Of a DNA stretch of 64,000 bases, positions 1 to 64,000 are shown piece by piece. The position numbers and the translations under genes are program-made. Each line of letters begins with the position of its first letter. Within the stretch, counting starts at the first letter, position 1. Source of the stretch: Deltaproteobacteria bacterium (GTDB taxonomy: Bacteria > Myxococcota > Kuafuiibacteriia > Kuafuiibacteriales > Kuafuiibacteriaceae); NCBI GenBank assembly GCA_016703535.1, contig JADJBV010000001.1:385014-449013 (forward strand), given 5' to 3'. Below the pieces are notes generated by a model. That model had not been told where the DNA came from. It searched no databases and worked only from the letters and a program-made list of their open reading frames with translations.

Positions 1-1
1 T

Positions 2-3000
2 CTGGCCCAGCTGTTTCGGGAGTTGATCGAGAAGTGGGACGCGGTCGCCACCAGCCCGATCTTCCGGGATGATCTTTTGCGCAGCCGCTTGGGTGAGCTG
101 GAGGCCTTGCTCGACGAGATCCAGGCCGCCCACGACAACCGAGCTCAAGAGGGCAACGAGGTCGAACGTTTGCTGGGCGCCTTGCGCTCGGCGGGGCAGA
201 CCTTGGAGGGCCTCCGGCTGGCCGAACAATCGGTGGAGCTTCGCCGAGATCTGGATCGTACCGCCAAAGACGCGGCGGCCTTGTTCGACTCGATGAAGAA
301 GGAGGTCCTGGAGATCCGTCGCCTCGAGGAGGCCGAGGACTCCTATCGGCAGCTGGTGAACGCCCGGGGGCGGCTCCAGGGCGTGAGGGAGAACGACCTC
401 TTCATCAAGCTCCGCTTCGACGGCGAGGTGGCCCGGCCCGAGGTGCGCAGCGAGGGCGAGCTCGCGGCCAAAGCTTCAGCCGAAGCCGAGGTTTTGGTGG
501 CGGCGGAGGTCCAGGCTGAACACCTGCGCCTGGCGGCCGAGGTTCAAAGGGCCATGGACGCCAGCGCCCCGGTGAATCCGGCCGCCATGTACCAAGGCTT
601 CGATCCGGTCGCCGCGGGCCTCGTGCCGGGCCCGATGGGCGCCGAACGACCCGTCCTCGATCCGGTGGCTCAGAGCCAAGCGCAGCTTGAGGGGCAACTC
701 TCGACCTTCGGCAAGAAGCGGCAGGCCCTCCACGAGCGAAAGATCCTGGCGCGGCTCAAGCAAGAGGAGGAGCAGCGGGCCACCCGCACCTACCAGGACC
801 GAGTCCGGAACCGGGCCAACGAGATCGCGGCCCGGGTGAACAAGACCGTGGCCGATCTGGCGGGAGAGCTGGAGATCCTGGATCGCAGCCTCCGGCTGGC
901 CGAGCGGGCGCCGAAGCTCCACGCCGAGCTGCTCGAGGTGCGGGCCGAGGTGGCCGCGGCCGTCAAGGAGGCCCGGCATTGGGCCACCAAGCTGGTGGAT
1001 TTCGCCACCGCGGCGGGGCGCACACTCCTCGATGGCGCAATCTTTACGCTGGACGTTTTTTCCTTCGGGCTCTTCGGTCTGTCGAAGAAGCGGAGGGCCG
1101 CCGAAGCGGAGCAGGCCCCCACCTTGGACCTGGTGCCCACTCAGCAGCGGGCCGCCAAGCTCTTGGATCGGGTCCACGACTGGCTGACGGCCGAGATCGA
1201 GGCCCTGCCCGACTTCAAGCGGATGCCGGTGCACCGAGAGGCCACGGTCAACCTAGAGGCCGAGCTCTTGGCCGCGACCAAACTCGGCGAGTTGGCCTCT
1301 CGTTACGCCAAACTCACCGAATACTTCCAGAAGGAGGACAACCAGGTCTTCCGCCGTTATTTGTCCCAGCTCCTGGACCGGCTGGGCGGTGCCCGGGATA
1401 CGCAAGAGATCTTGCAGCGGGTGCAGGCCTTCACCGACAGCGCTGACCTGCTCTCCAACGAGATCGCGGGCCGGGGTGTGGCGTTGGAGTTGGCTCCGGT
1501 GGTGGAGTCGGTGATGAAGGCCGCCGAAACCTTGCGGGCCCAGAGCCTGAAGGATCAGACCTACCGTTTGCCCGTTCGTCAGCTCCGTCAGGCCATCCAG
1601 AACATCGACGCCTTGGGGCCCCCGGAGGATCAACCCCCGGTGTTGCGGGCGGTGCGCCAAGAGATGGAGAAGTTGGTCGGCCTGCTCACCGCGGGCGCCG
1701 ACGGTCCGCTGCGGGATCGGACCGAAGAGGCGGCCCTCGCTTTCACCCAGCTGCTCTCCCGCCGGGGTCGGACCAGCGCCGAACTCGAGGACGACGATGG
1801 CCAGGTCCAGGAAGACGAACGGACCTTGGAGGTGCGGGACGCCGATCGAGATCGGGCCACCGCCCCCACCGCTCGGGCCGAACAGAGCTTGAGTGCGTTG
1901 CCCACCGGCGGTGCGCCGTTGCGAGCGGTGGATCAACGCCGCCGGGCCGACGAGCTGGTGGTGATCCACATCGAGAGCAACCCCGTCGAGGTCAACGGGC
2001 CACCACCTGCCGTCGCCGAAGGAGAGGCGCCGCCCCCTCCCAACGAGGCGCTGTTGGCGCTGCGGGCCCGGGCGGCGGCCGCGGCTGGCAAGTTGGACAC
2101 CCAGGTCAAAAAGGCGATCGGCGGTCTGCCGGCTCAAAAGAAGGTCCTGCTGGAGGTCTTGGGGCAACTCGAGGCCCAAACCCGGGTCGCGGCTTTGGAT
2201 CAATGGCGCGAACAATTGGCCGGATTGGCGGGCCACTTGGAGGCGGTAGCGGTGGGGGGCGCCGACCCACGCCAGGCCCAAATTGAGGTGGCCCGGGCGG
2301 TTTCGGGGCTCCGGGCCGCGGTGCGAGGGCTCCAAGGCCTCGAGTGTTTGGCGCCGGCGGCCTTGGCCCAGCTCGAGGTCGTGTTGTCCAGGACCGGCGC
2401 CTTGGCCCAGGCCTTTGGCAGCGAGCTGTTCCGGGCCAAAGCCGAGGCCTGGGGCGCCGACGCACTTTTGGCGTTGCGGGAGACCGAAGCTCAACTCCTC
2501 GAACGGCGCGGTGCCCTGGAGGCCGAGGTGGTCAAGCCCAAGGCCGCCGGTGAACTCCTGGAGCGGCTCTCGACCCTCGGCGCTTGGCTCGCCAAAGACG
2601 AGTCTCGGATCGGCGCCTACTCTCGGTTTCAGCTCCTGGCCCACCTGCACCAGCGCCTGAGCGGGGTGGTCGAGGTCTTGCCGAAGAAGGCACTACCCGA
2701 GGCCCATGCGCTCCTCGTTCAGGTGGAGGGGACCGCCGAGTTGATGCGCCAACGCTCCGGCGGGCTGGAGGGCGATCAGACCGCGGCCGACCTGCATGGC
2801 GCCTACCTCGACTTGGGGCGGGCCCTGGCGGTGACCAAGTCGGAGCAGGCCCCGGTCGAGGCCTACGAAAACCTCGGCGCCTTGCTCTGGGGACTCCTAG
2901 GGGGTGGCAAGCGGGAACCGGCGCCCCTGCTCGATCGCTACCAGACCACCATCGAAGTGCTGCAGGCCTTGGAGGCCAAGGTGAAGGGGCCGGGCCGGGC

Positions 3001-5935
3001 CGCCGCCACCGAGATGATCCGGGCCGTGCACGAGCTGCGGAGCCAGGTGATGAACCAGGAACTCAGCGGCCACTTCGCCACCTGGAACCAGACCACCGGC
3101 GAGTCGATCGATCGACTCCGGGACCTCTCCGGCAACTTGGCGGAGACGGCGCGGCGCTTCGTCTCCTACGATCCTCTTTCGGAGCCGCTGACCGTCGGCG
3201 AACTGGCCGACGCCTTGACCGCGGTCTTGAAGGGCCTCGATCGGGGGCTGGTCGGTCCGGGGGCGGCCTTGCTCGCGGGGCAACTGGTCAACCTCGACGA
3301 AAAACTCCAGCTCCTGGCCGAGACGCCCAACGAGTTGGGGCGCCGGGCTCGCCTGTTGGCGGGCCGGGTCACCGAACTTTTGGCCGGCCTCAAGGTCCTC
3401 CAGGGTTCGGAGTTGATGCCCCGTTTTGCCGAGCTCACCCGCGCGGCCCACCAGACCTTCGAAGAGGCCCGCCAAAAGGGCGTCAGTCGGGAGACCTTGA
3501 GCTGGGCCGAAAAGTTGGTGGGGCGCTTGCCCGAGCTCCTCGAGGCCCCTCCGGCCCGGGTGTTGGAGGTCTTCGGGCAGGTGGAGGCCGATCTTTTCCC
3601 GGAGCTGGTGCGGAGACGAGAACGGGTCGAACAGCGGGCCCGGACGATCACCGCCGAGGCCGAAGCGGCGGCGGCGTTGCCCAAGGTCGAGAGCCAGGTC
3701 GCGGAGCTGCTCCGTCGTGAGCAACAAACCGCCACGGTGGGCGTCGGCGCCGGCAAGGTGCGGACGAACGCGAGCGCCTCCGCCGGTGGCGCTGCGGGGC
3801 TGGGCGCTTCGATCGGTGCGCCCATCGACTCGCCGGTCTTGAGCCTCCTCTCTCGCCGCCGGGCCCCCCTCGGCGTGGCCTCGGTCGAAGGAGGCACCAT
3901 CCTCGACTCTTTGGTCCTCGAAGGCCGGCCCCGGGGCCCCCACCTGGACGCGCCCGATCCCACCGACGCCCCGATCGAGCCGGGTCGAGGTCCGGGCACC
4001 GGCTCAACGGCCCGGGGCAAGGTCCTCGATCGGGACGCCCGCTTGGGCGCAGTCAAGCGCAACCCGCTGCCCTCTCGCCCCCTCGAGGAGCGCTCCAAAC
4101 CTCTCCAGGGCCTGGAGCTGAAGAAGAACTGGCTCCAGGATCACAAAAAGGCCCTGGATCAGGCGGTCAAAGAGGCGCAAGCCGCCTTGCGGGGCTCCGA
4201 CCAGGCCGATCTCGCCGAGCTCAACGACTACCAACGCCACAAGGAGGAGAACCGGGATCGGATCGCCAAGATGGCGGGGATCTTGCGCGCCCTCGGGAAC
4301 GTCGAGCTTTTGGTGTTGGTCGATCAATCGGGCTCGACCAGCGACGCCTTTGGCGAACACTCGATCTTGGACATGGAGCGGGCCGGCGCCTCCTTGTTGA
4401 TGGGGGCGGTCCAGCAGAGCGAAAGCAACTGCGCCATCTTCGGCTTCGGCGCTCGCAGCATCGGGCGCGACGGGATGGCACCGGTCGCCCAGTCGGGTCG
4501 CTTCTTCATCTTCCCCCACAAGAGCATGGCCGAGCCCTTGGACGACTCCACCGGCGACGCGGTCTTCGGGATGTTGAGCGAAAGTGATGGAGGCACCGAC
4601 ATCGACGTGGCCCTGGACGTGGTCGGGCGCCCCGAGATGTTTTCGGCGACGGCCAACCACAAGGCGGTGGTGTTGTTCACCGACGCGCAGGTCGGCAACC
4701 CCGAGGAGGTGCGGCAGAAGATCGCCGAGCTGCAGCACCGCGGCATCCCGGTGGTCCTGGTCTGTATGGGCGACGAAGGCCACGCTCGGGCCATCGATCC
4801 CGAAGGTGAATTCGCGATCAGCGTCCGCTCTTTGGACGAGATGTTGACCCGCTTGCCTTCCGTCTTCCAAAAGACACTGACCCAACACGCCAAAGCCCAG
4901 GCGGGTCACATCCTCGGCTCGGCCGCGGGCATCGGGGTCGCCGACGGTCACCACCCCCTCCAGGCGCCCGGCGCGGCCTCCTTGAACCTGGTCGACAACC
5001 TGCACCAGCCTTTGCCCGAACCCCAAGGCGACGGTGGCCTGGTGGTGCCGACAGGTGAACGCCGGGAGCAGCGCAACCTGGTCGATCGCCAGCGCTACGA
5101 ACAGGCGAAGAACGTCCTGCGCCTGGAGCGGGCCCAACGCCGAGGGACCCCCGAGCTGAAGCGGGCCAAGGTGGAGATCTTGGGCCTGGCCGCGCGGCAA
5201 AGCCGAGAAGGCATCAGCCAGACGCTGCGGCAGGCCTTCTTCCACGGCATGCCTCGGGCCCGGGGTTCGGAGATGGAGAAGCGCCAATTCTCCGGCCCGT
5301 ACTTCGATGAAGATCAGCTGCCGCTTTATTTGATCGGCCTGGCCCAAGGGGTGCCGGAGCTGCGGCTCTTCAAGCGGAGGAAGCCGGTCGGGAAGTCTCA
5401 ATCCCGCCTGGTGATCAACGCCGACATCTCGACCTCCACCAGCCGGCCCGAGGTGCGACGAGCGATGATCGAGAGCATCATTGCGGAGGTGGACGCGTAC
5501 AAAGACGCCAACCCCGGTGGCCAGGTGGCGATCATCTCCAGCTCCGACAAGGTCCGGCTCCACCAGGCCTTCGACATGGACTGGAACGACGAAGCCAAGG
5601 CTCACCTCCTGATGGAGCTCAACGAGTCCCACCCGGCCACCGACGACGAACGGGGTGACCTGGAGGCGATCGGCCTCCTCGACCTGATGGGGACCGACGT
5701 CGGCATGATCTTGACCCACACCGACGGTCAGGGAATGCCCGGGGCTGTCGACGTGACCCGTTCCGCGGCCCAACGGGGCTACGGGATGCTCAACGTCGGG
5801 GTCGGGGCCGATTGCCGCAGCGTGGTCCGCTTCGGCGAACACGGCCTCTACGCCCGAAACGTCAGCCAAATGGCCCATCGCTTTTGGGATTCGCTCCTCA
5901 AGGTATGGGAGTCGGCGGGGAGGGTGGTCCAGTAG
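2..5935 (+). CDS. Giant protein of at least 1978 aa, incomplete at its 5' end. It has a long Ala/Leu/Glu-rich alpha-helical coiled-coil N-terminal region and two vWA domains near the C-terminus.
   Basis: The reading frame is open from base 2 with no upstream stop, so the true start lies outside the window. vWA domain 1 has the MIDAS motif DQSGSTSD at about 4320 and ends VVLFTDAQ...VVLVCMGDEGH. vWA domain 2 has DISTSTS at about 5420 and ends THTDGQG. The stop codon TAG is at 5933-5935. Confidence 0.8.
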   Translation: MAQLFRELIEKWDAVATSPIFRDDLLRSRLGELEALLDEIQAAHDNRAQEGNEVERLLGALRSAGQTLEGLRLAEQSVELRRDLDRTAKDAAALFDSMKKEVLEIRRLEEAEDSYRQLVNARGRLQGVRENDLFIKLRFDGEVARPEVRSEGELAAKASAEAEVLVAAEVQAEHLRLAAEVQRAMDASAPVNPAAMYQGFDPVAAGLVPGPMGAERPVLDPVAQSQAQLEGQLSTFGKKRQALHERKILARLKQEEEQRATRTYQDRVRNRANEIAARVNKTVADLAGELEILDRSLRLAERAPKLHAELLEVRAEVAAAVKEARHWATKLVDFATAAGRTLLDGAIFTLDVFSFGLFGLSKKRRAAEAEQAPTLDLVPTQQRAAKLLDRVHDWLTAEIEALPDFKRMPVHREATVNLEAELLAATKLGELASRYAKLTEYFQKEDNQVFRRYLSQLLDRLGGARDTQEILQRVQAFTDSADLLSNEIAGRGVALELAPVVESVMKAAETLRAQSLKDQTYRLPVRQLRQAIQNIDALGPPEDQPPVLRAVRQEMEKLVGLLTAGADGPLRDRTEEAALAFTQLLSRRGRTSAELEDDDGQVQEDERTLEVRDADRDRATAPTARAEQSLSALPTGGAPLRAVDQRRRADELVVIHIESNPVEVNGPPPAVAEGEAPPPPNEALLALRARAAAAAGKLDTQVKKAIGGLPAQKKVLLEVLGQLEAQTRVAALDQWREQLAGLAGHLEAVAVGGADPRQAQIEVARAVSGLRAAVRGLQGLECLAPAALAQLEVVLSRTGALAQAFGSELFRAKAEAWGADALLALRETEAQLLERRGALEAEVVKPKAAGELLERLSTLGAWLAKDESRIGAYSRFQLLAHLHQRLSGVVEVLPKKALPEAHALLVQVEGTAELMRQRSGGLEGDQTAADLHGAYLDLGRALAVTKSEQAPVEAYENLGALLWGLLGGGKREPAPLLDRYQTTIEVLQALEAKVKGPGRAAATEMIRAVHELRSQVMNQELSGHFATWNQTTGESIDRLRDLSGNLAETARRFVSYDPLSEPLTVGELADALTAVLKGLDRGLVGPGAALLAGQLVNLDEKLQLLAETPNELGRRARLLAGRVTELLAGLKVLQGSELMPRFAELTRAAHQTFEEARQKGVSRETLSWAEKLVGRLPELLEAPPARVLEVFGQVEADLFPELVRRRERVEQRARTITAEAEAAAALPKVESQVAELLRREQQTATVGVGAGKVRTNASASAGGAAGLGASIGAPIDSPVLSLLSRRRAPLGVASVEGGTILDSLVLEGRPRGPHLDAPDPTDAPIEPGRGPGTGSTARGKVLDRDARLGAVKRNPLPSRPLEERSKPLQGLELKKNWLQDHKKALDQAVKEAQAALRGSDQADLAELNDYQRHKEENRDRIAKMAGILRALGNVELLVLVDQSGSTSDAFGEHSILDMERAGASLLMGAVQQSESNCAIFGFGARSIGRDGMAPVAQSGRFFIFPHKSMAEPLDDSTGDAVFGMLSESDGGTDIDVALDVVGRPEMFSATANHKAVVLFTDAQVGNPEEVRQKIAELQHRGIPVVLVCMGDEGHARAIDPEGEFAISVRSLDEMLTRLPSVFQKTLTQHAKAQAGHILGSAAGIGVADGHHPLQAPGAASLNLVDNLHQPLPEPQGDGGLVVPTGERREQRNLVDRQRYEQAKNVLRLERAQRRGTPELKRAKVEILGLAARQSREGISQTLRQAFFHGMPRARGSEMEKRQFSGPYFDEDQLPLYLIGLAQGVPELRLFKRRKPVGKSQSRLVINADISTSTSRPEVRRAMIESIIAEVDAYKDANPGGQVAIISSSDKVRLHQAFDMDWNDEAKAHLLMELNESHPATDDERGDLEAIGLLDLMGTDVGMILTHTDGQGMPGAVDVTRSAAQRGYGMLNVGVGADCRSVVRFGEHGLYARNVSQMAHRFWDSLLKVWESAGRVVQ

Positions 5936-5937
5936 CC

Positions 5938-6384
5938 ATGGCCCGCCGCATCTTCAATGGCCTGGAGGTCGAGATCCCCGAGGGATGGAGGGATTACTCC
6001 AGCATCGTGTTGGCGCCGCAAGAAGACGCGACAACTGGGCAACTCCCGACGATCAACTTGGTAGTGAAACGTAGGCCTGCGAGCGGTCGGGAAGGGGGAA
6101 CCCTGGTTTCCACCTACCTCGACTACTTGGCCCGGAGCTTCGGGCCCCTCCAGTCTTTGGAGACCAAAGAGGTGGACCACGGTCCGGCCCGGGCCACGGC
6201 CGTGCGCTTTCGAGCCGAACACGAAGGCCGCGCCTTCCAGCAGACGACCTTGTTGTACCGCTTTGGCGAAGACGAGATCGCCGCCACCGTCACCCAAAGC
6301 GACGGCGACCCGACCTCGACCAAGGAAGTGGAGAAGTTGCTCCACTCGGTGCGCCCCGTCGCGGGCCCGAGGCGGCGGTCATGA
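5938..6384 (+). CDS. Small 148-aa protein with DUF1795/DcrB-like fold features, of the EagR-type adaptor class.
   Basis: The ATG lies 2 nt after the stop of the giant gene. The protein carries an N-terminal FNGLEVEIPEGWRDYS motif and a C-terminal FQQTTLLYRFGEDEIAATVT motif, both reminiscent of the DUF1795 consensus. The assignment is by eye only. Confidence 0.45.
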   Translation: MARRIFNGLEVEIPEGWRDYSSIVLAPQEDATTGQLPTINLVVKRRPASGREGGTLVSTYLDYLARSFGPLQSLETKEVDHGPARATAVRFRAEHEGRAFQQTTLLYRFGEDEIAATVTQSDGDPTSTKEVEKLLHSVRPVAGPRRRS

Positions 6385-8009
6385 TCCACTCCTTCCTCCA
6401 GAGCGGCAGCGCCCGCTTCGAGCAGCTGGCGGGCCCCGAGTTGGCGATCGCGGTCCGGGAGATCGACAGCAAGTTCCAGCCGGACTGGAAGAAGAACGAC
6501 GTCGCCGAACGCACCCGAGCCACGGTCGTCGAGCCCTTCCAGCGGGCGATGGCGGCCCACGGCCAACCCCGTTTGTTGCGCTCTTTTTCGATCGGCGAAA
6601 AGAAGGAAGACCTCGAGCTGGTGGGCCCGGGCCACAACAAGGCCGAAGAACAGCTCCACTTCCTGGAGTTGGGTGAACAGGTTTTTGTGGTCGCCTCCTA
6701 TCAACGGGATCACGACCGGACCGAACTGCGCCTTTATCCGCCCCTGCCGCGCCGAGGTGTGCCGACCCTCGAGGCCCTCAAGGAGCGTGGCTTTCAAGGC
6801 CTGTACGGCCAAGATCGGGGCGACGTCGAGGTCGTGCGTTTGTTCCGGGAGCGGGGCCCACGCACCGACGTCCAGTTCGGCAAAGGCAAACGCTACGAAG
6901 ATCAAAACTTCGCCTGGGCCCTTTACGAGTCGTTGACCTCGGCCTTGCGCCGGGGGGATCGCTCGGCGGCCTCATTGGGCCCGGAGTTGATCAAGGCCCA
7001 GCGGATCCACGAGTTCGTGGACGCCCGCCTGCGAGAGGGCCGGCCGGTGAACTTTTCGCTGCTATTGCCCTACTTGGCCCACGCCAAAGGCCAACTTTTG
7101 CCTGACGGTCCGCCGGGCGGACAGGTGTTGCTCCACGCCCTGGAGTGGAACGGCAAAACCGTGGCCGTCACCCAAGAGCTCGGCCCCAAGCCGCGGATCC
7201 GGGCGTTCTTGCGCGATCAGATCGGTGAACAGCCGACGTGGCTGGAGCTCCGGTTCCCAGCCCAGGCCGAGGTCCCGGCCCGAGGTGTTTCGGCTTTGAT
7301 CCAAGGAGATCGGCTGCGGCTCTTCGGCGGCGTCGACCGCGCGAACAACGGCTTGGCCACCGAGTGGACTTTTGCGCTGGAGCAAGGCGCGCGCAACGCC
7401 TACCTGGACAGCACCTTTCAACCGGGCCCCGGGCTGGACGGGCCCCGAGCTTTTGCGACGGCGATCGCCCCCGACCGGGTGGCCTTGTTGGGCGGCGTGG
7501 CCGGCTTCTACGCGGGTCGCGGGAAGGCCGAAGCCGAGGCCCCGGCCTGGCAACGTCGATGGTCGGAGCAGGCCAAGGGCCAAGCCGGCTGGCGCGACGC
7601 GGGCGCACTCCCCGATCGGATGAGCGGCGGTGGGTCGACCTTCGCCACCGCCGATGGCGCCTTTGTCGGGCCGGGCGCGGGCCTGGACGGTCGCCTCTGT
7701 TATCTGGACTTCAAGAATCGAGTGGCGATCGAGTTGCCCGAGTTGCCGGGCCGCCTGGGCCTGGGACAACTCCACTTGGACGACTCGGTGCTCTACTACT
7801 CGGGCGGCTACGGTCTTCGGGGTGACGGCGCGAGCGCCGAGAAGATCGTCTATGGCTTGGATCTCAACCAGCTCGATGGCTGGAAGAAGATCGGCGACTG
7901 CCAACTTTTGGCCGGCTCCAACCGGCTGGTCCACCGGGGCGGCCGCCCGATGATCCTGGGGCTCTCTCCTCAGGGGCGCTTCACCTTCGTTCCCGGAGGT
8001 GCGCCGTGA
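6381..8009 (+). CDS. Hypothetical 542-aa protein whose C-terminal half has Gly-rich blades that may form a beta-propeller.
   Basis: Its start overlaps the upstream stop as ATGA. Codon usage is consistent with the neighbouring genes. No catalytic motif was recognised. Confidence 0.6.
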   Translation: MIHSFLQSGSARFEQLAGPELAIAVREIDSKFQPDWKKNDVAERTRATVVEPFQRAMAAHGQPRLLRSFSIGEKKEDLELVGPGHNKAEEQLHFLELGEQVFVVASYQRDHDRTELRLYPPLPRRGVPTLEALKERGFQGLYGQDRGDVEVVRLFRERGPRTDVQFGKGKRYEDQNFAWALYESLTSALRRGDRSAASLGPELIKAQRIHEFVDARLREGRPVNFSLLLPYLAHAKGQLLPDGPPGGQVLLHALEWNGKTVAVTQELGPKPRIRAFLRDQIGEQPTWLELRFPAQAEVPARGVSALIQGDRLRLFGGVDRANNGLATEWTFALEQGARNAYLDSTFQPGPGLDGPRAFATAIAPDRVALLGGVAGFYAGRGKAEAEAPAWQRRWSEQAKGQAGWRDAGALPDRMSGGGSTFATADGAFVGPGAGLDGRLCYLDFKNRVAIELPELPGRLGLGQLHLDDSVLYYSGGYGLRGDGASAEKIVYGLDLNQLDGWKKIGDCQLLAGSNRLVHRGGRPMILGLSPQGRFTFVPGGAP

Positions 8010-8449
8010 GTTTGCTCCACCCCGAGCAGCTGCGGCACCGGGCCGAACGTTTGTTCGCCGACGTGGGCGCCCTCGGCACCGCGGCGGGCCTGGGCTTCGT
8101 GTCCGCCGAACGAGGTGTGGCCAACCAAGGCATCAAGGCCTTGGCCGACGGCCCCTGGGCCTTTTTGGATCTGCGCAACGTCGAAGGCGCCAAAGCCGAG
8201 GGGTTGTTGACCGACGTTTTGGCCGCGGGCCCGAGCCAACTGTTGATCGCCGCCCACCGGGAACCGGCGCCGGCCTTGGCGCGGGTCCTCAAGGCCTACG
8301 TCGATCGGGCCCCGGAGCTCTTGTTGGGCGGCCGAAAGCTGGCGCGGCCCGAGGGCGCCGCGGTGCTGTTGGTCCTCGACGGGGCCACCAACCTGGTGGG
8401 CCTGCCCGAACCCTACCCGAGCCTGCCTTATTGGGACTTTTTGCCATGA
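8006..8449 (+). CDS. Hypothetical 147-aa protein.
   Basis: It starts at a GTG that overlaps the upstream stop as GTGA, so it is translationally coupled. Confidence 0.5.
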   Translation: MSLLHPEQLRHRAERLFADVGALGTAAGLGFVSAERGVANQGIKALADGPWAFLDLRNVEGAKAEGLLTDVLAAGPSQLLIAAHREPAPALARVLKAYVDRAPELLLGGRKLARPEGAAVLLVLDGATNLVGLPEPYPSLPYWDFLP

Positions 8450-9567
8450 CCCGCATCGGCCCAAAAGAACTCCAGGCCCTGCAGGCGGCCTTGGCGAGCC
8501 GAGACGAAAGTGGGCTCCTCGATCCCGAGCAGGTGATCCAGGACTTCGTGCGCCTGGAGCCGGGGGCCCGGGTCTACTACTCGGAGGGCGACGGTCGGGT
8601 TTCGCTTTTGGTGCCGGTTCGGGACGAATACCTGGGCCTGGATCGGGTGCCCTTCGCGCCGTCCCGCAACTTGGCCAACGTCATCCACGAGGCCAAGGTC
8701 GAAAAGAAGGAGCTGGAGCTCCCGGGGATCGGCCGCTTTTATCAGGTCGTCTTTTCGCCACTCTTCGATCTCAAGGGCAAAGCTCAAGCCGCCGCCGAAG
8801 GTGGCCCGGTCGAGGTTGCCTTTCAAGGTACCGGCCCTGGCGGCGTGTGGAGCGCCTTTTCCCGGGAAGAGGCCTGGTTCAAAGATGATCTCGCGACCTT
8901 GATCAGCCTGTCGATGGAGGGTGGCTTTCGGGTGGGGCCCGAGCTGCGCGGCCCAGGCTGGAAGCGTACGCAAGGCCCGACCTTCTCCGAGCTCGAGAAG
9001 CGTACGGCGCGCCCGGTGGCCGGCCATCAAGAGCTGGCCCAAGGCGCGATCCATGGGGCCGAGCTGGTCACCGCTCGGCCGATCCCGGTGGCGCCGGCGC
9101 TTCCCGAAGCCCGCACCGACTTCGAGCCGGAGGAGCTCAAGGCCTGGCCCGGCGAGTGGAGCCTGCCCGCCCTCGAGGCCCACTTCCCGAAGTTGCGGAC
9201 CGAAGGGCACGCGGTGGTGCTGGAGGGGGAGCGGGGCCAGGAGGTTCGGCTGGAACGAGAGGTGGTCGCGGGGATCTCCAGCTGGAGTTTGGGCCAAAAA
9301 GAGCTGCGACCGCTCCTCGACGCGGACCCCCGGACCTTGGAGCGCCTGGTGCAGGTGCTCGAGCCCTTCGCCGCCGAAAGCGCGGCCCACCCTTTGTTGG
9401 CGTTGTGGCGCGCCGAGCGGGATCAGAACGACGGTGGGGTCGTCGCCGACGTTTTGGGCGCAGCCCGTGAGCTGATGGTGCAAAAGAACGCGCGCCGAGA
9501 GGCCCAACAGGCGCTCCACAAAGCGGCCTTCAAGAAGAGCTTCAAGCCGACGGGAGGTGCCGAGTGA
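8446..9567 (+). CDS. Hypothetical 373-aa protein.
   Basis: Its ATG overlaps the upstream stop as ATGA. The 7999..9567 ORF in the track is a 5' over-extension of this gene. Confidence 0.6.
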   Translation: MTRIGPKELQALQAALASRDESGLLDPEQVIQDFVRLEPGARVYYSEGDGRVSLLVPVRDEYLGLDRVPFAPSRNLANVIHEAKVEKKELELPGIGRFYQVVFSPLFDLKGKAQAAAEGGPVEVAFQGTGPGGVWSAFSREEAWFKDDLATLISLSMEGGFRVGPELRGPGWKRTQGPTFSELEKRTARPVAGHQELAQGAIHGAELVTARPIPVAPALPEARTDFEPEELKAWPGEWSLPALEAHFPKLRTEGHAVVLEGERGQEVRLEREVVAGISSWSLGQKELRPLLDADPRTLERLVQVLEPFAAESAAHPLLALWRAERDQNDGGVVADVLGAARELMVQKNARREAQQALHKAAFKKSFKPTGGAE

Positions 9568-9932
9568 ACGACAAGCTGGTCACCGTCGAGGACTTCTTTT
9601 TGTTGCTCGGGAGCTTGCTCGAGTCGCGGCGCGCGGCCTTCCGTCGCCGCCTGACCTTGGCCTTTGCGGTGGTCGACGGTGGGCCGTGGTTCGTCGACAC
9701 CGGCGCCCCGCGGATCATCGTCCAGGAGTGGCGCCGAGACGCCCAGGTGTCGGTGTTGTGCAACCGTCGGACCCTGTCCGATCTCGTCGGCGGCCACTTC
9801 GATCCCAACGCCCCCGCCGCCGAGCACCTGTTCGTCTGGGGCGGCGACAAAGAGACCTTCTCCACCCTGGCCCAGGTGCTGGGTGGAGCCATGACCGCCT
9901 TCGGCGCCCACCTGTCGGCGCTGAAGAGATGA
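9564..9932 (+). CDS. SCP2 sterol-carrier-like domain protein of 122 aa.
   Basis: It starts at a GTG overlapping the upstream stop. The motif LSDLVGGHFDPNAPAAEHLFVWGGDKETFSTLAQV resembles the SCP2 consensus G..dp..a...G.lkv.Gd......l. Confidence 0.6.
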   Translation: MNDKLVTVEDFFLLLGSLLESRRAAFRRRLTLAFAVVDGGPWFVDTGAPRIIVQEWRRDAQVSVLCNRRTLSDLVGGHFDPNAPAAEHLFVWGGDKETFSTLAQVLGGAMTAFGAHLSALKR

Positions 9933-9942
9933 GGAGCAGCAA

Positions 9943-10818
9943 GTGGACGCAGTGAAGCGCAACGCACAGTACCTGCTCCGCCTCGTCGACGGGCTGGCCC
10001 AGCCGATCAGCGCGCCTGAAGCCCAGGCGGTGGAGCGCACCGTCCGCAGCCTGAAGCACCCCGAGCTCCTCGACCTCGGCGCCATCGAGGGTTTGGGCCT
10101 TGCCCCCAAGCTGGAGGCGGCCCTGGTGTTCCAGCTCCTCTCGCGCCGCTACCCGGACCAGGTGAAGGCGGCGGTGTACTCGGCCCACACGCTGTCGGGC
10201 GTCTTCTTGGCGGTGCTCGGCGCGAAGCCGGAGGCCGACCCAAAACGCGCGGTAGGCCAGGCGCCCGAGTTCGTTACGCGCTTCGTCGATCAGCTCCACG
10301 CGCTGCGGCCGGAGAGCGACGGGACCGGCACCAGCCTCGGGGCGGTCCGGGGCGCCAAACTCGTCTCCCACGACTTGGCCCAAGGTGTCGTTCGGCTGAA
10401 GCTCGAAGGCTCGGGTGGTGAGCCGGACCGGGACCTGAGCCTCCACCGTCGGGACGACGGTGCCTTCGACTACCAGGTCGCCGGCGGCAAGCGGCAGCGG
10501 GTGGAGACGCTGGACCTGCCGGGGCTCCGCGTCCTCCACCAGGCGCTCCACGCGGCGACGGCCGGCGGCGCTCAGGACCCGATGTTGGCCTTGCTCCGGC
10601 GCAAGACGGAGGCGGACCGCGCCGCTGTCCTCAAGGAGGCAGCCGAACACCTGGGGGACCTGGTCACCCAGAAGGCCGAGCGCCGAACCAAGGAGCTTGA
10701 GCAGCTCCGTGGGGCGTTGGAGGTCGGCTTCGCCGATTTCCGGGTCGGCTTTTTCGACAAAGACAGGATCGACGCGCTGGCCAAGGAGCTGTTCGCCGCG
10801 CCCGGGAAGAAGGACTGA
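9943..10818 (+). CDS. Hypothetical 291-aa protein whose N-terminal domain is paralogous to that of the gene at 17202-18479.
   Basis: A GGAG Shine-Dalgarno lies 6 nt upstream of the GTG start. The stretch GLGLAPKLEAALVFQLLSRRYPDQV matches GLGLSAGLRANLIFAWLNHRYPDQI in the downstream gene. Confidence 0.6.
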   Translation: MDAVKRNAQYLLRLVDGLAQPISAPEAQAVERTVRSLKHPELLDLGAIEGLGLAPKLEAALVFQLLSRRYPDQVKAAVYSAHTLSGVFLAVLGAKPEADPKRAVGQAPEFVTRFVDQLHALRPESDGTGTSLGAVRGAKLVSHDLAQGVVRLKLEGSGGEPDRDLSLHRRDDGAFDYQVAGGKRQRVETLDLPGLRVLHQALHAATAGGAQDPMLALLRRKTEADRAAVLKEAAEHLGDLVTQKAERRTKELEQLRGALEVGFADFRVGFFDKDRIDALAKELFAAPGKKD

Positions 10819-10821
10819 GCC

Positions 10822-13263
10822 ATGCCTTTTACGCCAATCGACAAGAACATCGGTTTTTCGGCCCTGTGGGCCCAAGGCAACGACGAGCAGCTCGGCGTGG
10901 TCGAGGCGTTTGGCCGCAGGCCGATGACCGAGACGGCGTTGATGGAGTTCGCCCTCGACAACCCGGGGCTCGCCGCGACCTTAAAAGAGATGGTCCAGGT
11001 GCTGCGCCAGGGCGGGCCGGCCAAGGGCAGCGTCAACGACTTCCGGGCCAACCTTAGCCGCTCCGAGCGGGTGGGGCGGACCCGGGCGAACGCTCAGCCG
11101 GTTGACGTCGAAGCGATCATGCAGGTGATCGATCGGAACATCATCGGGCAGGCCCACGTGCGAGACGCGGTGCGGGTGATGCTGGAGGCCTGGCCGGATC
11201 AACCGGAGAAGGCCCTGCCGTACGTGATGGGTATGGCCGGACCGCCGGGCGTCGGCAAAACCGAGCTCTTCCGGGCCTTGTCCTTGGCCATCTACGGCGA
11301 CCCGGAGGCGGTGGCGATCATCGACTGCAGCAAGATCTCCAAGAAGCACGAGATCGCCGCGGTATTTGGGGCCGCGCCGGGCCTCAAGGGCACTCTCGAG
11401 GAGGGTGAGGTTCCGCCCATGTGGCGGCCGCTCTTCGAGAAACAGGTGAACGGCCGGCCGAAGCTCGTCCTATTCGATGAGCTCGACAAGGTCGGCGCGG
11501 GCGAAGACTCGGCCGAGGCGCGGCAGGAGGCGGTCACCGCCTTCTCGATGACCCTGGGCCGCTTCCTCGAGGACGGCGTGCTCGGTTTCGGCAACGGGGT
11601 CTCCATCCCGCTCAAGGACTGTGTGATTGGCTTCGCCTCGAACGCAGGATCGGCGACGCGTGGGAACAAGGAAGGCGAAGGACTGCGGCAGCACTTCGTC
11701 GATGCCTTCAACGCCATCGTGCCCCCGCACATCTTCGACCGGCTCGACACGACTTTGTCTTTCGATCCACACACCCCCGAGACCCTCGCGATGGTCGCGA
11801 AGAAGATCATCGACAAGACCGTTGCCGAAGAACTCAAAGAGGTGCGCCGGGAGTACGGGATCGACGCCCAGATGCTCTTCCAACCCCCGGGCGCTTCGCA
11901 GGCGGACGGGAGCCGGAAGGAGGGCCCCGGCGAGGTGCTGACCTTCCTCGGTGAAATCGGCTATCACCCGGAACGTGGCGCACGTGGCCTCGACAAGTTG
12001 ATCAAGTCTCTGGTCAAGCCGATGATTCGAAAGGCGGCGGCGGAGATCGAAGACGGCGAAAGGGTGCTCTTCGAGTTGCGGGACAAGATCCTCCAAGCCG
12101 ACGGGACCTTCCGCGCCGGCGGCCCCCTCGACGAGGTGAAAAAGGCCCAGCTCAAGGCCCAGTTTTTCGAAGCCAAGGCTTCCATCCCGAAGGGCGTGAA
12201 CCAGGCTTCCTTCCCCCTATCCTTTCGGGTGCTCAACCCGAAGCCCGGCTTCTTCGAGTATCAAGGCGCCGCCCAAATTCCGCACGATACGAACTTTCCG
12301 CTGCTCGTCTACGGCTCAGGGGCGGTCAACGGCCGCGGCTTCATGGTCTCCCAGCCCCACCTCGACGCACCGGCGGCGCTCCACTTCTTGCGACCGGGCC
12401 TCTTCGAGCATGAAGACCGGGTCGACTCGGTGCGGCTGCCGGAACACTTGGAGAAGGCCGAGCACGACCTCAAGGCGGTGGCCCTCGACGATCGCCAGGT
12501 GATGATCTACGGCGTCGGCACCGCCAAGGGGGGGGCAATGGCCGAGGCGCTGGCCGCGATCTACGACACCAAGACCAAGAAGTGGAGGGACGCCGCTCCG
12601 CCGGATCTGCCGCTGGTCGGCGCGTCCTTGGTCGCCGGAAATGGCAAGGCGCTCCTCTTCGGCGGCCGGGTTCAGGAGAAGAGCGCGGATGGTTCCTGGG
12701 CGGTCGACGACGACCCGCTGCGGATGCGGGGACAGCCGATCGAGAACCAGGCCTATGTCTACGACTCGAAGAAGGACGAGTGGCGTTGGGTCCAGGGCCC
12801 TGAGGATGGCCTGGTCGGATCCGCGACCGTGTTCCAGCAGGGGAAGGGGTACATCATCGGCGGCGAGGAGACTTTCCGTCGGGAGAACTCCCAGATCGAC
12901 AGCTCTCGGGCCTCCCGGCGGGTCCTGGTCTTCGACTTCGAGACCGAGACCTTCGCCGCCGGCCCTCGGCTGCCGGCCAAGTTCGAGCAGGGCCTCGCTT
13001 TCGGGACCGCCTTCGCCGACGCCAACGGAGGCATCTCGGTGGTCGGCGGAGGCGTGTACCTCGACGGCGGGAGAAAGTTGGAGCCCACCCAAAGCTACTA
13101 CCGGCTCTCGGGTGGTGCCTGGCGGAGCGGAGATATGCCCCAGCCCGGTCTCTGCTTGAGTGCGCTGCCGCAGGCCGAGTCGTCCTGGGTGATCGGGCCT
13201 TTCCGCCGGGACGCCAACACCTTCGGCTTCGACATTCTCCGCCCGCGGACCACGGAGGATTGA
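10822..13263 (+). CDS. ClpA/ClpB-D2-type AAA+ ATPase of 813 aa with a single AAA module and a C-terminal Kelch-like beta-propeller.
   Basis: Walker A is GPPGVGKTE and Walker B is LVLFDELDK. IIDCSKISKKHEIAAVFGAAPGLKGTLEEGE corresponds to ClpB-D2 [30 protein letters not shown]. The sensor-2 motif is GARGLDKLIK, matching GARPLKRAIQ. The C-terminus carries repeated GG...W/Y..YD blades at about 12290-13260. Confidence 0.85.
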   Translation: MPFTPIDKNIGFSALWAQGNDEQLGVVEAFGRRPMTETALMEFALDNPGLAATLKEMVQVLRQGGPAKGSVNDFRANLSRSERVGRTRANAQPVDVEAIMQVIDRNIIGQAHVRDAVRVMLEAWPDQPEKALPYVMGMAGPPGVGKTELFRALSLAIYGDPEAVAIIDCSKISKKHEIAAVFGAAPGLKGTLEEGEVPPMWRPLFEKQVNGRPKLVLFDELDKVGAGEDSAEARQEAVTAFSMTLGRFLEDGVLGFGNGVSIPLKDCVIGFASNAGSATRGNKEGEGLRQHFVDAFNAIVPPHIFDRLDTTLSFDPHTPETLAMVAKKIIDKTVAEELKEVRREYGIDAQMLFQPPGASQADGSRKEGPGEVLTFLGEIGYHPERGARGLDKLIKSLVKPMIRKAAAEIEDGERVLFELRDKILQADGTFRAGGPLDEVKKAQLKAQFFEAKASIPKGVNQASFPLSFRVLNPKPGFFEYQGAAQIPHDTNFPLLVYGSGAVNGRGFMVSQPHLDAPAALHFLRPGLFEHEDRVDSVRLPEHLEKAEHDLKAVALDDRQVMIYGVGTAKGGAMAEALAAIYDTKTKKWRDAAPPDLPLVGASLVAGNGKALLFGGRVQEKSADGSWAVDDDPLRMRGQPIENQAYVYDSKKDEWRWVQGPEDGLVGSATVFQQGKGYIIGGEETFRRENSQIDSSRASRRVLVFDFETETFAAGPRLPAKFEQGLAFGTAFADANGGISVVGGGVYLDGGRKLEPTQSYYRLSGGAWRSGDMPQPGLCLSALPQAESSWVIGPFRRDANTFGFDILRPRTTED

Positions 13264-13266
13264 CCG

Positions 13267-15975
13267 ATGGCCCGCCCCACCATTGCCACCGCGCCCGCGA
13301 CCATCAAGCCGTCGCGCTTCGGCCTCGCGCCGGAGCACGAGGCTTGGCTCAAGCAGGAGTTCGGCGAGCAACCGTCCATCCATGACCTCGACCGGGTCGA
13401 GCGGGCCGGCGGCCTGACCGCCACCCAGAAGCGCATCCTCGACGCCGTGCGCCGATCGGTGGTGGGCAACCTGCGGGCAACCGCGGGGGTGGCCTTCAAC
13501 AAGGACGGAAAGGTCGAGCCCGGGACTCAGCGGATCTGGACTCTCCGCACGGCCAAAGTGCCGACGGGCCACCTCTCGAAGGCCGCCGCCTTCGAGGCCG
13601 AGATGAAGCCGTTCCTGATCGGCCAGGTTGGGGCGCTCAAAGACTTCAAGCGTTTCCTCGACGCCTACAACCCCCTCGTCAAGAACACGCCGCCGATGAT
13701 GGTCATCGGCGGGGAGGAGGGCCACGGGAAGTCCGAGGCCTTGGATGGGTTGGCCAAAGCGCTCTTCGGCGAAGCGGCCACGGTGTTCACCGTCGACCTC
13801 AGCAAGGTCACCGACGACATGCACGACGCGCTCTTTTCGGCCGGCGGCAAAAAGGGCGATCTTTCGGTCCCCCGTCTGATGGAGATCGAAGACAACAAGT
13901 TGGGGATCGTCCACCTCACCGGGCTTGACCAGTTGAAGGCGCGGGCGCCCCAGATCGCCGACACCCTGCTCAATCGCTTGGGCTGCCGCGCCGACGACAA
14001 GGACCACGCCTGGGTCCCCTTCGTGCTCGACTTCGACAGCGCACCCGACACCAAGCTGGCCCCGATCCTCGAGGATGCCTTGGGCAAGGCGGCGGTCCTT
14101 TTGCGCAAGGCCCAAAGCTCCTTTCAGTATCTCGACGCGGACGCGATGGCCGAGTACCTGGAGATCGCCTTGCCCCAGCTCCTGCAGCGGCCAGGGCTGG
14201 GCCAACTCCACCTTGAGTGGGACGACGAGGCCAAGGCGGCCTTCGCCGAGGTCCTCGCCACCCGCTTGACGCCCATCGATCAATTGCAGCCCCGCCTGGA
14301 GAACCTGATCCTGGGGCCGGTCAGCGCCGAGATGGTCCCGGCCGACGCGTTGCTGCGGGTCCACCTCCTCGCGGAATACGCCGATCACCCGGACAAGCTC
14401 GCGGCGGCAATCAAGGAGCTGCAGGACCCGGCGCTGGACCTCCTCGAGGCGCCCCAGATCTTCACGGTCACCGAGGAGGGGCGGGTTGCGGATCCGGCCT
14501 TGGTGGAGGGACTGATCGAGAACTCGGAACAAGTGCTCGAAGCGCTGCTGCAGTGCTCCCAGCACCATGACCTGGAGGTCCGGCGGCTGTTCCCCGAGTA
14601 CGATCGGCTGGAGCGGCTGGACCAAGTGATGGGCGAGATGGCCACGGCGCTTCGCACGCGGGCTAGGCAGAAGGGCAAGCTGATCTTCGAGCCCGCGCCG
14701 CACGAGCGGCTGGGCGGGTTGGTCGCTGAATGCGAGAAGCTGGTCGCTCAGTTGGGCCGAATGACGGCGGAGCGGCAAGCGCAGCTCGATGTGTCGATGC
14801 CCGCCCACGTGGTGGTGGCCCTCCAGAGTGTCCTCGAAGGGGTGCGGCTCATCGCACAAGCCTCCGACCTGTTGCGCGGTGAAGCGCCGACGCCAGACGG
14901 CACGCGGGCCCACGCGGCGCAGCTGAACCGGGCCATCGAAGCCCTGACCAACGCCCGCGGGCTATTGCCGATCGGCAACCTGGGCAAAAACCGGATCACT
15001 CATCAGCTGCAGGCGCTGGCCGCGAAGTGGATCGAGGCGGTTGCGGTGGCGCGTCGGTCCCAGCAAGAGGGCATGTTCCCGCTGGTACTGGAGACCGACG
15101 CTCAGGATCTGATCGATGAGGCCCGAAAGCTCCGCGGCCAACTCCCGGTCAAGCCTTTGGCTAAGGGTGAGCGAGAGACCAACGTCCGGCGTTTGTTCGA
15201 GTCCAGTCCCGAGGCCAAGAAGGAGCTGAAGGACCTCGATCGTCTCGTCAAGATGACCATCGAAGTCGCCGAAAACCTGGGGGGCCTGTCGGACGCTCAG
15301 CGCAAGACGGTGGCAGACCTAGCCAAGGAGGAGAGCGCGGACTCGTTGTCCGCTCGTCGCAAGATCGCCAAGGAGCTGATCACCTGCGAAAACGGCGCGA
15401 CCGATGTCGACGAACGTCTGGTCAGGGCCGAGTTGATCAAGCTACCGAAGGCGGCGCTCGAGCGGCTCAAGAAGACCGAGGTGAAGGTCTACGTCGTGCG
15501 GGGCAAGATCACCGACTTCTTGAAGCAGCTCCCCAAGGGCGCCCGTCCGCCCGGGTACCCCGAAGGCAAGACCTTCGACGATGTGCCGGCGATCTTCGTG
15601 CCGAAGGAGGCTGAGGGCAATGACAAGGGGGACATCGTCGTCATCGTCACCAAGGAGGTGAATGGGAACGTGATCCTGCCCGGCCTCGACGTAAAGCGCG
15701 GCTACAACCAGGTCATCCACGAGTGCCTCCACGGCTTGGATGTGCAGAACTACTACAGCACGAAGGAGGAGTTCGTCTCGGCGAGAGAGGCGGAGCTGGG
15801 CGTCCTCAGCCAGTACGAGAAGCAGGCCAAGGAAGGGAACTTCGATCGGGGGGCCGCTGAGACCTGGGCCATCACCGGCGAGCGCCTCTATGGCGGCGAC
15901 GAGAGCGTTCGCAAGGAACGTCCGCTCCTCGTCAAGGTCGTCGAGGACGCCTTCGGGACAGGGGCGTTCGCATGA
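13267..15975 (+). CDS. Divergent ClpB-D2-like AAA+ module of 902 aa with a C-terminal zincin-type HExxH metallopeptidase-like domain.
   Basis: Walker A is GGEEGHGKSE. Walker B is the atypical IVHLTGLDQ, with DQ in place of DE. A long helical middle region follows. The C-terminal HECLH motif at 15718-15732 is preceded by the hydrophobic beta-strand stretch VILPGLDVKRGYNQVI, as is typical of zincins. Confidence 0.7.
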   Translation: MARPTIATAPATIKPSRFGLAPEHEAWLKQEFGEQPSIHDLDRVERAGGLTATQKRILDAVRRSVVGNLRATAGVAFNKDGKVEPGTQRIWTLRTAKVPTGHLSKAAAFEAEMKPFLIGQVGALKDFKRFLDAYNPLVKNTPPMMVIGGEEGHGKSEALDGLAKALFGEAATVFTVDLSKVTDDMHDALFSAGGKKGDLSVPRLMEIEDNKLGIVHLTGLDQLKARAPQIADTLLNRLGCRADDKDHAWVPFVLDFDSAPDTKLAPILEDALGKAAVLLRKAQSSFQYLDADAMAEYLEIALPQLLQRPGLGQLHLEWDDEAKAAFAEVLATRLTPIDQLQPRLENLILGPVSAEMVPADALLRVHLLAEYADHPDKLAAAIKELQDPALDLLEAPQIFTVTEEGRVADPALVEGLIENSEQVLEALLQCSQHHDLEVRRLFPEYDRLERLDQVMGEMATALRTRARQKGKLIFEPAPHERLGGLVAECEKLVAQLGRMTAERQAQLDVSMPAHVVVALQSVLEGVRLIAQASDLLRGEAPTPDGTRAHAAQLNRAIEALTNARGLLPIGNLGKNRITHQLQALAAKWIEAVAVARRSQQEGMFPLVLETDAQDLIDEARKLRGQLPVKPLAKGERETNVRRLFESSPEAKKELKDLDRLVKMTIEVAENLGGLSDAQRKTVADLAKEESADSLSARRKIAKELITCENGATDVDERLVRAELIKLPKAALERLKKTEVKVYVVRGKITDFLKQLPKGARPPGYPEGKTFDDVPAIFVPKEAEGNDKGDIVVIVTKEVNGNVILPGLDVKRGYNQVIHECLHGLDVQNYYSTKEEFVSAREAELGVLSQYEKQAKEGNFDRGAAETWAITGERLYGGDESVRKERPLLVKVVEDAFGTGAFA

Positions 15976-16199
15976 GCCAGCCCAAGTTCATCGGCATCGC
16001 CGAGATGGATGAGCGGGGTGTCTTGGACCTCCGCCTCTCGGCGGCCTCGCCCTACGGCTTTGGAGGTTCCCACTTCACCTACTTCCCCGACGATCCCGAA
16101 TACGACGCGGTCATCCGGCACCTCGGCGGGATGCGCCCGGGCGAGACCAAGTCGGTCCCGCCTTGGCCCGAGGGCTCCTCGATGGGGGGTGCTTCATGA
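15972..16199 (+). CDS. Small hypothetical 75-aa protein.
   Basis: It is coupled on both sides by ATGA overlaps, at 15972 upstream and 16196 downstream. Confidence 0.45.
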   Translation: MSQPKFIGIAEMDERGVLDLRLSAASPYGFGGSHFTYFPDDPEYDAVIRHLGGMRPGETKSVPPWPEGSSMGGAS

Positions 16200-17200
16200 G
16201 CAACGGCAACCGGCCCCTCGGTGGCTACGATCCGAACAAGGCCGTCGATCGGCAAGCGGGGGCGACGGCCTTCCAGCCCAAGGTGAAGCCGGGCGCCGAA
16301 ACCCAGGCCAAGGTCGAGGGCGGGGGCGTGGAGCCGAAGCTCGCGCCCCGCACCATGGCCCTCCCACGGATCTCCGCCAAGGAGCGGCCGGTTGAGGCCG
16401 GCTATGAAGAGCACCTCGAGCGGCTAGAGGAGGCCATCGAGCAGCAGACCGCGGCGATCGTCGAGCATGTGGCCGAGATCGCCGCCGAAAAGGGCCTCGA
16501 TCCCAGCGACGTGACCCTGGTCTGGTCCTTGGACATCACCGGGAGACAGGACGTGGTCTGCTCCTTCTGCGGCCGCCCGAGCTGCACGTTCCGGCCGGTC
16601 CAGTACCGCACCCGCAACCCGGAGGTTGATCTCCTTGGGGACTCGATCATCGTGTTCCAGGAGGCCGCCGCGCGGGCGGGCGTGAAGTACGGGATCATCG
16701 TGTACGACGAGGAGGTCTTGGTGCTGAGGGACCCGGCCACCGCGGGCGACCAGGCGGAGCGGGCCGACACCCTCACGCGCTACACCCAGTTCCGGGATCG
16801 GCACGACTACCCGGATCCCAATAGCCAAAGTTGGCTGCAGCAAGCCTTGGCCAAATGGAACCCCGCCGACGCCGCGCGGCGCGTGTCCGGAGATCCGGCC
16901 GACGGTCGAATGTTCGAGGCGGCCTTCAAGATCTTCCAGCAGGTCGGCGGCGCCTTCAAGTCGATGGTGGTAGCCAAGTCGGTCGAACCGCGAGGCGGGA
17001 TCAGGGGCTTCGAGGTCCGGGCCAAGCAGGCGGGGATCCAGATGACCGGCCTCGCGGTCGGCGATCGCGCAGAGGCGGTGGCCCGGCGGTTCCTGGACCG
17101 AACGTTGATCGCCCAGGACGCCCACCAACTCCGGGATAGAGTGGGCGACGGGGTCAATACGTCCCTCCAGGCGATCAAGGACCTCCCGGCGAAGGGCTGA
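16196..17200 (+). CDS. Hypothetical 334-aa protein.
   Basis: Its ATG overlaps the upstream stop. It contains a CSFCGRPSC Cys cluster. The track ORF at 16163 is an over-extension of this gene. Confidence 0.55.
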   Translation: MSNGNRPLGGYDPNKAVDRQAGATAFQPKVKPGAETQAKVEGGGVEPKLAPRTMALPRISAKERPVEAGYEEHLERLEEAIEQQTAAIVEHVAEIAAEKGLDPSDVTLVWSLDITGRQDVVCSFCGRPSCTFRPVQYRTRNPEVDLLGDSIIVFQEAAARAGVKYGIIVYDEEVLVLRDPATAGDQAERADTLTRYTQFRDRHDYPDPNSQSWLQQALAKWNPADAARRVSGDPADGRMFEAAFKIFQQVGGAFKSMVVAKSVEPRGGIRGFEVRAKQAGIQMTGLAVGDRAEAVARRFLDRTLIAQDAHQLRDRVGDGVNTSLQAIKDLPAKG

Positions 17201-17201
17201 T

Positions 17202-18479
17202 ATGGTCAAGCGAGTTGAAGGAGCCGCCGACTTCTATCGAGGGTTGGCCAAAAGTCTGGACGGGGCTCGGGTCGATCCGGCCAAGCTGGGTGAGATCCAG
17301 GACGTCGTCGAGAGCCTCTCGCCCGAGGCGCCGCTCACCCTGCAGATCATCGATGGCCTCGGGCTCTCGGCGGGGCTGCGGGCCAACCTGATCTTCGCTT
17401 GGCTGAACCACCGCTATCCCGACCAGATCGAGGAGCAACTGCCGGTGGCCCAGTCGATCGCTGGGGTCCTCCGAGCTTTGGTCGATGGGGGTCAGCCCCC
17501 CGCGTTCTTGCAGGAGTTCTACGTGCGCCTCACCCATACGCCAGCGTATGGCGGCGCCGCGGAGATCCACGCCTTGGCAGACCTACTTGAGAAGGGGCAG
17601 CCGCGTTACGTCGGCGAGCGCGACGGGCGCGTGGTCTTTCAGGCCAGCGTCGGCGCTGACCTTCGGGCCCACTTTCCGGACCAGCTTCGGGAGCAAGAGG
17701 TCACCTTGGTCGCCTCCCCAGACGGCGGTGGTGGGTTCCAGCTGAGGCCGGAGGGCGGGAAGTCCTTGGCGGCGCTCAAGGGGGAGCCAGCCCAGCTGGG
17801 TGAACTCCCGCCGGGGGCGCTCGCGGGCTTGGTGGCGGCGCTGAAAGCGGGCGCGCAGCGGGGTGGTCTCGCCCAAGTGGGGAAGGCGCTCCGAACCGAA
17901 CTCGGGCGGGCCGCGGAGGGCTATGAGGCGCCGGTCCACCCGGTGGAGGCGAGGTTGGACCAGTTGCTGCGGCTGACCCTCGGCAACCAGCGGGTGGGCG
18001 AGACCCGATTGGAGAGCCTGAACCAGCTGATCGAGCAGTCCCTTGCCGCGGCGGAGCTGGCGATGCAGTCGCCGGGGGCGGTGCAGGTGCTGCTCAGCGC
18101 GGCCAAAAGCGTCGAGGCTCTGGAGGTACCGGAGGACGGCTACCAGGCCTCGGGCTTGTCGCTTCCCAAGCTCAAAGAGCGGCCGGCCCCGGCGAACAAG
18201 GCGTCGGCGAAGGCCTCCACGCCCGAACCCGAGGAGGCGCCCAAGGCCTCCGCCGATCCGCTGAAGCCCACCGACCCATCGCCCGATCCGACGTCCCCCA
18301 GCGGGAACCAGGGCGGCGATGCGGACATCGGGGGAGGCGGGGGCTGGGCCAACGCGACAGGCAACCCCAGGATGATCACTCGGCGGCCCCGGGGCCGGTC
18401 GGTGACGCTCCCGGACGACCTCGACTTGGCGGCGCTGAAAGCCTTGGTGGCATTGCTCCGGCGACATCCACGGGCCTGA
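17202..18479 (+). CDS. Hypothetical 425-aa protein with an N-terminal domain paralogous to the gene at 9943-10818 and a Pro/Gly-rich low-complexity C-terminus.
   Basis: Its ATG lies 1 nt after the upstream stop. The paralogy is visible in the GLGLS...RYPDQ motif. It is the last gene of the operon. Confidence 0.6.
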   Translation: MVKRVEGAADFYRGLAKSLDGARVDPAKLGEIQDVVESLSPEAPLTLQIIDGLGLSAGLRANLIFAWLNHRYPDQIEEQLPVAQSIAGVLRALVDGGQPPAFLQEFYVRLTHTPAYGGAAEIHALADLLEKGQPRYVGERDGRVVFQASVGADLRAHFPDQLREQEVTLVASPDGGGGFQLRPEGGKSLAALKGEPAQLGELPPGALAGLVAALKAGAQRGGLAQVGKALRTELGRAAEGYEAPVHPVEARLDQLLRLTLGNQRVGETRLESLNQLIEQSLAAAELAMQSPGAVQVLLSAAKSVEALEVPEDGYQASGLSLPKLKERPAPANKASAKASTPEPEEAPKASADPLKPTDPSPDPTSPSGNQGGDADIGGGGGWANATGNPRMITRRPRGRSVTLPDDLDLAALKALVALLRRHPRA

Positions 18480-18485
18480 TTTCTC

Positions 18486-18516
18486 TTGACCTCTGAGCCG
18501 GCTCAGCCCAGATATT
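18486..18516 (+). promoter_or_regulatory. Candidate sigma70-like promoter for tRNA-Met, with -35 TTGACC and -10 GATATT, containing the palindrome CTGAGCCGGCTCAG at 18492-18505.
   Basis: The hexamer TTGACC is at 18486-18491 and GATATT at 18511-18516, about 19 nt apart. A perfect 14-bp palindrome sits in the spacer. Confidence 0.35.
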
Positions 18517-18549
18517 CGCGTCTCCGCGCCGCGGAGTGGTTCTGACCTA

Positions 18550-18623
18550 GGTGGGGTAGCTCAGGTGGTTAGAGCGAGGGTCTCATAAGCCCTAGGTCGG
18601 GGGTTCAAGTCCCCCCCCCACCA
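18550..18623 (+). tRNA. tRNA-Met with anticodon CAT (elongator type; an Ile2/lysidine tRNA cannot be excluded).
   Basis: The cloverleaf was folded by hand. The acceptor stem is GGTGGGG/CCCCACC, the D-stem GCTC/GAGC, the anticodon stem AGGGT/GCCCT with loop CTCATAA, and the T-arm GGGGG-TTCAAGT-CCCCC. The discriminator is A, no CCA is encoded, and the length is 74 nt. Confidence 0.9.
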
Positions 18624-19564
18624 TGTCCGAATCGCCGCTGGCCGAACGTCTCTTTTCCCTCCGCACGCCGGATGGGACGACCTTGGTGCTCGCCGAGGTC
18701 CTTGGGGGCGAAGAAGCCGGCACCGGTCCGTCGTTCCTGTTGATCCACGGCCTGGCTCAAACCCGGCGGGCCTTCGAGCTGGGGCCGCTCCCCCGACTGT
18801 TGTTGGGCCAGGGGGCCCGGGTGTTTTTGGGCGAACTTCGAGGTCACGGGCGCAGCCACGGGGCCGAGCCGGCGCACGAGCTCGAGGCCTACTTCAGCCA
18901 GGATCTGCCGACCTTCTTCGACGCCATCCCTGGCCCCATCCACTACGTCGGGCACTCCTTGGGTGGGATCTTGGGGTACGCGGCGCTGGGGCGGCCCTTG
19001 GGAGCACGGTTGGCGTCGGTCACCGGAGTGGCCGCGCCCCTGACCTTGGCCGCGGGCCGGCCGGACATCCGTTTGGCGGCGGCCTTGGCGGGACCGATCG
19101 CCTCTCGCTTGGACTCCATCCCCCTCGACCGGCTCCTGGCAGGGCTGGCCAAGCCGTTGGCCCGGCCGGCGGCGCCGTTTTGGCTGCGGGCCTTTCAGCG
19201 CTACGTGGGCTTGACCAACCCAGCGCTGGCGTCGGCGGCCGCGCTCGAGGCCACGTTGGTGACCTCTCACGCCGAGTCACCCGCCGTCTTTCAGGCCTTG
19301 TTGGCGATGGCGGTCTCGGGGCGGCCGCTGTTGCTCGGGCAGGATCTGGAGGCGGCGGTGCGACGGGCGCACCAACCGGTGGCGGCGATCGTCGGGGGAC
19401 GAGACGTCTTCGCGGCGCCAGCCAGCGTCCGTGGGCTGGAGCAGGGGGTGGGCCCGAGGTTGGTGCACTTGGTGGAGCACGGCGCCCATGTTGACCTGAC
19501 CCTTGGCCACCATTGGACCCGGACCTTCGAGCGGTGGTGGCCCTTCGTCACGGCCCCGCGTTGA
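18623..19564 (+). CDS. Alpha/beta-hydrolase fold protein of 313 aa.
   Basis: It has the GHSLGG nucleophile elbow (VGHSLGGILGY) and an N-terminal ...PSFLLIHG oxyanion-region motif. The annotated ATG begins on the discriminator base of tRNA-Met, so the start codon is uncertain. Confidence 0.75.
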   Translation: MSESPLAERLFSLRTPDGTTLVLAEVLGGEEAGTGPSFLLIHGLAQTRRAFELGPLPRLLLGQGARVFLGELRGHGRSHGAEPAHELEAYFSQDLPTFFDAIPGPIHYVGHSLGGILGYAALGRPLGARLASVTGVAAPLTLAAGRPDIRLAAALAGPIASRLDSIPLDRLLAGLAKPLARPAAPFWLRAFQRYVGLTNPALASAAALEATLVTSHAESPAVFQALLAMAVSGRPLLLGQDLEAAVRRAHQPVAAIVGGRDVFAAPASVRGLEQGVGPRLVHLVEHGAHVDLTLGHHWTRTFERWWPFVTAPR

Positions 19565-19567
19565 GGC

Positions 19568-19596
19568 TTGACAAGGCAGGCGGTCGCCCGTATTTC
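19568..19596 (+). promoter_or_regulatory. Candidate promoter for tRNA-Leu, with -35 TTGACA and -10 TATTTC.
   Basis: TTGACA is at 19568-19573, followed by a 17-nt spacer and TATTTC at 19591-19596. The mature tRNA 5' end lies 18 nt downstream. Confidence 0.45.
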
Positions 19597-19613
19597 GATG
19601 CGCCTCGTCCCCT

Positions 19614-19699
19614 GCGAAAGTGGCGGAATTGGTAGACGCGCAGGATTCAGGTTCCTGTGCCCGTTTTAGGGTGTGAGGGTTCGAGTCCCTCCTTTCGCA
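19614..19699 (+). tRNA. tRNA-Leu with anticodon CAG, a type II tRNA with a long variable arm.
   Basis: The acceptor stem is GCGAAAG/CTTTCGC. The anticodon stem is CAGGA/TCCTG with loop TTCAGGT. There is a 16-nt variable arm. The T-arm is GAGGG-TTCGAGT-CCCTC. The length is 86 nt. Confidence 0.9.
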
Positions 19700-19743
19700 T
19701 CGCGCTTCGCGCGAGTGCTCAATGAGGGCCTCGGGCGAGCGCT

Positions 19744-19762
19744 CACCGTTCTTCGAACGGTG
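19744..19762 (+). other. Perfect 8-bp hairpin, CACCGTTC-ttc-GAACGGTG, downstream of tRNA-Leu.
   Basis: It was read directly from the sequence. It may be a processing or termination structure, but no U-tract follows it. Confidence 0.5.
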
Positions 19763-19841
19763 GGCTTGGCTTCGAGTCCCTCTTGCCTGGACTGGGTGGG
19801 TTGTTTCGAGCTCGCGCTGCGCGCTCGCGGTCCGGGGGCTC

Positions 19842-19980
19842 GGTCTCGCTGCGCTCGGCTCGTTCTCGCTGCGCTCGACCTCGCGGGGCTCGACCTCGCG
19901 GGGCTCGTTCTCGCTGCGCTCGACCTCGCGGGGCCTCGTTCTCGCTGCGCTCGACCTCGCTCTCGCTGCGCTCGACCTCG
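19842..19980 (+). repeat. Imperfect tandem direct repeat array with about five copies and a period of about 30 nt. The core is CTCGCTGCGCTCG and a full unit reads ctcgttctcgctgcgctcgacctcgcgggg.
   Basis: The core occurs at 19845, 19865, 19908, 19939 and 19962. There are no intervening unique spacers, so it is not a CRISPR array. Confidence 0.7.
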
Positions 19981-20007
19981 TGGGTTGGGTCGGTCTAGTA
20001 GGGAGGC

Positions 20008-20673
20008 ATGATCACCCTTTATACGGCCCCCACTCCCAATGGCTGGAAGGCCTCCATCACCCTCGAGGAGCTGGGCCTGCCTTACCAAGTGCGGGCTTTG
20101 GATCTTGGGAAGATGGAGCAAAAGGAGCCGTGGTTCCTGGAGCTCAATCCCAACGGGCGCATCCCGGCGATCGTCGATCACGACAACGACGACTTTGCGG
20201 TGTTCGAGTCGGGGGCGTTGATGATCTACCTGGCCGACAAGGTCGGGCGGCTGTTGCCGAGCGATACCAAGGCTCGGTCTCGGGTGATTCAGTGGCTGAT
20301 GTTCCAGATGGGCGGGGTGGGGCCGATGATGGGGCAGGCGAACGTGTTTTATCGTTATGCGCCTGAGAAGATCCCGTACGCGATCGAGCGGTACCAGAAG
20401 GAGAGCCGGCGGTTGTTCGAGGTCTTGGACCGGCAGCTGGCGAAGGCGGAGTTTTTGGCGGGCGAATATTCGATCGCCGACATCGCCAATTGGTCTTGGG
20501 TGCAAGGTTATGGCTGGTCGGGGTTGAGCATCGACGGGCTGCCGAACTTGGCGCGGTGGCTCGAGGTGATTGGGGACCGGCCGGCGGTGCAGCGGGGCAA
20601 GGCGGTGCCCGTGAAGGCGGAGGCGGTGGCCGATGCGTCTCGGGTGGAGACGGCCCGGAAGTTGTTGCCATGA
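20008..20673 (+). CDS. yfcG: Nu-class glutathione S-transferase / GSH-dependent disulfide-bond oxidoreductase, similar to YfcG/YghU.
   Basis: [14 protein letters not shown]...[12 protein letters not shown]...[11 protein letters not shown]...IPYAIERYQ...[12 protein letters not shown] aligns nearly end-to-end with E. coli YfcG, aligned from memory. Confidence 0.85.
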
Positions 20674-20846
20674 GTTGGGCCGTGGTCCTGGGGTTGGCCC
20701 TGGGTGCCATGGCCTTGGGCGCGTTCCTCCTGCGGCGGCGGGGGCACCGGAAGCACTGCCCCCACTGTGGTGCGATGGTTCCGGAGCAAGACGCCGTTTG
20801 TAAGTTCTGCGGATACCGCTTCGACAACCCGGCGGCTCCGACGTGA
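20670..20846 (+). CDS. Small 58-aa membrane-anchored zinc-ribbon protein.
   Basis: Its ATG overlaps the GST stop as ATGA. It has one transmembrane helix followed by CPHCG...CKFCG. Confidence 0.5.
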
Positions 20847-20900
20847 GGTGAGCGCTTGGGCCTGATACACTCACCTGGCGGGGCTGGCCCCGAGAACTCC

Positions 20901-22760
20901 ATGACGCCCGACGTCACCGCCGAAGACGCGCCGACCTCCAAGTGGTTTGGCTCGTACCTCTTGCTCGAGGCCTTGCCGGCCTACGGGATGGTCCAACCTT
21001 ACGTCGCTCGCGCCGATGGTCGCGTGGGCTTGTGTGTGGTCAAGCGGCTGTTGCCGGCCCTCGAAGGCAACCCGACGGCCCGGGCGCGATTTGCTCGGGA
21101 GGCGAGGATCGGCGCTCAGCTGCAACATCCGGGGATCGTCCCCTTCGTGGGGCACGGGGTCGAAGGGACCACCGCGTTTTTGGCCGTCGACTTTTTGGTC
21201 GGTGAGCCACTCCAGGCGGCCCTCGCGGCCTTGGCCCGGGCCGGTTCACGTTTGCCGTTGCCGCTGTTCAGGACCATCGCCCTTTCGGTCCTGGACGCCT
21301 TGTCCTTCGCCCATCGGGCCCGTTCGGCCGAGGGGACGCCCCTTGGGATCGTCCATCGGGACCTGACGCCTAGGAACATCATCCTCACCTTCGCGGGGGA
21401 GGTGAAGATCAGCGACTTTGGGGTGGCGCGCCTCAACGCCGACGACTTCAAGACCGTCCCGGGCATCGCCGTGGGGACCCTCGAGTACCTCTCGCCGGAG
21501 CAGGCCACGGGCCAGACCGTCGACGCGCGCAGCGACCTCTACACTTTGTCGGCCCTCTTTTACGAGATGTTGGCCGGTAAGCCGGTGATCCCGCCGGGCA
21601 CCACTACGGTCGCCACCCTCTCCTTGGTCGCCAACGTCGAGCCCACGCCGTTGGTCACCTTGCGGCCCGACCTTTCACCTCGGCTGGCAGGGGTCATCGA
21701 ACGAGGCATGGCCAAAGATCGGGAGGTTCGTTTTCAGAGCGCGGCCGAGATGAAGGTGGCCCTGGAGTCAGCGCTTGGACCTTCACCCGCGGCGGGGCCC
21801 GAAGCCTTGTCCCGTTTTTTGCGGGAGCTCTTGCCGGACAGCGAGGCCCGGATGATCCAGCTGATGGATCGGATCCGGGATCAGGCGGCCACCGCGCCAC
21901 CACGCCCCAGCCAGATCGGCGCCGACGGGGTGGTGCGCCCCGGTGAGATGGATCGGGCCAGCCCCTCCCAACTCGCCACCATGGTGGTGCGTGATCGATC
22001 GACCCCGCGAGGGGGCACGCCCAGCGAGCTGGTCAGCGACGAACCCCCGGAGCCCTCGGTGATGACCATGCCGGGGACCTTGGTCCGAGGCGGCGAACCT
22101 GCGCCCATGCCCCAGGTCTCGACCATCCCGAGCGGCAACGTGCGGGAGCCGGTGCCGAGCCTGGTGGGCCCTGCTCCCCGGCGCGGGACGATGATCTTGG
22201 TCCTGGGGGTGGCGTTGTTGTTGGTCGTGGCCGCGCTCCTCCTTCGACCTCAGGCCCCGGAGCCGATGCTGATCGACGATCCGCCGGCCCCTTCGGCGGA
22301 CCCGCCGGTGGTCACGGCGGCCTTGAAGCCCGGTGAACCTCGAGCCGCAGAGGCTGAGCCGACCGCTCCGGCCGAGGTCTCGCCTCCTCCCCGAAGTGAG
22401 GTCTTGGAGGCCAAGGGGCCGCCCAGTAAGAGGCGAGTCCCGAACAAAGAACCGGGCGAAGCCGCGGCGGTTTCCAGCCCACCTCCTCCCGCGTCACCAC
22501 CTCCTGCGCCTCCGCCCGCGGAGTCGCCATACGCGGGGCTGCGCCAAAAGATCCGGGCGATGATCGCCGCCCAACCCAAAAAGGACGTTCGGACCTTCGA
22601 TGAGGTTCGGGGGGCCTTGGCCCGCCTCTCCAAAGATCTGCCGGAGCCGACGCGCCAGAAGGTGGCGAGCAAGTTGTCCTCCGCCGATCTCGCCCAAGAC
22701 GTGGAGGAGTTGGGACAGGCGCTCGAGCTGATTGAACGAAGTCGGGCCCAGCTCGAGTAG
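20901..22760 (+). CDS. Ser/Thr protein kinase with a Pro-rich linker, one transmembrane segment and a Pro/Ala-rich C-terminal region.
   Basis: Kinase motifs HRDLTPRNIIL, DFGVAR and GTLEYLSPEQ are present. The track ORF starts at a TTG at 20856, while the first ATG is at 20901. Confidence 0.8.
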   Translation: MTPDVTAEDAPTSKWFGSYLLLEALPAYGMVQPYVARADGRVGLCVVKRLLPALEGNPTARARFAREARIGAQLQHPGIVPFVGHGVEGTTAFLAVDFLVGEPLQAALAALARAGSRLPLPLFRTIALSVLDALSFAHRARSAEGTPLGIVHRDLTPRNIILTFAGEVKISDFGVARLNADDFKTVPGIAVGTLEYLSPEQATGQTVDARSDLYTLSALFYEMLAGKPVIPPGTTTVATLSLVANVEPTPLVTLRPDLSPRLAGVIERGMAKDREVRFQSAAEMKVALESALGPSPAAGPEALSRFLRELLPDSEARMIQLMDRIRDQAATAPPRPSQIGADGVVRPGEMDRASPSQLATMVVRDRSTPRGGTPSELVSDEPPEPSVMTMPGTLVRGGEPAPMPQVSTIPSGNVREPVPSLVGPAPRRGTMILVLGVALLLVVAALLLRPQAPEPMLIDDPPAPSADPPVVTAALKPGEPRAAEAEPTAPAEVSPPPRSEVLEAKGPPSKRRVPNKEPGEAAAVSSPPPPASPPPAPPPAESPYAGLRQKIRAMIAAQPKKDVRTFDEVRGALARLSKDLPEPTRQKVASKLSSADLAQDVEELGQALELIERSRAQLE

Positions 22761-22761
22761 C

Positions 22762-24048
22762 TCAGGGCACCCCGCCGCCGTTGAGGGCCACGCTGAGGCC
22801 GTAGCTGAGCGCGCCGATGCCCAGGCCGACCACCACTGGTAACCAGGGGATCTCGTTCTCATCCGTCAACAAGGACCCCAGGCTAAAGGCGGCGCCGGTC
22901 CCGACCAGGCTGTAGCCCAGGGGCGCGATCAAGACGCTCCCAGGGTTGACGTCCCGGGCCAGCTCACTTTGGTCGTTGTGGCCAAAGGCCAAGAAGGCGG
23001 AGTTGCTCTGGCAGTCTTCTGCTTCGAAGCAGGCCGTGGTGACGTCGCTGGGGTTGGTGACCGCCACGCCCACCAACGCTGCCCCGGCGATCGCGGTGGC
23101 GATGCCTCCCCAAAAGACGACCGCGTGGAGCCCGGCCGCCGAACCGGCCAGCCGAGCCGGCCGTGCGTCGATCCGGGCGGCCGCGCCCGCCGTGACGGTG
23201 ACGTCTTGTTGAAATGGGGCGTAGTCGGGGTGGACCAGCTCAACCCGGTGGGTCCCGGGCAACATCTGTAGGATCCGGGTGGTGCCGGGTTGGGTCGCGC
23301 CGACGGTGTCACCATCGATCGACACGCCCAGGCCGGGCTCTGGGCCCTCGATCACCAACTCGCCATAGGGGCGCCAATGCCCACCACTCTCGAAGAAGGC
23401 GCGAAAATCCTGGACCACCAATCGCTCGAGGAAGCTCCGAGTTTCGTCGGCATCCCGCACGTTGACCTTGATGGGCGGGATCAACACGGCGCTGCTGTTG
23501 ATCCGGGCCTCCACGTCGTCTTGCCAGTCGGAGACTTTACGAGAAGCGTCGTGGAACAAGTTCAACGCCCGGTCGGTGTCGACCAGGACCGCGGTCATCC
23601 GATCTTCTTCGCCCTCCAAGGTCACGTTGGAGATCACCAAGAGGTAGCGAGGGTAGGGCACCTTCTCCTCTTTGAGGCGACGCACGTGTTCGCGGTAGGG
23701 CAGGACCTGACCGTTCTCCGAGGGGCGGGCCGCGGGATCGTAGTCTCGGGCTCGGGCCTTCAGCGAAATGCAACCCAACTTGCCGCGGCACTCGATCATC
23801 ACCGCCGCGTCCAGGAGTTGGACGTTGAAGTCGGTCTCCTTGCGGAGGACCTCGCTGAACATCCGGATCACTTCGGAGCTGGAGGTCCGGGCGACCTCAC
23901 CGGTGGGGGTACCCAGCAGGAAGGCGAAGTTCTGGCGGTTCGGCAGGATGATCGCGCCGTCGGCTTGTTCGGCCTGGGCCACGCCGGTACCGGCCAAGGT
24001 CAACACCAAGGTCGACAGCCAGGGCCCAAACCAACGCACCCCCACCAT
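22762..24048 (-). CDS. Secreted 428-aa protein with a PEGA domain and C-terminal transmembrane segments.
   Basis: The start was chosen at the internal ATG 24046-24048 because it yields the signal peptide MVGVRWFGPWLSTLVLTLAGTGVAQA. The PEGA-like block is VSIDGDTVGATQPGTTRILQMLPGTHRVELVHPDYAPFQQDVTV. The 576-aa track ORF is a 5' over-extension of this gene. Confidence 0.65.
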   Translation of the reverse strand: MVGVRWFGPWLSTLVLTLAGTGVAQAEQADGAIILPNRQNFAFLLGTPTGEVARTSSSEVIRMFSEVLRKETDFNVQLLDAAVMIECRGKLGCISLKARARDYDPAARPSENGQVLPYREHVRRLKEEKVPYPRYLLVISNVTLEGEEDRMTAVLVDTDRALNLFHDASRKVSDWQDDVEARINSSAVLIPPIKVNVRDADETRSFLERLVVQDFRAFFESGGHWRPYGELVIEGPEPGLGVSIDGDTVGATQPGTTRILQMLPGTHRVELVHPDYAPFQQDVTVTAGAAARIDARPARLAGSAAGLHAVVFWGGIATAIAGAALVGVAVTNPSDVTTACFEAEDCQSNSAFLAFGHNDQSELARDVNPGSVLIAPLGYSLVGTGAAFSLGSLLTDENEIPWLPVVVGLGIGALSYGLSVALNGGGVP

Positions 24049-24120
24049 TCGGGCGAATGTTAACCGGGACCGGGCCGGCTGGCGAGTAGGGCGCCGACAG
24101 GCCTGATAGGCTCCAAGGCC

Positions 24121-25620
24121 GTGACCCCCTCGGTCCCAGGGCACACCCAGGTGTTGGTGATCGGAGGTGGGCCGGCCGGCGCGGGCGTGGCCACCGTCTT
24201 GGCAGAAGCGGGGATCCCGACCCTCCTCCTGGAGCGTCGCACCTTCCCACGGCCTCGGATCGGTGAGTCTTTGACCCCCAAGGTCACCCCCTTGCTCTCG
24301 ATCTTGGGGGTCCGGGAGCGGGTGGAGGGGGCGGGGTTCGTCCGGATGGCCGGCACCACGGTGGATCACGGCGCCGGTCGGGAGACCCACCTCTTCGATC
24401 CCGAGGGCCGACGTTTGGGGTACCAGGCCGATCGGGCCGTCTTCGATCAGATCTTGCTCCAACGGGCCAAGGCCGCGGGGGCCGAGGTCCACGAGGAGGT
24501 GAAGGTCATCGGCGTCTTGCGCTCGGGCACCCGGGTGGTGGGCGTCGAGTGGGCTTCACCGAACGGCAGCGGCCAAGTCGAGGCCGAGTGGGTGGTGGAC
24601 GCCAGCGGCGGCGCGGCGGTTTTGTCCAGGGCCCTGGGGCAACGACGTCGTGCCCTTCAGCGCACCGTCGCGTTGGCGGGATATTTTCGAGGAGGACGTC
24701 GCCCCACCGAACACCCGCCCGGCAACACCCTCTTCGAGATGATCGACGAAGGCTGGATCTGGTCGGTGCTCCACGCCGACGGTCGCCGCAACGTCACCTT
24801 GGGCCTGGACGCCGCCCGAGTGAGGGCCCGCAGCGCCAGTTATCTGGAGCTTTATCATCGCCTGCTGGAGCGTTCACGCCTGGTGGCACCTTTGCTGGTG
24901 GGGGCCACCTTGAGTGGTGGTTTGTCGGCCCACGACGCCACCTGGGCCCGCAGTGAAGCCTACGCGGGTGATGGTTGGTTGCTGTCGGGAGACGCCGCTT
25001 CGGTCATCGATCCCCTGACCTCTCAAGGGGTCTACAAGGCGCTCCAGTCGGCCATCGTGGGGGCGGCGGTGGTTCAGACCGTGCTCAAAAGACCGGCGGA
25101 TCGGGGCTTGGCCCTTCACTACTACCAAGAAAGCCAGGCCCGTTTTGCGGCCAACTACGCGGCGATCGCCCTCTCGTTTTACCGACGTTCTCCGCACCAA
25201 GAGCAGCCCTTTTGGCGGATCCGCACTCAGAGTTCCTTCGCCGACCACGCCGACGTTGCGCCCGCCGATCTCCAGGTCTTGGCCGAACGTCGTCGACACT
25301 TCACCGAACGGGTCACTCAAGCCGGTGGGGACCGGGTGATGCTCCGGGTTCGGCCCGGGATCCGGGTCGAGCCCCGGCCGGTGGCCGAAAGAGGGTTCAT
25401 CGAACTTCGCCCCGGGTGGGTCAGCGACGGGGCGCCGATCGACTCGGCTGGCGTCGATCCCGGGGCGTTGCTCCAGGCTCTGGGTGGGGGCACGGTCGCT
25501 CAGGCCTTCGAGGCGTACATCGCCCAGACCGGCCAAGAGCGCTCCAGCGCCTTGGCTCGCGCCTTGATGATCGCCCTCGGCAACTTGGCCGAAAGAAACC
25601 TGCTCGAACTCGCTGAATAA
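24121..25620 (+). CDS. FAD-dependent oxidoreductase, like a halogenase or geranylgeranyl reductase.
   Basis: The N-terminal Rossmann motif is VLVIGGGPAGAGVATVLAEAGIPTLLLER. It starts at a GTG. Confidence 0.65.
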   Translation: MTPSVPGHTQVLVIGGGPAGAGVATVLAEAGIPTLLLERRTFPRPRIGESLTPKVTPLLSILGVRERVEGAGFVRMAGTTVDHGAGRETHLFDPEGRRLGYQADRAVFDQILLQRAKAAGAEVHEEVKVIGVLRSGTRVVGVEWASPNGSGQVEAEWVVDASGGAAVLSRALGQRRRALQRTVALAGYFRGGRRPTEHPPGNTLFEMIDEGWIWSVLHADGRRNVTLGLDAARVRARSASYLELYHRLLERSRLVAPLLVGATLSGGLSAHDATWARSEAYAGDGWLLSGDAASVIDPLTSQGVYKALQSAIVGAAVVQTVLKRPADRGLALHYYQESQARFAANYAAIALSFYRRSPHQEQPFWRIRTQSSFADHADVAPADLQVLAERRRHFTERVTQAGGDRVMLRVRPGIRVEPRPVAERGFIELRPGWVSDGAPIDSAGVDPGALLQALGGGTVAQAFEAYIAQTGQERSSALARALMIALGNLAERNLLELAE

Positions 25621-25624
25621 CGCC

Positions 25625-28600
25625 TCAACTTCGCTTCGGGGCCCGGCTGCTCTTCTCTTCGGTCAGGGCGTTGAGCTTCATCAGCTCGATCAGCTCCAGC
25701 AAAGGACGGGAGAGGTTCCGCGACTCTTCCAGGCTCTGGGCCGAGGCCCGCACCAAAGGCAAAAGCGCTTGCTCCAGGCTTTCGGCGTGTTTTTGCAAGA
25801 GAGCTTGCACTCCCACCGGCGGCTCGTTTTTGACCGTCACCGCCAGATCCGCCGGCTTTTTCCCGAGGGCCGAAAGCGCTTGCTCCAGCCGCGCCAGGTG
25901 CGGCTCCAGCCACTCCTGGTTGCCGTCGGACTGCTTCTGCACGGCCTCCTTGAGCTGGGCTTGGATGCCCTCCAGCTGTTCGCCCAAGTTGCCCAAGGTG
26001 GAGGTCACTCGGGTCACCGGATCATCGTCGGCACCCCCAGCGACCTTGAGGCGGCGGAAGTCCCTTTTGATCGCGTCCCAGCGGGCCTTTTGCTCAGGGC
26101 TCATCATCCCCCGGAGTTCGGCGAACTTGAGCAGGTTGTGTTCGGCCCCGGTCGTCAAGGTCTGGGACTCGCCGGCGTAGTGATCGCCGATCAAGCGGTC
26201 CAGCTCCTCATCGTTCATGGCCGCCACCACCTTTTCGGCCAACTTGTTCATGTTCCGGTAGCTGCCTTGCAGCTTGAAGGGGGGTTCGGTCCGGAAGCGA
26301 TCGTCCTGGGACGCCGAGGCGATGTACTCAAGGTTGACGCGCAACAAGGTCTGCTGCACCCGGAACAGCCGGCGCAGGACGTTTTCGATCTCCTCGATCT
26401 CGGCCCGGGAATAGGAGTGGGCGAACTCGGTCTGGGCCACGTCTTCGCCCCTCACCCGGCGGATGAAGCGGTGCACGTCGTCCAAAGAACGGGTGGCCAC
26501 CGGCTGGAGCACCGCGTTCGAGGTGAGGGCGTTCTCCAGGTAGGAGAGGGCGAAGGTCTCTTCTTTGCCCCCCAAGATATCGCCCAGGTTGTAGGTGTCG
26601 GCTCGGTTGGCCAACATGTCGGGGATCTGAAACTTCTCGCCCGATTCCGTGTACGGGTTGCCGGCCATGACCACGCAGAACTTCTTGCCCCGCAGATCGT
26701 AGGTTTTGGTTCGGCCCTTCCACACGCCCTCGATCCGACGTTGGGCGTCACACAAAGAGATGAACTTCTGCAGCAGCTCTGGGTTGGTGTGCTGGATGTC
26801 GTCGAGATACAGCATCACGTTGTTGCCCATCTCGAGGGCCAGGTTGATCTTCTCCACCTCCTGGCGGGCGGTGGCGTTCGGCGCGTCGGCCGGATCGATG
26901 GAGGTCACCTCGTGCCCCAGGGCCGGGCCGTTGACCTTCATGAAGACGATCCCCAGCCGGCTGGCCAGGTACTCCATCAAGGTCGTCTTGCCGTAGCCAG
27001 GAGGAGAGATGAGCAACAACATGCCCATCAGATCGGTGCGCTTCTTTTCACCAGCGGCGCCGAGCTGCTTGGCCAGGTTGTCGCCGATCAACGGCAGGTA
27101 GACGTCGTTGATCAGCTTGTTGCGTACGAAGCTGGTCAACACCCGAGGCCGGAACTCCTCCAACCGCAAGCGGTTGCGCTCCCGCTCGACCAGACCCTGG
27201 CGGACCTTTTTGTACTCGAGGAACCCGGGGACACGCACCGCCCGAAAGTCACCGAGCCGGGTCAACAGTTCGTCGAGACGGATCTCCAGTTGGCGATCCA
27301 CCACCTTGGGGTGTTGGCCGAGGAGGCCGGAGGCCACCGCCCGCACCGGCGCGCCGTTTTCGTCCCGATCCAGGTGAGCCCCGGTCACCATCATCACCGC
27401 GGCCTCGAGCAGGGCGGGGCGCAGCGCTTTGATGCCTTCGTCGTCGGTTTGCTCCAGGTAGGCCTCGAACCAAGCTCGGGCCAGGCCGACCTGATCGGCC
27501 AAGCGCCCCTCCAAGGCCCGCAGGTCTTCTTCGAGATCGCCGCGGCCGTGGGTGCCATCCAGGTGCCGGAATAAGGCGTCCCTCAGCCGCACCGCGTCCG
27601 CGCTGATGGTGAAGCGGGGACGTTCGGCGGCCAACTCTTCCACCAGGTAGGCGCCGGCGAAGCGGGTTTCGGAGGGCGGCACCTTGAGCCCCAAGGCCTC
27701 GAGGAAGGAACGCACCTCGAGGTCCAACTCGGCCGCCAACTCGGCCTCGGCCCGGGGATTGGCGAAGCTCTTCCGCAGCCGGCCCAAGGAGCGGGCCCGG
27801 CGGTGAAACTGAACCTGGCGCTCCTTGCTGCTCGGGAAGGCCCAATAAAGGCAGGCCCAGGCCCGTGGTTCGGCGGAAAAACGCAGCAGGCCCGCGGTCG
27901 CCCGGATCGAGAGCAAACGCCCCAAGATGAGGGCGGTGTCGGCGTCGTGAAGGCCCCGTTCGTAGCCCTCGTCATAACGATCGACCATCGCGGCCCGGAC
28001 GATCTCCAGGAGCGCCGCCTCGTCCCGGGCCACCTCCTCGAGCCTACGCACCGTCAGCCCCCGCAGGCCGGCCTCGGCGTCGGCCAAGATCTGGGTGGCC
28101 AGGTATTCGCCTCGGTAAACCGTGGGGGACTCGGACACCAACTGCTGATCCCAGTAGTCCCGGTAGCGGTTGAAGTTTTCGTCTTCGATCGGCTCGTAGA
28201 GTTCGGTGCCGGTCAGGTGCAGCCACATGCCACCGTCTTTGGGCACGATGGTCAGCTCGAAGGCCTCGGTGTTGACCGAAAACTTGTGCTTGCCGAACTT
28301 GATGATGTTGGCGCCGTCCTCGTAGAGGTCCAGCTGGTCCCTGAGGTTGCGGACCGCGTCTTGTCGGGCCGACTTGAGCTTGGACTCGAAGTCGTCGGCC
28401 TTGACGCTGTCGCCCAGGTCCCGGAGCTGCTCGATGACCTGCCGCAACTTCAGGATCATCGCGTCCGAGGCAAAGTAGGCGTTCAGCTCGTCGTCGGCCT
28501 TGAAGCTCTTGGCTCGGCGCTGCACACCCTCGACGATCCGCTGGGCGGCGGCCGCTAGGTTCTGGGCCCGCCGTTGTCGTTCGTCCAACAGCTGCTGCTT

Positions 28601-30886
28601 TTTGGTGCCGAAGGCCTCGTAGATCTCTTCGCGTTTGCTCTGGAGTTCACTCAAGAACTCGTCGAACTCCGAAAACCGCGCCTCCAACTCCTGGAGCTGG
28701 ACCAACAAACGCGACAGACTTTCGTCGCACTTCTCCGGTTGATCGGCCAAGGCAACGCCGCTCTGCACCGCTTGGCCGAGCAGCTTGAACTGGGCCACGA
28801 ACTCGGCCCGGCCTTCTTTGCCGAGGAGCTCCTTCTTGCGCGCCTGCAGGGTGGCCCGGACCCGGTTCAGGTGGCCAAAGACCTCCGAGATCTTCTCGAG
28901 GATGGTGGTCCGTTGGGTCGGGTCATCGACCTCCAGGGTCGACACGACCTCGGAGAGCAGGTTCAGGCCTTCGGTCAGACCATCCAACTCGGTGGTCAAG
29001 GCCGGGAGGTCAGTCCCTTTTTGGGCGCCCTCCACCTTCCCGAACAAGGCCTCGATCTGCTGCACCAAGGGGCCCAAGGCCTCCTCGGTCAACATGAAGG
29101 CCACGCAACCTTTGCTGACGTCGTCGAAGGCCGCCTTGGCCTCTTCGCCCAACTTATCGAGGGCCGCTGTGTCGATGTAGCGGACGTCCCGCAGGGTGAT
29201 CAAGTGACCCCGGTGTTTGCGCAGCCGGGTCATGCCCTCCAGGAAGTCCGCGACCCGCCGCCAGTCCCGAGGGCGGAGGTCACCGATCAGCTGAGCGTGG
29301 CTGGTCTGAGCCTCGGTCAGGGCCTCGGCGGCCCGCTTCTGCATCGCCAGGACCTTCTCGAACTCGTCGATGATCAGGTCGGCGTTTTTCTTGATCTCCA
29401 GGAGCGGCGCGGCGAAGCGCCCCGTCTCTTCCTGGTCGAGCCAATAGTAGGCGTCGAGCACCCGGTTGGTGCTGGCGATCAGGTCCTCGTAGATCCGGCG
29501 GGTCGGCTTATCGCTTTCGATCAGCCGCTTCAGCGAATAGGCCTCCGAGATGCCTCGCACCAAATCGGCGTTGCCCACCTTGGATAAGTAGGAGCCGTCG
29601 GTCGGTTTTTCGGCGGCGAACAACTCGGACATGAACGGGGTCCGCCAGATCTGCATCGGGTGGACCCGGGTCGGTTCGTTGCCCGCCTGGCGGAACACCA
29701 CCATCGTGCCGTCGTCGAAGAGCGTAAAGCCGTGGCAGGTGATCGGGTTCTGAACTTCCTTGCGGATCAGATTGTACGGCAAAAGCAAATACCGGCCGTC
29801 CGCTTGGTGGTAGTAGACGTACAATACGTCTTCGCCGTTGGGGGAGCGCAACGAGCGCTTGAAGATCAGGTCCCCGATCTCGGCGTCGAAGACCTTGGTG
29901 TCACCGCTCTCCAGGTAATAACCGCCCGGGAAGACCAAGCCGTGATCTTCGGGGAGGCGCACGCAGGACTGGCCGATCGGGTCCAGCCGGGTGACGTCTT
30001 TGGTGCGGGAGTTGTAGACCAGGTAGCGGTGGGTGGTCTCTCGATAGGGTAGGATCTTGAGCAGGATCAGCCCGCCGACCTTGGCGTACCAGATCTCGGC
30101 GTCATCCAAGGCCTGGCGTTTGTCTTGGACCGGCTCACTGTAGACGCCGGCGCCGCTTTGGGTGTTGTTTTCGACCTTCACCGTCAGGTCGCCGCCCACG
30201 GTCTCCACGAAGATCTCGTTCAAGATGTTGACGTGGGGGTGGCGGCCCGAGACCTGGTCGTCTCGGCCGGTGCGGATCCACTCGAAGTCGTGAGAGGGCG
30301 GGAATTGGTGGTCTGAATCGCCGCGGTTGTCGACGTAGTTGACCTGGCCGTTGGGGGAGATGGCCCAGCGGAAGGCCTTGATGTCGGACAGGGCCAGGCC
30401 GACCTGGAAGACCGCCAACAACTTGCCCGGCTCGGGCTCCCGCACCACCAAAAGCCGCGCGTCTTTGTAGTACTTGTAGAGCTCAGCGAACTCGGCCTGA
30501 AAGGTGGGGTTGTCGAAGAGCCCCGGGATGCTGCCGAGGGGCACCGCCGACAGGTCGTAACTTTCACCGGTCTTTTCGCACTTGTGCAGCGAAAAGACGT
30601 CTTCCAACCGGGTCCCGGTCTTGAGCCCGAGGAAGACGTTGTAGCCCATGATCAACATCCCGCGGAGCTCGACGATGCTCCGGGGGATGCAGTTGTTTTC
30701 GGTGCGGATCCGCTCGTTGCCGATGACCGTCAGTTCGGTGCCACCAAAGGTGGCGACCCGCTTTTGGTTGAGCTGATCGGCCCGGCTGCCCAGGTCTTTG
30801 GCCTGGGTCAACAGGCGCTGGCGTAGGACCTCGTAGCTGCCGCCCTCAAGGGCGGCCTCGGCGTTTTGGCTCGCCTGCTCGCTCAT
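25625..30886 (-). CDS. Giant 1753-aa protein with an internal AAA+ ATPase module of the MoxR/AAA_5 type, encoded directly downstream of flotillin.
   Basis: Walker A is ISPPGYGKTT and Walker B is VMLYLDDIQ, followed by arginine-finger/sensor regions. It lies 33 nt downstream of the flotillin gene on the same strand. Confidence 0.75.
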   Translation of the reverse strand: MSEQASQNAEAALEGGSYEVLRQRLLTQAKDLGSRADQLNQKRVATFGGTELTVIGNERIRTENNCIPRSIVELRGMLIMGYNVFLGLKTGTRLEDVFSLHKCEKTGESYDLSAVPLGSIPGLFDNPTFQAEFAELYKYYKDARLLVVREPEPGKLLAVFQVGLALSDIKAFRWAISPNGQVNYVDNRGDSDHQFPPSHDFEWIRTGRDDQVSGRHPHVNILNEIFVETVGGDLTVKVENNTQSGAGVYSEPVQDKRQALDDAEIWYAKVGGLILLKILPYRETTHRYLVYNSRTKDVTRLDPIGQSCVRLPEDHGLVFPGGYYLESGDTKVFDAEIGDLIFKRSLRSPNGEDVLYVYYHQADGRYLLLPYNLIRKEVQNPITCHGFTLFDDGTMVVFRQAGNEPTRVHPMQIWRTPFMSELFAAEKPTDGSYLSKVGNADLVRGISEAYSLKRLIESDKPTRRIYEDLIASTNRVLDAYYWLDQEETGRFAAPLLEIKKNADLIIDEFEKVLAMQKRAAEALTEAQTSHAQLIGDLRPRDWRRVADFLEGMTRLRKHRGHLITLRDVRYIDTAALDKLGEEAKAAFDDVSKGCVAFMLTEEALGPLVQQIEALFGKVEGAQKGTDLPALTTELDGLTEGLNLLSEVVSTLEVDDPTQRTTILEKISEVFGHLNRVRATLQARKKELLGKEGRAEFVAQFKLLGQAVQSGVALADQPEKCDESLSRLLVQLQELEARFSEFDEFLSELQSKREEIYEAFGTKKQQLLDERQRRAQNLAAAAQRIVEGVQRRAKSFKADDELNAYFASDAMILKLRQVIEQLRDLGDSVKADDFESKLKSARQDAVRNLRDQLDLYEDGANIIKFGKHKFSVNTEAFELTIVPKDGGMWLHLTGTELYEPIEDENFNRYRDYWDQQLVSESPTVYRGEYLATQILADAEAGLRGLTVRRLEEVARDEAALLEIVRAAMVDRYDEGYERGLHDADTALILGRLLSIRATAGLLRFSAEPRAWACLYWAFPSSKERQVQFHRRARSLGRLRKSFANPRAEAELAAELDLEVRSFLEALGLKVPPSETRFAGAYLVEELAAERPRFTISADAVRLRDALFRHLDGTHGRGDLEEDLRALEGRLADQVGLARAWFEAYLEQTDDEGIKALRPALLEAAVMMVTGAHLDRDENGAPVRAVASGLLGQHPKVVDRQLEIRLDELLTRLGDFRAVRVPGFLEYKKVRQGLVERERNRLRLEEFRPRVLTSFVRNKLINDVYLPLIGDNLAKQLGAAGEKKRTDLMGMLLLISPPGYGKTTLMEYLASRLGIVFMKVNGPALGHEVTSIDPADAPNATARQEVEKINLALEMGNNVMLYLDDIQHTNPELLQKFISLCDAQRRIEGVWKGRTKTYDLRGKKFCVVMAGNPYTESGEKFQIPDMLANRADTYNLGDILGGKEETFALSYLENALTSNAVLQPVATRSLDDVHRFIRRVRGEDVAQTEFAHSYSRAEIEEIENVLRRLFRVQQTLLRVNLEYIASASQDDRFRTEPPFKLQGSYRNMNKLAEKVVAAMNDEELDRLIGDHYAGESQTLTTGAEHNLLKFAELRGMMSPEQKARWDAIKRDFRRLKVAGGADDDPVTRVTSTLGNLGEQLEGIQAQLKEAVQKQSDGNQEWLEPHLARLEQALSALGKKPADLAVTVKNEPPVGVQALLQKHAESLEQALLPLVRASAQSLEESRNLSRPLLELIELMKLNALTEEKSSRAPKRS

Positions 30887-30919
30887 CGACCCGGCCTCCC
30901 GTCCCGCCCAAAGTTGGGC

Positions 30920-33082
30920 TTATTCGTCGAGGCCCAGCTCCTTGGCCCGCTTCAGCAAGGTGCCCAACTTGGACTTGGTGCCCGAGTCTTGGGCTTCACT
31001 CATCAGCTTGCCGAGGAAGCCCGAGACCGAGAGGTTCTTCAGGTCCTCGCTGGAGAGGCCCTGCACCGCCTTCATCACCTCACCCGGGAGATCTTTGCTG
31101 CCGTCCAAATAGGGCTTCAGCACCTCTTGCACCCGCTCGCTGCCGTCGATGGCGCCGTCGATGGCCTTGCCCACCGAAACCGCGTTGATGAAGCGCTCGA
31201 AGAACTGGCCGTCGCCGCCCACGATGTTGATCTTGGCCGACTGGAAGGCCTGCTTGAGGATGTCGGCCCGGGACTTGGCCACCTCCACCCGAGTTTGGAT
31301 CTCGGCCAAGGCGATCGCCTTATCGCGTTCGATCCGCAGCCGGTACTCCTCGTGTTCGCGGCCCACGCCATCCAAGGCCTTCATCGACTCGGCCTTTTGC
31401 GCCAAACCAGTGGCCTCGGCGACCAACTTCTTCTCGATGGCCACGGCTTCGGCCAAGCCCATCTTCTCCTTGGCGGCGGCGTCGGCTTCCCCGATCCGCG
31501 CCTGGGCCAAGCCCTTCTCTTCAGCGCCCGCGGCCTCGGCCAAGAGGCGTTCCTTGACGGCCCGCGCCTCGGCCAAACCACGCTTTTCGATCGCACCCGC
31601 TTCGGCCTCTTGGCCTTGGGCCGCGGCCATCATCTGCTCTCGGGTGATCTTGGCCTTGGCGAAGCCTTCCTTTTCGGTGGCGATGATGTTGGCCTCTTTG
31701 ACTCGCACCTGGGCCAGACCTTCGGCGGCGGCTTCGGCTTGGATGCCCTCCGAGATCCGGATCTTGGCCTTGGCGTTGCGGTCGGCGGCCTCGAGGTCGG
31801 CGTCGGCCAGGGTCAACTTCTCCTTGGCCGCGAACTTGGCCACCTCTTGGCGGGCTTCGGCGGTTTTGGTGGCCTGCACCACCTGCTCCTGGGCCTTGGC
31901 TTCGGCGGCGATGATCACCGCGTCCTTGTTGCGGCGAGCCTCGGCCAACACCCGGGTGTCTTTGATCCGCTCTTCTTCTTCGGCGACGGTCTTGTCGACC
32001 GCGATCCGGCCGCGGATCACGTCGGCGATGGCCTTCTTTTCGATCTCGATCTCTTTTTCTTTGGCGATCCGAGAGAGTTCGGTCTCCCGCTCCCGGGTGA
32101 TCTGCTCGAGCATCCGGTCTTTTTCGACCCGTTCGGTCTCGACCGCGATCACCCGCTCCCGGTTCTTTTGGGCGACCTGGATCTGCCGCTGTTTGGCCTC
32201 GTCGTTCACCTTGACCTCTTCTTCGGTCTTGATGCGGGCCAACTCGGCGCTCTTGTAGGACTCGGCCTGGACCTTTTGGGTCTCGGCTTCTTCCCGGGCC
32301 TTCATCGTGGCGATCTCTCGGGCCTGTTTGATCCGGGCGTCTTGCTCCTGGCGATCGAGGGCCAAGACCGCCTCGGTGGCCTCCACGTCCTGCTTCTTGA
32401 TCGCCTTACGTTCGTTTTGGCGCAGGTCGTTGGTCTGTACGTTTTGAACCGCGGTCAGCTCGGTGATCTTACGGATGCCTTGGGCGTCCAAGATGTTGTC
32501 CTTGTCCAAGGACTCGATCGGGGTCTGCTCCAGATAGTCGATGGCGGCGTCGTCCAAGACGTAGCCGTTCAGGTCGCGGCCGATGGTCCGGATGATCTCG
32601 TCCTTGAAGGACTCTCGTTTGGTGTACAGCTCCTCGAAGTCGAGCTGCTTACCGACGGTCTTCAGCGCCTCGGAGAACTTGGCCTGGAAGAGGGCCTCCA
32701 TGGTGTTTTGGTCGGAAGCCCGGACACAGCCCACCTGCTGGGCCACCTTCAACACGTCTTCGGTGGTCTTGTTCACCTTCACGAAGAAGGTGACCTTGAT
32801 GTCGGCCCGAATGTTGTCTTTGCAGATCAGGCCTTCTTTGCCGCGCCGATCGGTCTCGATGGTCTTCACCGAGATGTCCATCAACTCGGCTCGGTGGATG
32901 ATCGGGATGACAATTCCGCCGGTGAAGGTGACCAGGGGCTCCCGGTTCATCTTGTTGATGATCAAGGCTCGGCCTTGTTCGACAGTGCGGTAGAACTTGG
33001 CCACCGCAAAGGCCAAGCCCGCCACCACGATGATGGTGCCGACGATCGCGACACCCATGATCAGCAAGTTTTCGATAGCCAT
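30920..33082 (-). CDS. Flotillin/SPFH-domain protein like YqiK or FloT, 720 aa, with an extended C-terminal coiled-coil region carrying GLAEA repeats.
   Basis: It has an N-terminal transmembrane helix and an SPFH block QGRALIINK...VKTIETDRRGKEGLICKDNIRADIKVTFFVKV. A long Glu/Ala/Lys-rich coiled coil follows, with the repeated motif (K/M)GLAEA(R/V)A. Confidence 0.85.
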   Translation of the reverse strand: MAIENLLIMGVAIVGTIIVVAGLAFAVAKFYRTVEQGRALIINKMNREPLVTFTGGIVIPIIHRAELMDISVKTIETDRRGKEGLICKDNIRADIKVTFFVKVNKTTEDVLKVAQQVGCVRASDQNTMEALFQAKFSEALKTVGKQLDFEELYTKRESFKDEIIRTIGRDLNGYVLDDAAIDYLEQTPIESLDKDNILDAQGIRKITELTAVQNVQTNDLRQNERKAIKKQDVEATEAVLALDRQEQDARIKQAREIATMKAREEAETQKVQAESYKSAELARIKTEEEVKVNDEAKQRQIQVAQKNRERVIAVETERVEKDRMLEQITRERETELSRIAKEKEIEIEKKAIADVIRGRIAVDKTVAEEEERIKDTRVLAEARRNKDAVIIAAEAKAQEQVVQATKTAEARQEVAKFAAKEKLTLADADLEAADRNAKAKIRISEGIQAEAAAEGLAQVRVKEANIIATEKEGFAKAKITREQMMAAAQGQEAEAGAIEKRGLAEARAVKERLLAEAAGAEEKGLAQARIGEADAAAKEKMGLAEAVAIEKKLVAEATGLAQKAESMKALDGVGREHEEYRLRIERDKAIALAEIQTRVEVAKSRADILKQAFQSAKINIVGGDGQFFERFINAVSVGKAIDGAIDGSERVQEVLKPYLDGSKDLPGEVMKAVQGLSSEDLKNLSVSGFLGKLMSEAQDSGTKSKLGTLLKRAKELGLDE

Positions 33083-33214
33083 GTTCCCCTCACCTCAAGG
33101 CCTTTAGCGGGCCGACTGCTTCGCGGCCCGTGGTAGTACGGCTCAGACCGCCCGGCAAGGGACGGCCCGGAGCCCAGAAAATCCGTGTCTTCGGGCGTCG
33201 ATGGGCTCAGCGCC

Positions 33215-33988
33215 TCACGACGGATCCTTGGCGATCAACTCGCGTTCACTTTTGGTCAGCCCTTCGACGCGATAGGCCTCTTGCGCCGCGTCGTAGCCGA
33301 TGATCAGCGCCTCTTGACCGCGTTCGAAGGTCTGGCCGGCGTCGGCCCGCACCTGGATCACGAAGGCGTCGGCGCCCTCTTCGATGGTGGCTTGGCCGAA
33401 CTTGTGGTCGACGTTGGCGGTGCTGATCCGGCAGGTCCGCCCCACCAGATCCCGTCGTCGACTGGCCTCTTTGGTCCGAAAGAAGCGCTCCAGAGGTTTG
33501 GTCGAGAGCCGAGTCGCCGGGATGGAGGCGAAGGTGGCCAGGGCCATCACCAAGATCCCGGTGACCACGTGGGGCACGTAGGGATCGAGGACCGGCGAAA
33601 GCCACCGCATCAGGAACATCGAGGCCACCCAGCCGATCAGCGCGATCAAGCTCAGGGTGACGGTCACCGGGACCCGCCCGAGGCCCAACCAGGAGAAGAA
33701 GGTGAGGAGGGAAAGGCCCTCGTGGATCTCGTGGACGGCTTCGCCCGCGGCTTCGGCCTTGGCGAAGGCCGCGTCGGCGATCCCATCGAGTTTGGCGGAG
33801 GCGGCGTCGCCGAGGCCGTCGAGTTTGCCGGTGGCGGCGTCGGCCAGGCCGTCGAGTTTGCCGCCGAGGAAGTCGAGGTCGAGGGCCCCGAACATCACGA
33901 ACAGCCAGTAGAGGAGCATCAACACCGACAGGCCGGTGAAGATGACGGTAGGAAAAGCCAAAGTCTGGATGAGGAAGCTTTGGAGCAC
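33215..33988 (-). CDS. NfeD/YqiJ-like membrane protein, the flotillin-associated OB-fold protein.
   Basis: It has a multi-pass transmembrane N-terminus and a C-terminal beta-barrel segment LVGRTCRISTANVDHKFGQATIEEGADAFVIQVRA. It lies upstream of flotillin, matching the yqiJ-yqiK arrangement. Confidence 0.7.
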   Translation of the reverse strand: MLQSFLIQTLAFPTVIFTGLSVLMLLYWLFVMFGALDLDFLGGKLDGLADAATGKLDGLGDAASAKLDGIADAAFAKAEAAGEAVHEIHEGLSLLTFFSWLGLGRVPVTVTLSLIALIGWVASMFLMRWLSPVLDPYVPHVVTGILVMALATFASIPATRLSTKPLERFFRTKEASRRRDLVGRTCRISTANVDHKFGQATIEEGADAFVIQVRADAGQTFERGQEALIIGYDAAQEAYRVEGLTKSERELIAKDPS

Positions 33989-34110
33989 AGGAAACCTTCA
34001 GCCCGACGCCGGGAATATGAACACGCTTTGGCCGGTGTCTACCGGCCGGCCCGACCTTCGCCCGAGTTGGGGGTTGCCGCAACCCGGGTCCCGACTAAGA
34101 TGCAGGTCCG

Positions 34111-37104
34111 GTGAGTGTGGTGATCCTGGTTGGCCTCGAGGGCCCCGCTCGCACCCTGTCGCAGACGCTCGCACGTCTGTTGGGCCTGGAGTCGGAGCAC
34201 GTCGCCACCGCCGAAGAGGCCCTGCGCCGTCCCCCCGAAGGCCCGATCCTCACCCGAATGCGGCTGCCTCGCCTCGACGGCGCGTCTCTGCTTCGTCGGG
34301 CCAGCTTGGCCACGCCAGGGCGTCGGGGGCTGCTCCTGACCGCTCGCCCGATCGGGGGTCCTCCATCGTTGGCCCTTGATCCGAGGTGGCATCGGATCGT
34401 CGCTCCCCACCAGACGGGCCCGCTCTTCGAGGGCCTGCGGTGGGCCAGCGGCGTTGAGGTCCCGGAGCAACACCGGGCGTTGATCGCGGCCTGGCGGCAG
34501 GGGCCCGAGAGCCTCGCGATGAGAGTGCAAGACAACTTGCACTCCCCCGGTGAAGAACTTTCGGTGGGCCTGGAGCTGGTGGCCCATGCCTCTCCCCCGG
34601 GCGCGGCCCTGGCGACCTTGGGGCAGTGGTTGAGCGCGCCCGTCCTTCCGCCCGCGGTCGCCGAGCGGATCCTGGCGCTCCTGCCGCGTTTTTTTGGCGC
34701 CGGCCTGGACTTGGTGGCGGCGATCGCCCGGCGCGCCGAGTTGCCCCCAGCGCTGCGGGCCCGGGCCATCCAGGAGTTGGGCCGTCGGTACCCATTGGCG
34801 GCTTCGCAAGTTGTCTTGCAAACGCTCTTGGCTGATCCGTCACCCTGGTGCCGCTCCGAGGCGGCCCACGCCCTGGTCGATGGCGCCCGGTCGGCGGCGG
34901 CCCAACGGGACACGGTGCGGCTGGTGGGCGGCCCGGCCCACGACGTCTTGGTCGCCCTCGCAAAAGACGTTCGGGTCGATCCCGAGGCTCGGGGCCGGGC
35001 GGTCGAACTTTTGGCCAAAGAGGCCCCTACGGCCCAGGTGCTCCCGTTGTTGTCCGCGTTGGCCGCTTCACCCGCGGGCGAGTTGGCGACGGTCGCCTCC
35101 CGGTGGCTGGTCCGGGCCGATGGGCTGGAGGCCGACGCTCAACGACAAGTGGTCGAAGACGAGGCCCGTCCCTTGGCCGAACGACGTTTGGCCTTGGAGC
35201 ACTTGGCGCTGCAATTGCCCGAGGAGCAAAGCGCGCCGCTGCTCGAACGGGCCGAGTCGAGCCCCACCCCTGAGCTCCGCGATCGGGCGCTCCAGCTCCA
35301 CTTCGCCGCCGCCGAAGGCGGCCTGGACGACAGCTTGTTGAGGGCGACCCACGGCGGTCGCAGCGCCCAGCGGGCCGCGCTGCTCGGGGCCTTGGAGCAA
35401 GGCCGAGGTTCACCGACGGGCCTCTTGGCGATCGCCGCCTCTGGCTTCGAGGACGAGCTGGTGGTGGCCGCGCTCCGGGTGTTGGGCGCCCGCTACGACG
35501 TGACTCAGGTCGGACCGGCCTTGCGCGCCGCCTTGGCCGACGATCGACCGAAGGTCCGCGACGCCGCATTTTTGGCCTTGGTGCAGCAGGGCGAGCGAGC
35601 TTGGCCCCTCCTGATGGAGGTCGCCCAGGACGCGGCCTTGCCGACCACCGTGCGGGCCTCGGCCCTCGGCGAGTTGGCCGAGGCGGCCGAACCCGAGCGG
35701 GTCCGGGCCACGGCCCGAAGGCTGGCCAACGATCCCGATCCCCTCTTGGCCGCCGCCAGCGTCAGGGCGGTGGTCTTGTCGGGGGCCACGGCCCTGGCCG
35801 AGCTGGCGCCACGCCTGGCGGCCCGACCCCGGACCGAACACTACCAAGGGTGGATCGAGGGGGCCTTGGCCCTGGGCACCTACGGCTACGGCGCCTTGGC
35901 CTTGTTGGTCGCAGATCCGGCGGCCCCGATCCCGATCCGCGGCGAGGCCCTACGGCGGGTGCTGTCGGAGTTTGGCGAGTCGGATGCCCAGCCTTTGTTC
36001 GACGCCGCACCACCCGAGGTGCAGGCCTTCGCTCGCGGGCCAGTGGCCGCGCCAGCGCCCGCGGTCGCCCCTTCGCCTCCGAGCGACGGAGAAGACGCCG
36101 CAACCCAGCCTGCAATCCCCGCGTTTGTCCCGGCCCCCGGATCAGGGAGCGGTGAACCACGGCGGCGTCGTCGACCCAAGTCGGGGGTGGCCGAGGCGCC
36201 GTTGGAGGCCCCGGCGTCTCCGCCGGCCAGCGCGCCCGAAGATGATCACCCCGAAGATCGGGCGCCCACCAAACCCGTGCCGCCGGCCCAAACCCCCGCG
36301 TCGACTCGGCCCGCGTCCACCCCACCCGCGTCCACTCCACCCGCGGCCACGCGGCCCGGGCCCGCCGGGACCTCACCGATCCCCCGGGCCTCGTCTTCTC
36401 GGCCCCGGGCCCCCGCGACTCAGCCCGGGACCCAAGACAGCCTGCCGCCGATCCCCAAGGACCGGGCCGAACAGGTGCTCGAGGAGTGTATTCGCCAGGG
36501 GCCCGCCGGTCTGCGGGGCCTGAAGCTCCTGGCGCTTTCACCCCGGGTCCCAGATCCGGTGCGGGCCGCCGCGGTGCGCCACTTGGCGTCGGACTTCGAC
36601 GACGCCCAACGGGGGGATGTGTTGACACGTTGCCTGCGCGGGCCGCCGATGGTGCAAGCGACCGCCCTTGGCTGTTTGATGGTCCAAAAGGAGCCGCCCC
36701 GGGCCGCCCTCGAGGCCTTGGCCATGGAGCCGGACGCCGAGCTGAACACCCGGCTCCGAGCTCTACGTTTTTTGGCCTCACGATTTGGGCGGCACCAGGT
36801 CGCGCCGCTGTTGTTGCGGGCCTTGGAGTGTGGCCAGGCCGAGCTGGAGCGGGCCGCCCTCGAGTCCCTCTTCACCTCGATCCGCTTTACGCCCGAGCTC
36901 GCGGTGGAGGAGGCGCTGGTCAACTTGCTGCGGGAACACGAGTCGCTGGAGGTCAAGACCTGGGCGGCCCAAGCCCTCGGCACTTTTGGCGGTGCGGGGG
37001 CCTTGCCGCACCTCGATCACTTCACCGGCCTCTTCGCCGAGGTTGAGGTGAAGGCGGTGGCCAAACGAGCCCGCCAGCGGATCGTAGCCCGGCTCAGGGG
37101 ATGA
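34111..37104 (+). CDS. HEAT/PBS-lyase-like repeat protein of 997 aa with a receiver-like N-terminus and a Pro/Ala/Thr-rich low-complexity linker.
   Basis: Repeated (P/A)xxRxxAxxAL(G/A) helical pairs occur throughout. The protein starts at a GTG. Confidence 0.6.
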   Translation: MSVVILVGLEGPARTLSQTLARLLGLESEHVATAEEALRRPPEGPILTRMRLPRLDGASLLRRASLATPGRRGLLLTARPIGGPPSLALDPRWHRIVAPHQTGPLFEGLRWASGVEVPEQHRALIAAWRQGPESLAMRVQDNLHSPGEELSVGLELVAHASPPGAALATLGQWLSAPVLPPAVAERILALLPRFFGAGLDLVAAIARRAELPPALRARAIQELGRRYPLAASQVVLQTLLADPSPWCRSEAAHALVDGARSAAAQRDTVRLVGGPAHDVLVALAKDVRVDPEARGRAVELLAKEAPTAQVLPLLSALAASPAGELATVASRWLVRADGLEADAQRQVVEDEARPLAERRLALEHLALQLPEEQSAPLLERAESSPTPELRDRALQLHFAAAEGGLDDSLLRATHGGRSAQRAALLGALEQGRGSPTGLLAIAASGFEDELVVAALRVLGARYDVTQVGPALRAALADDRPKVRDAAFLALVQQGERAWPLLMEVAQDAALPTTVRASALGELAEAAEPERVRATARRLANDPDPLLAAASVRAVVLSGATALAELAPRLAARPRTEHYQGWIEGALALGTYGYGALALLVADPAAPIPIRGEALRRVLSEFGESDAQPLFDAAPPEVQAFARGPVAAPAPAVAPSPPSDGEDAATQPAIPAFVPAPGSGSGEPRRRRRPKSGVAEAPLEAPASPPASAPEDDHPEDRAPTKPVPPAQTPASTRPASTPPASTPPAATRPGPAGTSPIPRASSSRPRAPATQPGTQDSLPPIPKDRAEQVLEECIRQGPAGLRGLKLLALSPRVPDPVRAAAVRHLASDFDDAQRGDVLTRCLRGPPMVQATALGCLMVQKEPPRAALEALAMEPDAELNTRLRALRFLASRFGRHQVAPLLLRALECGQAELERAALESLFTSIRFTPELAVEEALVNLLREHESLEVKTWAAQALGTFGGAGALPHLDHFTGLFAEVEVKAVAKRARQRIVARLRG

Positions 37105-39394
37105 TCAGGTCGTAGGTGTTGCCAGGTGCGGTGCCCTGGTCCCGGTACAGATAGGCTCGCACGAAGTACCCGCCAGCGGTCGGTGGCGTGATGGTGATCG
37201 ACTCGCCGTTGGTGGTGCCGGCGGAGGTGCCGACCACGGTGCCGGCCGAGTCGAGTAAGGTCAGGTCGATGTCGCCTTCGGCGTGGGTGAAGTTGACCCG
37301 CACCGTGGACGGCACACCTCCCGGCAGATCGATGTCGTAGTAGTCGTCGCTGCCGCTGCAGGCGGTGAGGGACGAGTAGGTGCCCGGCAACAGGTAAGGG
37401 GAGGTGTTGGAGTTGTCGTTGGGTTCGTAGAGGTCACTGGGACAGGTCCCGCCACCGCCGCCGGTGACGCTGGTCATCAGGTTGTAGGCGTTGCCGGGGC
37501 TGCTGCCCGCGTCGCCGTAGAGCGTGATCCGCAAGACATAGTTGCCGGCGGCGCCCGCGGTGAAGCTGAGGGTCTCGTTGTCGGTGTTGGTGGTGCCGCT
37601 CGCCACTACGGTGCCCGCCGGATCTCGGATCTCGGCGTCGATGTCACCTTCGGCGTCGGTGAACTGCACGGTGAGGGTCACGTTTTGTCCGGCGGTGAGG
37701 GCCAAGCGGTAGAAGTCGTCGTTGCCCGCGCAGCTCTGCAGGTTGGGCGTGGAACCGGCGCTGATCGGGCTGGCGCTGCCGGCGGCGTCGTTGGGCTCGA
37801 GGCTGTCGGACGGGCAGGTCGGGGGCGGGTTGCTGCCGCCGCTGGTGACCGTGACGTTGAGAGAGTACGGCGTGCCCAAGGTCGAGCCGGTGTCCGAGTA
37901 TAGCGTGACCTGTACGGCCGCGAAGCCGCCGTTTTGGAAGGTGTAGGTGACCCGTTCGGTGCCGTTGGAGGTCGAGGATCGATCGAGGGGGATGCCAAAC
38001 AGCCCGAGCAAGGCCAGATCGATGTCCCCTTCGGCGGGGTTGAAGGTGACCTCGGCGGTGACGGTTTCGCCGCCGCTGACCAACAAGCGATAGAAGTCGT
38101 CGTCGCCGGTGCAGACGTTGAGGCCACTTTCGGTGCCGTCGGAGATGAAGGCCGCGTCGCCGTAAGCGTCGTTCTCCTCGAAGCCGTCGGCGGCGCAGGG
38201 CGCGGCGGAGGCCTGGATCTGCAGCGTATATTGGTTGCCCGGGTTGGGGCCCAGGTCTTGGATCAGCTGCACCCGCACGCTGTAGGTGCCGGCGGTGGTG
38301 GCCCGATAGGTGAAGGTTTCGGTGCCGCTGGTGGTGCGGGAGCTGGCCACGACCGAACCGCCAGCGTCGTACAACTCCAGGTCCAGGTTCCCTTCGCCGT
38401 GGACGAAGGTGATGGTGACGGTCAGATCGTCGCCCGCGGCCAACGGCAAGGAGAACCAGTCTTCGTCGCCGGCGCAGGTGGTGAGGCCACTTTGGGCGCC
38501 GCCGTTGATCGTCGCCGCTTGGGCCCGGGTGTCGTTGGGCTCGAAGCGATCCGGGTTGCAGGTCATGGTGGTGGTGCAGTGGCCGGTGGTGGTGTTGCAG
38601 GTCGCCGGGGCGGTGCAGCCTGCCGCGCCGCAGCCGGGGTCACACGCTCCACTGAATAGATTACACACAGTGGAAGGCGCATTACACTCCAGGTCGGACC
38701 CGCAGATCGGCCCGGTGTTGGCGCCACAACGGCCGCTGTTGGGGTTGCAGATCATGCCGCCCGAACACTGGAGGCCGCCCGCTTGGGCGCAGCCCGGGAT
38801 ACACTGGTTCGACTCGCAGACGGTCATCGGCGGTGAACAGTTGGCGTCGCTGCTGCAAGGCCCCTGGAGCGAAACACATTGGCCGGTGTTGGAGTTACAG
38901 ACCTCACCACTCGGGCAGCTACCGCCGCCGGGTTGTGCACAACCCAACACGCAGATGTTGCCCTTGCAGATGGTGGCGGGCGGGGCACATTCGCTGTCGC
39001 CGCGGCACTCGTCGCCGGGTTCGGGCGCGCCGCTGTCGGGTTGGGGGGCCACGCCGCCGTCCGGATCGGGCGGTGGGGTGCGGGGGATGCAGACGCCGGT
39101 CAGGGTGTTGCAGTATTGGTCGGTCGCGCAGGCCTGGTCGTTGGCGCAGGTGGTGGCGACGATGCACGACTTGGTGTTGGGATCGCAGATCTCACCGAAG
39201 TTGCATTCGTCGTCCCGGCCGCAGCCCGACTTCAGGCTCATCCGGCACTCGCCGCTGACGCAGACCTGGTCGGCGCCGCAGTCCCGATTGCTCACGCAAC
39301 CCCCGACCGGGGTTTGGGTCGTGTCCGAGCTGCACCCGTAGATCCCGACGCCGATCAGTGTCCACAATGCCCAGGAGACCCGCACGGCCAGCAT
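37094..39394 (-). CDS. Secreted Cys-rich lipoprotein of 766 aa with four pre-peptidase C-terminal (PPC) domains.
   Basis: The signal sequence ends in GIYGC. About 20 CxxC-type Cys-rich modules follow. There are four repeats of the form EPND....A..I..G....L..C.GDDD(W)F.L....G..LT....F.H.EGDIDL.L.D..G..V. The 3' end overlaps the convergent HEAT gene by 11 bp. Confidence 0.75.
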   Translation of the reverse strand: MLAVRVSWALWTLIGVGIYGCSSDTTQTPVGGCVSNRDCGADQVCVSGECRMSLKSGCGRDDECNFGEICDPNTKSCIVATTCANDQACATDQYCNTLTGVCIPRTPPPDPDGGVAPQPDSGAPEPGDECRGDSECAPPATICKGNICVLGCAQPGGGSCPSGEVCNSNTGQCVSLQGPCSSDANCSPPMTVCESNQCIPGCAQAGGLQCSGGMICNPNSGRCGANTGPICGSDLECNAPSTVCNLFSGACDPGCGAAGCTAPATCNTTTGHCTTTMTCNPDRFEPNDTRAQAATINGGAQSGLTTCAGDEDWFSLPLAAGDDLTVTITFVHGEGNLDLELYDAGGSVVASSRTTSGTETFTYRATTAGTYSVRVQLIQDLGPNPGNQYTLQIQASAAPCAADGFEENDAYGDAAFISDGTESGLNVCTGDDDFYRLLVSGGETVTAEVTFNPAEGDIDLALLGLFGIPLDRSSTSNGTERVTYTFQNGGFAAVQVTLYSDTGSTLGTPYSLNVTVTSGGSNPPPTCPSDSLEPNDAAGSASPISAGSTPNLQSCAGNDDFYRLALTAGQNVTLTVQFTDAEGDIDAEIRDPAGTVVASGTTNTDNETLSFTAGAAGNYVLRITLYGDAGSSPGNAYNLMTSVTGGGGGTCPSDLYEPNDNSNTSPYLLPGTYSSLTACSGSDDYYDIDLPGGVPSTVRVNFTHAEGDIDLTLLDSAGTVVGTSAGTTNGESITITPPTAGGYFVRAYLYRDQGTAPGNTYDLIIP

Positions 39395-39412
39395 TGTCGG
39401 GAACTTGGGTGC

Positions 39413-40945
39413 TCATCGCCCATCGGACGATCGCCGTGTCGGCTGCACCCGACGCCGTGGACTGCCGGACCGGGGAGAACCCGGCAGGGCCCGGGCCAGG
39501 CGGCGCACAGCCTCGACCAGCTCCCTTTCGTCCAGGCAGGCGTAGCCGACCCGCAGGTGCCGGGACCGCCCGTCGTGGAAGTGAAAGCGACGCCCCGGGC
39601 CCACGATCACCCCCAGGTCGGCGGCCCGGGCGGCCCAGCGGTCGACGTCGAGCTTCGGGTCGGCCTCGAGCCACAGGGCCATGCCGCCCGCGGGCAACTC
39701 GACCTTGAGCACCTGACCGAGCCGCTGCTCGAGCGCCGCCGCCACCACCTCCCGACGGTCCTGATAGATGCGCCGCATCCGTCGCGCGTGGCGCTGCACC
39801 TCACCATCTTCGAACAAAGAGGCGACGGCCGCCTCCAACGCCAGGTCACCTTGGCGATCGATCGCCAGGCGCAGTTCGGTGGCCCGGGCGATCACCGGCG
39901 TGGGCGCGACCAAATAACCAAGGCGCAGTCCGGGCGCGAGCACCTTCGACAAGGTGCCCACGTAGATCACTACCCCGGCCCGATCGGCGCTGGCCAAGGG
40001 CAAGACGGGGCGACCTTGGTAGTGGACCTCGTGATCGTAGTCGTCCTCCAAGATCGCGAAGGCGTGTTTTTGCGCCAAGGCCAAGAGGCGCAGGCGGCGG
40101 GCCGCCGAGAGGGTGACCATGGTCGGGTACTGGTGGTGGGGCGTCAGGTACACCGCCCGCACCCGTTGCCGTTCGAGCAGCCGCTCCAGTGCCTCGAGGT
40201 CGAGGCCTTCTCGGTCCACGGGCAACGGCACCAGCTCGGCCTTGCGACCCAAGGCCTGCCACGCCGGCCGATAACCGTAGGCCTCCACCACCACCCGATC
40301 TCCAGGCGCGAGCAACACCTCGGCCGCCAAATAAAGAGCCTCCTGGGCACCCCGAGTCACCAACACCTGCTCCGGGCTGGCGGCCAAGGCCCGTTCTTCG
40401 CGCAGGAGCTGGGCCAAGGCCGCTCGCAGGGCCGGGTGCCCCGCCGGATCGCCGTAGTCGAGGAGCCGGCGGTGGGACTGAGTGACGGCCCGCCGATACG
40501 CCCGCGCCAAGGCGGCCCGAGGCACCAGCCGAACGTCCGGCACCCCGCCCGCCATCACCAAGGCGCCCTTCGGGTGAGGTGGGCTGGGCGAGGGCAGGGG
40601 ACCGTGAAGCACGAAGCCCACCCGGTCGGGCACCGGTTCATCGGGCCCGAGTTCGGGCGCAAAACGGCGAGGTCGAACCTTGGGGAGCGCCTCGGCCACG
40701 AAGGTCCCTCGAGTGCCGTCACTTTCGATCCAGCCTTCCGCCAAGAGCTCATCGTAGGCGGCGACCACCGTGTTGCGATTGACGCCCAGCTTGCTGGCCA
40801 AACTTCGAGTCCCAGGCAGCCGATCTTTTGGTCGCAGCCGCCCGCGCAGGATGTCCCGGGTCAAGCCCCGAGCGATCTGCAAAAACACCGGCAACCCGCC
40901 CGCAGCGTCCAACCCGGAAATGTTCTCCCACTCTCCGACCATCAC
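39413..40945 (-). CDS. MocR/PdxR-family transcriptional regulator, a GntR HTH fused to a PLP-dependent aminotransferase-fold domain.
   Basis: The N-terminal winged HTH contains GTRSLASKLGVNRNTVVAAYDEL. The C-terminus has an aminotransferase class I fold. Confidence 0.8.
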   Translation of the reverse strand: MMVGEWENISGLDAAGGLPVFLQIARGLTRDILRGRLRPKDRLPGTRSLASKLGVNRNTVVAAYDELLAEGWIESDGTRGTFVAEALPKVRPRRFAPELGPDEPVPDRVGFVLHGPLPSPSPPHPKGALVMAGGVPDVRLVPRAALARAYRRAVTQSHRRLLDYGDPAGHPALRAALAQLLREERALAASPEQVLVTRGAQEALYLAAEVLLAPGDRVVVEAYGYRPAWQALGRKAELVPLPVDREGLDLEALERLLERQRVRAVYLTPHHQYPTMVTLSAARRLRLLALAQKHAFAILEDDYDHEVHYQGRPVLPLASADRAGVVIYVGTLSKVLAPGLRLGYLVAPTPVIARATELRLAIDRQGDLALEAAVASLFEDGEVQRHARRMRRIYQDRREVVAAALEQRLGQVLKVELPAGGMALWLEADPKLDVDRWAARAADLGVIVGPGRRFHFHDGRSRHLRVGYACLDERELVEAVRRLARALPGSPRSGSPRRRVQPTRRSSDGR

Positions 40946-41101
40946 TATCCACCCCCAGTCCCGACCCCTTCGCAGGTTGCCTCAGTTCCTCACCCTCCTG
41001 GGTTCTTGGTTTCCTAAACGATCCGATCGCCTAACTGGACTAGTAAGATTCGCAGAACTGGGCCATCTCAACAGTCCAGTAGCCTGGCACGGTCCCCGGG
41101 C

Positions 41102-42178
41102 ATGCGACATCCTCACTACGCCGCTCCGGCCGGCTTGGCCCGGGACCTCTTCGCCAGGGCCGAGGTGGTCCATGTGGCCGCCGCCAGCCCCGAAGGGCGA
41201 CCCCTCTTGCGTACGGTCCACGGCGTGGTCGTCGGCGAACACCTGTGTTTTCACGGCGCCGACCTGGGTGAAAAATCGGCCCTGCCAGGTTGGCCGGTGG
41301 TCATCAGCGCCGAGCGGATCTTCGCCGAGATCCCCAGCTACTTCGTCGACCCCGAGCGGGCCTGCCCGGCCACCACCTATTACGAAAGTGCGATGGTCGA
41401 AGGCACGCTGGAGGCGGTTCACGATCCGGAGCTGAAGGCCCAGGTCTTGTCGGCGCTGATGGCCCGCTTTCAGCCCGAGGGCGGGCACCGGCCGATCACC
41501 GCCACCGACCCGCTGTACGAAAACGTGGTCCGGGCGCTGCTGATCCTGCGGATCCCGCTCGAAGGTGCGGTCGGCAAGATCAAGCTCGGCCAAAATCGGC
41601 GGCCCGCCGAACTCCACCAAATTTTGGGGCTCCTCTGGGATCGCGGACGCCCGGGTGATCCGGAGGCGATCACTCGGGTGCTCCTGGCCAATCAAGAGCG
41701 GTTGGAGAGTCTGCCGGACTTCTTGGCCGCGCCGCCGGGGGTCCGGCTCCTCCCGTTCTTGACGTCTGAACACGCCGCTGCTTCGGCCCAACTTTTGAGC
41801 GGGCAATATTGGACCCAAGGCCTCGGGCTCGAGGCCCTGGCCCAGGCTCAGCTCGGCTCGACCGCTTGGGTGGGGGCCTTCGAGGGCGACCGGTTGATCG
41901 GCAGCGCTCGGGCGATGAGCGACGGGGCCCGGCTGGCTTGGCTCTACGACGTGGTGGTGGAGAGTTCGTTCCGCGGCCGCGGCGTCGGGCAGGCGTTGGT
42001 GCGGCTGCTCCTCGATCACCCGGCGGTGCGGGGCGCGCGCAAGGTCCTCCTCGGCACCAAAGACGCGATGCCTTTGTACCAACGTTTTGGCTTCGCCGAG
42101 GTGGACAGTCCCCTCTCGACCCGCAACGGCCGGCTGATGGCCTGGACCCGGCCGCTCGGGTCCAGGGGATCGGCGTGA
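41102..42178 (+). CDS. Protein with a PNPOx-like FMN-binding split-barrel domain fused to a C-terminal GNAT acetyltransferase.
   Basis: The GNAT motif is VVVESSFRGRGVGQALV...LYQRFGF. The gene is divergent from the MocR-type regulator. Confidence 0.65.
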   Translation: MRHPHYAAPAGLARDLFARAEVVHVAAASPEGRPLLRTVHGVVVGEHLCFHGADLGEKSALPGWPVVISAERIFAEIPSYFVDPERACPATTYYESAMVEGTLEAVHDPELKAQVLSALMARFQPEGGHRPITATDPLYENVVRALLILRIPLEGAVGKIKLGQNRRPAELHQILGLLWDRGRPGDPEAITRVLLANQERLESLPDFLAAPPGVRLLPFLTSEHAAASAQLLSGQYWTQGLGLEALAQAQLGSTAWVGAFEGDRLIGSARAMSDGARLAWLYDVVVESSFRGRGVGQALVRLLLDHPAVRGARKVLLGTKDAMPLYQRFGFAEVDSPLSTRNGRLMAWTRPLGSRGSA

Positions 42179-42208
42179 GGCCCACGAACGTGGCGCCCAA
42201 AGCGGGCC

Positions 42209-42745
42209 ATGGGCGCGTTTGTCGAGGGTCGGGAATCGGTGGCCAGGGTGGCGGGTTGGCCGGCGGTGCTGATCCCCGTGATGTTGACGTTTTTGGCCTC
42301 ACCTGAGGCCCCGCCCCCTCGGTTCGACGCGGAGGTCTCTCACTTGCTGGGCCGCGTGATGCCCGAGTGGGAGCTGGAACGTTGGCTCGACGGACAAGCG
42401 CGCAGCTTGGCTTCGCTCCGCGGTCAGGTGGTCTTCATCCGCTGGTTTGCGATGCCGACCTGCCCGTTTTGCACCCGCAGCGCCGAAACATTGATCAACA
42501 TTGATGATGCGTTCAAGGATCGGGGCCTACGGGTCATTGGGATCTACCACCACAAGGAGGATCGACCGCCGCTGCCGGACGACCCGGAGGTGGCGACCAA
42601 GGCCTTCGGCTTTCGCTTTCCCCGAGCGCGCCACATCCACCTGGGAGGTGCCTTGGCGGAGGGTCCAGCCTTGGACGCACTCTGCGACGCCATCGAGCAG
42701 CTCTTGGCCGAAGGTGACGAGGTTCAGGCCTCACCCTCGGGCTGA
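42209..42745 (+). CDS. Thioredoxin-fold (TlpA/redoxin-like) protein with a CPFC active site.
   Basis: The active-site context is VVFIRWFAMPTCPFC, and an N-terminal hydrophobic segment is present. Confidence 0.65.
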   Translation: MGAFVEGRESVARVAGWPAVLIPVMLTFLASPEAPPPRFDAEVSHLLGRVMPEWELERWLDGQARSLASLRGQVVFIRWFAMPTCPFCTRSAETLINIDDAFKDRGLRVIGIYHHKEDRPPLPDDPEVATKAFGFRFPRARHIHLGGALAEGPALDALCDAIEQLLAEGDEVQASPSG

Positions 42746-43179
42746 GCCGAGGCCAAGATTTCGCTCAGGCCCAACCAGGCCGCGTCGTCCCACATCTGGA
42801 TGTCGAGGGGGTAGGGATCGTGGCCGAAGAGATCCAGGTTGAGGGAGTCCATGAAGGCCTCGCCGTCGGCGGTGTAATAACGCCACTCCTTGACCCCGGC
42901 GCCGGTCAACGACACCGCTTGGACGCCGATGGTCCGGGCTTCGGTCCCCGCCTCGAGGGCGTCTTCGAAGGTCCGCATGCGCGCGTATTCTTCCGGCGCC
43001 GGCAGCCCGCTGCCTTCGCTCGAGTAGCTCCAGGTGATGACCATCAGCTTGGGGAAACGGAGCCGCTGCTCGTCCTTGGGCATCTCACTGCGCATGCGGA
43101 TCAGGTGGGGCTGGCCCTCCACCTCCGCTTTGCCGACCGACCAGCTGTCGTCTTCGAAGATCTCCCCCATCGCGTGCAC
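42724..43179 (-). CDS. Hypothetical 151-aa protein.
   Basis: Codon usage is consistent with the region. It overlaps the convergent thioredoxin gene by 22 bp. Confidence 0.45.
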   Translation of the reverse strand: MHAMGEIFEDDSWSVGKAEVEGQPHLIRMRSEMPKDEQRLRFPKLMVITWSYSSEGSGLPAPEEYARMRTFEDALEAGTEARTIGVQAVSLTGAGVKEWRYYTADGEAFMDSLNLDLFGHDPYPLDIQMWDDAAWLGLSEILASAQPEGEA

Positions 43180-43225
43180 CCTTAACCCAAGGTCGCTTGG
43201 GGGACCAGCCGTTCGAAGGTCGCCG

Positions 43226-43879
43226 TCAACCTGCCTTGCGCAGGGTCAGGTTGAGCCGTTGCCGCCCGACCTCGGGGTGTTCGCCGTCGGCCACCGGCAA
43301 GATCCCGTGGAACCGCAGCCGAGCCGGGCCACCAAAGACCACCACATCGCCGTGCTCCAACAAGATCCGCTCCGGGCGATCGGTGCGCTCCAAGCCGCCG
43401 AACAAGAAGGTCGCCGGCAGGCCCAAGGACACCGAAACGATCGGGTGATCGTAACTTCGTTCGTCCCGATCTTGGTGCAGCGCCATCTTGGCGCCAGGCA
43501 GGTAGCGGTTGATCAGGCAGGCGTCGGGCACGAAGCCCGGATATCCGGCCACCGAGGCCGCACCTTGGGCCAGGGCCAACAACCCGTCGGGCAAGGGAGG
43601 CCAAGGCCGGCCCGACTCGGGATCGGTGGCCTGGTAGCGATAACCTCGCTGATCGGTGACCCAACCCAGGGCGCCGCAGTTGGTCAGGGCCACGGACATC
43701 CAGCGGCGCCCCGGCGTCATCATCGACCGAAACGGCGCGTGTTGGTTCACCAGGTCGATGGCCGCCAACAGGGCCTTGGCCTGGCCCGCGGCGTAACGAG
43801 GCAAATGCCAGGCGCCCGGCAAAAACTCGGTCGCGGGCGGGCGAAGATCGCCGAAGGCGAGGGGGAGTTGGCCCGCCAC
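43226..43879 (-). CDS. alkB: Alpha-ketoglutarate/Fe(II)-dependent dioxygenase AlkB, a DNA/RNA alkylation repair enzyme.
   Basis: MALHQDRDE...PIVSVSLGLPATFLFGG...LLEHGDVVVFGG..RLRFHGILPV matches E. coli AlkB LSLHQDKDE..PIVSVSLGLPAIFQFGG..LLEHGDVVVWGG..RLFYHGIQPL. Confidence 0.9.
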   Translation of the reverse strand: MAGQLPLAFGDLRPPATEFLPGAWHLPRYAAGQAKALLAAIDLVNQHAPFRSMMTPGRRWMSVALTNCGALGWVTDQRGYRYQATDPESGRPWPPLPDGLLALAQGAASVAGYPGFVPDACLINRYLPGAKMALHQDRDERSYDHPIVSVSLGLPATFLFGGLERTDRPERILLEHGDVVVFGGPARLRFHGILPVADGEHPEVGRQRLNLTLRKAG

Positions 43880-43920
43880 CTCGAGAGCATCGAGGGAAGT
43901 GGGCCGTTCGCCAAGGGCGA

Positions 43921-44709
43921 TCAGCTCTTCACGGGAACCGGCGCGGCGGCGGGCGGCGTCGAAGCGCCCACCGGGTTGGCCCCGGTTTGGGTGACCGAAG
44001 CCGGCGGAGGCCCCATCGCGGGTGCGGGCGCTTGGGCGGTGGTCGCTTTGGGCGTGTGGGCGGGGATCGGGGTGGGCAAGGCCCGCTCGATCTCCCCCGC
44101 GTCGGCCTTTTGGGCCAACACCAGGCGCTCTTTTAGCGTTGCCACCTCTTTGTGGTCCCCCTCGAGTTGGCCGATCTCCCGCTTGGCCCCGGCGATCTGG
44201 GACTCCAGGCGTTCGATGTCCTTTTTCAGGCTGCCGATCCGATCCTCGATCATCTGCTCCTTCCGTTGAGCGCTGTCGATGATCCGCGGGACGTCGACGT
44301 GGAGAGCCTCCAGGGTCTTCTTCACCACCTGCATCACCAGATCGATGTTGCGGTTGGGCAGCTGACGCGCCAGCTGGAGCGCCTCGTCGATCCCGAAGTT
44401 GCCGTTGGGCAGCTGGCTCGGGGTCGGGAGTTGGCTGGGCGTCGGGACCTGACTAGGGGCCGCTTGGAGCGGCGGCGGGGGCGGCGAGGTCTTCACCGGC
44501 GTGACGCTGACCTGGGTGCTGCCCGACATGATCGGCGGGCCGACCACGCCATGGGTCGCGACCTTGGCGGGTGTGGGTGACTCGGCCGGGGTGGTGTCGC
44601 TGTTGAGCGACTTGGCGCGCACCGCTTCGGTCACGATGTCACTCGACTTCACCACCTCTTCGACCTCGTCCAGGTCTTCGGTCCGCTTCCGGCGATCGAA
44701 CAAGCCCAT
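43921..44709 (-). CDS. Hypothetical coiled-coil protein of 262 aa with a Pro-rich C-terminus.
   Basis: It contains heptad-like segments such as RIGSLKKDIERLESQIAGAKREIGQLEGDHKEV. Confidence 0.5.
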   Translation of the reverse strand: MGLFDRRKRTEDLDEVEEVVKSSDIVTEAVRAKSLNSDTTPAESPTPAKVATHGVVGPPIMSGSTQVSVTPVKTSPPPPPLQAAPSQVPTPSQLPTPSQLPNGNFGIDEALQLARQLPNRNIDLVMQVVKKTLEALHVDVPRIIDSAQRKEQMIEDRIGSLKKDIERLESQIAGAKREIGQLEGDHKEVATLKERLVLAQKADAGEIERALPTPIPAHTPKATTAQAPAPAMGPPPASVTQTGANPVGASTPPAAAPVPVKS

Positions 44710-44937
44710 CGGGATACCTCCAGAGGGGGGAGACTACGTTCGATCCCGATCTCCTGCTAGGACTCCACTGGATCCCTCCTGCGCAGCTTTGCGCCTGTTT
44801 CGGTCCATCGACCCCGAGATCCGACCGTGGGTCGGCGATCGTCCTCCGTTCCTTGGGGGGCCTGGGCTCTGGCTGTGCCGACCGGCCTCACCGACCGGTC
44901 TTGCTGGCCGCGTACCGCCCGTGTAGCAGGGAGACGC

Positions 44938-47900
44938 ATGGGAGAGCGGCCGCTGCGGGAGGGCCCCGACGAGGGGTCGACCGCCGAGCTCGAGGCCACC
45001 TTGGTGCCTCACACCCCTTCGGGGGCGCCCCCAAACCCCGGGCCGGATCTGGGCGAGTTCCCGGTGGTCGACCGGAGCCACTATCGCCTGGGCGCGGAGT
45101 TCGCTCGGGGAGGCTTGGGCCGAATCCTGGAGGCCTACGACCTGCGGCTCCAGCGCCACGTGGCGATCAAGGAGCTCTTGGCCAAAGATCCCCGGGCCGA
45201 GGCGCGGTTTCTCCGGGAAGCGTACATCACCGCCAGGCTGCAGCACCCGAACATCGTGGCCATCCACGAGGCCGGGCGTTGGCCCGAGGGCGATCGCTTC
45301 TACGCGATGAAGTTGGTGCGGGGTCGGACCTTGGCCGATCAGCTGGATCTGACCCGCAACGACAATGAACGGCTGGCCTTGGTCCCGGCGATCGTCGACG
45401 TCGCCGACGCGGTGGCGTACGCCCACAGCCAGAACATCCTGCATCGGGATCTCAAGCCCTCGAACGTGATGGTCGGCCCCTTCGGCGAAACCGTGGTGAT
45501 CGATTGGGGCCTGGCCAAGGCCCTGGACGACGGCAAAGAGGAAGGGGTCACGCCGCCCGAACGGACCCCCAGCAACGCCTTCGAGACCTCCGACGGGATG
45601 GTGGTGGGCACGCCGGCTTATATGCCGCCGGAGCAGGCCATGGCCCACCGCATCGACGAACGGGCCGATGTCTACGCCTTGGGCGCGATGTTGTACCACG
45701 TGTTGTCGGGCCATCGGCCTTATCACGAGGTGAAGCCGAAGGACGTGTTGCAGGCGGTGGTCAATCGCCCGCCGGTGCCGTTGTCCGAGTTGGCGCCGCG
45801 GATGCCCCGGGACCTGGTGGCGATCGTCGACAAGGCGATGGCCCGGGATTCGTCCCAACGATATCGGACCGCACGCCAGATGGTGGAAGAGCTCCGGCGC
45901 TTCAGCACCGGTCAGTTGGTGCGGGCCCACGACTATTCGTCTTGGGAGATCCTGACGCGCTTCGCCCGACGGCAAAAAGCGGCGGTGGCCACGGCGACCT
46001 CGGCTTTGGTGGTGTTGTTGGGGTTGGCGACCTTCAGCTACCTGCAGATCGCAGAGGAGAAGGCCGAGGCCCAAAAGAACGCCGTCGAAGCCGAGCTGCG
46101 GGTGGAGCAGTTTTTGCTCGAAAAAGCCCGGTCTTTGCTCGATCGGGACCCGACCTTGGCCTTGGCCTATCTCAAGGATCTGAAGCGACCGATGCCCGGC
46201 GCGGCGACGGTGGGCGCCGAGGCCGAAGACCGCGGGGTCGCGCGGCACGTGCTCCGGGGCCACTCGGCGGGCATCAACGATCTGGCGGTGTCGGCCGACG
46301 GGCGCCACTTGGCCTCGGCCAGCACTGACAAGACGGTGCACCTTTGGGACGTCGGCAGTGGCCAGGGGCGGGCCTTGTTGTGCCATCAAGATCGGGTGGC
46401 CACCGTCGCCTTTTCTCCCGACGGCGCCAGGCTCGCGAGTGGCGGCTACGATCATCGGATCTGCGTCTACGACGTCGAGACCGGACAAGGCCGACGTCTG
46501 GAGGGGCCGACCGAACCCGTGCAGCGGGTGGTGTGGTCGCCCGATGGGGAACGACTGGCGGCGGTCTCAGGGGATCGGACCGTCCGCCTTTATGGCGCGG
46601 ACGGCGCCTTGCTCGAGACCTTGGTGGTCGAGTCGGTGAACCGGGAGGTCTTCGTCCAGTTTTCTCAGGACGGTCGGAGGTTGTTGACCGGCGGGCACGG
46701 CGCCTTCGTGCGGATCCTGGATCTGGCCACCCACGAAAGCCGGGCCTACGACATCAGCTGCAGCGAAGGCGAAGTGGGCTGTAAAGAACCCCGGGTCACC
46801 TGGGCCGCCTTGTCCCCTGACGCTCGGACGGTGGCGGTGGCCGGTTCGGACGGCACCGTCTCGATCTTCGAGGTGCTCTCCGGCAAGCGACAGCGGCTGC
46901 GGGGCCACGAAGATCTGGTCCGTCACCTGGCCTTTTCGGCGGACGGTCGGCGGCTGGTTTCGGCCAGCCTCGATCGGAGCGTGCGGCTTTGGAACCTCGA
47001 CACCGGGGAAGGACGGGCGCTCCTCGGGCACACCGAACGGGTGACCAGCGCCCACTTTTCCCCGGATGGGTCCCGGGTGGTTTCGGCGAGTTGGGATCGG
47101 ACGGTGCGGATCTGGGACCTGGAGACCGGCGAGGTGAAGGTCCTCCTCGGGCACGAAGACGAGGTTTCGGTGTTGGCGGCCGCCGCCGACGAGTCCTTCT
47201 TGGCTTCGGCTTCGGCGGACGGGGCGGTGCGGCTTTGGCGCTTGGATCCGCCCCGTTCTCGGGCGCTCCGAGGCCACACCATCGGCGTCCACGGCGTCGA
47301 CTTTTCGCCCAAAGGGGATCGGGTGGCTTCGGGTGGCCACGACGATCTGGTGCGGATCTGGGATCCGGCTGGGGTCGAGCCGACTCGGATCTTGAGCGGC
47401 CACACCGATCACGTGTTTCGGGTTCGTTTTTCTCCGGACGGCCGGTGGTTGGCCAGCTCCGCCGACGATCAAACCGTCCGCCTCTGGTCGGTGACGGGTG
47501 AAGATCGCCTCTCTTTGATCGGGCACACCGCCGACGTGGAAGAGTTGGCCTTCTCCAGCGACGGGGGCCTCCTGGCCTCGGCGGGGGAAGACGCGGTGGT
47601 GTGGTTGTGGTCGATGCCCAACGGGATCGGGCGACCGCTGCGGGGCCACCAGAACCACGTCACGGATCTGGCCTTTGATCCCAAGCGACCGCGCCTGTTG
47701 TCGTCGAGCCGGGACGGCACGGTTCGGATCTGGGATCTGCGGGCCCAGACCTCAACCGTGGTGCGAGGCCACCTTCGAGAGGTTTGGAGTGTGGCGATCT
47801 CCTCCGACGGTGAAGAGTTGGCGTCGGTCGGCGCTGACGACACCTTGCGGCTCTTCGACGCCAAGACCTTGCGTCCTCGCCGAGTGCAGAAGGGCCTGCT

Positions 47901-48306
47901 GGGCGCTCGTTTGGTCCGTTATTCGCCGGACGGCCGTTATCTGGGGGTGGCCACCTCGGGCGAAGACGTCTGGCTCTGCCAACGGGCTCATGAACTCTGC
48001 GATCGCTTGCCGGGGCAGCAGTCGGTGGTCTGGGACTTGACCTTCACCCCCAACTCCCAGGCGATGATCACCGGCGCCGGCGACGGCACGGTGCGGATCT
48101 GGGACGTGGAGACCCAAGAGAGCCGGGTCCTGCGCGGACATTCGGCGGCGGTCTACGACGTCGCGGTGTCGCCCGATGGGCGAACGGTGGCCTCGGCCAG
48201 CGCCGATACCTTGGTGCGGCTCTGGAACCTGCAGCTGCCGCCCAAACCCCGGGACCTGGGGCGGTGGTTGGAGGCCCGGACCTCGGCCACCTCAGGCCGG
48301 CCGTAA
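44938..48306 (+). CDS. Ser/Thr protein kinase with a transmembrane segment and a C-terminal WD40 beta-propeller of about 14 repeats.
   Basis: Kinase motifs HRDLKPSNVMV, DWGLAK and GTPAYMPPEQ are present. WD repeats end in VHLWDV, VRLWNL and VRIWDL. The first ATG is at 44938; the track ORF begins upstream at 44827. Confidence 0.85.
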   Translation: MGERPLREGPDEGSTAELEATLVPHTPSGAPPNPGPDLGEFPVVDRSHYRLGAEFARGGLGRILEAYDLRLQRHVAIKELLAKDPRAEARFLREAYITARLQHPNIVAIHEAGRWPEGDRFYAMKLVRGRTLADQLDLTRNDNERLALVPAIVDVADAVAYAHSQNILHRDLKPSNVMVGPFGETVVIDWGLAKALDDGKEEGVTPPERTPSNAFETSDGMVVGTPAYMPPEQAMAHRIDERADVYALGAMLYHVLSGHRPYHEVKPKDVLQAVVNRPPVPLSELAPRMPRDLVAIVDKAMARDSSQRYRTARQMVEELRRFSTGQLVRAHDYSSWEILTRFARRQKAAVATATSALVVLLGLATFSYLQIAEEKAEAQKNAVEAELRVEQFLLEKARSLLDRDPTLALAYLKDLKRPMPGAATVGAEAEDRGVARHVLRGHSAGINDLAVSADGRHLASASTDKTVHLWDVGSGQGRALLCHQDRVATVAFSPDGARLASGGYDHRICVYDVETGQGRRLEGPTEPVQRVVWSPDGERLAAVSGDRTVRLYGADGALLETLVVESVNREVFVQFSQDGRRLLTGGHGAFVRILDLATHESRAYDISCSEGEVGCKEPRVTWAALSPDARTVAVAGSDGTVSIFEVLSGKRQRLRGHEDLVRHLAFSADGRRLVSASLDRSVRLWNLDTGEGRALLGHTERVTSAHFSPDGSRVVSASWDRTVRIWDLETGEVKVLLGHEDEVSVLAAAADESFLASASADGAVRLWRLDPPRSRALRGHTIGVHGVDFSPKGDRVASGGHDDLVRIWDPAGVEPTRILSGHTDHVFRVRFSPDGRWLASSADDQTVRLWSVTGEDRLSLIGHTADVEELAFSSDGGLLASAGEDAVVWLWSMPNGIGRPLRGHQNHVTDLAFDPKRPRLLSSSRDGTVRIWDLRAQTSTVVRGHLREVWSVAISSDGEELASVGADDTLRLFDAKTLRPRRVQKGLLGARLVRYSPDGRYLGVATSGEDVWLCQRAHELCDRLPGQQSVVWDLTFTPNSQAMITGAGDGTVRIWDVETQESRVLRGHSAAVYDVAVSPDGRTVASASADTLVRLWNLQLPPKPRDLGRWLEARTSATSGRP

Positions 48307-48831
48307 CAACTTGAGCGCCGCCTCGACCTCACTCCAGCTTGGATGATCACCGGCGGTTTCGCTGGCGTGGCGCCACAACAACTCCCCGCCCCGATCGACC
48401 AACAAGGTGCCGCCCAGCTGGAGCGCGTCCCCCTTGACCCCGGACTGCATATGCCCGCGGCCCAAGGCCCGGGCGGCGTGCAAGATACCTTGCGGGGCCA
48501 AGAGCCCGCCCAGGTCCCGGCGAAAGTGGGCTCGCTCGTACACCTTCAGGGTGGGGTCGGTGTAGATCGGCTCCTCGACCGACTGATCATTCTTGAACCA
48601 GGCGGCTTGGGCGACCGAACCATTGCCAACCAGCACCAGCCGGGCGCCGTAGCTCTTGATCTCGTGGTGATGGCGGCGCAACTGCGCCACTTGCTCTCGG
48701 CAGAACAGTCAGCCGTAGTGGCGCAGGAAGGTCAGGAGTGCTGGGCCGTCCCTCCACACTTCGGCCAGGGTGTGGAGCCCGCCGTCCGGGTCGTAGACGG
48801 GGCTTTCCGCGAGTTCAGCCGAGATCTGCAT
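48292..48831 (-). CDS. Candidate selenoprotein of the PRXL2/SelU-like (AhpC-TSA_2) peroxiredoxin-like family, with an in-frame TGA (Sec) at 48709-48711 in the redox motif G-U-L-F-C. If the TGA is not read through, this is a pseudogene.
   Basis: Translating from ATG 48831 on the minus strand gives MQISAELAESPVYDPDGGLHTLAEVWRDGPALLTFLRHYG-TGA-LFCREQVAQLRRHHHEIK... in one frame, contiguous with the 132-aa track ORF. The TGA sits where the first Cys of the conserved CxxC (FxRxxGCxxCRE) is expected. Confidence 0.5.
48673..48690 (-). other. Hairpin in the mRNA, GUGGCGC-AGUU-GCGCCGC, 18 nt downstream of the in-frame UGA. It is a candidate bacterial SECIS element.
   Basis: The 7-bp stem includes one G-U pair and the 4-nt loop contains GU. 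Its position is within the usual 16-37 nt window for bacterial SECIS apical loops. Confidence 0.35.
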
Positions 48832-48873
48832 GGTTGAAGCATCGAACGTCTGGCCTGGCCCGTCGAATCCCGA

Positions 48874-51066
48874 GTGGGCCTGGCTGTCCTGGAATCGACC
48901 GTGCCCCGGGCGATCTGCTACGGTCCGCCCGTGACTTTAGTCACGGAAGCTGAGGCCCAGGCCCTCTTTGGTGGGGAACGGGAAGCCCTCTTTGCCCTGG
49001 TTCGCCGCATCGCCGAACCCCGGGTCGGGTCGCTGCGCCTTCGAGGGGTGGTCGAGTCCCAGCTGGGTCGCCCGCTGCCCAAAGAGCTCGGCCACTTCGT
49101 GGAGGCCTTCGAGGCCCACGAACTCGAGGTCTGTGATCCCGCCGGCGCCGAACTTTTGGCCCCCGGCCCCAGCCCGGATCTGCTCGGCCTCTTGGATCCC
49201 AACGCCCCCGCTTACCTGCCCGAGTTGGTCGGCTTCTTCACCGCCAGCACCCCGGTGGTGCTCGACGAAGAGATGTGTTTTTTGGCGGCCCTGGCCGGCA
49301 CCCGTTCGGGCTACGCCAAGGTCTATTATTTTCACCCCCAAGACTGGGGCCTGTGGCCCACCGATGCGTCGTTGACCGCTCGGCTTTTCCGCACGCTCCA
49401 GGAAGAAGATCGACCCGAGTTGGCCCACCTGCGCTTCACCGGGGAAGAGGAGGCCCGCCGGGTCCAAGCTCTCAAGTTGTTCGAGGCCCTGGCCCGCCCC
49501 GAGCCACTTATGCCGGAGCTGGATCCGGTGGTGTTGTTCCCGCGGGTGAGCTGGTTGATCCACGCCTTGGGGGGCGTGGGCCTCAGCTTCGACAAGGAGT
49601 TGCCCAAAGCGCCGCCCCACGATCGCTGGATGAGCGAACGCCTGGAGTTGGTGGCCCGGCCTCACCTCCTCGCCTATTGGTTGTGGGCCCACTGGTTCTT
49701 CGATGATCCCGAAGGGCTCGAGGAAGCGACCGCGGCCGCCGCCCGTTCGCCCCACCCGGTGGTGGCCGGGACGGTGCAAGCGATCCACGCGCTCCTTCAC
49801 GGAACAAAGCTGAAGTTGGGGGACAAAGATCGCTCCCAACTTTTGGCGCTGAAGGACGAGCTCTTGGAGCGGGCGCCGGCGGAGCTGCTCAGCGGCCCGG
49901 CCCGCCATCGACGCAACCGCCGCCGGGCCGAAGAATCCCAGGCCAACCGAGCGGAGATCGAGGCCCTCGAGTTGTTGGAGGCCCAGGCCCCCTCCGAACC
50001 TCTGGTCGCCGAGGCCTTGTTCCTCTTGCAGCACTTGGCCCGGGGCAGCGCCGTTCCTCCGGAGAAGGCCGAACTTCACGGGGGCCTCGACTCCAGCGCC
50101 GCCCAAGCCCGCTTGGCCGAGCTGATGGATCCGCGTTTTCGTCCGGTGATCGAGGCCCGGCTGACCCGAGCGGCGGCGGTCGGCGACACCCACCGGGACG
50201 CGTCGTTTGGGTTGATCTTGGCCCTCGCGGCGTTGGAGCCGGACTTCGGCGCCTTCGTCGCCTTCTTCGAGCGGCTCGGCACCAGCAACTTCGGCCCCCG
50301 TCGGATGCAGGAGCTCTATCGGGCCTTCGGCAGCTACCCGGATCCCCGGGCCACCAAGATCCTGGCCGCCGGCGCCCGGGCTTGGTTGACCGAGGTCGAC
50401 GACTGGATCCGCATGGCGCCCAGTGAACCGTTGCTCCAGCTGCTGCACCGCGATTGTTTGGAGACCCACGAGCTGATCGCCCGGCTGTTGGAGCGGGCCA
50501 ACTATTCGGCGGCCAACTTCGACATCTGCGTGCGGGCGGCCCACGCGGCCCTGGAGCTGAAGTCGCAGCGGGCCATCCCCGGTCTGGAGCGGGCGGTCAA
50601 ACAAGGGTTGGGCCGGGTCGACGACGGCGGCCGGGCCACGGTGATCCGGGCCTACGCCCAAGTGGCGGGTGAGGTCAGCGTGCCGGTGTTGTTGGCCCGA
50701 CTGGCGGATCGCCGAAATCGCTGGGAGTCGTCGGACGAGGACGATCAACCCGAACATCAGTACGAGTTGTCGTGTTTGTTGTCGGGGCTCTTGCCGGTGT
50801 TGCCCGAGGATCAAGAGCTCTTGGCGGTGGCGCGGACGCTCCTGGCCTTGTTCAAGATCCGGATGTTGCCGACCCGGACCCCGCGGCGGGAGGTCTTCGA
50901 GGCCACCAAGGCCATCGTGGTTGGCGCCCACCAAGGGGACGTCCGGGCCCTGGCGTCGGCGATCACCCCTTTTTTGCGCTTGGAAACGAGGCTCACCCCG
51001 GTCACCAAGGCCGCGGCCCGAGCCCTGGAAACTGCGGCTCAAATGGCCCTCGGTGATCTCTCATGA
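48874..51066 (+). CDS. Hypothetical 730-aa protein that is largely alpha-helical.
   Basis: The ORF is long with consistent codon usage. The GTG start is uncertain. Confidence 0.5.
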   Translation: MGLAVLESTVPRAICYGPPVTLVTEAEAQALFGGEREALFALVRRIAEPRVGSLRLRGVVESQLGRPLPKELGHFVEAFEAHELEVCDPAGAELLAPGPSPDLLGLLDPNAPAYLPELVGFFTASTPVVLDEEMCFLAALAGTRSGYAKVYYFHPQDWGLWPTDASLTARLFRTLQEEDRPELAHLRFTGEEEARRVQALKLFEALARPEPLMPELDPVVLFPRVSWLIHALGGVGLSFDKELPKAPPHDRWMSERLELVARPHLLAYWLWAHWFFDDPEGLEEATAAAARSPHPVVAGTVQAIHALLHGTKLKLGDKDRSQLLALKDELLERAPAELLSGPARHRRNRRRAEESQANRAEIEALELLEAQAPSEPLVAEALFLLQHLARGSAVPPEKAELHGGLDSSAAQARLAELMDPRFRPVIEARLTRAAAVGDTHRDASFGLILALAALEPDFGAFVAFFERLGTSNFGPRRMQELYRAFGSYPDPRATKILAAGARAWLTEVDDWIRMAPSEPLLQLLHRDCLETHELIARLLERANYSAANFDICVRAAHAALELKSQRAIPGLERAVKQGLGRVDDGGRATVIRAYAQVAGEVSVPVLLARLADRRNRWESSDEDDQPEHQYELSCLLSGLLPVLPEDQELLAVARTLLALFKIRMLPTRTPRREVFEATKAIVVGAHQGDVRALASAITPFLRLETRLTPVTKAAARALETAAQMALGDLS

Positions 51067-51659
51067 AGCTCCGTGTTAACGTCGGCCCCATGCGGTTGTT
51101 TGTTGTGGTGCTCCTGGCCTTCTTCGGCAACGGCACCGCCACCTTGGCCGGCGCCGCCGAGGCCGAGGTCCTCAAGGTTGGCGAAGTGGCGCCTCCTTTT
51201 GTGCTCAAGACCATGAACGCCAAGTTGGTGGGTCAGAACCAGTTTGTGCTCAAAGAACACGTGGGCCCCGAGGCCAAGGCGATCAAGAAGGCGGTGGTCC
51301 TCAGCTTCGCCGCTTCCTATTGTGAACCCTGTCGTCGAGAGCTCAAGGAGCTGAAGGCGATGAAGGCCGAGTTGACCGAGGCTGGCGCCGAGCTGGCGGT
51401 GGTGGTGATCGACACCGAAGCCGAAGGCATCGCCGCCATGCAGAAGTTGACGGTGGACGAATTGGCGCTCCCGTTTCCCGTGCTGGCCGATCGCTTCGGG
51501 GTCTTGGCCCGGCGATATCACGCCAACGCTCTACCGATGACCGTGGTGATCGGCAGCGACGGCAACGTCCGCTACGTGGCCTCGGGCTTCGCGGAGGGCG
51601 CCTTGGACAAGCTCCGGGCCGAGCTCGGTATCAAGGTCGAGGCCAAGCCTAAAAAGTGA
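51063..51659 (+). CDS. Secreted TlpA-like thiol-disulfide oxidoreductase of the redoxin family with a CEPC motif.
   Basis: Its ATG overlaps the upstream stop as ATGA. A signal peptide is present. The active-site context is VVLSFAASYCEPCRRE. Confidence 0.7.
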   Translation: MKLRVNVGPMRLFVVVLLAFFGNGTATLAGAAEAEVLKVGEVAPPFVLKTMNAKLVGQNQFVLKEHVGPEAKAIKKAVVLSFAASYCEPCRRELKELKAMKAELTEAGAELAVVVIDTEAEGIAAMQKLTVDELALPFPVLADRFGVLARRYHANALPMTVVIGSDGNVRYVASGFAEGALDKLRAELGIKVEAKPKK

Positions 51660-53229
51660 CGCCGACCGGCCCGATGCCTCGGGTTTCGCCCTGACTGGCG
51701 GCGATGATGATCCCCGCGGTGGCCGCGCCCACCACCAAAACGCCCCCAGCGATGGCCCACCCGTACCAGGGGAGGCCCAAACCTCCGCCACCTTCGCCGC
51801 TCAGGTCGAGGGGTTGAGGATCTGGATCACCGAAGGTCGCGATCGGCACGCCGGAGAGATCCCGGAGCACCACCTTCACCAACACCTGGCCGGCGTAGTT
51901 CTCGAGTTCACCGTTGTCGCTGAACTCGGCCTCTAAGCGGGTCCCGTCTTCGCTGGTGCGGATCTTTTCGGCCGAGTGCACCTCACCGCCGCTCCCCCAG
52001 ATCTGAATTTCGCCGCCGGAGACCAAACGGAAAGGGTCCGGGCCGAAGGTCGAGACCACCGAAACTTTGGGGCCGTCGGTGGTGACCTGGCGTTCGGCTT
52101 GGGTCTGGATGATCCGAAGAGCCTGGGTACAACCTCCACTTTTGGCCTCTTCGGCGAGGCGCTGGAAGAAGGGGCGATCCAAGGTCGAGGTGCGGCCCGG
52201 CTCGAGGCAAAGGGAACGACCGAGGGCCACTCGGGCCAACTCTCGACGGCCGCGCATGGCGTGGATCCCCGCCTCCAGCTCGAGGCCCGCGGTCAACTCG
52301 GCCCGGTTCAAGCGACCGCTGTTGCGCAGCTTGTCCAGGAAACCTTCGGCCTCGTCGATCCGCAGATCGAGCAACGCGGCCCGGATCGCGTCCAGGGCCT
52401 GCAGGTTGGTGAGCCCTTCGATGGCCCGCGCCTTTTTGGCGACGCTGTTGGGCTTTTTGCTCAGGCTGCCCAAGGCCAGGACCGCCGCGTCCGCAAGGGT
52501 TGGGTCCGGGTGGTCGGCCGCCGCCCGCAGCCGAGCCAAGGCGATATCCGCGTAGAGCCGGGCCCCGATAAATCTCTCCAGGAGGGGCCGCTGCTCACTC
52601 TTCAGGCCCGCGGCGGTGGGGGGGCGATCGACCCGATCGAGGCGGAGATAGTCGTGGAGCGTCGGCAACCCCCGGTAGGCCTCTTCGGCCCGGGCCTGAA
52701 ACAAGAGGAAGGCCCGCTTGTCGTCCTCCACATCGGCCAAGGTGGGGGTGGCGAGTTGGCCGTTCAGCAGCAGGGCGACGTCTTGGATCGCCGCGCCAGC
52801 TTCGTTTTTGGAGAACTGCAAGCTGACTTGCAGACGCAGCTCCAGCTTGGCCGTACCCACCAAGCCGGTGTTGCGGACCGAATAACGGAGCAACACTTTG
52901 CGCTTTTTGCCGCTGCTTTGGTCCTCCAGGGTTACTACCGGCAAGACCAAAAGGCCCGGTTTTGAGCTCTTGAAGGAGGAGACGATGGCGCGCGGTTGAG
53001 GTGGCGCGTCGAGGTTCAGCTCGGTCTCCAAGAACACCGTGTCGCCGATGGCGAGGGACACCGGCTGATCGGGGCGGGCCAGGCGCAACAGCCGATCTTC
53101 CAAGCGGGTCGCCTCGAGCTGTTCGGGGGCTTCGGGGGTAGCGTCGATCCGATCGAGATCGGTCTCTAGGCCGGTCGGCGGAGGTGTGGCCGCAATCGCC
53201 AGCGACCACAAGCACCAAAGCGGCGTCAC
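51649..53229 (-). CDS. Hypothetical secreted/membrane protein with a C-terminal transmembrane helix.
   Basis: The start was placed at GTG 53227-53229 to give the signal-like N-terminus VTPLWCLWSLAIAA. The track ORF extends further to 53445, so the start is uncertain. Confidence 0.45.
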   Translation of the reverse strand: MTPLWCLWSLAIAATPPPTGLETDLDRIDATPEAPEQLEATRLEDRLLRLARPDQPVSLAIGDTVFLETELNLDAPPQPRAIVSSFKSSKPGLLVLPVVTLEDQSSGKKRKVLLRYSVRNTGLVGTAKLELRLQVSLQFSKNEAGAAIQDVALLLNGQLATPTLADVEDDKRAFLLFQARAEEAYRGLPTLHDYLRLDRVDRPPTAAGLKSEQRPLLERFIGARLYADIALARLRAAADHPDPTLADAAVLALGSLSKKPNSVAKKARAIEGLTNLQALDAIRAALLDLRIDEAEGFLDKLRNSGRLNRAELTAGLELEAGIHAMRGRRELARVALGRSLCLEPGRTSTLDRPFFQRLAEEAKSGGCTQALRIIQTQAERQVTTDGPKVSVVSTFGPDPFRLVSGGEIQIWGSGGEVHSAEKIRTSEDGTRLEAEFSDNGELENYAGQVLVKVVLRDLSGVPIATFGDPDPQPLDLSGEGGGGLGLPWYGWAIAGGVLVVGAATAGIIIAASQGETRGIGPVGVTF

Positions 53230-53286
53230 GGGCGGCACGGTAGCAGGGGATGGACCGGGCGGCGAGAGTGGCGCTCTCCCCGGTCT

Positions 53287-53694
53287 TTGCGTAGGGTGCT
53301 CCGGGTGCGGTGGTGGGTGATGGCCGCGTGGTTGGTCAGCGGGTGTGGCGACCTCATCTTGCGCCCCCTGGACCTGACCATCAGCGGGGTCTCGGGGCGC
53401 GCCGAGAAGTTGGTGATCGGCGTCTATCCCAAGAGCAGCGGTCAAACCTGCCAGGGCGTGGGCCTCGGGAATGTCCAGAGCCTGAGCCCGCCCACCCTCT
53501 ACATCTGGCAGCGCGGCCAGATGGATCGGGCCACCACTTTACCGGCGGTCGAGGAGGAGGGCCTGACGATCGTGGTCTACACCGAAGACGCGAACGCCAC
53601 GCCCATCCAGTTCGTGTGTGAAGAGATCGACTACGCCGATCTGGAGGCCCCGGAAGTGCAACTCCAACTCAGCACCCGAGTTCCGACCCAATAG
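53287..53694 (+). CDS. Small lipoprotein of 135 aa.
   Basis: A TTG start at 53287 yields a 19-aa signal sequence ending in the lipobox LVSGC. The alternative ATG at 53320 would give too short a signal. Confidence 0.5.
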   Translation: MRRVLRVRWWVMAAWLVSGCGDLILRPLDLTISGVSGRAEKLVIGVYPKSSGQTCQGVGLGNVQSLSPPTLYIWQRGQMDRATTLPAVEEEGLTIVVYTEDANATPIQFVCEEIDYADLEAPEVQLQLSTRVPTQ

Positions 53695-53721
53695 GGCCCT
53701 ATAGGGTCAATCGCGGCTTCA

Positions 53722-54942
53722 TTGCCGCTTCGGTTTGGCTATAGTTCGCCCGTGGAGCGCTTCGGGCCGTTCGAGATCCTGCGGCTCCTTGGCCGAGGTG
53801 GCATGGCCGAAGCGTTCGTGGCGCGCCGGGCCGACGGCGCGGGCTCCGGGCAGCTGGTGGTCAAGCGAATCCGGCCCGATCACGCCCAACGCGAAGAGTA
53901 CCTGCGTCGATTTGTCCTCGAGGCCCAGGTCGCCTCTCGGCTCGCCCACCCCAACTTGGTGCGCTTCGTCGAGTTTGGTCAGGTGGGGCAGGGCCAATAT
54001 CTGGCCATGGAGATGGTGAAGGGCCGTAGCCTGCACCGGCTCCTCGATCACCTCTTCCTGCGCGAAGAGGCGCCCCCCGTCGAGGTCGCGATCTCGATCG
54101 GCGCGGGCATCCTCTCGGGCCTGGCCGAGATGCACGCCGTGACCGATGAAAACGGGCAGTCGCGGCCGATGCTCCACCGAGACGTCACGCCGGCCAACGT
54201 GATCCTATCGACCGAAGGCCGACCGGTGATCATCGACTTTGGGATCACCAAAGATCTCTTTGGGCCATCGTTGACCTTGCCGGGTAAGGTGATCGGCACG
54301 GCCCGCTACATGGCGCCCGAACATCGGCGCGCCGAATATTTGGATCCTCGGGCCGACGTCTTTTCGGCCAGCGTGATCTTGGCCGAGCTGCTCCTGGCGC
54401 GACACCCGTGGCCGCCCCTCTCTTCGATCAAGGAGCTTTTGCGGGTCACCTTCGATCCCCCCGAGCTCACCGACGCCGAACGTCGGCGGCTTTCGCCCGA
54501 GTTGATCGAGGTGTTGTTCCGGGGCCTGGACTGCGATCGAGAACGGCGCTTCCCCGACGCCCGGGCCATGCTCGACGCTTTGCGGGCGTTGCCCGGCTAC
54601 CCGACCGACGGCGAACAAAAGACGGCGAGTTGGGCTCAAAGTTTGGGCGTGTCCTTGGACGAAGAGCTCGTCGAGCCGGTGGTCGACCTTTTGCCCGCGG
54701 GGCTGCCCCCGGCGGCGCCCCCCGCGCCAACCCCGGAGAATTCGGGCGAACCCCGGGGCGCTCAGGTCCTGGCCTTGCCTCCGCTGCCGCCTCGCCGGGA
54801 CTCGTCCTTGGGTTCGGTTGGAACCCTGGATTTGGTGGCCGAAGTGACGGTCCCCAGTAGGCGGATGTGGGCTTGGTCACTCCTCGGCCTGGGCGGGGTG
54901 GTCTTGGTGGGGGCGGTGGTCGCGTTGCTCCTCTCCCACTAG
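53722..54942 (+). CDS. Ser/Thr protein kinase with a C-terminal transmembrane anchor.
   Basis: Kinase motifs HRDVTPANVIL, DFGITKDL and GTARYMAPE are present. Confidence 0.85.
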   Translation: MPLRFGYSSPVERFGPFEILRLLGRGGMAEAFVARRADGAGSGQLVVKRIRPDHAQREEYLRRFVLEAQVASRLAHPNLVRFVEFGQVGQGQYLAMEMVKGRSLHRLLDHLFLREEAPPVEVAISIGAGILSGLAEMHAVTDENGQSRPMLHRDVTPANVILSTEGRPVIIDFGITKDLFGPSLTLPGKVIGTARYMAPEHRRAEYLDPRADVFSASVILAELLLARHPWPPLSSIKELLRVTFDPPELTDAERRRLSPELIEVLFRGLDCDRERRFPDARAMLDALRALPGYPTDGEQKTASWAQSLGVSLDEELVEPVVDLLPAGLPPAAPPAPTPENSGEPRGAQVLALPPLPPRRDSSLGSVGTLDLVAEVTVPSRRMWAWSLLGLGGVVLVGAVVALLLSH

Positions 54943-54964
54943 GCGGCCTGCTACACTGCCTGGG

Positions 54965-57118
54965 TTGGTGGCCGGCGCTCCCCGCCAGTCTTTTTCGGTC
55001 GATATCGCGGGCCTTTTGGCGGCCCTCACCGAACAATTTCCCGAGCCGCTCCTCTGCGTCCGGGAGTTGGTCCAAAACGCGGCCGACGCCGGCGCCCAAC
55101 GGATCGAGACCGACGTCGCCTACGATGAGGGCCGTTCCCTCTTGCGGCTTTCGGTGCGCGACGATGGCCGGGGCATGAACGAGGTCGAGGTCGACGGTTA
55201 CCTGACCATCGGCTTCTCCGACAAAGACCCGGGCCGGGATCGGGGACGCTTCGGCGTCGGCAAACTTTCGCCCTACGCCCTCGGCATCTCCCGGATGGTC
55301 GTCGAGACCTGCGACGGCCACACCACCCACCGGATCACCTTCAACCGGGACGGCTCGGGCACCATCGCTCGGCTCGAGCCCCGGCCCCGAGGGACCGTGG
55401 TGCGGGTCTACAAAAGTTGTGGCCGGGAGGAGGCCGAACACCTGGCCGAACGCACCTTCCAGTTGGTGCGGGACACCTGCGGCAGCTTGCCGATCCCGCT
55501 CTTCGTCAACGGGACTCAGGTCAACCGGGACGTGGCCCTCTCCACCATCTACGCCTTCCCCTTCAATTCACCGGCAGGGAAGGGCGTGCTCGGCTTGGCG
55601 GCCGAGGCGGTCCACGTGTTGATGGGCGGCGGCATCGTGCTCGAGAGTGGTTCGGCCATCTTGGGCAACGAGGTCTCGTACATCCTCGACTCGCCCCGCT
55701 TGGCCCCGACCTTGTCGCGCAACGCGGTCCGCCGGGACCAGGCCTTCGACGAGCTGCTCCGCACCGCCCGGGCTCAGATGCCCTTTTTTACGGCCCACGT
55801 GGCCCGGCAGCTCCGGGTGCGGACCCAACGCCTCCGGTCCGAAGGTGTGGCGGTTGAACGAGGCCTGGACACCAACGATCGAGCGGCCCTCGAGTGGCTG
55901 CGTTCTTTGTTGGTTGAACCCGAGACCCCGCCCGACTCGGTGGTGCGGGACGCGCCGGTCATCGAAACCGCCGACGGGAGTTTGGTCTCGGCCAACGAGC
56001 TGATCGACGTGATCCGCCGCGAGGGCCGGGTGCCGATCTCGCGGATCCCCAGGACCCGGGACGAGATCAGCGCCTACGCCGATCGAGGCGTGCCGGTGTT
56101 GTTGCTCTACCGAGACCTCGAGGACTTCCTGGAGCGTCAGGCGATCGAAACCGTGGAGGTCGACGGCCTGGACGAAGGGGCGGAGATCGCCGAGGGCCAG
56201 TGGGGCAAGGGCGAGGTGGCCTTGGCCGACCGGCCGGTGATCGATCCGCCGGCCCGCAGCTGGAAGCCGGCGATCGTCGCTTCGATGGCCTCGGCGACGG
56301 TGGCCTTGGTCTCCTGGCACCTGATCATCCCCAGCGAAGAGGAGCTGGATCGGCGGTTGATGGCCGATCGACTCCCCGCGATCACCGCGCCAGCGCCGGC
56401 GCCCGGGCCTCAGGACGGGCCCGCCTTCGGCGAGGAGGTGGTGGTGCAAACGCCGCCGATCGCGGCCAACCTGGTGAGCGCCCCCCGGGAGGAGAAAAAC
56501 CGGATCCTCTTGACCCTGGCGGCGGTGGTGGCGGCCCTCTCTTTGGCCACCGGCTTTGGCATGCTCTACCTGACCTTCACCGCTCGCCACACCCAGGTGG
56601 GGTCGTGGTTGCGGACCGAAGCGGGGGCGCCGATGACCAGCGGCGAAACGCGTCGCCGCAAGTTCAACGTCTTGTCCCGGGCCTTGTTGCACCCGATCGA
56701 CTTTTTTGTCGCCCGGGGTTGGTCGCTTCGGGCCTCGGGGCCCCGGCCACTCCACGCGCCGGCGGCGATCAAAGGTTATCGGGAGTTGGCCCCGGAGCAA
56801 CCCATCCGCTCCGGGGTGCGGCTGGATCTCGATCGGGTGCGGATCGGCTTCGTCGACTTGGTCTCCCAAAGCGGCGATCCCCACGACGGGCGCATCTTGC
56901 TGAAGCGGCGGGATCGGGTGTTGCTCAACCGCAACCACCCCACGGTGCGTGATCTGATCGCGGTCGCCGAAAGTGATCAGCGGCGAGCCCGGCTCTTGTT
57001 GGACGCCCTCTTGGCCACGGACGCCGATCTGGCCCGGGGCACCGATCCACGGCAGGTTGAGTGGGATCTGTTGGGGCGCGCCGAGTTGGGCGCGAGGAAA
57101 AAGCTCAGTGTCCAATGA
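54965..57118 (+). CDS. GHKL (Hsp90/HtpG-like) ATPase-domain protein of 717 aa with C-terminal transmembrane segments.
   Basis: Motif I is ELVQNAADAG, motif II is VRDDGRGM and motif III is GRFGVGKLS. Confidence 0.7.
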   Translation: MVAGAPRQSFSVDIAGLLAALTEQFPEPLLCVRELVQNAADAGAQRIETDVAYDEGRSLLRLSVRDDGRGMNEVEVDGYLTIGFSDKDPGRDRGRFGVGKLSPYALGISRMVVETCDGHTTHRITFNRDGSGTIARLEPRPRGTVVRVYKSCGREEAEHLAERTFQLVRDTCGSLPIPLFVNGTQVNRDVALSTIYAFPFNSPAGKGVLGLAAEAVHVLMGGGIVLESGSAILGNEVSYILDSPRLAPTLSRNAVRRDQAFDELLRTARAQMPFFTAHVARQLRVRTQRLRSEGVAVERGLDTNDRAALEWLRSLLVEPETPPDSVVRDAPVIETADGSLVSANELIDVIRREGRVPISRIPRTRDEISAYADRGVPVLLLYRDLEDFLERQAIETVEVDGLDEGAEIAEGQWGKGEVALADRPVIDPPARSWKPAIVASMASATVALVSWHLIIPSEEELDRRLMADRLPAITAPAPAPGPQDGPAFGEEVVVQTPPIAANLVSAPREEKNRILLTLAAVVAALSLATGFGMLYLTFTARHTQVGSWLRTEAGAPMTSGETRRRKFNVLSRALLHPIDFFVARGWSLRASGPRPLHAPAAIKGYRELAPEQPIRSGVRLDLDRVRIGFVDLVSQSGDPHDGRILLKRRDRVLLNRNHPTVRDLIAVAESDQRRARLLLDALLATDADLARGTDPRQVEWDLLGRAELGARKKLSVQ

Positions 57119-58973
57119 AGACGTCAGTGAGGTCTTCGAGACCCTGAGCCTCTCCAACACCGAACCCCTCGGGGCCCCCGGGTCCACCCGCCGGCCCCTT
57201 TACCGCGCCGATCCCGACCGGGTGTTGCGGGTCCTGGCCGCCAACCAGTTCGAAGATCCGTACCTGGCCTTTCGCGAGCTCTACGCCAACGCCTTGGACG
57301 CGGTGCGCAGCCGCAAAGACGGGGTCATCCACGTGAAGGTCGCCGCCGATCGGGTGGTGATCGAAGACAACGGCACCGGCCTCGACGACGCGGGCCTGGA
57401 GGCCTTGACCACCTTGGGCGCCTCGACCCGGCGTGGCCACGACGCGATCGGCCGTTTTGGCATCGGCTTCGCGTCGATCTTCGATCCGGCCTTGGGGGTG
57501 GGGAAGGTCGATTTTCAGGCCCATCGACAAGGCCAAGACGAAGGGGTGGTGATCCGCTTCGTGCCCGACGTCGGCGGGGGCGTCTCCATCCAGGTCGACG
57601 CTCACCCCAGGCCACGTCTCGGTGGCAGCCGCGTCGAGATCGCCTTCGATCCGAGTCGAGCCAGAGAAGATCGGGTGGCCAAGGTGGTGGAGGTCTTCGA
57701 GACCCACGCCGCGTATTCGGGGGTCGAGACCGAACTCAACGGGCGCCTCCTCGGCAAAGATCTGGCCGACTTCATCAAGGCCGAACTCAAGGACGGCGAC
57801 TGGTCCAACGTGGAGCGGGCCTTGTCGGCGGCCTCGGCGGTCAAGGGGCCGGTCGGCGTCGCGGCCATCGATCCTTCTCGCAGCGAGTCCAAGTTTCGGG
57901 CCTATCAACGGGGGCTCTACGTCTGCGAGGTCCCCTTGCCCCGGGTGCAAGGGAAGCCGTGGCCCCGGGGGGTGTTCGGCGCGGTCCACGGCGAAGGCCT
58001 GGATCTGGTGGCCAGCCGCAACGCCTTCGTCGAAAACGATCACTTCCACCGTTTTCAAGAGGAGCTGCGGCGCCTGGCCTACGAGTCGGCCTACCGAGTG
58101 GTGCGCCACTGGGAGCAGACCAAAGACACCTACGCCCGGATCGTGTTGCTCGACGCCCTCCGTCGGGGCCTGCGCACCACCACCCCCGAGAGCCTGTTGG
58201 CCGAGTCGGACGATCTCTTCTCTAGCGCCGTCGTGCGGTCGCCACTTTTTTATGCCTGGGGCACCAAAAAGCTCTACTCCTTCGAAGAGCTGGTGGCGCT
58301 GAAGCGCAGCGACACCTTCCGGGCCTTGTCCTATCGGCCGGCCTGGCGCGATCGGGACGACGGGCCGATCATGCGGGCCGACGACTCCATCGAGCGGGAC
58401 ATCTTCCGCAAGTTGTCCGGCATGCGAGAGATGCCGGCGGCGGCCCGGGCCGAAGACGTGGCCATCCCCTCGTGGCTCTCTCGGCTGCGCGATCGCTTGA
58501 TGTCCGGGCCGAGGGCCGAATATTCCTTGTTCCAGCGGCCCCTCGACGAGGCCAAGGTCGCGCCGGGCACCAAACGCTTGATCGAAAAGCTGGAGGAGTT
58601 TTTGGCCAGCCCCGAGGTCTCCGAAGCCTTGGCTCGGCTGCTCCCCGGGCCACTCCCGCGGCTGGGCTTCGGCATCTCCCGGAACGCCTTCGGGCCGGTG
58701 GCGGCCTACCGCTTGGGCGAGATCCGCTTCAACGTCGCCCATCGGGCGGTCCGCCGTTTGTCGAAGACCACCGATGCCCAGCTCGGGGCTTGGGCGCTTT
58801 TGCCGGTGTTGGCCCACGAGTTGGCCCACATGTGCCACGAGCTCCATGACCTGGACTTCTATCGGACCAGCCGGGCCATCCTGAGGGCCTTGGTGGTGGC
58901 CGCGGCCAAGATCGACGCCCGGGCCGCGGCCTCAACCATGATGATGCCCGAGCTTGGCTCCGAACCTTCGTAG
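57108..58973 (+). CDS. Second GHKL (Hsp90-like) ATPase-domain protein, a paralog of the upstream gene.
   Basis: The motifs RELYANALDA, IEDNGTGL and GRFGIGFAS are present. A GTG start at 57108 lies 8 nt after a GAGGAA Shine-Dalgarno and overlaps the upstream gene end by 11 nt. The track start at 56973 is a probable over-extension. Confidence 0.65.
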   Translation: MSNEDVSEVFETLSLSNTEPLGAPGSTRRPLYRADPDRVLRVLAANQFEDPYLAFRELYANALDAVRSRKDGVIHVKVAADRVVIEDNGTGLDDAGLEALTTLGASTRRGHDAIGRFGIGFASIFDPALGVGKVDFQAHRQGQDEGVVIRFVPDVGGGVSIQVDAHPRPRLGGSRVEIAFDPSRAREDRVAKVVEVFETHAAYSGVETELNGRLLGKDLADFIKAELKDGDWSNVERALSAASAVKGPVGVAAIDPSRSESKFRAYQRGLYVCEVPLPRVQGKPWPRGVFGAVHGEGLDLVASRNAFVENDHFHRFQEELRRLAYESAYRVVRHWEQTKDTYARIVLLDALRRGLRTTTPESLLAESDDLFSSAVVRSPLFYAWGTKKLYSFEELVALKRSDTFRALSYRPAWRDRDDGPIMRADDSIERDIFRKLSGMREMPAAARAEDVAIPSWLSRLRDRLMSGPRAEYSLFQRPLDEAKVAPGTKRLIEKLEEFLASPEVSEALARLLPGPLPRLGFGISRNAFGPVAAYRLGEIRFNVAHRAVRRLSKTTDAQLGAWALLPVLAHELAHMCHELHDLDFYRTSRAILRALVVAAAKIDARAAASTMMMPELGSEPS

Positions 58974-59128
58974 CTTGAGCTAGTGTCCCGCGGTTCACCC
59001 GCCGGTGAGGACTGAATAGGGCAGTCGTCTCCTCCACCTGAAGGTCCAGATCCAGATCGGTCCGCGGTGCGCCTGGCACGAGCCGTGCTCTTAGCCTCCG
59101 TGGGCCTACGGGCCCAGAAGGAGCATCG

Positions 59129-59371
59129 ATGAAGATCTTGATCGCGAGTTTGGCCCTGGCGGCCACCGCACCCCTGACGGTGAACACCCCGGCGCTGCAA
59201 GCCGAACCCGCTACGGCCGTGGCCAGCACGGTCGGCACCAACCCTCACCCGTTTGGGCCGATGGCCGTCGTGTTCGTCCGTTTGGCCTTCGCCGCGGCCG
59301 CCGCTTCGTCCACCAAAAGCAACCTCCCCAGCTACTTTGAGGGACCGGCGCCGACCCAAGCCTTCGATTGA
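59129..59371 (+). CDS. Small secreted protein of 80 aa.
   Basis: A strong GAAGGAG Shine-Dalgarno lies 7 nt upstream of the ATG. A signal peptide MKILIASLALAATAPLTVNTPALQA is present. Confidence 0.6.
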   Translation: MKILIASLALAATAPLTVNTPALQAEPATAVASTVGTNPHPFGPMAVVFVRLAFAAAAASSTKSNLPSYFEGPAPTQAFD

Positions 59372-59428
59372 AAGAACGAGGGCGCCGCCGCGCTGCGGTT
59401 CGGCGGCGCCCCTCGAACCAGGAGAGCC

Positions 59429-60118
59429 ATGGAACGAACAATCAAGGCCCTGGCCACCCTGGTGGTCGCGGTCCACCTGCTGTTGACCGTCGCCTACAAC
59501 GCCCCCGAAAGCCCGGCGCGGCAGGCCCTGAGCCCGCTGCTCGAGTCCACGGTTGGTCGCTGGTTCCCCCAGAACTGGCGGATGTTCGCGCCCGATCCGG
59601 CCCGCTCCAACGTCTCGGTGATCGTCGCGTGTTTGGACGCGGCGACCTTGGTGGATCGGCGAGGGTCGGTCGAGACCGCGTCGACCGCCTGGGCCGGACC
59701 TTGGGTCGACATCTCCGCGCCTTTGGCCCGGGCGCACCAAAACTCCCGGCTCTCGGCCTACGACCGGTTCCTGAGGGCCCAAGACGCCGCCGCCCGCAAC
59801 GTGTTGGCCGATCCCCACGGCATCGAGGCCTGGGTGAAGTCGTGCAAAAAGGGCGACACTTCGGCTTGCACCTTCGCCGATGAGACCCGGCGCGCTTGGA
59901 AGCGCTCCTCCACGCGATACCTGGTGCGGGTTGCGTCCTCCTATTGTCGCGCGGTCGCGCCGGCCAGCGCCGGGGTGGGGTTGCGGGTCCGGGATCGACC
60001 GGCGGTCCCCTGGTCCAAGCGGCACACCGAGACCGAATCGCCCGCGTCCGAGATGCCCCTCGGCTTCTTCCCAATCGCCGAGGATGTGATGCCCTCGCCG
60101 ATGTTCGAATCGAGCTGA
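59429..60118 (+). CDS. DUF5819-like membrane-anchored protein.
   Basis: A GGAGAG Shine-Dalgarno is present. It has an N-terminal transmembrane helix followed by the WFPQNWRMFAPDP motif. Confidence 0.55.
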   Translation: MERTIKALATLVVAVHLLLTVAYNAPESPARQALSPLLESTVGRWFPQNWRMFAPDPARSNVSVIVACLDAATLVDRRGSVETASTAWAGPWVDISAPLARAHQNSRLSAYDRFLRAQDAAARNVLADPHGIEAWVKSCKKGDTSACTFADETRRAWKRSSTRYLVRVASSYCRAVAPASAGVGLRVRDRPAVPWSKRHTETESPASEMPLGFFPIAEDVMPSPMFESS

Positions 60119-60121
60119 CCG

Positions 60122-61045
60122 ATGTGGAAACAACACCCCCTGGTTTTTTGGCTCAACGGCCCGGCCCACCACCGGACCGGGGTCCGCTTCTTTCAAGCCA
60201 TGATCGGCGTAGCCCTCTTGTTCCGCTTCGCCACCGAGGTCCCCTTCGCCGGCTGGTTGTGGGGGGCCCGGGGCCTCCCGGGCGGCGGCGCTTTCCCGGC
60301 CCTAGGCCCGTGGTCCCAGGCCGTGGAGGGGCTCTACGCCGACGATCGCCTGATCGTGGGGCTGCTGCTGCTCCAGGCGGTGGGTGCCTTGCTCCTGATC
60401 ACCGGCCAGGCCACCCGCTTCGCGGCGTCCTTGTGCCTCTTCGCGGTGACCATGCTCGAGTGGCGCACCATGGAGATCAACGACGGCGGCGACAACCTGG
60501 CCCGGATCTGCCTCTGCTACTTCTTGTTCTTGGCCCCACCGAACAGGGTGGTCGCTCCGGGTTCATTGCGCGCCTACCTGCACAACCTCGGCGTCCTGCT
60601 CCTGATCGCCCAGGTGATGATCCTGTACTTCGTCGCCGGCCTCGCCAAGGCGATGGGGGAGGTCTGGATGAACGGCACGGCCCTCTACCTGATCAGCCAG
60701 GTCGAGGAGTTTTCGCTCCCGGGGCTCCGGGCCCTCTTCAAGAACCCCTTCCTCACCGTCGGCGCCAGCTACCTCACCTTGGGGCTCCAGCTCTTCTTCC
60801 CGATCTCCTTCTTCACGCGCTTCAAGCTGTTCTTCTTGTTGTTGGGGATGGCCTTTCACCTGGGGATCGCCGGTTTCATGGGCCTGGTCAGCTTCAGCCT
60901 GATCATGGCCGGCGCGGATCTCCTCTTGATCAGCGACGAGGAGTACGGCGGGTTCCGTCGATGGCTCCCCGCGTGGCCCTGGCGTTGGCCCTTCGCGATC
61001 AAGGACACGCCGGCCCTACAGCGGGGGGCAGGCCAGGACCTCTGA
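60122..61045 (+). CDS. HTTM-domain (vitamin K-dependent gamma-carboxylase-like) polytopic membrane protein.
   Basis: ILYFVAGLAKAMGEVWMNGTALYLI corresponds to VKGC [24 protein letters not shown], and N-terminal RFFQAMIGVALLFRF to FRFLFGLLMVLD. Its ATG lies 3 nt after the upstream stop. Confidence 0.6.
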   Translation: MWKQHPLVFWLNGPAHHRTGVRFFQAMIGVALLFRFATEVPFAGWLWGARGLPGGGAFPALGPWSQAVEGLYADDRLIVGLLLLQAVGALLLITGQATRFAASLCLFAVTMLEWRTMEINDGGDNLARICLCYFLFLAPPNRVVAPGSLRAYLHNLGVLLLIAQVMILYFVAGLAKAMGEVWMNGTALYLISQVEEFSLPGLRALFKNPFLTVGASYLTLGLQLFFPISFFTRFKLFFLLLGMAFHLGIAGFMGLVSFSLIMAGADLLLISDEEYGGFRRWLPAWPWRWPFAIKDTPALQRGAGQDL

Positions 61046-61054
61046 GGGTCACGG

Positions 61055-63277
61055 TCATATCGATCGTCGAGCGGGAGCCTGGTCGCCGCCAGGCGAAGGG
61101 ACCTCGGTTCCCCGGCCCAGCGCTCTCTCGAGGGCGGCGGCGAGTTCTTGGCGACGGAGAGGTTTGGTCAGGTAGTCGTCCATGCCCGCCGCCAAGACCT
61201 GCTCCCGATAGCCGGACATGGCGTGCGCGGTCAGCGCGATCACCGGGACCTGGGCTACCGGATCGGGTCGGGCCCGGATGAGACCCGTGGCCTCGTAGCC
61301 CCCCATGCCAGGCATCTCGATGTCCATCAACACCACGGCGATCGCCAGGTCGTCCAAGCGGGCGAGGGCCGCCGCACCGTCTTCGGCTTCGGCGCTGCGG
61401 TAGCCCAAACGCTGCAGGTACATGGTGGCCACCTTGCGGTTGACCGGGTTGTCGTCGACCACCAAGACCAAAGGTGCGTCGGCGTCGATCGAACACTCCA
61501 CTTGGCGGCGAACGGCTTGATGATCGCTGGGGCTCAGCGCCAACACCGAGGCCAGGGCTCGGCGAGAGATCGGCTTGGTGAGCTGAGCGGCCAGGGGACC
61601 CTTGTCCTCCGAGGCCAGGCCGTCTCCCCACTCCGAGAGCAACACCACCTTGGCCTCGTGTTGGGCGGCCAGGTCCTTGGCGTCCTCGGCGAGATCCTGT
61701 TCGCCGTGACGGCGGTCGATGAGGGCCAGGTCAAATCGTCGGGCCTGGAGGAGGGCCCTTGCCTGGGCCAGATCTTCTGGGACTTGGACCTTCGCGCCCA
61801 GGGCCTCGAGTTGCCCAACCAACACCGCCCGGGTCTTGGGGTGATCTTCGAGCAACACCACCTGGAGGCTCCGGGGTTGGGGGGCCGGCGCGGTCACCTC
61901 GACGGCGGTGGGGAGCTCCAGGCCGATCGTAAAGGTGCTCCCGCGCCCGAGCTCACTTTCAACCCGAATGTGGCCGCCCATCAGCTCCACGATTCGTCGG
62001 CTGATCGCCAGGCCGAGCCCGGTCCCTCCGTAACGTTGAGCGACCTTGGCGTCGGCCTGCACGAAGGGCGCGAAGAGCCGATCGAGGGCCCCCGGGGGGA
62101 TGCCAACCCCCGAGTCTCGTACGGTGAGCTCCAGGGCCAAACGTCCGGCCTCCGTCGGTTGCCCCTCGAGGAGCAGCTCGACCTCACCACGTTCGGTGAA
62201 CTTGACCGCGTTGCCGAGCAGGTTCAGCAAAACCTGACGCAGTCGGGCCCCATCACCGCGCACCCACCAGCGGGTGTTCGGCTCGACGTTCAAGATCAGC
62301 TCCAGGTTCTTCTCCTTGGCTCGCCCGCCGATCAGGGTGAGGGCCTCCTCGGCCACCAGCTCGAGATCGAACGTGTGTTCGTCCAGGTCCATGCGCCCGG
62401 CTTCGATCTTGGAGTAGTCGAGGATGTCGTTGAGCAGCGACAAGAGCGACTCGCCCGAGGCCTGGATGATCTCGGCGAAGCGGCGCTCCTGTTCACCCAG
62501 GGGTTGATCGAGGAGGAGCTCGGCCATCCCGAGGACGCCGTTCATGGGCGTCCGGATCTCGTGGCTCATGGTGGCCAAAAAGACGCTCTTGGCCCGGTCG
62601 GCGGCCTTGGCCTTCTCTTCGGCGACGCGCCGCACCTCGACCTCGGCGGACAACTCCTGCAGGGCCGCCTTGGCCTCCTCTTCAGCGAGGTGGCGATTGC
62701 GCAGGAACGCCGAGATCAAGAGCCCGAAGGTGATCACCAACAACACGATGTTGGCGACCCGGAGCAGGGGCATACGTTCGGGGGGCAACACGGTCTGGAC
62801 CGCCAGGGGTCCCAGGTGACCCGTGCTTAGCCAGAGGACGGTGGCCAAGGCGACCACACTCCAGATCACCAGGGGGCGGGCCCCGCCGATCAGGCCGGCC
62901 AACAAGGGGACGAGGTAGAGCCAGGTGTGGCCGGGTTCGGTGATGCCGCCGTTGCTGGCGCTGGTGAAGGCCACGGTGATCAAGACCGTGGCGGCGATCA
63001 GGTGGGCACTGGCCCTCGGGTTTCGCTTCCAGTCGAGGATCCACAGCCCGAGCGGGACCGCCGCCATGTTGGCGCCGATGGCCCAAGCGAGGGCCGGTTC
63101 GTCGAGCAGCCAATAGGTCAGGGCCGAGACCAGCCCGATCAACTCCAGGCCCGCCGCCGTGACCAGGACCTGACGAAAGTACTCCCGGACCATCCGAGTC
63201 GCCCGGAGGCCTTCTTCACCACCCGCCAGGTGATGACCGAGCCAACCGGCCAGGCGTGGGAGGGCGCGCGTGGTCAA
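61055..63277 (-). CDS. Hybrid sensor histidine kinase with a multi-pass transmembrane sensor, HisKA, HATPase_c and two receiver domains.
   Basis: The H-box is MSHEIRTPMNGVLGM and the G-box is GTGLGLAISRRIVELMGG. The receiver domains contain VDDNPVNR...VLMDIEMPGMGGYE and LIDRRHGEQD. Confidence 0.85.
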   Translation of the reverse strand: MTTRALPRLAGWLGHHLAGGEEGLRATRMVREYFRQVLVTAAGLELIGLVSALTYWLLDEPALAWAIGANMAAVPLGLWILDWKRNPRASAHLIAATVLITVAFTSASNGGITEPGHTWLYLVPLLAGLIGGARPLVIWSVVALATVLWLSTGHLGPLAVQTVLPPERMPLLRVANIVLLVITFGLLISAFLRNRHLAEEEAKAALQELSAEVEVRRVAEEKAKAADRAKSVFLATMSHEIRTPMNGVLGMAELLLDQPLGEQERRFAEIIQASGESLLSLLNDILDYSKIEAGRMDLDEHTFDLELVAEEALTLIGGRAKEKNLELILNVEPNTRWWVRGDGARLRQVLLNLLGNAVKFTERGEVELLLEGQPTEAGRLALELTVRDSGVGIPPGALDRLFAPFVQADAKVAQRYGGTGLGLAISRRIVELMGGHIRVESELGRGSTFTIGLELPTAVEVTAPAPQPRSLQVVLLEDHPKTRAVLVGQLEALGAKVQVPEDLAQARALLQARRFDLALIDRRHGEQDLAEDAKDLAAQHEAKVVLLSEWGDGLASEDKGPLAAQLTKPISRRALASVLALSPSDHQAVRRQVECSIDADAPLVLVVDDNPVNRKVATMYLQRLGYRSAEAEDGAAALARLDDLAIAVVLMDIEMPGMGGYEATGLIRARPDPVAQVPVIALTAHAMSGYREQVLAAGMDDYLTKPLRRQELAAALERALGRGTEVPSPGGDQAPARRSI

Positions 63278-63327
63278 CGGGGAGTCCCACTGGCTGCATC
63301 GGCCACCCCAGGGAAAATATGAGGGTG

Positions 63328-64000
63328 TTAGAGTCGGATCACCACCTTGCCCAGGTGTTGGCCCGAGGCCAGGTGGACGAAGGCCTCCTTGGCCTCCGGC
63401 AACGGGAAGACGCGATCGATCACCGGCCGAAGTGGGTTCACCTCGAGGGCCGCCACGAACCGCTCGAAGCTGGAGACCGAACCGACGTAGACGCCCCGCA
63501 CCGTCTGGCGGCGGTAGAAGACCGCGTGCAGGTTGACCTCACCCCGGGCCCCGGTGAGGACCCCCAACATACTCATGGTGCCGCCGTAGCGCAGGGCCGC
63601 CGCCGACTGATCGAAGGTGGCTTGGCCGCCCACGTCCACCACCAGATCCACCCCACGCCCACCGGTGAGAGCCCGGACTTCCTCACCCCACTTGGGCACC
63701 TTTTGGTAGTCGATGACCGCGGTGGCGCCCAGGGCCAACAAGCGGGCCGCCTTTTCACCGCTGCTGGAGGTCATGAAGACCTTGGCGCCGGCGGCCTTGG
63801 CGAGCTGGAGCCCAAAGACCGACACGCCCCCCGAGCCCTGGAGGAGCACCGTTTCGCCCGGGCGCAAGGTGGCGACCTCGAAGAGCGCGTGCCACGCGGT
63901 GAGCCCGGCGCAGGGCAGGGTGGCGGCCTCTTCGAAGGAATAGTCGGCGGGCACCTTGACCCAGCTGTGCTCAGGCAAGACCACCTCTTCTTGGAGCATG
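63328..64000 (-). CDS. Zn-dependent/MDR-family alcohol dehydrogenase or quinone oxidoreductase. Only the C-terminal part is in the window; the 5' end lies beyond it.
   Basis: The Rossmann segment LLQGSGGVSVFGLQLAKAAGAKV is present, with a C-terminal ...LGKVVIRL typical of MDR enzymes. Confidence 0.75.
   Translation of the reverse strand, partial: MLQEEVVLPEHSWVKVPADYSFEEAATLPCAGLTAWHALFEVATLRPGETVLLQGSGGVSVFGLQLAKAAGAKVFMTSSSGEKAARLLALGATAVIDYQKVPKWGEEVRALTGGRGVDLVVDVGGQATFDQSAAALRYGGTMSMLGVLTGARGEVNLHAVFYRRQTVRGVYVGSVSSFERFVAALEVNPLRPVIDRVFPLPEAKEAFVHLASGQHLGKVVIRL

Follow-up and report, generated by a model that had tools for sequence, protein, structure and literature searches.

A YqiJ-like protein, a flotillin and a giant DUF3686-family AAA+ ATPase encoded together in a Myxococcota genome as the abbreviated form of a known operon

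In a 64,000-nucleotide stretch of a high-GC Myxococcota genome (hereafter the window), a gene for an ATPase of 1753 amino acids follows a gene pair of the yqiJ-yqiK type, which raises the question of whether the three genes constitute one module and what work such an ATPase could perform beside a flotillin. The three open reading frames proposed by the initial annotation were all recovered on the minus strand: a YqiJ/DUF1449-type gene with a GTG start encoding a multi-pass membrane protein of 257 aa (33215..33988), a YqiK-type flotillin gene encoding 720 aa (30920..33082), and a DUF3686-family AAA+ ATPase gene (25625..30886), whose 1753-aa product carries the database name 'DNA repair ATPase'. 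They form one strand-contiguous unit between a divergent HEAT protein gene upstream (from 34111, plus strand) and a convergent FAD halogenase-like gene downstream (24121-25620, plus strand).

The local signals at this unit are those of an operon, namely a short gap between the flotillin and ATPase genes, a terminator-free minus strand and a promoter-like site 5' of the YqiJ-like gene. The gap measures 33 nt (30887..30919, minus strand), as had been noted from the sequence, and harbors a short hairpin (GCCCAACTTTGGGC) lacking a T-run, followed by a GGGAGG ribosome-binding site; the spacer between the YqiJ-like and flotillin genes comprises 132 nt (33083..33214, minus strand). No terminator separates the genes on the minus strand in either spacer; a terminator there would, by the initial annotation, have refuted the operon. 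The hairpin in the 33-nt gap was considered as an intrinsic terminator and discarded, being terminator-like on the plus strand only, where no gene ends. A sigma-70-like match, TAGACA-16-CATATT (34014..34041, minus strand, 26 nt 5' of the YqiJ-like gene), is the sole promoter-like one in 25000-34600, where 0.5 is expected by chance, and from its consensus match alone may tentatively be taken as a putative promoter. A sigma-54 promoter like that of Pseudomonas aeruginosa bacA was also considered, and the site at 34078-34093 (minus strand), with 3 mismatches, was rejected as chance level (205 observed vs 210 expected).

The two smaller proteins were assigned with different degrees of ease. The 257-aa protein had been labelled 'NfeD-like', and this label stands for the membrane partner (YqiJ/DUF1449, 'short NfeD-like') and falls for the NfeD domain itself, as the C-terminal OB-fold domain gave no match at E<=0.1 in the Pfam scan. 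The YqiJ_N Pfam match is below threshold (E=0.0035) and Escherichia coli YqiJ is matched with E=2e-4, while an HMM built from 45 orthologues matches YqiJ with E=1.2e-7, in an alignment that takes in the C-terminal segment, matched to YqiJ residues 130-191; P. aeruginosa BacC/PA3730 exhibits 26.7% identity (E=3e-22). On these sequence comparisons 'YqiJ-type' appears the safer name. The flotillin comprises an N-terminal membrane anchor (aa 6-28), the SPFH domain, an EA-rich coiled coil with GLAEA repeats and a C-terminal tail. At full length it yielded no matches against PDB sequences, Pfam or NCBIfam, an artefact of the HMMER bias filter that was solved by fragment scans; the SPFH/Band_7 domain (PF01145, aa 33-175, 32558..32986, minus strand, E=3.8e-13, 50.3 bits with the cut-off at 23.6) was seen only when the N-terminal fragment (aa 1-232) was scanned alone. 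Together with E. coli YqiK, which shares 29% identity over 429 aa in an alignment reaching into the coiled coil (E=2e-37), this domain bears out the earlier reading of a flotillin/SPFH protein with coiled-coil GLAEA repeats. Neither the Flot domain nor any other Pfam family was matched significantly by the C-terminal 295 aa, and P. aeruginosa BacD/PA3729 exhibits 50.7% identity over 643 aa. Pfam-based surveys thus overlook the flotillin partner, as its full-length sequences do not pass the HMMER bias filter.

The ATPase was resolved into an N-terminal beta-propeller, a helical and coiled-coil scaffold of ~800 residues, a MoxR-like AAA+ ring module and a C-terminal helix; domain analysis of the ~1100 N-terminal residues accounted for the propeller and the long helical regions. 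The DUF3686 domain occupies aa 31-481 (29444..30796, minus strand, E=8.9e-201), and in the AlphaFold model (mean pLDDT 85) it includes an all-beta propeller at about aa 50-415, matched in Foldseek by the propellers of Sec12, CyRPA, DCAF1 and IFT-A (E about 1e-6 to 1e-5). A long helical/coiled-coil region at aa 482-860 (28307..29443, minus strand) includes DUF7902 (aa 602-686), followed by a mostly helical middle domain at aa 861-1240 (27167..28306, minus strand) that is modelled confidently (pLDDT mostly above 90) and for which Foldseek gave only AAA+ proteins among the matches listed. The AAA+ core spans aa 1285-1480 (26447..27034, minus strand), with Walker A at 26981-27007 and Walker B at 26798-26812 (both minus strand), a beta-hairpin before sensor 1, the sensor-1 residue N1410 and a candidate arginine finger R1428; the lid and C-terminal helical region (aa 1481-1753, 25628..26446, minus strand) end in a long helix of lower confidence. 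MoxR proteins are the nearest structural likeness of this core among the matches listed, and the MoxR/AAA_5-type module named in the initial annotation was therefore upheld, with both Walker motifs. The Walker B motif is DD rather than DE, the ATPase motifs are invariant, and the AAA+ motor of the operon is probably active. The ATPase is predicted to be soluble and lacks a recognizable protease domain. DUF3686 was found solely at the N-terminus of proteins of ~1590-2036 aa, indicating that the architecture is fixed.

The database name would place this ATPase in DNA repair, as given in the Pfam description of DUF3686 and the NCBI product name. RuvB does occur among the Foldseek matches, and the sequence surrounding the P-loop weakly matches RuvB (E about 1e-5 to 1e-2), but the RuvB NCBIfam model reaches 23.7 bits where the cut-off is 282, the PDB sequence matches span only ~50 residues, and neither a full-length match to a repair-ATPase family (RuvB, SMC-like) nor a DNA-binding or nuclease domain was detected in the protein. 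A role in repair is accordingly very improbable, and the product name, though widespread, has no support; the literature search retrieved no papers on DUF3686, nor on a flotillin together with a DNA repair ATPase.

The linkage of the three genes was observed far beyond the window. The ATPase is carried by at least 552 species, and among the species genomes with upstream sequence, drawn from Myxococcota, Actinomycetota, Proteobacteria and Planctomycetota, a flotillin gene lies upstream on the same strand in 77 of the 78 loci (two further loci, L053 and L081, were left out of the count, having no upstream sequence). Plasmid records of Hymenobacter (Bacteroidota) and Deinococcus (Deinococcota) exhibit the same gene order, which brings the phyla sharing this order and linkage to at least six. 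The flotillin-ATPase gap has a median of 63 nt, with stop/start overlap in ~14 loci (13 by 1-8 nt), and in 70 loci the upstream region also yielded a YqiJ-like gene; flotillin and YqiJ-like genes are the only invariant neighbours. The possibility that the adjacency is unique to this genome, raised in the initial annotation, is removed by this survey. Similarly, a giant gene placed by chance beside an ordinary yqiJK-type pair, for which nothing speaks except that two-gene yqiJK operons exist, is refuted by the conservation of order and strand across phyla and by the stop/start overlaps, leaving it a negligible probability. Three loci depart from the common pattern: L067 has the ATPase gene but neither of its partners, no flotillin gene lying closer than 10 kb, OmpA/DUF11 surface-protein genes are inserted between flotillin and ATPase in L015, and a NYN and MNT/HepT toxin-antitoxin cassette is inserted at the same position in L080.

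The module is already described, and the window gives a new example of a known operon. An operon of a band-7/flotillin protein, a YqiJ/YuaF protein and a beta-propeller AAA+ ATPase was reported by Ravi et al. (2024, mSystems; PMC11237479), who found it with a CesT/Tir-PspA pair upstream and also in an "abbreviated" form. The window contains the flotillin, the upstream YqiJ-type multi-TM protein and the DUF3686+DUF7902+AAA ATPase, on one strand, in the fixed order, with short gaps and with conservation across lineages, and differs in no way of kind. A CesT/Tir (DUF2170)-PspA pair was not found in the 64-kb window by tblastn with Pseudomonas and Hymenobacter proteins, and the locus therefore represents the published abbreviated form. 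What is added here are the linkage counts, the MoxR-type AAA+ assignment and the lineage split of the two forms: the module was seen joined to a PspA operon only in Proteobacteria and Bacteroidota, whereas the 48 loci of Myxococcota and Actinomycetota, and also Deinococcus, are all abbreviated. The abbreviated form in the window shows the core unit to comprise the YqiJ-like protein, the flotillin and the ATPase, but not PspA.

One of the nearest counterparts is the 'biofilm-associated cluster' bacABCDEF of P. aeruginosa (PA3732-PA3727; PA14_16140-16200), in which BacC, BacD (PaFlo3) and BacE are orthologous to the products of the window genes and encoded in the same order and strand. The locus reads DUF2170-PspA-213 aa-688 aa-1746 aa ATPase-PLD-YaeQ-RecJ-LasB, an order that identifies the 1746-aa ATPase as PA3728 (BacE, PA14_16190), with 49.5% identity to the window ATPase over 1708 aa; PA14_16190 has also been named as an ATPase (PMC8855297). 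BacA (DUF2170, CesT/Tir-like), BacB (PspA/IM30) and BacF (PLD/HKD) are absent from the operon in the window, which also differs in lacking a credible sigma-54 promoter and in its high-GC Myxococcota host. Co-transcription of bacA-F was observed by RT-PCR in P. aeruginosa, with co-accumulation in a bacA mutant (PMC10948618), and in the literature on the Pseudomonas version BacB/PA3731 builds up in biofilm cells as well as upon osmotic shock, and BacA acts negatively on the operon. In E. coli, yqiJ-yqiK are homologous to the first two window genes and share their order but have no third gene, yqiK being followed by sibD/ibsD, in agreement with the earlier statement that the yqiJK operon contains only these two; YqiK is also shorter, at 553 aa against 720 aa. 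Bacillus subtilis yuaF-floT is another two-gene operon of this flotillin type.

The Pseudomonas data bear on another alternative, in which the module would detect infection at the membrane and set off a reaction, protective or abortive, the effectors of the proteobacterial versions being PLD or rhomboid proteins. PA3728-PA3732 were up in every phage-infected sample of P. aeruginosa (PMC12041424), and the patchy distribution in Pseudomonas fits horizontal transfer (PMC13086221). In addition, many gammaproteobacterial loci have PLD (HKD) and rhomboid genes downstream of the ATPase gene, and the toxin-antitoxin cassette of L080 lies within the operon. However, PspA-type envelope-stress genes are as a rule phage-induced and yet are not defence systems. 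Against PADLOC-DB v2 the ATPase gave no meaningful match (only LmuB, at 7.8e-9 and located on the coiled-coil region), and the flotillin and YqiJ-like protein matched nothing; DUF3686 occurs in none of 50,697 phage records and in 13 of 72,556 plasmid records, mostly megaplasmids or chromids. The window version also lacks a PLD, rhomboid or other effector, with no PLD gene anywhere in the 64 kb, and an anti-phage or conflict function is considered improbable.

A maturation chaperone of the MoxR type is slightly less improbable, though still unlikely. CbbQ and NorQ, the closest AAA+ relatives, have VWA partners and act on enzyme complexes, not on scaffolds; in the same manner as CbbQ, NorQ and RavA, the ATPase would remodel or activate another membrane enzyme or complex, the flotillin and YqiJ-like protein being only a platform or recruiter. 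The ten flanking genes that were scanned (17202-42178) include no VWA partner, and the annotated loci of P. aeruginosa, Hymenobacter and Deinococcus likewise have none; a VWA gene of Myxococcus lies downstream on the opposite strand, and the nearest VWA_2 match in the window is the gene at 23-5935, ~20 kb from the operon. No conserved candidate client was found, the flotillin and YqiJ-like genes being the sole invariant neighbours. The ATPase also differs from CbbQ, NorQ and RavA in adding ~1,280 N-terminal residues of propeller and helical structure and in its Walker B DD.

The reading we consider probable is instead that the three genes represent an abbreviated envelope-associated operon with an ATPase that remodels assemblies based on flotillin, and an envelope-stress module of this kind is the most likely role. 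The YqiJ-like protein and the flotillin would form a membrane-anchored SPFH assembly, on which the ATPase may dock through its propeller or coiled-coil parts and, as an oligomeric MoxR-type motor, could drive the ATP-dependent assembly, disassembly or remodelling of the flotillin scaffold or of clients held by it; in lineages with the CesT/Tir-PspA pair, the target could be PspA polymers instead, and the overall role would be membrane upkeep under stress. An analogy is offered by HflK/HflC-FtsH, where the function of an inner-membrane AAA+ ATPase is coupled to an SPFH-family scaffold; the likeness lies in the pairing, while FtsH is a membrane-anchored protease of the classical AAA+ clade and the window ATPase is MoxR-like and predicted soluble. 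Vps4-ESCRT-III and PspF-PspA have in common with the module an AAA+ ATPase encoded with a membrane-remodelling polymer, but Vps4 and PspF exhibit no homology to the window ATPase, and the window version lacks PspA. According to a 2025 review, bacteria seemingly have no Vps4-like ATPase (PMC7619361). Deletion of P. aeruginosa paFlo3 (bacD) reduced biofilm by only ~20%, with no other phenotype (PMC13086221). This slight phenotype, the DD in Walker B, the VWA-partnered action of CbbQ and NorQ on enzyme complexes and the exceptions L067, L015 and L080 count against scaffold remodelling.

A stronger version is advanced only tentatively: the ATPase may be a dedicated ATP-driven assembly/disassembly machine for flotillin scaffolds, a functional counterpart of Vps4/ESCRT-III or FtsH/HflK/C that would work without PspA in Myxococcota and Actinomycetota, its propeller and helical scaffold serving as a coat-like adaptor close to the membrane. 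Such a machine would be the first remodeller of an SPFH microdomain known to consume energy. For the dynamic control of bacterial flotillin and PspA assemblies, the operon sets a conserved AAA+ motor beside a flotillin across the 552 or more species with the ATPase, and Myxococcus, actinomycetes of the Streptomyces group and P. aeruginosa bacE would be practical systems in which to examine whether flotillin remodelling is ATP-driven. A compositional difference was also observed in the window, where the GC content is 62-65% over 26-34 kb and ~67% elsewhere. Horizontal transfer was rejected as its source, as third-position GC is unchanged in these genes (0.86-0.87), and the dip stems from the first and second codon positions in the genes for the K/E/A-rich coiled-coil proteins.

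The three minus-strand genes of the module form an operon-like unit, in which a YqiJ-like gene (33215-33988, 257 aa) is followed by a flotillin gene (30920-33082, 720 aa) and a giant AAA+ ATPase gene (25625-30886, 1753 aa), with gaps of 132 nt and 33 nt, respectively; ORF analysis reproduced the positions, single strand and 33-nt gap of the initial annotation. The window is GC-rich (about 67%), and the third-position GC of the three ORFs (0.86-0.87) is similar to that of the adjoining genes. The sole promoter-like match sits just upstream of the YqiJ-like gene, and no minus-strand terminator-like site was found in the 132-nt or the 33-nt gap, where a terminator separating the genes would have spoken against their association. 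On its upstream side the module adjoins a HEAT-repeat gene that is divergent from it (34111-37104, plus strand). On its downstream side, a gene resembling FAD-dependent halogenases (24121-25620, plus strand) is convergent with the ATPase gene and ends 4 nt from the ATPase stop (window 25620-25625), too close for separate terminators to fit in between. The 5' parts of the longest ORFs of the halogenase-like gene and a PEGA-domain gene (22762-24492, minus strand) share about 370 nt; hence one or both of the start codons listed for them must be placed too far upstream.

The flotillin-ATPase linkage is conserved, the ATPase architecture is fixed and its catalytic motifs are invariant. The ATPase family comprises more than 6,500 database homologues, and DUF3686, matched by 788 representative clusters (50% identity), is N-terminal in every full-length member (1590-2036 aa). 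Scanning one genome per species gave at least 552 positive stretches, from which 80 loci were retrieved, covering Myxococcota (about 25), Actinomycetota (23), Gamma- and Betaproteobacteria (28), Planctomycetota and others. In 77 of the 80, tblastn with the window proteins placed a flotillin gene upstream of the ATPase gene and in the same orientation; for two of the others no sequence upstream of the ATPase gene was available, and only L067 truly lacks the partners. With refined ORFs, the gap is at most 462 nt in 75 loci (median 63 nt), and in about 14 the stop and start codons overlap, the overlap being 1-8 nt in 13; 70 loci gave a match to the YqiJ-like gene. Plasmid records from Hymenobacter (Bacteroidota) and Deinococcus show the identical gene order, so the adjacency is not unique to the window, and that it arose by chance is hardly credible. 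Most homologues are named 'DNA repair ATPase', yet a genuine role in DNA repair appears very improbable.

Some loci carry additional genes between flotillin and ATPase, such as OmpA/DUF11 surface protein genes in L015; an NYN gene with an MNT/HepT (nucleotidyltransferase/RNase) toxin-antitoxin pair in Lampropedia hyalina (L080, 6841-9935); and, at some loci of Pseudomonas and Lysobacter, a short ORF of 80 aa whose TerB/EF-hand-like matches are weak (L061, 9584-9826; also L036, L063 and L069). This ORF is absent from the window and P. aeruginosa, and in L050 and L084 it comes after the ATPase gene. In many gammaproteobacterial loci, the ATPase gene is immediately followed by genes for a rhomboid protease, a PLD(HKD) protein or both (L061, 15199-16440; L086, 12260-12952). 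Among annotated loci, only the Myxococcus locus L001 has a VWA-domain protein gene nearby (14373-16157, minus strand, about 0.8 kb downstream, opposite strand), which could matter given MoxR-VWA pairing.

Domain analysis of the ATPase placed DUF3686 at aa 31-481 (E=8.9e-201), DUF7902 at aa 602-686 and an AAA_5/AAA match at aa 1290-1415, in agreement with the AAA_5-type module first proposed. In AlphaFold models of two halves (31-sequence alignments; mean pLDDT 85 and 81), aa 50-415 are all-beta, resembling in Foldseek the generic beta-propellers of Sec12, CyRPA, the DCAF1 WD40 domain and IFT-A (7-11% identity), and long helices run to about aa 860; in the C-terminal half, a predominantly helical domain modelled with confidence (aa 861-1240) precedes the AAA+ core, in which a beta-hairpin stands ahead of sensor 1, and then come the lid and a long helix at the terminus. 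No variation was seen at Walker A K1300, Walker B D1362-D1363, N1410 or R1428, which suggests an active enzyme despite a Walker B of DD instead of DE.

The flotillin had been considered unusually long, whereas 720 aa is typical of its subfamily. At full length it has no match in Pfam, NCBIfam or a PDB-sequence search, while its first 232 residues match Band_7 (E=3.8e-13) and the whole protein shares 29% identity with E. coli YqiK over 429 residues (E=2e-37). Domain-based co-occurrence surveys would consequently miss the partner of the ATPase. Full-length flotillins of L001 (5696-7858) and L086 (4785-6851) likewise lack a Pfam match and, as in the window, are entered as '-' in precomputed annotations; N-terminal fragments of all three clearly match Band_7.

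The module belongs to an already known kind of operon, described by Ravi et al. (PMC11237479), which joins band-7/flotillin, YqiJ/YuaF and beta-propeller AAA+ ATPase genes and in its full-length form has a CesT/Tir-PspA pair upstream; a PLD gene is added in some Proteobacteria, and the 'abbreviated' version, which lacks the PspA pair, has the wider distribution. As tblastn with Pseudomonas and Hymenobacter proteins found no PspA, DUF2170/Tir or PLD in the 64-kb window, it carries the three-gene abbreviated form, whose closest named relatives are Myxococcota or 'Deltaproteobacteria' (58-66% identity) and whose related metagenome proteins reach 87-95%. Among the loci retrieved, 16 of 28 from Proteobacteria carry the PspA pair, and none of the 48 from Myxococcota or Actinomycetota does. 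The P. aeruginosa locus order (DUF2170-PspA-213 aa-688 aa-1746 aa DUF3686 ATPase-PLD-YaeQ-RecJ-LasB) shows that PA3728 (PA14_16190, bacE) encodes the ATPase, PA3729 (bacD, PaFlo3) the flotillin and PA3730 (bacC) the YqiJ-like protein; the PLD gene is bacF (PA3727). The window genes are orthologous to bacCDE, with identities of 49.5% (ATPase), 50.7% (flotillin) and 26.7% (YqiJ-like). In P. aeruginosa, bacA-bacF are co-transcribed by RT-PCR and their products jointly over-accumulate in a bacA mutant (PMC10948618), BacB/PA3731 accumulates after osmotic shock and in biofilm cells and a putative sigma-54 site was reported (PMC2587700), PA14_16190 is controlled by RsmA (PMC8855297), and paFlo3 deletion causes only a ~20% biofilm defect (PMC13086221). 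Phage infection up-regulates PA3728-PA3732 (PMC12041424), as might be expected of an anti-phage system, a reading that seems distinctly unlikely; no DUF3686 domain was found in phage records.

The identity of the module is highly probable. We consider it somewhat probable that, in addition, the YqiJ-like protein and flotillin form a membrane-anchored SPFH assembly on which the soluble ATPase would dock through its propeller or helical parts, acting as an oligomeric MoxR-type motor that remodels the flotillin scaffold or proteins held by it, for membrane maintenance under stress; PspA polymers may be an alternative target where co-encoded. That the ATPase is instead a MoxR-style chaperone of another client is rather unlikely. 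The initial observation is confirmed, and its remodelling interpretation withstood the linkage survey and terminator search; the interest that is left lies in the biochemical role of this conserved AAA+ partner of bacterial flotillin. A second AAA+/propeller protein is encoded elsewhere in the window (813 aa, AAA_2 and Kelch repeats, 10822-13263, plus strand; region 9943-15975). Its neighbours are unannotated ORFs and a 902-aa protein whose match to an anthrax-lethal-factor-like metalloprotease is weak, and upstream of this region lies a 1970-aa protein with a VWA_2 match (23-5935, plus strand).

Follow-up and report, generated by a model that had tools for sequence, protein, structure and literature searches.

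An in-frame UGA followed by a SECIS-like hairpin points to a mis-annotated bacterial selenoprotein gene of the AhpC-TSA_2/SelL-related family

RESULTS

A minus-strand gene with one in-frame TGA

We analysed a 64,000-nt stretch of contig JADJBV010000001.1 from a Deltaproteobacteria bacterium, referred to below as the window. On its minus strand lies a putative selenoprotein gene of the SelL-related/Prx-like type (PF13911 and NF040769), which spans 48292–48831 and comprises 179 codons when codon 41 is counted as selenocysteine (Sec). Translation of the window gave a frame running from an ATG at 48831–48829 to a stop TGA at 48294–48292, with only one internal in-frame TGA, codon 41 at 48711–48709, in the context FLRHYG-TGA-LFCREQVAQL. 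The predicted Sec41 (48709–48711) would be the first residue of a U-x-x-C motif, in a column that holds TGA or Cys codons in the homologues and is aligned with Cys44 of human PRXL2B. The resolving residue would be Cys44 of the window protein, encoded by a TGC at 48700–48702 and invariant in our alignment A1. The 40 N-terminal codons 5′ of the UGA (48712–48831), predicted to form the β strands before the active site, are omitted or split off by gene callers.

The UGA is followed by an 18-nt spacer (48691–48708), which encodes the remainder of that motif as L-F-C-R-E-Q and has the same length in all the Sec forms. The spacer leads into a candidate SECIS hairpin inside the coding sequence (48673–48690), where the arms GUGGCGC (48690–48684) and GCGCCGC (48679–48673) enclose the loop AGUU (48683–48680). 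This hairpin is found at the same offset in the Sec forms, with covarying stems. The 5′ arm of the hairpin opens with the GTG codon at 48690, which gene callers take for the gene start. An earlier reading of this DNA, made from the sequence only, had described a single minus-strand frame with an in-frame TGA in FLRHYG-TGA-LFCREQVAQL and a GUGGCGC-AGUU-GCGCCGC hairpin 18 nt 3′ of the UGA; we recovered every one of these sequence details. The same reading had called the neighbourhood redox-rich. This holds for the AhpC-TSA/TlpA-like genes at 51063–51659 and 42209–42745, but the glutathione S-transferase gene that it included (20002–20673) is 28 kb away. The gene neighbourhood is conserved only in the closest relatives.

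Family and fold of the product

The assignment to the AhpC-TSA_2 family, also proposed in the sequence-only reading, was borne out by Pfam (PF13911, 58.2 bits against a cutoff of 27; E = 1.3e-15). The NCBIfam model NF040769, 'SelL-related redox protein', matched the window protein at 128.4 bits, which is borderline against its cutoff of 120, with residues 8–172 on profile positions 4–172 of 173; the relatives P0005 and P0003 scored 122 and 120, and more distant Cys forms failed, as P0012 did with 97. PF00578 gave a weak match of 34 bits. We considered and rejected a typical peroxiredoxin, as the motif is a thioredoxin-like G-U-x-x-C instead of the peroxidatic PxxxTxxC. A profile search retrieved human PRXL2B with an E-value of 1.6e-21, the Cys44 and Cys47 of its CxxC being aligned to U41 and C44, and human PRXL2B is also the closest solved structure to the window protein.

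An AF2 model was made for the Cys form P0005 as a relative of the window protein. It showed a thioredoxin fold (pLDDT 94.9), in which the first Cys stands directly before helix 41–52 and Cys43, the equivalent of the window Cys44, lies in the first turn of that helix; the top structural neighbours of the model were 9usa/9us9 (TM 0.78/0.87). Taken from its sequence, the window product is very probably a 179-residue cytoplasmic thioredoxin-fold oxidoreductase.

TGA and Cys codons share one column in the homologues

We observed TGA at exactly the codon 41 column in ∼25 homologous loci from independent assemblies, and TGC or TGT at the same place in ∼75–90 others. The TGA loci span Acidobacteriota, Chloroflexota/Anaerolineae, Dormibacterota and Deltaproteobacteria/Myxococcota-type MAGs, and reach down to ∼35–45% protein identity. 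Among 80 loci from named genomes, TGA was present in Acidobacteriota (L010, L012 and L013), Chloroflexota (L048, L052 and L083), Dormibacterota (L044 and L049), a Proteobacteria MAG (L019) and L031, the remainder having TGC or TGT; metagenomes added nine TGA forms. Carriers of the TGA form include the assembly GCA_046331505.1 and Anaerolineaceae bacterium BD1 (BGOS01). All the Sec forms found have Cys at the resolving position. The homologues carry both states, which answers the question of Cys or Sec at this position that the sequence-only reading had raised. One of the computational criteria of Kryukov, Zhang and Gladyshev for a bacterial selenoprotein gene is an in-frame TGA that falls in a Cys column of the homologues and lies between conserved stretches, and this arrangement is what we found here.

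The hairpin accompanies the TGA forms

The window hairpin has a perfect 7-bp stem, one G-U pair among them, and its apical loop is 25 nt from the UGA. In bacterial SECIS elements, this distance is 16–37 nt (PMC10778597) and the consensus is a small loop containing G (PMC1088965); the 25-nt distance, the AGUU loop and the 7-bp stem of the window element agree with both descriptions. When an 86-nt region around the hairpin was folded, the z-score was −0.89 relative to shuffled sequences, which alone is not unusual for GC-rich DNA. As the single-sequence fold is unremarkable, the significance of the hairpin rests entirely on the comparison between loci. No SECIS model matched in an Rfam scan of the hairpin at gathering and permissive thresholds.

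In this comparison, a fixed-offset hairpin with at least five contiguous pairs and the AGUU loop was present in 16/16 Sec forms, and at least five pairs could be formed in only 2 of the 73 Cys forms. Under a stricter family filter, the hairpin was present in 15/15 Sec versus 9/88 Cys forms (Fisher p = 3e-12). The stems of the Sec forms are of GC type, 5–8 bp long, and start 18 nt after the UGA, with a mismatched or bulged U in the 5′ arm of L006, L007 and L010. The loop reads AG(U/G)U in all of them, mostly AGUU and in two loci AGGU, so that its second position is always G. In alignment A2, 95.2% of the stem cells were paired, and changes on both sides were seen in six of the seven pairs. The covariation score of 0.611 (0.172 in shuffles) was reached by none of 500 shuffles, and slid registers gave at most 58% paired cells.

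The stem variants alter the encoded peptide (VAQLR, AVQLH, LAQLG and ARQLV) with the pairing kept. Conservation of the peptide AQLR could account for part of the hairpin sequence; among the Cys forms, L015, L035, L053 and L074 encode this peptide and even carry CAG-UUG, although none of these four has the full stem. Overall, the fixed offset, the invariant loop G, the compensatory stem changes and the lack of a full stem in most Cys forms support the view that the hairpin behaves as a SECIS element.

Selenocysteine decoding and its alternatives

UGA is an ordinary stop codon elsewhere in the window, where it ends 22 of the 31 long genes; any recoding is therefore site-specific, with no genome-wide reassignment. 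A window-wide screen for in-frame TGA codons followed by a hairpin gave one other plausible hit, TGA 59369, which we rejected because it simply ends the reading frame of a small secreted protein in the usual way; it is followed by an intergenic hairpin and then by the start of a DUF5819 gene at 59429.

In general, a hairpin downstream of a stop codon can promote its read-through. It is conceivable that the UGA is read through without selenium, either by near-cognate insertion of Trp or Cys or, under selenium shortage, by the Sec machinery inserting Cys, and that the hairpin acts only as a stimulator. In line with this, genes for the Sec machinery did not turn up around the locus: ARAGORN found no tRNA-Sec in the window and 12 Sec-form loci, Pfam found no SelA, SelB or SelD among ∼30 annotated window genes, and a regex screen of ∼2 Mb of flanking sequence for SelD, SelA and GTPase signatures, a weak test, found none. 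As these searches covered the window, the 12 loci and the ∼2 Mb flanks, we take the result to be uninformative rather than negative. The phyla concerned are known Sec users: selenocysteine use has been recorded for Chloroflexi, Acidobacteria and Deltaproteobacteria, Anaeromyxobacter among them (PMC1794560, Tables 2–3). Moreover, the UGA occupies the position of the catalytic Cys of a CxxC, where Trp would destroy the function; UGA keeps its normal stop function elsewhere in the window; and a TGA/Cys pair together with an in-ORF hairpin having a small G-containing loop at 16–37 nt is the signature of bacterial selenoproteins (PMC1088965, PMC10778597). Hence, we consider read-through without selenium very unlikely.

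Still less likely is an internal start, at the GTG at 48690 or elsewhere, which would yield a protein of 129–138 aa without the redox motif and leave the upstream part as a small ORF or an untranslated leader. Every pipeline annotates the gene in this way, e.g. MBK6683208.1 (129 aa, 'AhpC/TSA family protein'), and upstream ORFs of 39–46 aa have been called. However, a protein of this kind would be missing the initial β strands of a thioredoxin fold and the helix cap that bears the CxxC. Seven of seven truncated database homologues (129–138 aa) have the in-frame TGA at the equivalent of codon 41 and a conserved N-terminus before it, and the full-length Cys forms, with TGC or TGT in the Sec41 column, have N-termini that match the upstream segment of the window gene residue for residue. 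We compared the 40 upstream codons with those of L001 over 33 codons and observed 15 synonymous versus 5 non-synonymous codon differences, distributed as 6/3/17 over the three codon positions, with stops in both other frames. On this sequence comparison, the upstream codons are under purifying selection and code in the same frame as the downstream part. The supposed starts also vary between the loci (GTG, ATG and, in P0004, the codon right after the TGA), as expected of gene-caller artefacts. The sequence-only reading would have given way if orthologues were without the 40 N-terminal codons; we found these codons conserved in frame.

A recent nonsense pseudogene, a CxxC gene disabled by a TGC-to-TGA change too recently for its downstream frame to have decayed, needs only one such change and is consistent with gene callers giving only the 132-aa C-terminal ORF, but it is extremely improbable: the TGA stands at the same codon in ∼25 loci of different phyla and assemblies down to ∼35–45% identity, the tree of the forms contradicts one recent clonal lineage, purifying selection acts on both halves of the gene in a single frame, and the hairpin co-occurs with the TGA. 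A sequencing or assembly error at a TGC codon has nothing in its favour beyond the single base that separates TGA from TGC, and can practically be discounted, as the identical TGA is present in independent Logan, ENA, JGI and NCBI assemblies of near and distant relatives.

The preference of the sequence-only reading for Sec decoding over a pseudogene or an error thus withstood the comparison, given the TGA in ∼25 assemblies and a hairpin that tracks the TGA forms. We conclude that the window gene very likely encodes a selenoprotein with the active site Sec41-Leu-Phe-Cys44, belonging to the AhpC-TSA_2/SelL-related family; we put the probability at about 0.9.

DISCUSSION

Proposed decoding and catalysis

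From the anatomy of the gene, we infer SelB binding and selenium incorporation as follows. When the ribosome meets the UGA at 48711–48709, SelB carrying Sec-tRNA(Sec) would bind the hairpin 18 nt downstream and, competing with release factor 2, bring Sec into the A site, after which 138 further codons would be translated. The fold and the PRXL2/Prx-like relatives lead us to infer a scheme of catalysis, with its substrate and reductant, by analogy. The selenolate of Sec41, which would cap the first helix at its N-terminus, would attack an oxidised substrate, which may be a peroxide/endoperoxide or a disulfide; Cys44 would resolve the intermediate to a selenenylsulfide, and a thioredoxin- or glutathione-type system would re-reduce it.

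Annotation and significance

Bacterial selenoproteins of the Prx-like UxxC type have been on record since ∼2004, and the window gene is mis-annotated. All of its database copies that we examined are called as truncated 129–138-aa products named 'AhpC/TSA family protein' or 'hypothetical protein', in L001, L006, L007 and L008 with a spurious upstream ORF of 39–46 aa split off. The same error is present at no fewer than ∼25 loci, which belong to Acidobacteriota, Chloroflexota, Dormibacterota and Deltaproteobacteria/Myxococcota-type MAGs, and the TGA forms indicate that these lineages of soil and wastewater, most of them uncultured, probably use selenium. The covariation-supported SECIS alignment could seed a covariance model for elements that Rfam covers poorly. 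The conceptual gain is small, as among bacterial selenoproteins the commonest type is the one in which Sec takes the place of the attacking Cys in a UxxC motif of a thioredoxin fold.

We found no entry for a PF13911/UxxC subfamily in the selenoprotein catalogues compared. It is possible, at somewhat less than even odds, that the TGA forms constitute an uncatalogued bacterial selenoprotein subfamily (PF13911/NF040769), with the motif U-x-(F/H)-C-(R/K)-(E/D) and one homologous in-ORF SECIS (a stem with C-AGUU-G) kept at one codon offset in four or more phyla, Dormibacterota among them; this subfamily would be a prokaryotic Sec counterpart of SelU/SelL. If so, either the Sec state is ancient and was converted to Cys repeatedly, with a possible fossil SECIS in the Cys form L015, or the gene spread horizontally with a SECIS that very different SelB proteins accept.

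Comparison with known systems

The NF040769/PF13911 group (Prx-like2), which includes eukaryotic SelL, SelU/PRXL2A and PRXL2B, has the thioredoxin fold in common with the window protein, and in both a CxxC-type motif caps the helix; the curated NCBI model names the family 'SelL-related', not SelU-like. The sequence-only reading had placed the Sec of eukaryotic SelU at exactly this position; our comparison with SelU/SelL is an indirect one through human PRXL2B, whose CxxC falls in the motif column and whose fold is a strong match. Eukaryotic SelL, in the 2007 work of Shchedrina et al., reportedly has UxxU, whereas the window protein has UxxC. Eukaryotic selenoproteins also carry their SECIS in the 3′ UTR (PMC3316567), whereas that of the window gene would be inside the ORF.

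Among bacterial proteins, a catalogued PF13911 UxxS form from Olavius (CAB1081847.1/MDX2448127.1) has the same Pfam domain and Sec first in U-x-x-(C/S); judged by its description, it is set apart by Ser at the resolving position, where the Sec forms described here have Cys. Prx-like UxxC selenoproteins with an in-ORF SECIS have been described from 2004–2008 onwards (PMC1088965, PMC2398784, PMC4989117). The GOS 'Prx-like 1' family (pfam00578, UxxC) resembles the window gene in thioredoxin fold, UxxC, in-ORF SECIS and likely chemistry, but its examples carry W-U-P-x-C. We rejected equating the two, as BLASTP gave E = 32 and the GOS examples, with 44 and 23 bits, stayed below the NF040769 cutoff of 120; the motif strings of the PF13911/UxxC family were absent from the portion of the GOS sequence supplement that we searched.

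The predicted SelB-binding element shares with the E. coli fdhF-type SECIS a hairpin just 3′ of the UGA within the ORF, a small apical loop with G-U and the 16–37-nt spacing, and differs from it in its AGUU tetraloop on a GC stem that starts 18 nt after the UGA.

Reading frame and motif

On the minus strand, a 179-codon frame runs from ATG 48831–48829 to a TGA stop at 48294–48292. Its sole internal TGA (codon 41, 48711–48709) lies in the context ...LLTFLRHYG-TGA-LFCREQVAQLRRH..., and the second motif cysteine is the TGC at 48702–48700. Our translation reproduced every sequence detail of the sequence-only reading, namely the ATG, the frame, the in-frame TGA, the motif and the hairpin. The feature is real and, judged by sequence comparison, is almost certainly a selenoprotein gene (probability about 0.9). 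The ORF listing gives just a 132-aa C-terminal ORF starting at GTG 48690, which is the first codon of the 5′ stem arm of the hairpin. Among named relatives, the closest to this truncated product is MBK6683208.1, annotated as 'AhpC/TSA family protein [Deltaproteobacteria bacterium]' and encoded on a 6.9-Mb MAG contig, and in the database copies that we saw the gene is mis-annotated throughout as truncated.

We compared the window with the syntenic locus L001, whose protein is 81% identical. Over the 33 codons upstream of the UGA, 15 differences were synonymous and 5 non-synonymous (6/3/17 by codon position), and stops occur in both alternative frames of this segment. Of the window's 31 long high-GC3 ORFs, 22 end in TGA. 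The host organism therefore uses UGA as a regular stop; the codon is predicted to be read through at 48711–48709 and only there.

TGA at the motif codon among homologues

A database search returned full-length relatives (184–197 aa) bearing FLRHFG-C-xx-C, and truncated ones (129–138 aa) spanning only the C-terminal 66–74% of the query. We fetched the DNA of the truncated relatives' loci and translated the upstream sequence in frame. In 7/7 the N-terminus was conserved and a stop stood precisely at the motif position, TGA each time; the concern that orthologues might lack the N-terminal 40 codons was thus not borne out. L004, from an Acidobacteriota MAG (GCA_046331505.1), shows 48% identity and a different gene neighbourhood. 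At several loci the gene caller made a spurious ORF of 39–46 aa that stops at the TGA.

Scanning a single genome for each species, together with JGI metagenomes, added 160 loci. TGA forms were observed in Acidobacteriota/Vicinamibacteria (L010, L012, L013), Anaerolineae/Chloroflexota (L048, L052, L083), Dormibacterota (L044, L049), a Proteobacteria MAG (L019), L031 and nine metagenome contigs, and the remaining loci have TGC or TGT. Since homologues from several phyla share the TGA, a recent pseudogene is excluded, the codon recurring across loci with a conserved N-terminus. A sequencing error is ruled out by its recurrence at the same codon in many loci.

A Cys-form paralogue lies about 600 nt directly upstream of the Sec-form gene in two Anaerolineae loci (L048:9489 and 10087; L052:997 and 1595), and 1.6 kb downstream of it in L031 (10123 and 11736). 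These neighbours may form pairs of Sec and Cys isoenzymes, perhaps serving growth in the presence and absence of selenium.

No tRNA-Sec was found in the 64-kb window, which is too small to settle genome content, or in the Sec-form loci scanned. SelA, SelB and SelD domains were absent from ~30 window genes searched, and a crude motif screen of ~2 Mb for Sec machinery gave no match. Documented Sec users include Deltaproteobacteria (among them the myxobacterium Anaeromyxobacter), Chloroflexi and Acidobacteria (PMC1794560, Tables 2–3).

The hairpin downstream of the UGA

After an 18-nt spacer, the minus strand carries GTGGCGC (48690–48684), the loop AGTT (48683–48680) and GCGCCGC (48679–48673). 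The spacing and loop proposed in the sequence-only reading agree with published elements: the UGA-to-loop distance is 25 nt, inside the 16–37 nt of bacterial SECIS elements (PMC10778597), and the small loop has their conserved guanosine (PMC1088965). Alone, the hairpin is statistically unremarkable (86-nt fold, z = −0.89, in 67% GC sequence), and the case therefore rests on comparison.

The stem start 18 nt after the UGA and the AGUU loop are common to all Sec forms, with AGGU instead in L091 and L159. Clades differ in the stem and keep the pairing (GUGGCGC/GCGCCGC, GCGGUGC/GCACCGC, GUCGCGC/GCGCGAC, CUGGCCC/GGGCCGG, GCCCGCC/GGUGGGC). Because these variants change the encoded peptide (VAQLR, AVQLH, LAQLG, ARQLV), what is conserved is the RNA structure and not the protein sequence. 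In the 15-sequence alignment A2, 95.2% of alignment cells in the stem were paired, against at most 58% in slid registers, and both sides had changed in 6/7 pairs; the covariation score was 0.611 versus 0.172 in shuffles (0/500 reached 0.611). At least five contiguous pairs occurred in 16/16 Sec forms and 2/73 Cys forms. With a stricter filter for family membership, five or more of the seven pairs together with an AGNU loop were present in 15/15 Sec and 9/88 Cys forms (Fisher p = 3e-12). AQLR is likewise encoded by some Cys forms, and CAG-UUG is used in L015, L035, L053 and L074; none of these retains the stem in full. In the Cys forms L015:10117 (a Dehalococcoidia MAG; 6/7 pairs), L108 and L131 the AGUU loop persists with most stem pairs; these look like fossil SECIS elements left by Sec-to-Cys conversion.

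In a neighbour-joining tree, Sec forms and Cys clades are intermingled. The Sec forms make up at least two coherent clades, the window's and one from Dormibacterota/Chloroflexota whose motif is U-(T/I)-H-C, and further members are scattered. Given the same offset and loop, the predicted SECIS is clearly homologous across all Sec forms. The pattern points either to an old Sec state that was repeatedly converted to Cys or to horizontal transfer.

Protein family and predicted chemistry

The Cys-substituted protein matched PF13911 (AhpC-TSA_2, E = 1.3e-15), as the sequence-only reading had proposed, and PF00578 more weakly. It also passed the curated NCBIfam model NF040769, 'SelL-related redox protein' (128.4 bits, cutoff 120). 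The SelL study of Shchedrina et al. (2007) reportedly mentions distant SelL-like proteins with one or both Sec replaced by Cys. The family profile matches human prostamide/prostaglandin F synthase PRXL2B (9us9, E = 1.6e-21), whose Cys44-x-x-Cys47 aligns with U41/C44.

The closest full-length Cys form, P0005, stood in for the window protein in a confident AlphaFold model (pLDDT 94.9). The first Cys immediately precedes helix 41–52 and the second lies in its first turn, a thioredoxin-type arrangement in the model. The best structural matches were 9usa/9us9 (TM 0.78/0.87), followed by PrxQ/BCP and ResA. The Sec41 selenolate would likely attack the substrate, Cys44 would resolve the intermediate to a selenenylsulfide, and a thiol system would probably re-reduce it.

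Gene neighbourhood

A WD40 Ser/Thr kinase gene (44827–48306) converges on the selenoprotein gene with a 15-nt overlap. Divergent from the latter is a gene for a 730-aa protein without a Pfam match (48874–51066, plus), overlapped by 4 nt (ATGA) by a TlpA-like thiol-disulfide reductase gene (51063–51659, plus). The proposed redox-rich neighbourhood holds for this gene and for a second AhpC-TSA/Redoxin gene (42209–42745), but not for the GST gene, 28 kb away. The arrangement is common to the window and L001 and absent at the Acidobacteriota locus, and there is thus no conserved operon. The 730-aa/TlpA-like pair, which adjoins the selenoprotein gene in L001 as well, may be functionally linked to it within this clade only.

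Also syntenic with L001 is 53695–58973 (plus), a Ser/Thr kinase and, after it, two HATPase_c_3 proteins in succession (756 and 671 codons from stop to stop). Beyond it lie genes for a small signal-peptide protein (59129–59371), a DUF5819 protein (ATG 59429–60118) and an HTTM-domain protein (60119–61045), all plus. TGA 59369 stands at a SECIS-like distance from a GC-rich hairpin in the intergenic region (about 59390–59409) 3′ of the first of these, and is that gene's ordinary stop. At 9925–15975 (plus), three long high-GC3 ORFs abut in one frame, parted by TGA 10816–10818 and 13261–13263: a segment of 297 aa, an AAA+/Kelch protein, and a protein of 903 aa that gives a weak anthrax-lethal-factor-like match. 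No convincing hairpin follows either TGA, and these are probably merely adjacent genes. Two very large ORFs have coding-like GC3 (2–5935, plus, 1977 codons; 25625–30919, minus, 1764 codons). At 18550–19701 (plus), an alpha/beta-hydrolase ORF is flanked by tRNA-Met (18550–18623) and tRNA-Leu (19613–19701); the ORF's stop-to-stop frame, from 18596, overlaps tRNA-Met, and the true start must be further downstream.

Comparison with known selenoproteins

Since the Sargasso Sea and GOS surveys, bacterial selenoproteins have been known to include Prx-like proteins with a thioredoxin-type UxxC (PMC1088965; PMC2398784; reviewed in PMC4989117). The abundant GOS 'Prx-like 1' is a different subfamily, and identity with it was rejected on its W-U-P-x-C motif, a BLASTP E of 32 against the window protein, and 44 and 23 bits for its examples on NF040769. 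The examined parts of the GOS sequence supplement contain none of the motif strings of the window's family. The 2022 and 2026 selenoprotein catalogues lack NF040769, and list a PF13911/cd02970 selenoprotein with a UxxS motif only (PMC9312934; PMC13188914). The gene thus belongs to a well-known kind of selenoprotein, in a subfamily possibly missing from the catalogues; it would not surprise a specialist, and is of use for gene annotation and bacterial SECIS modelling.
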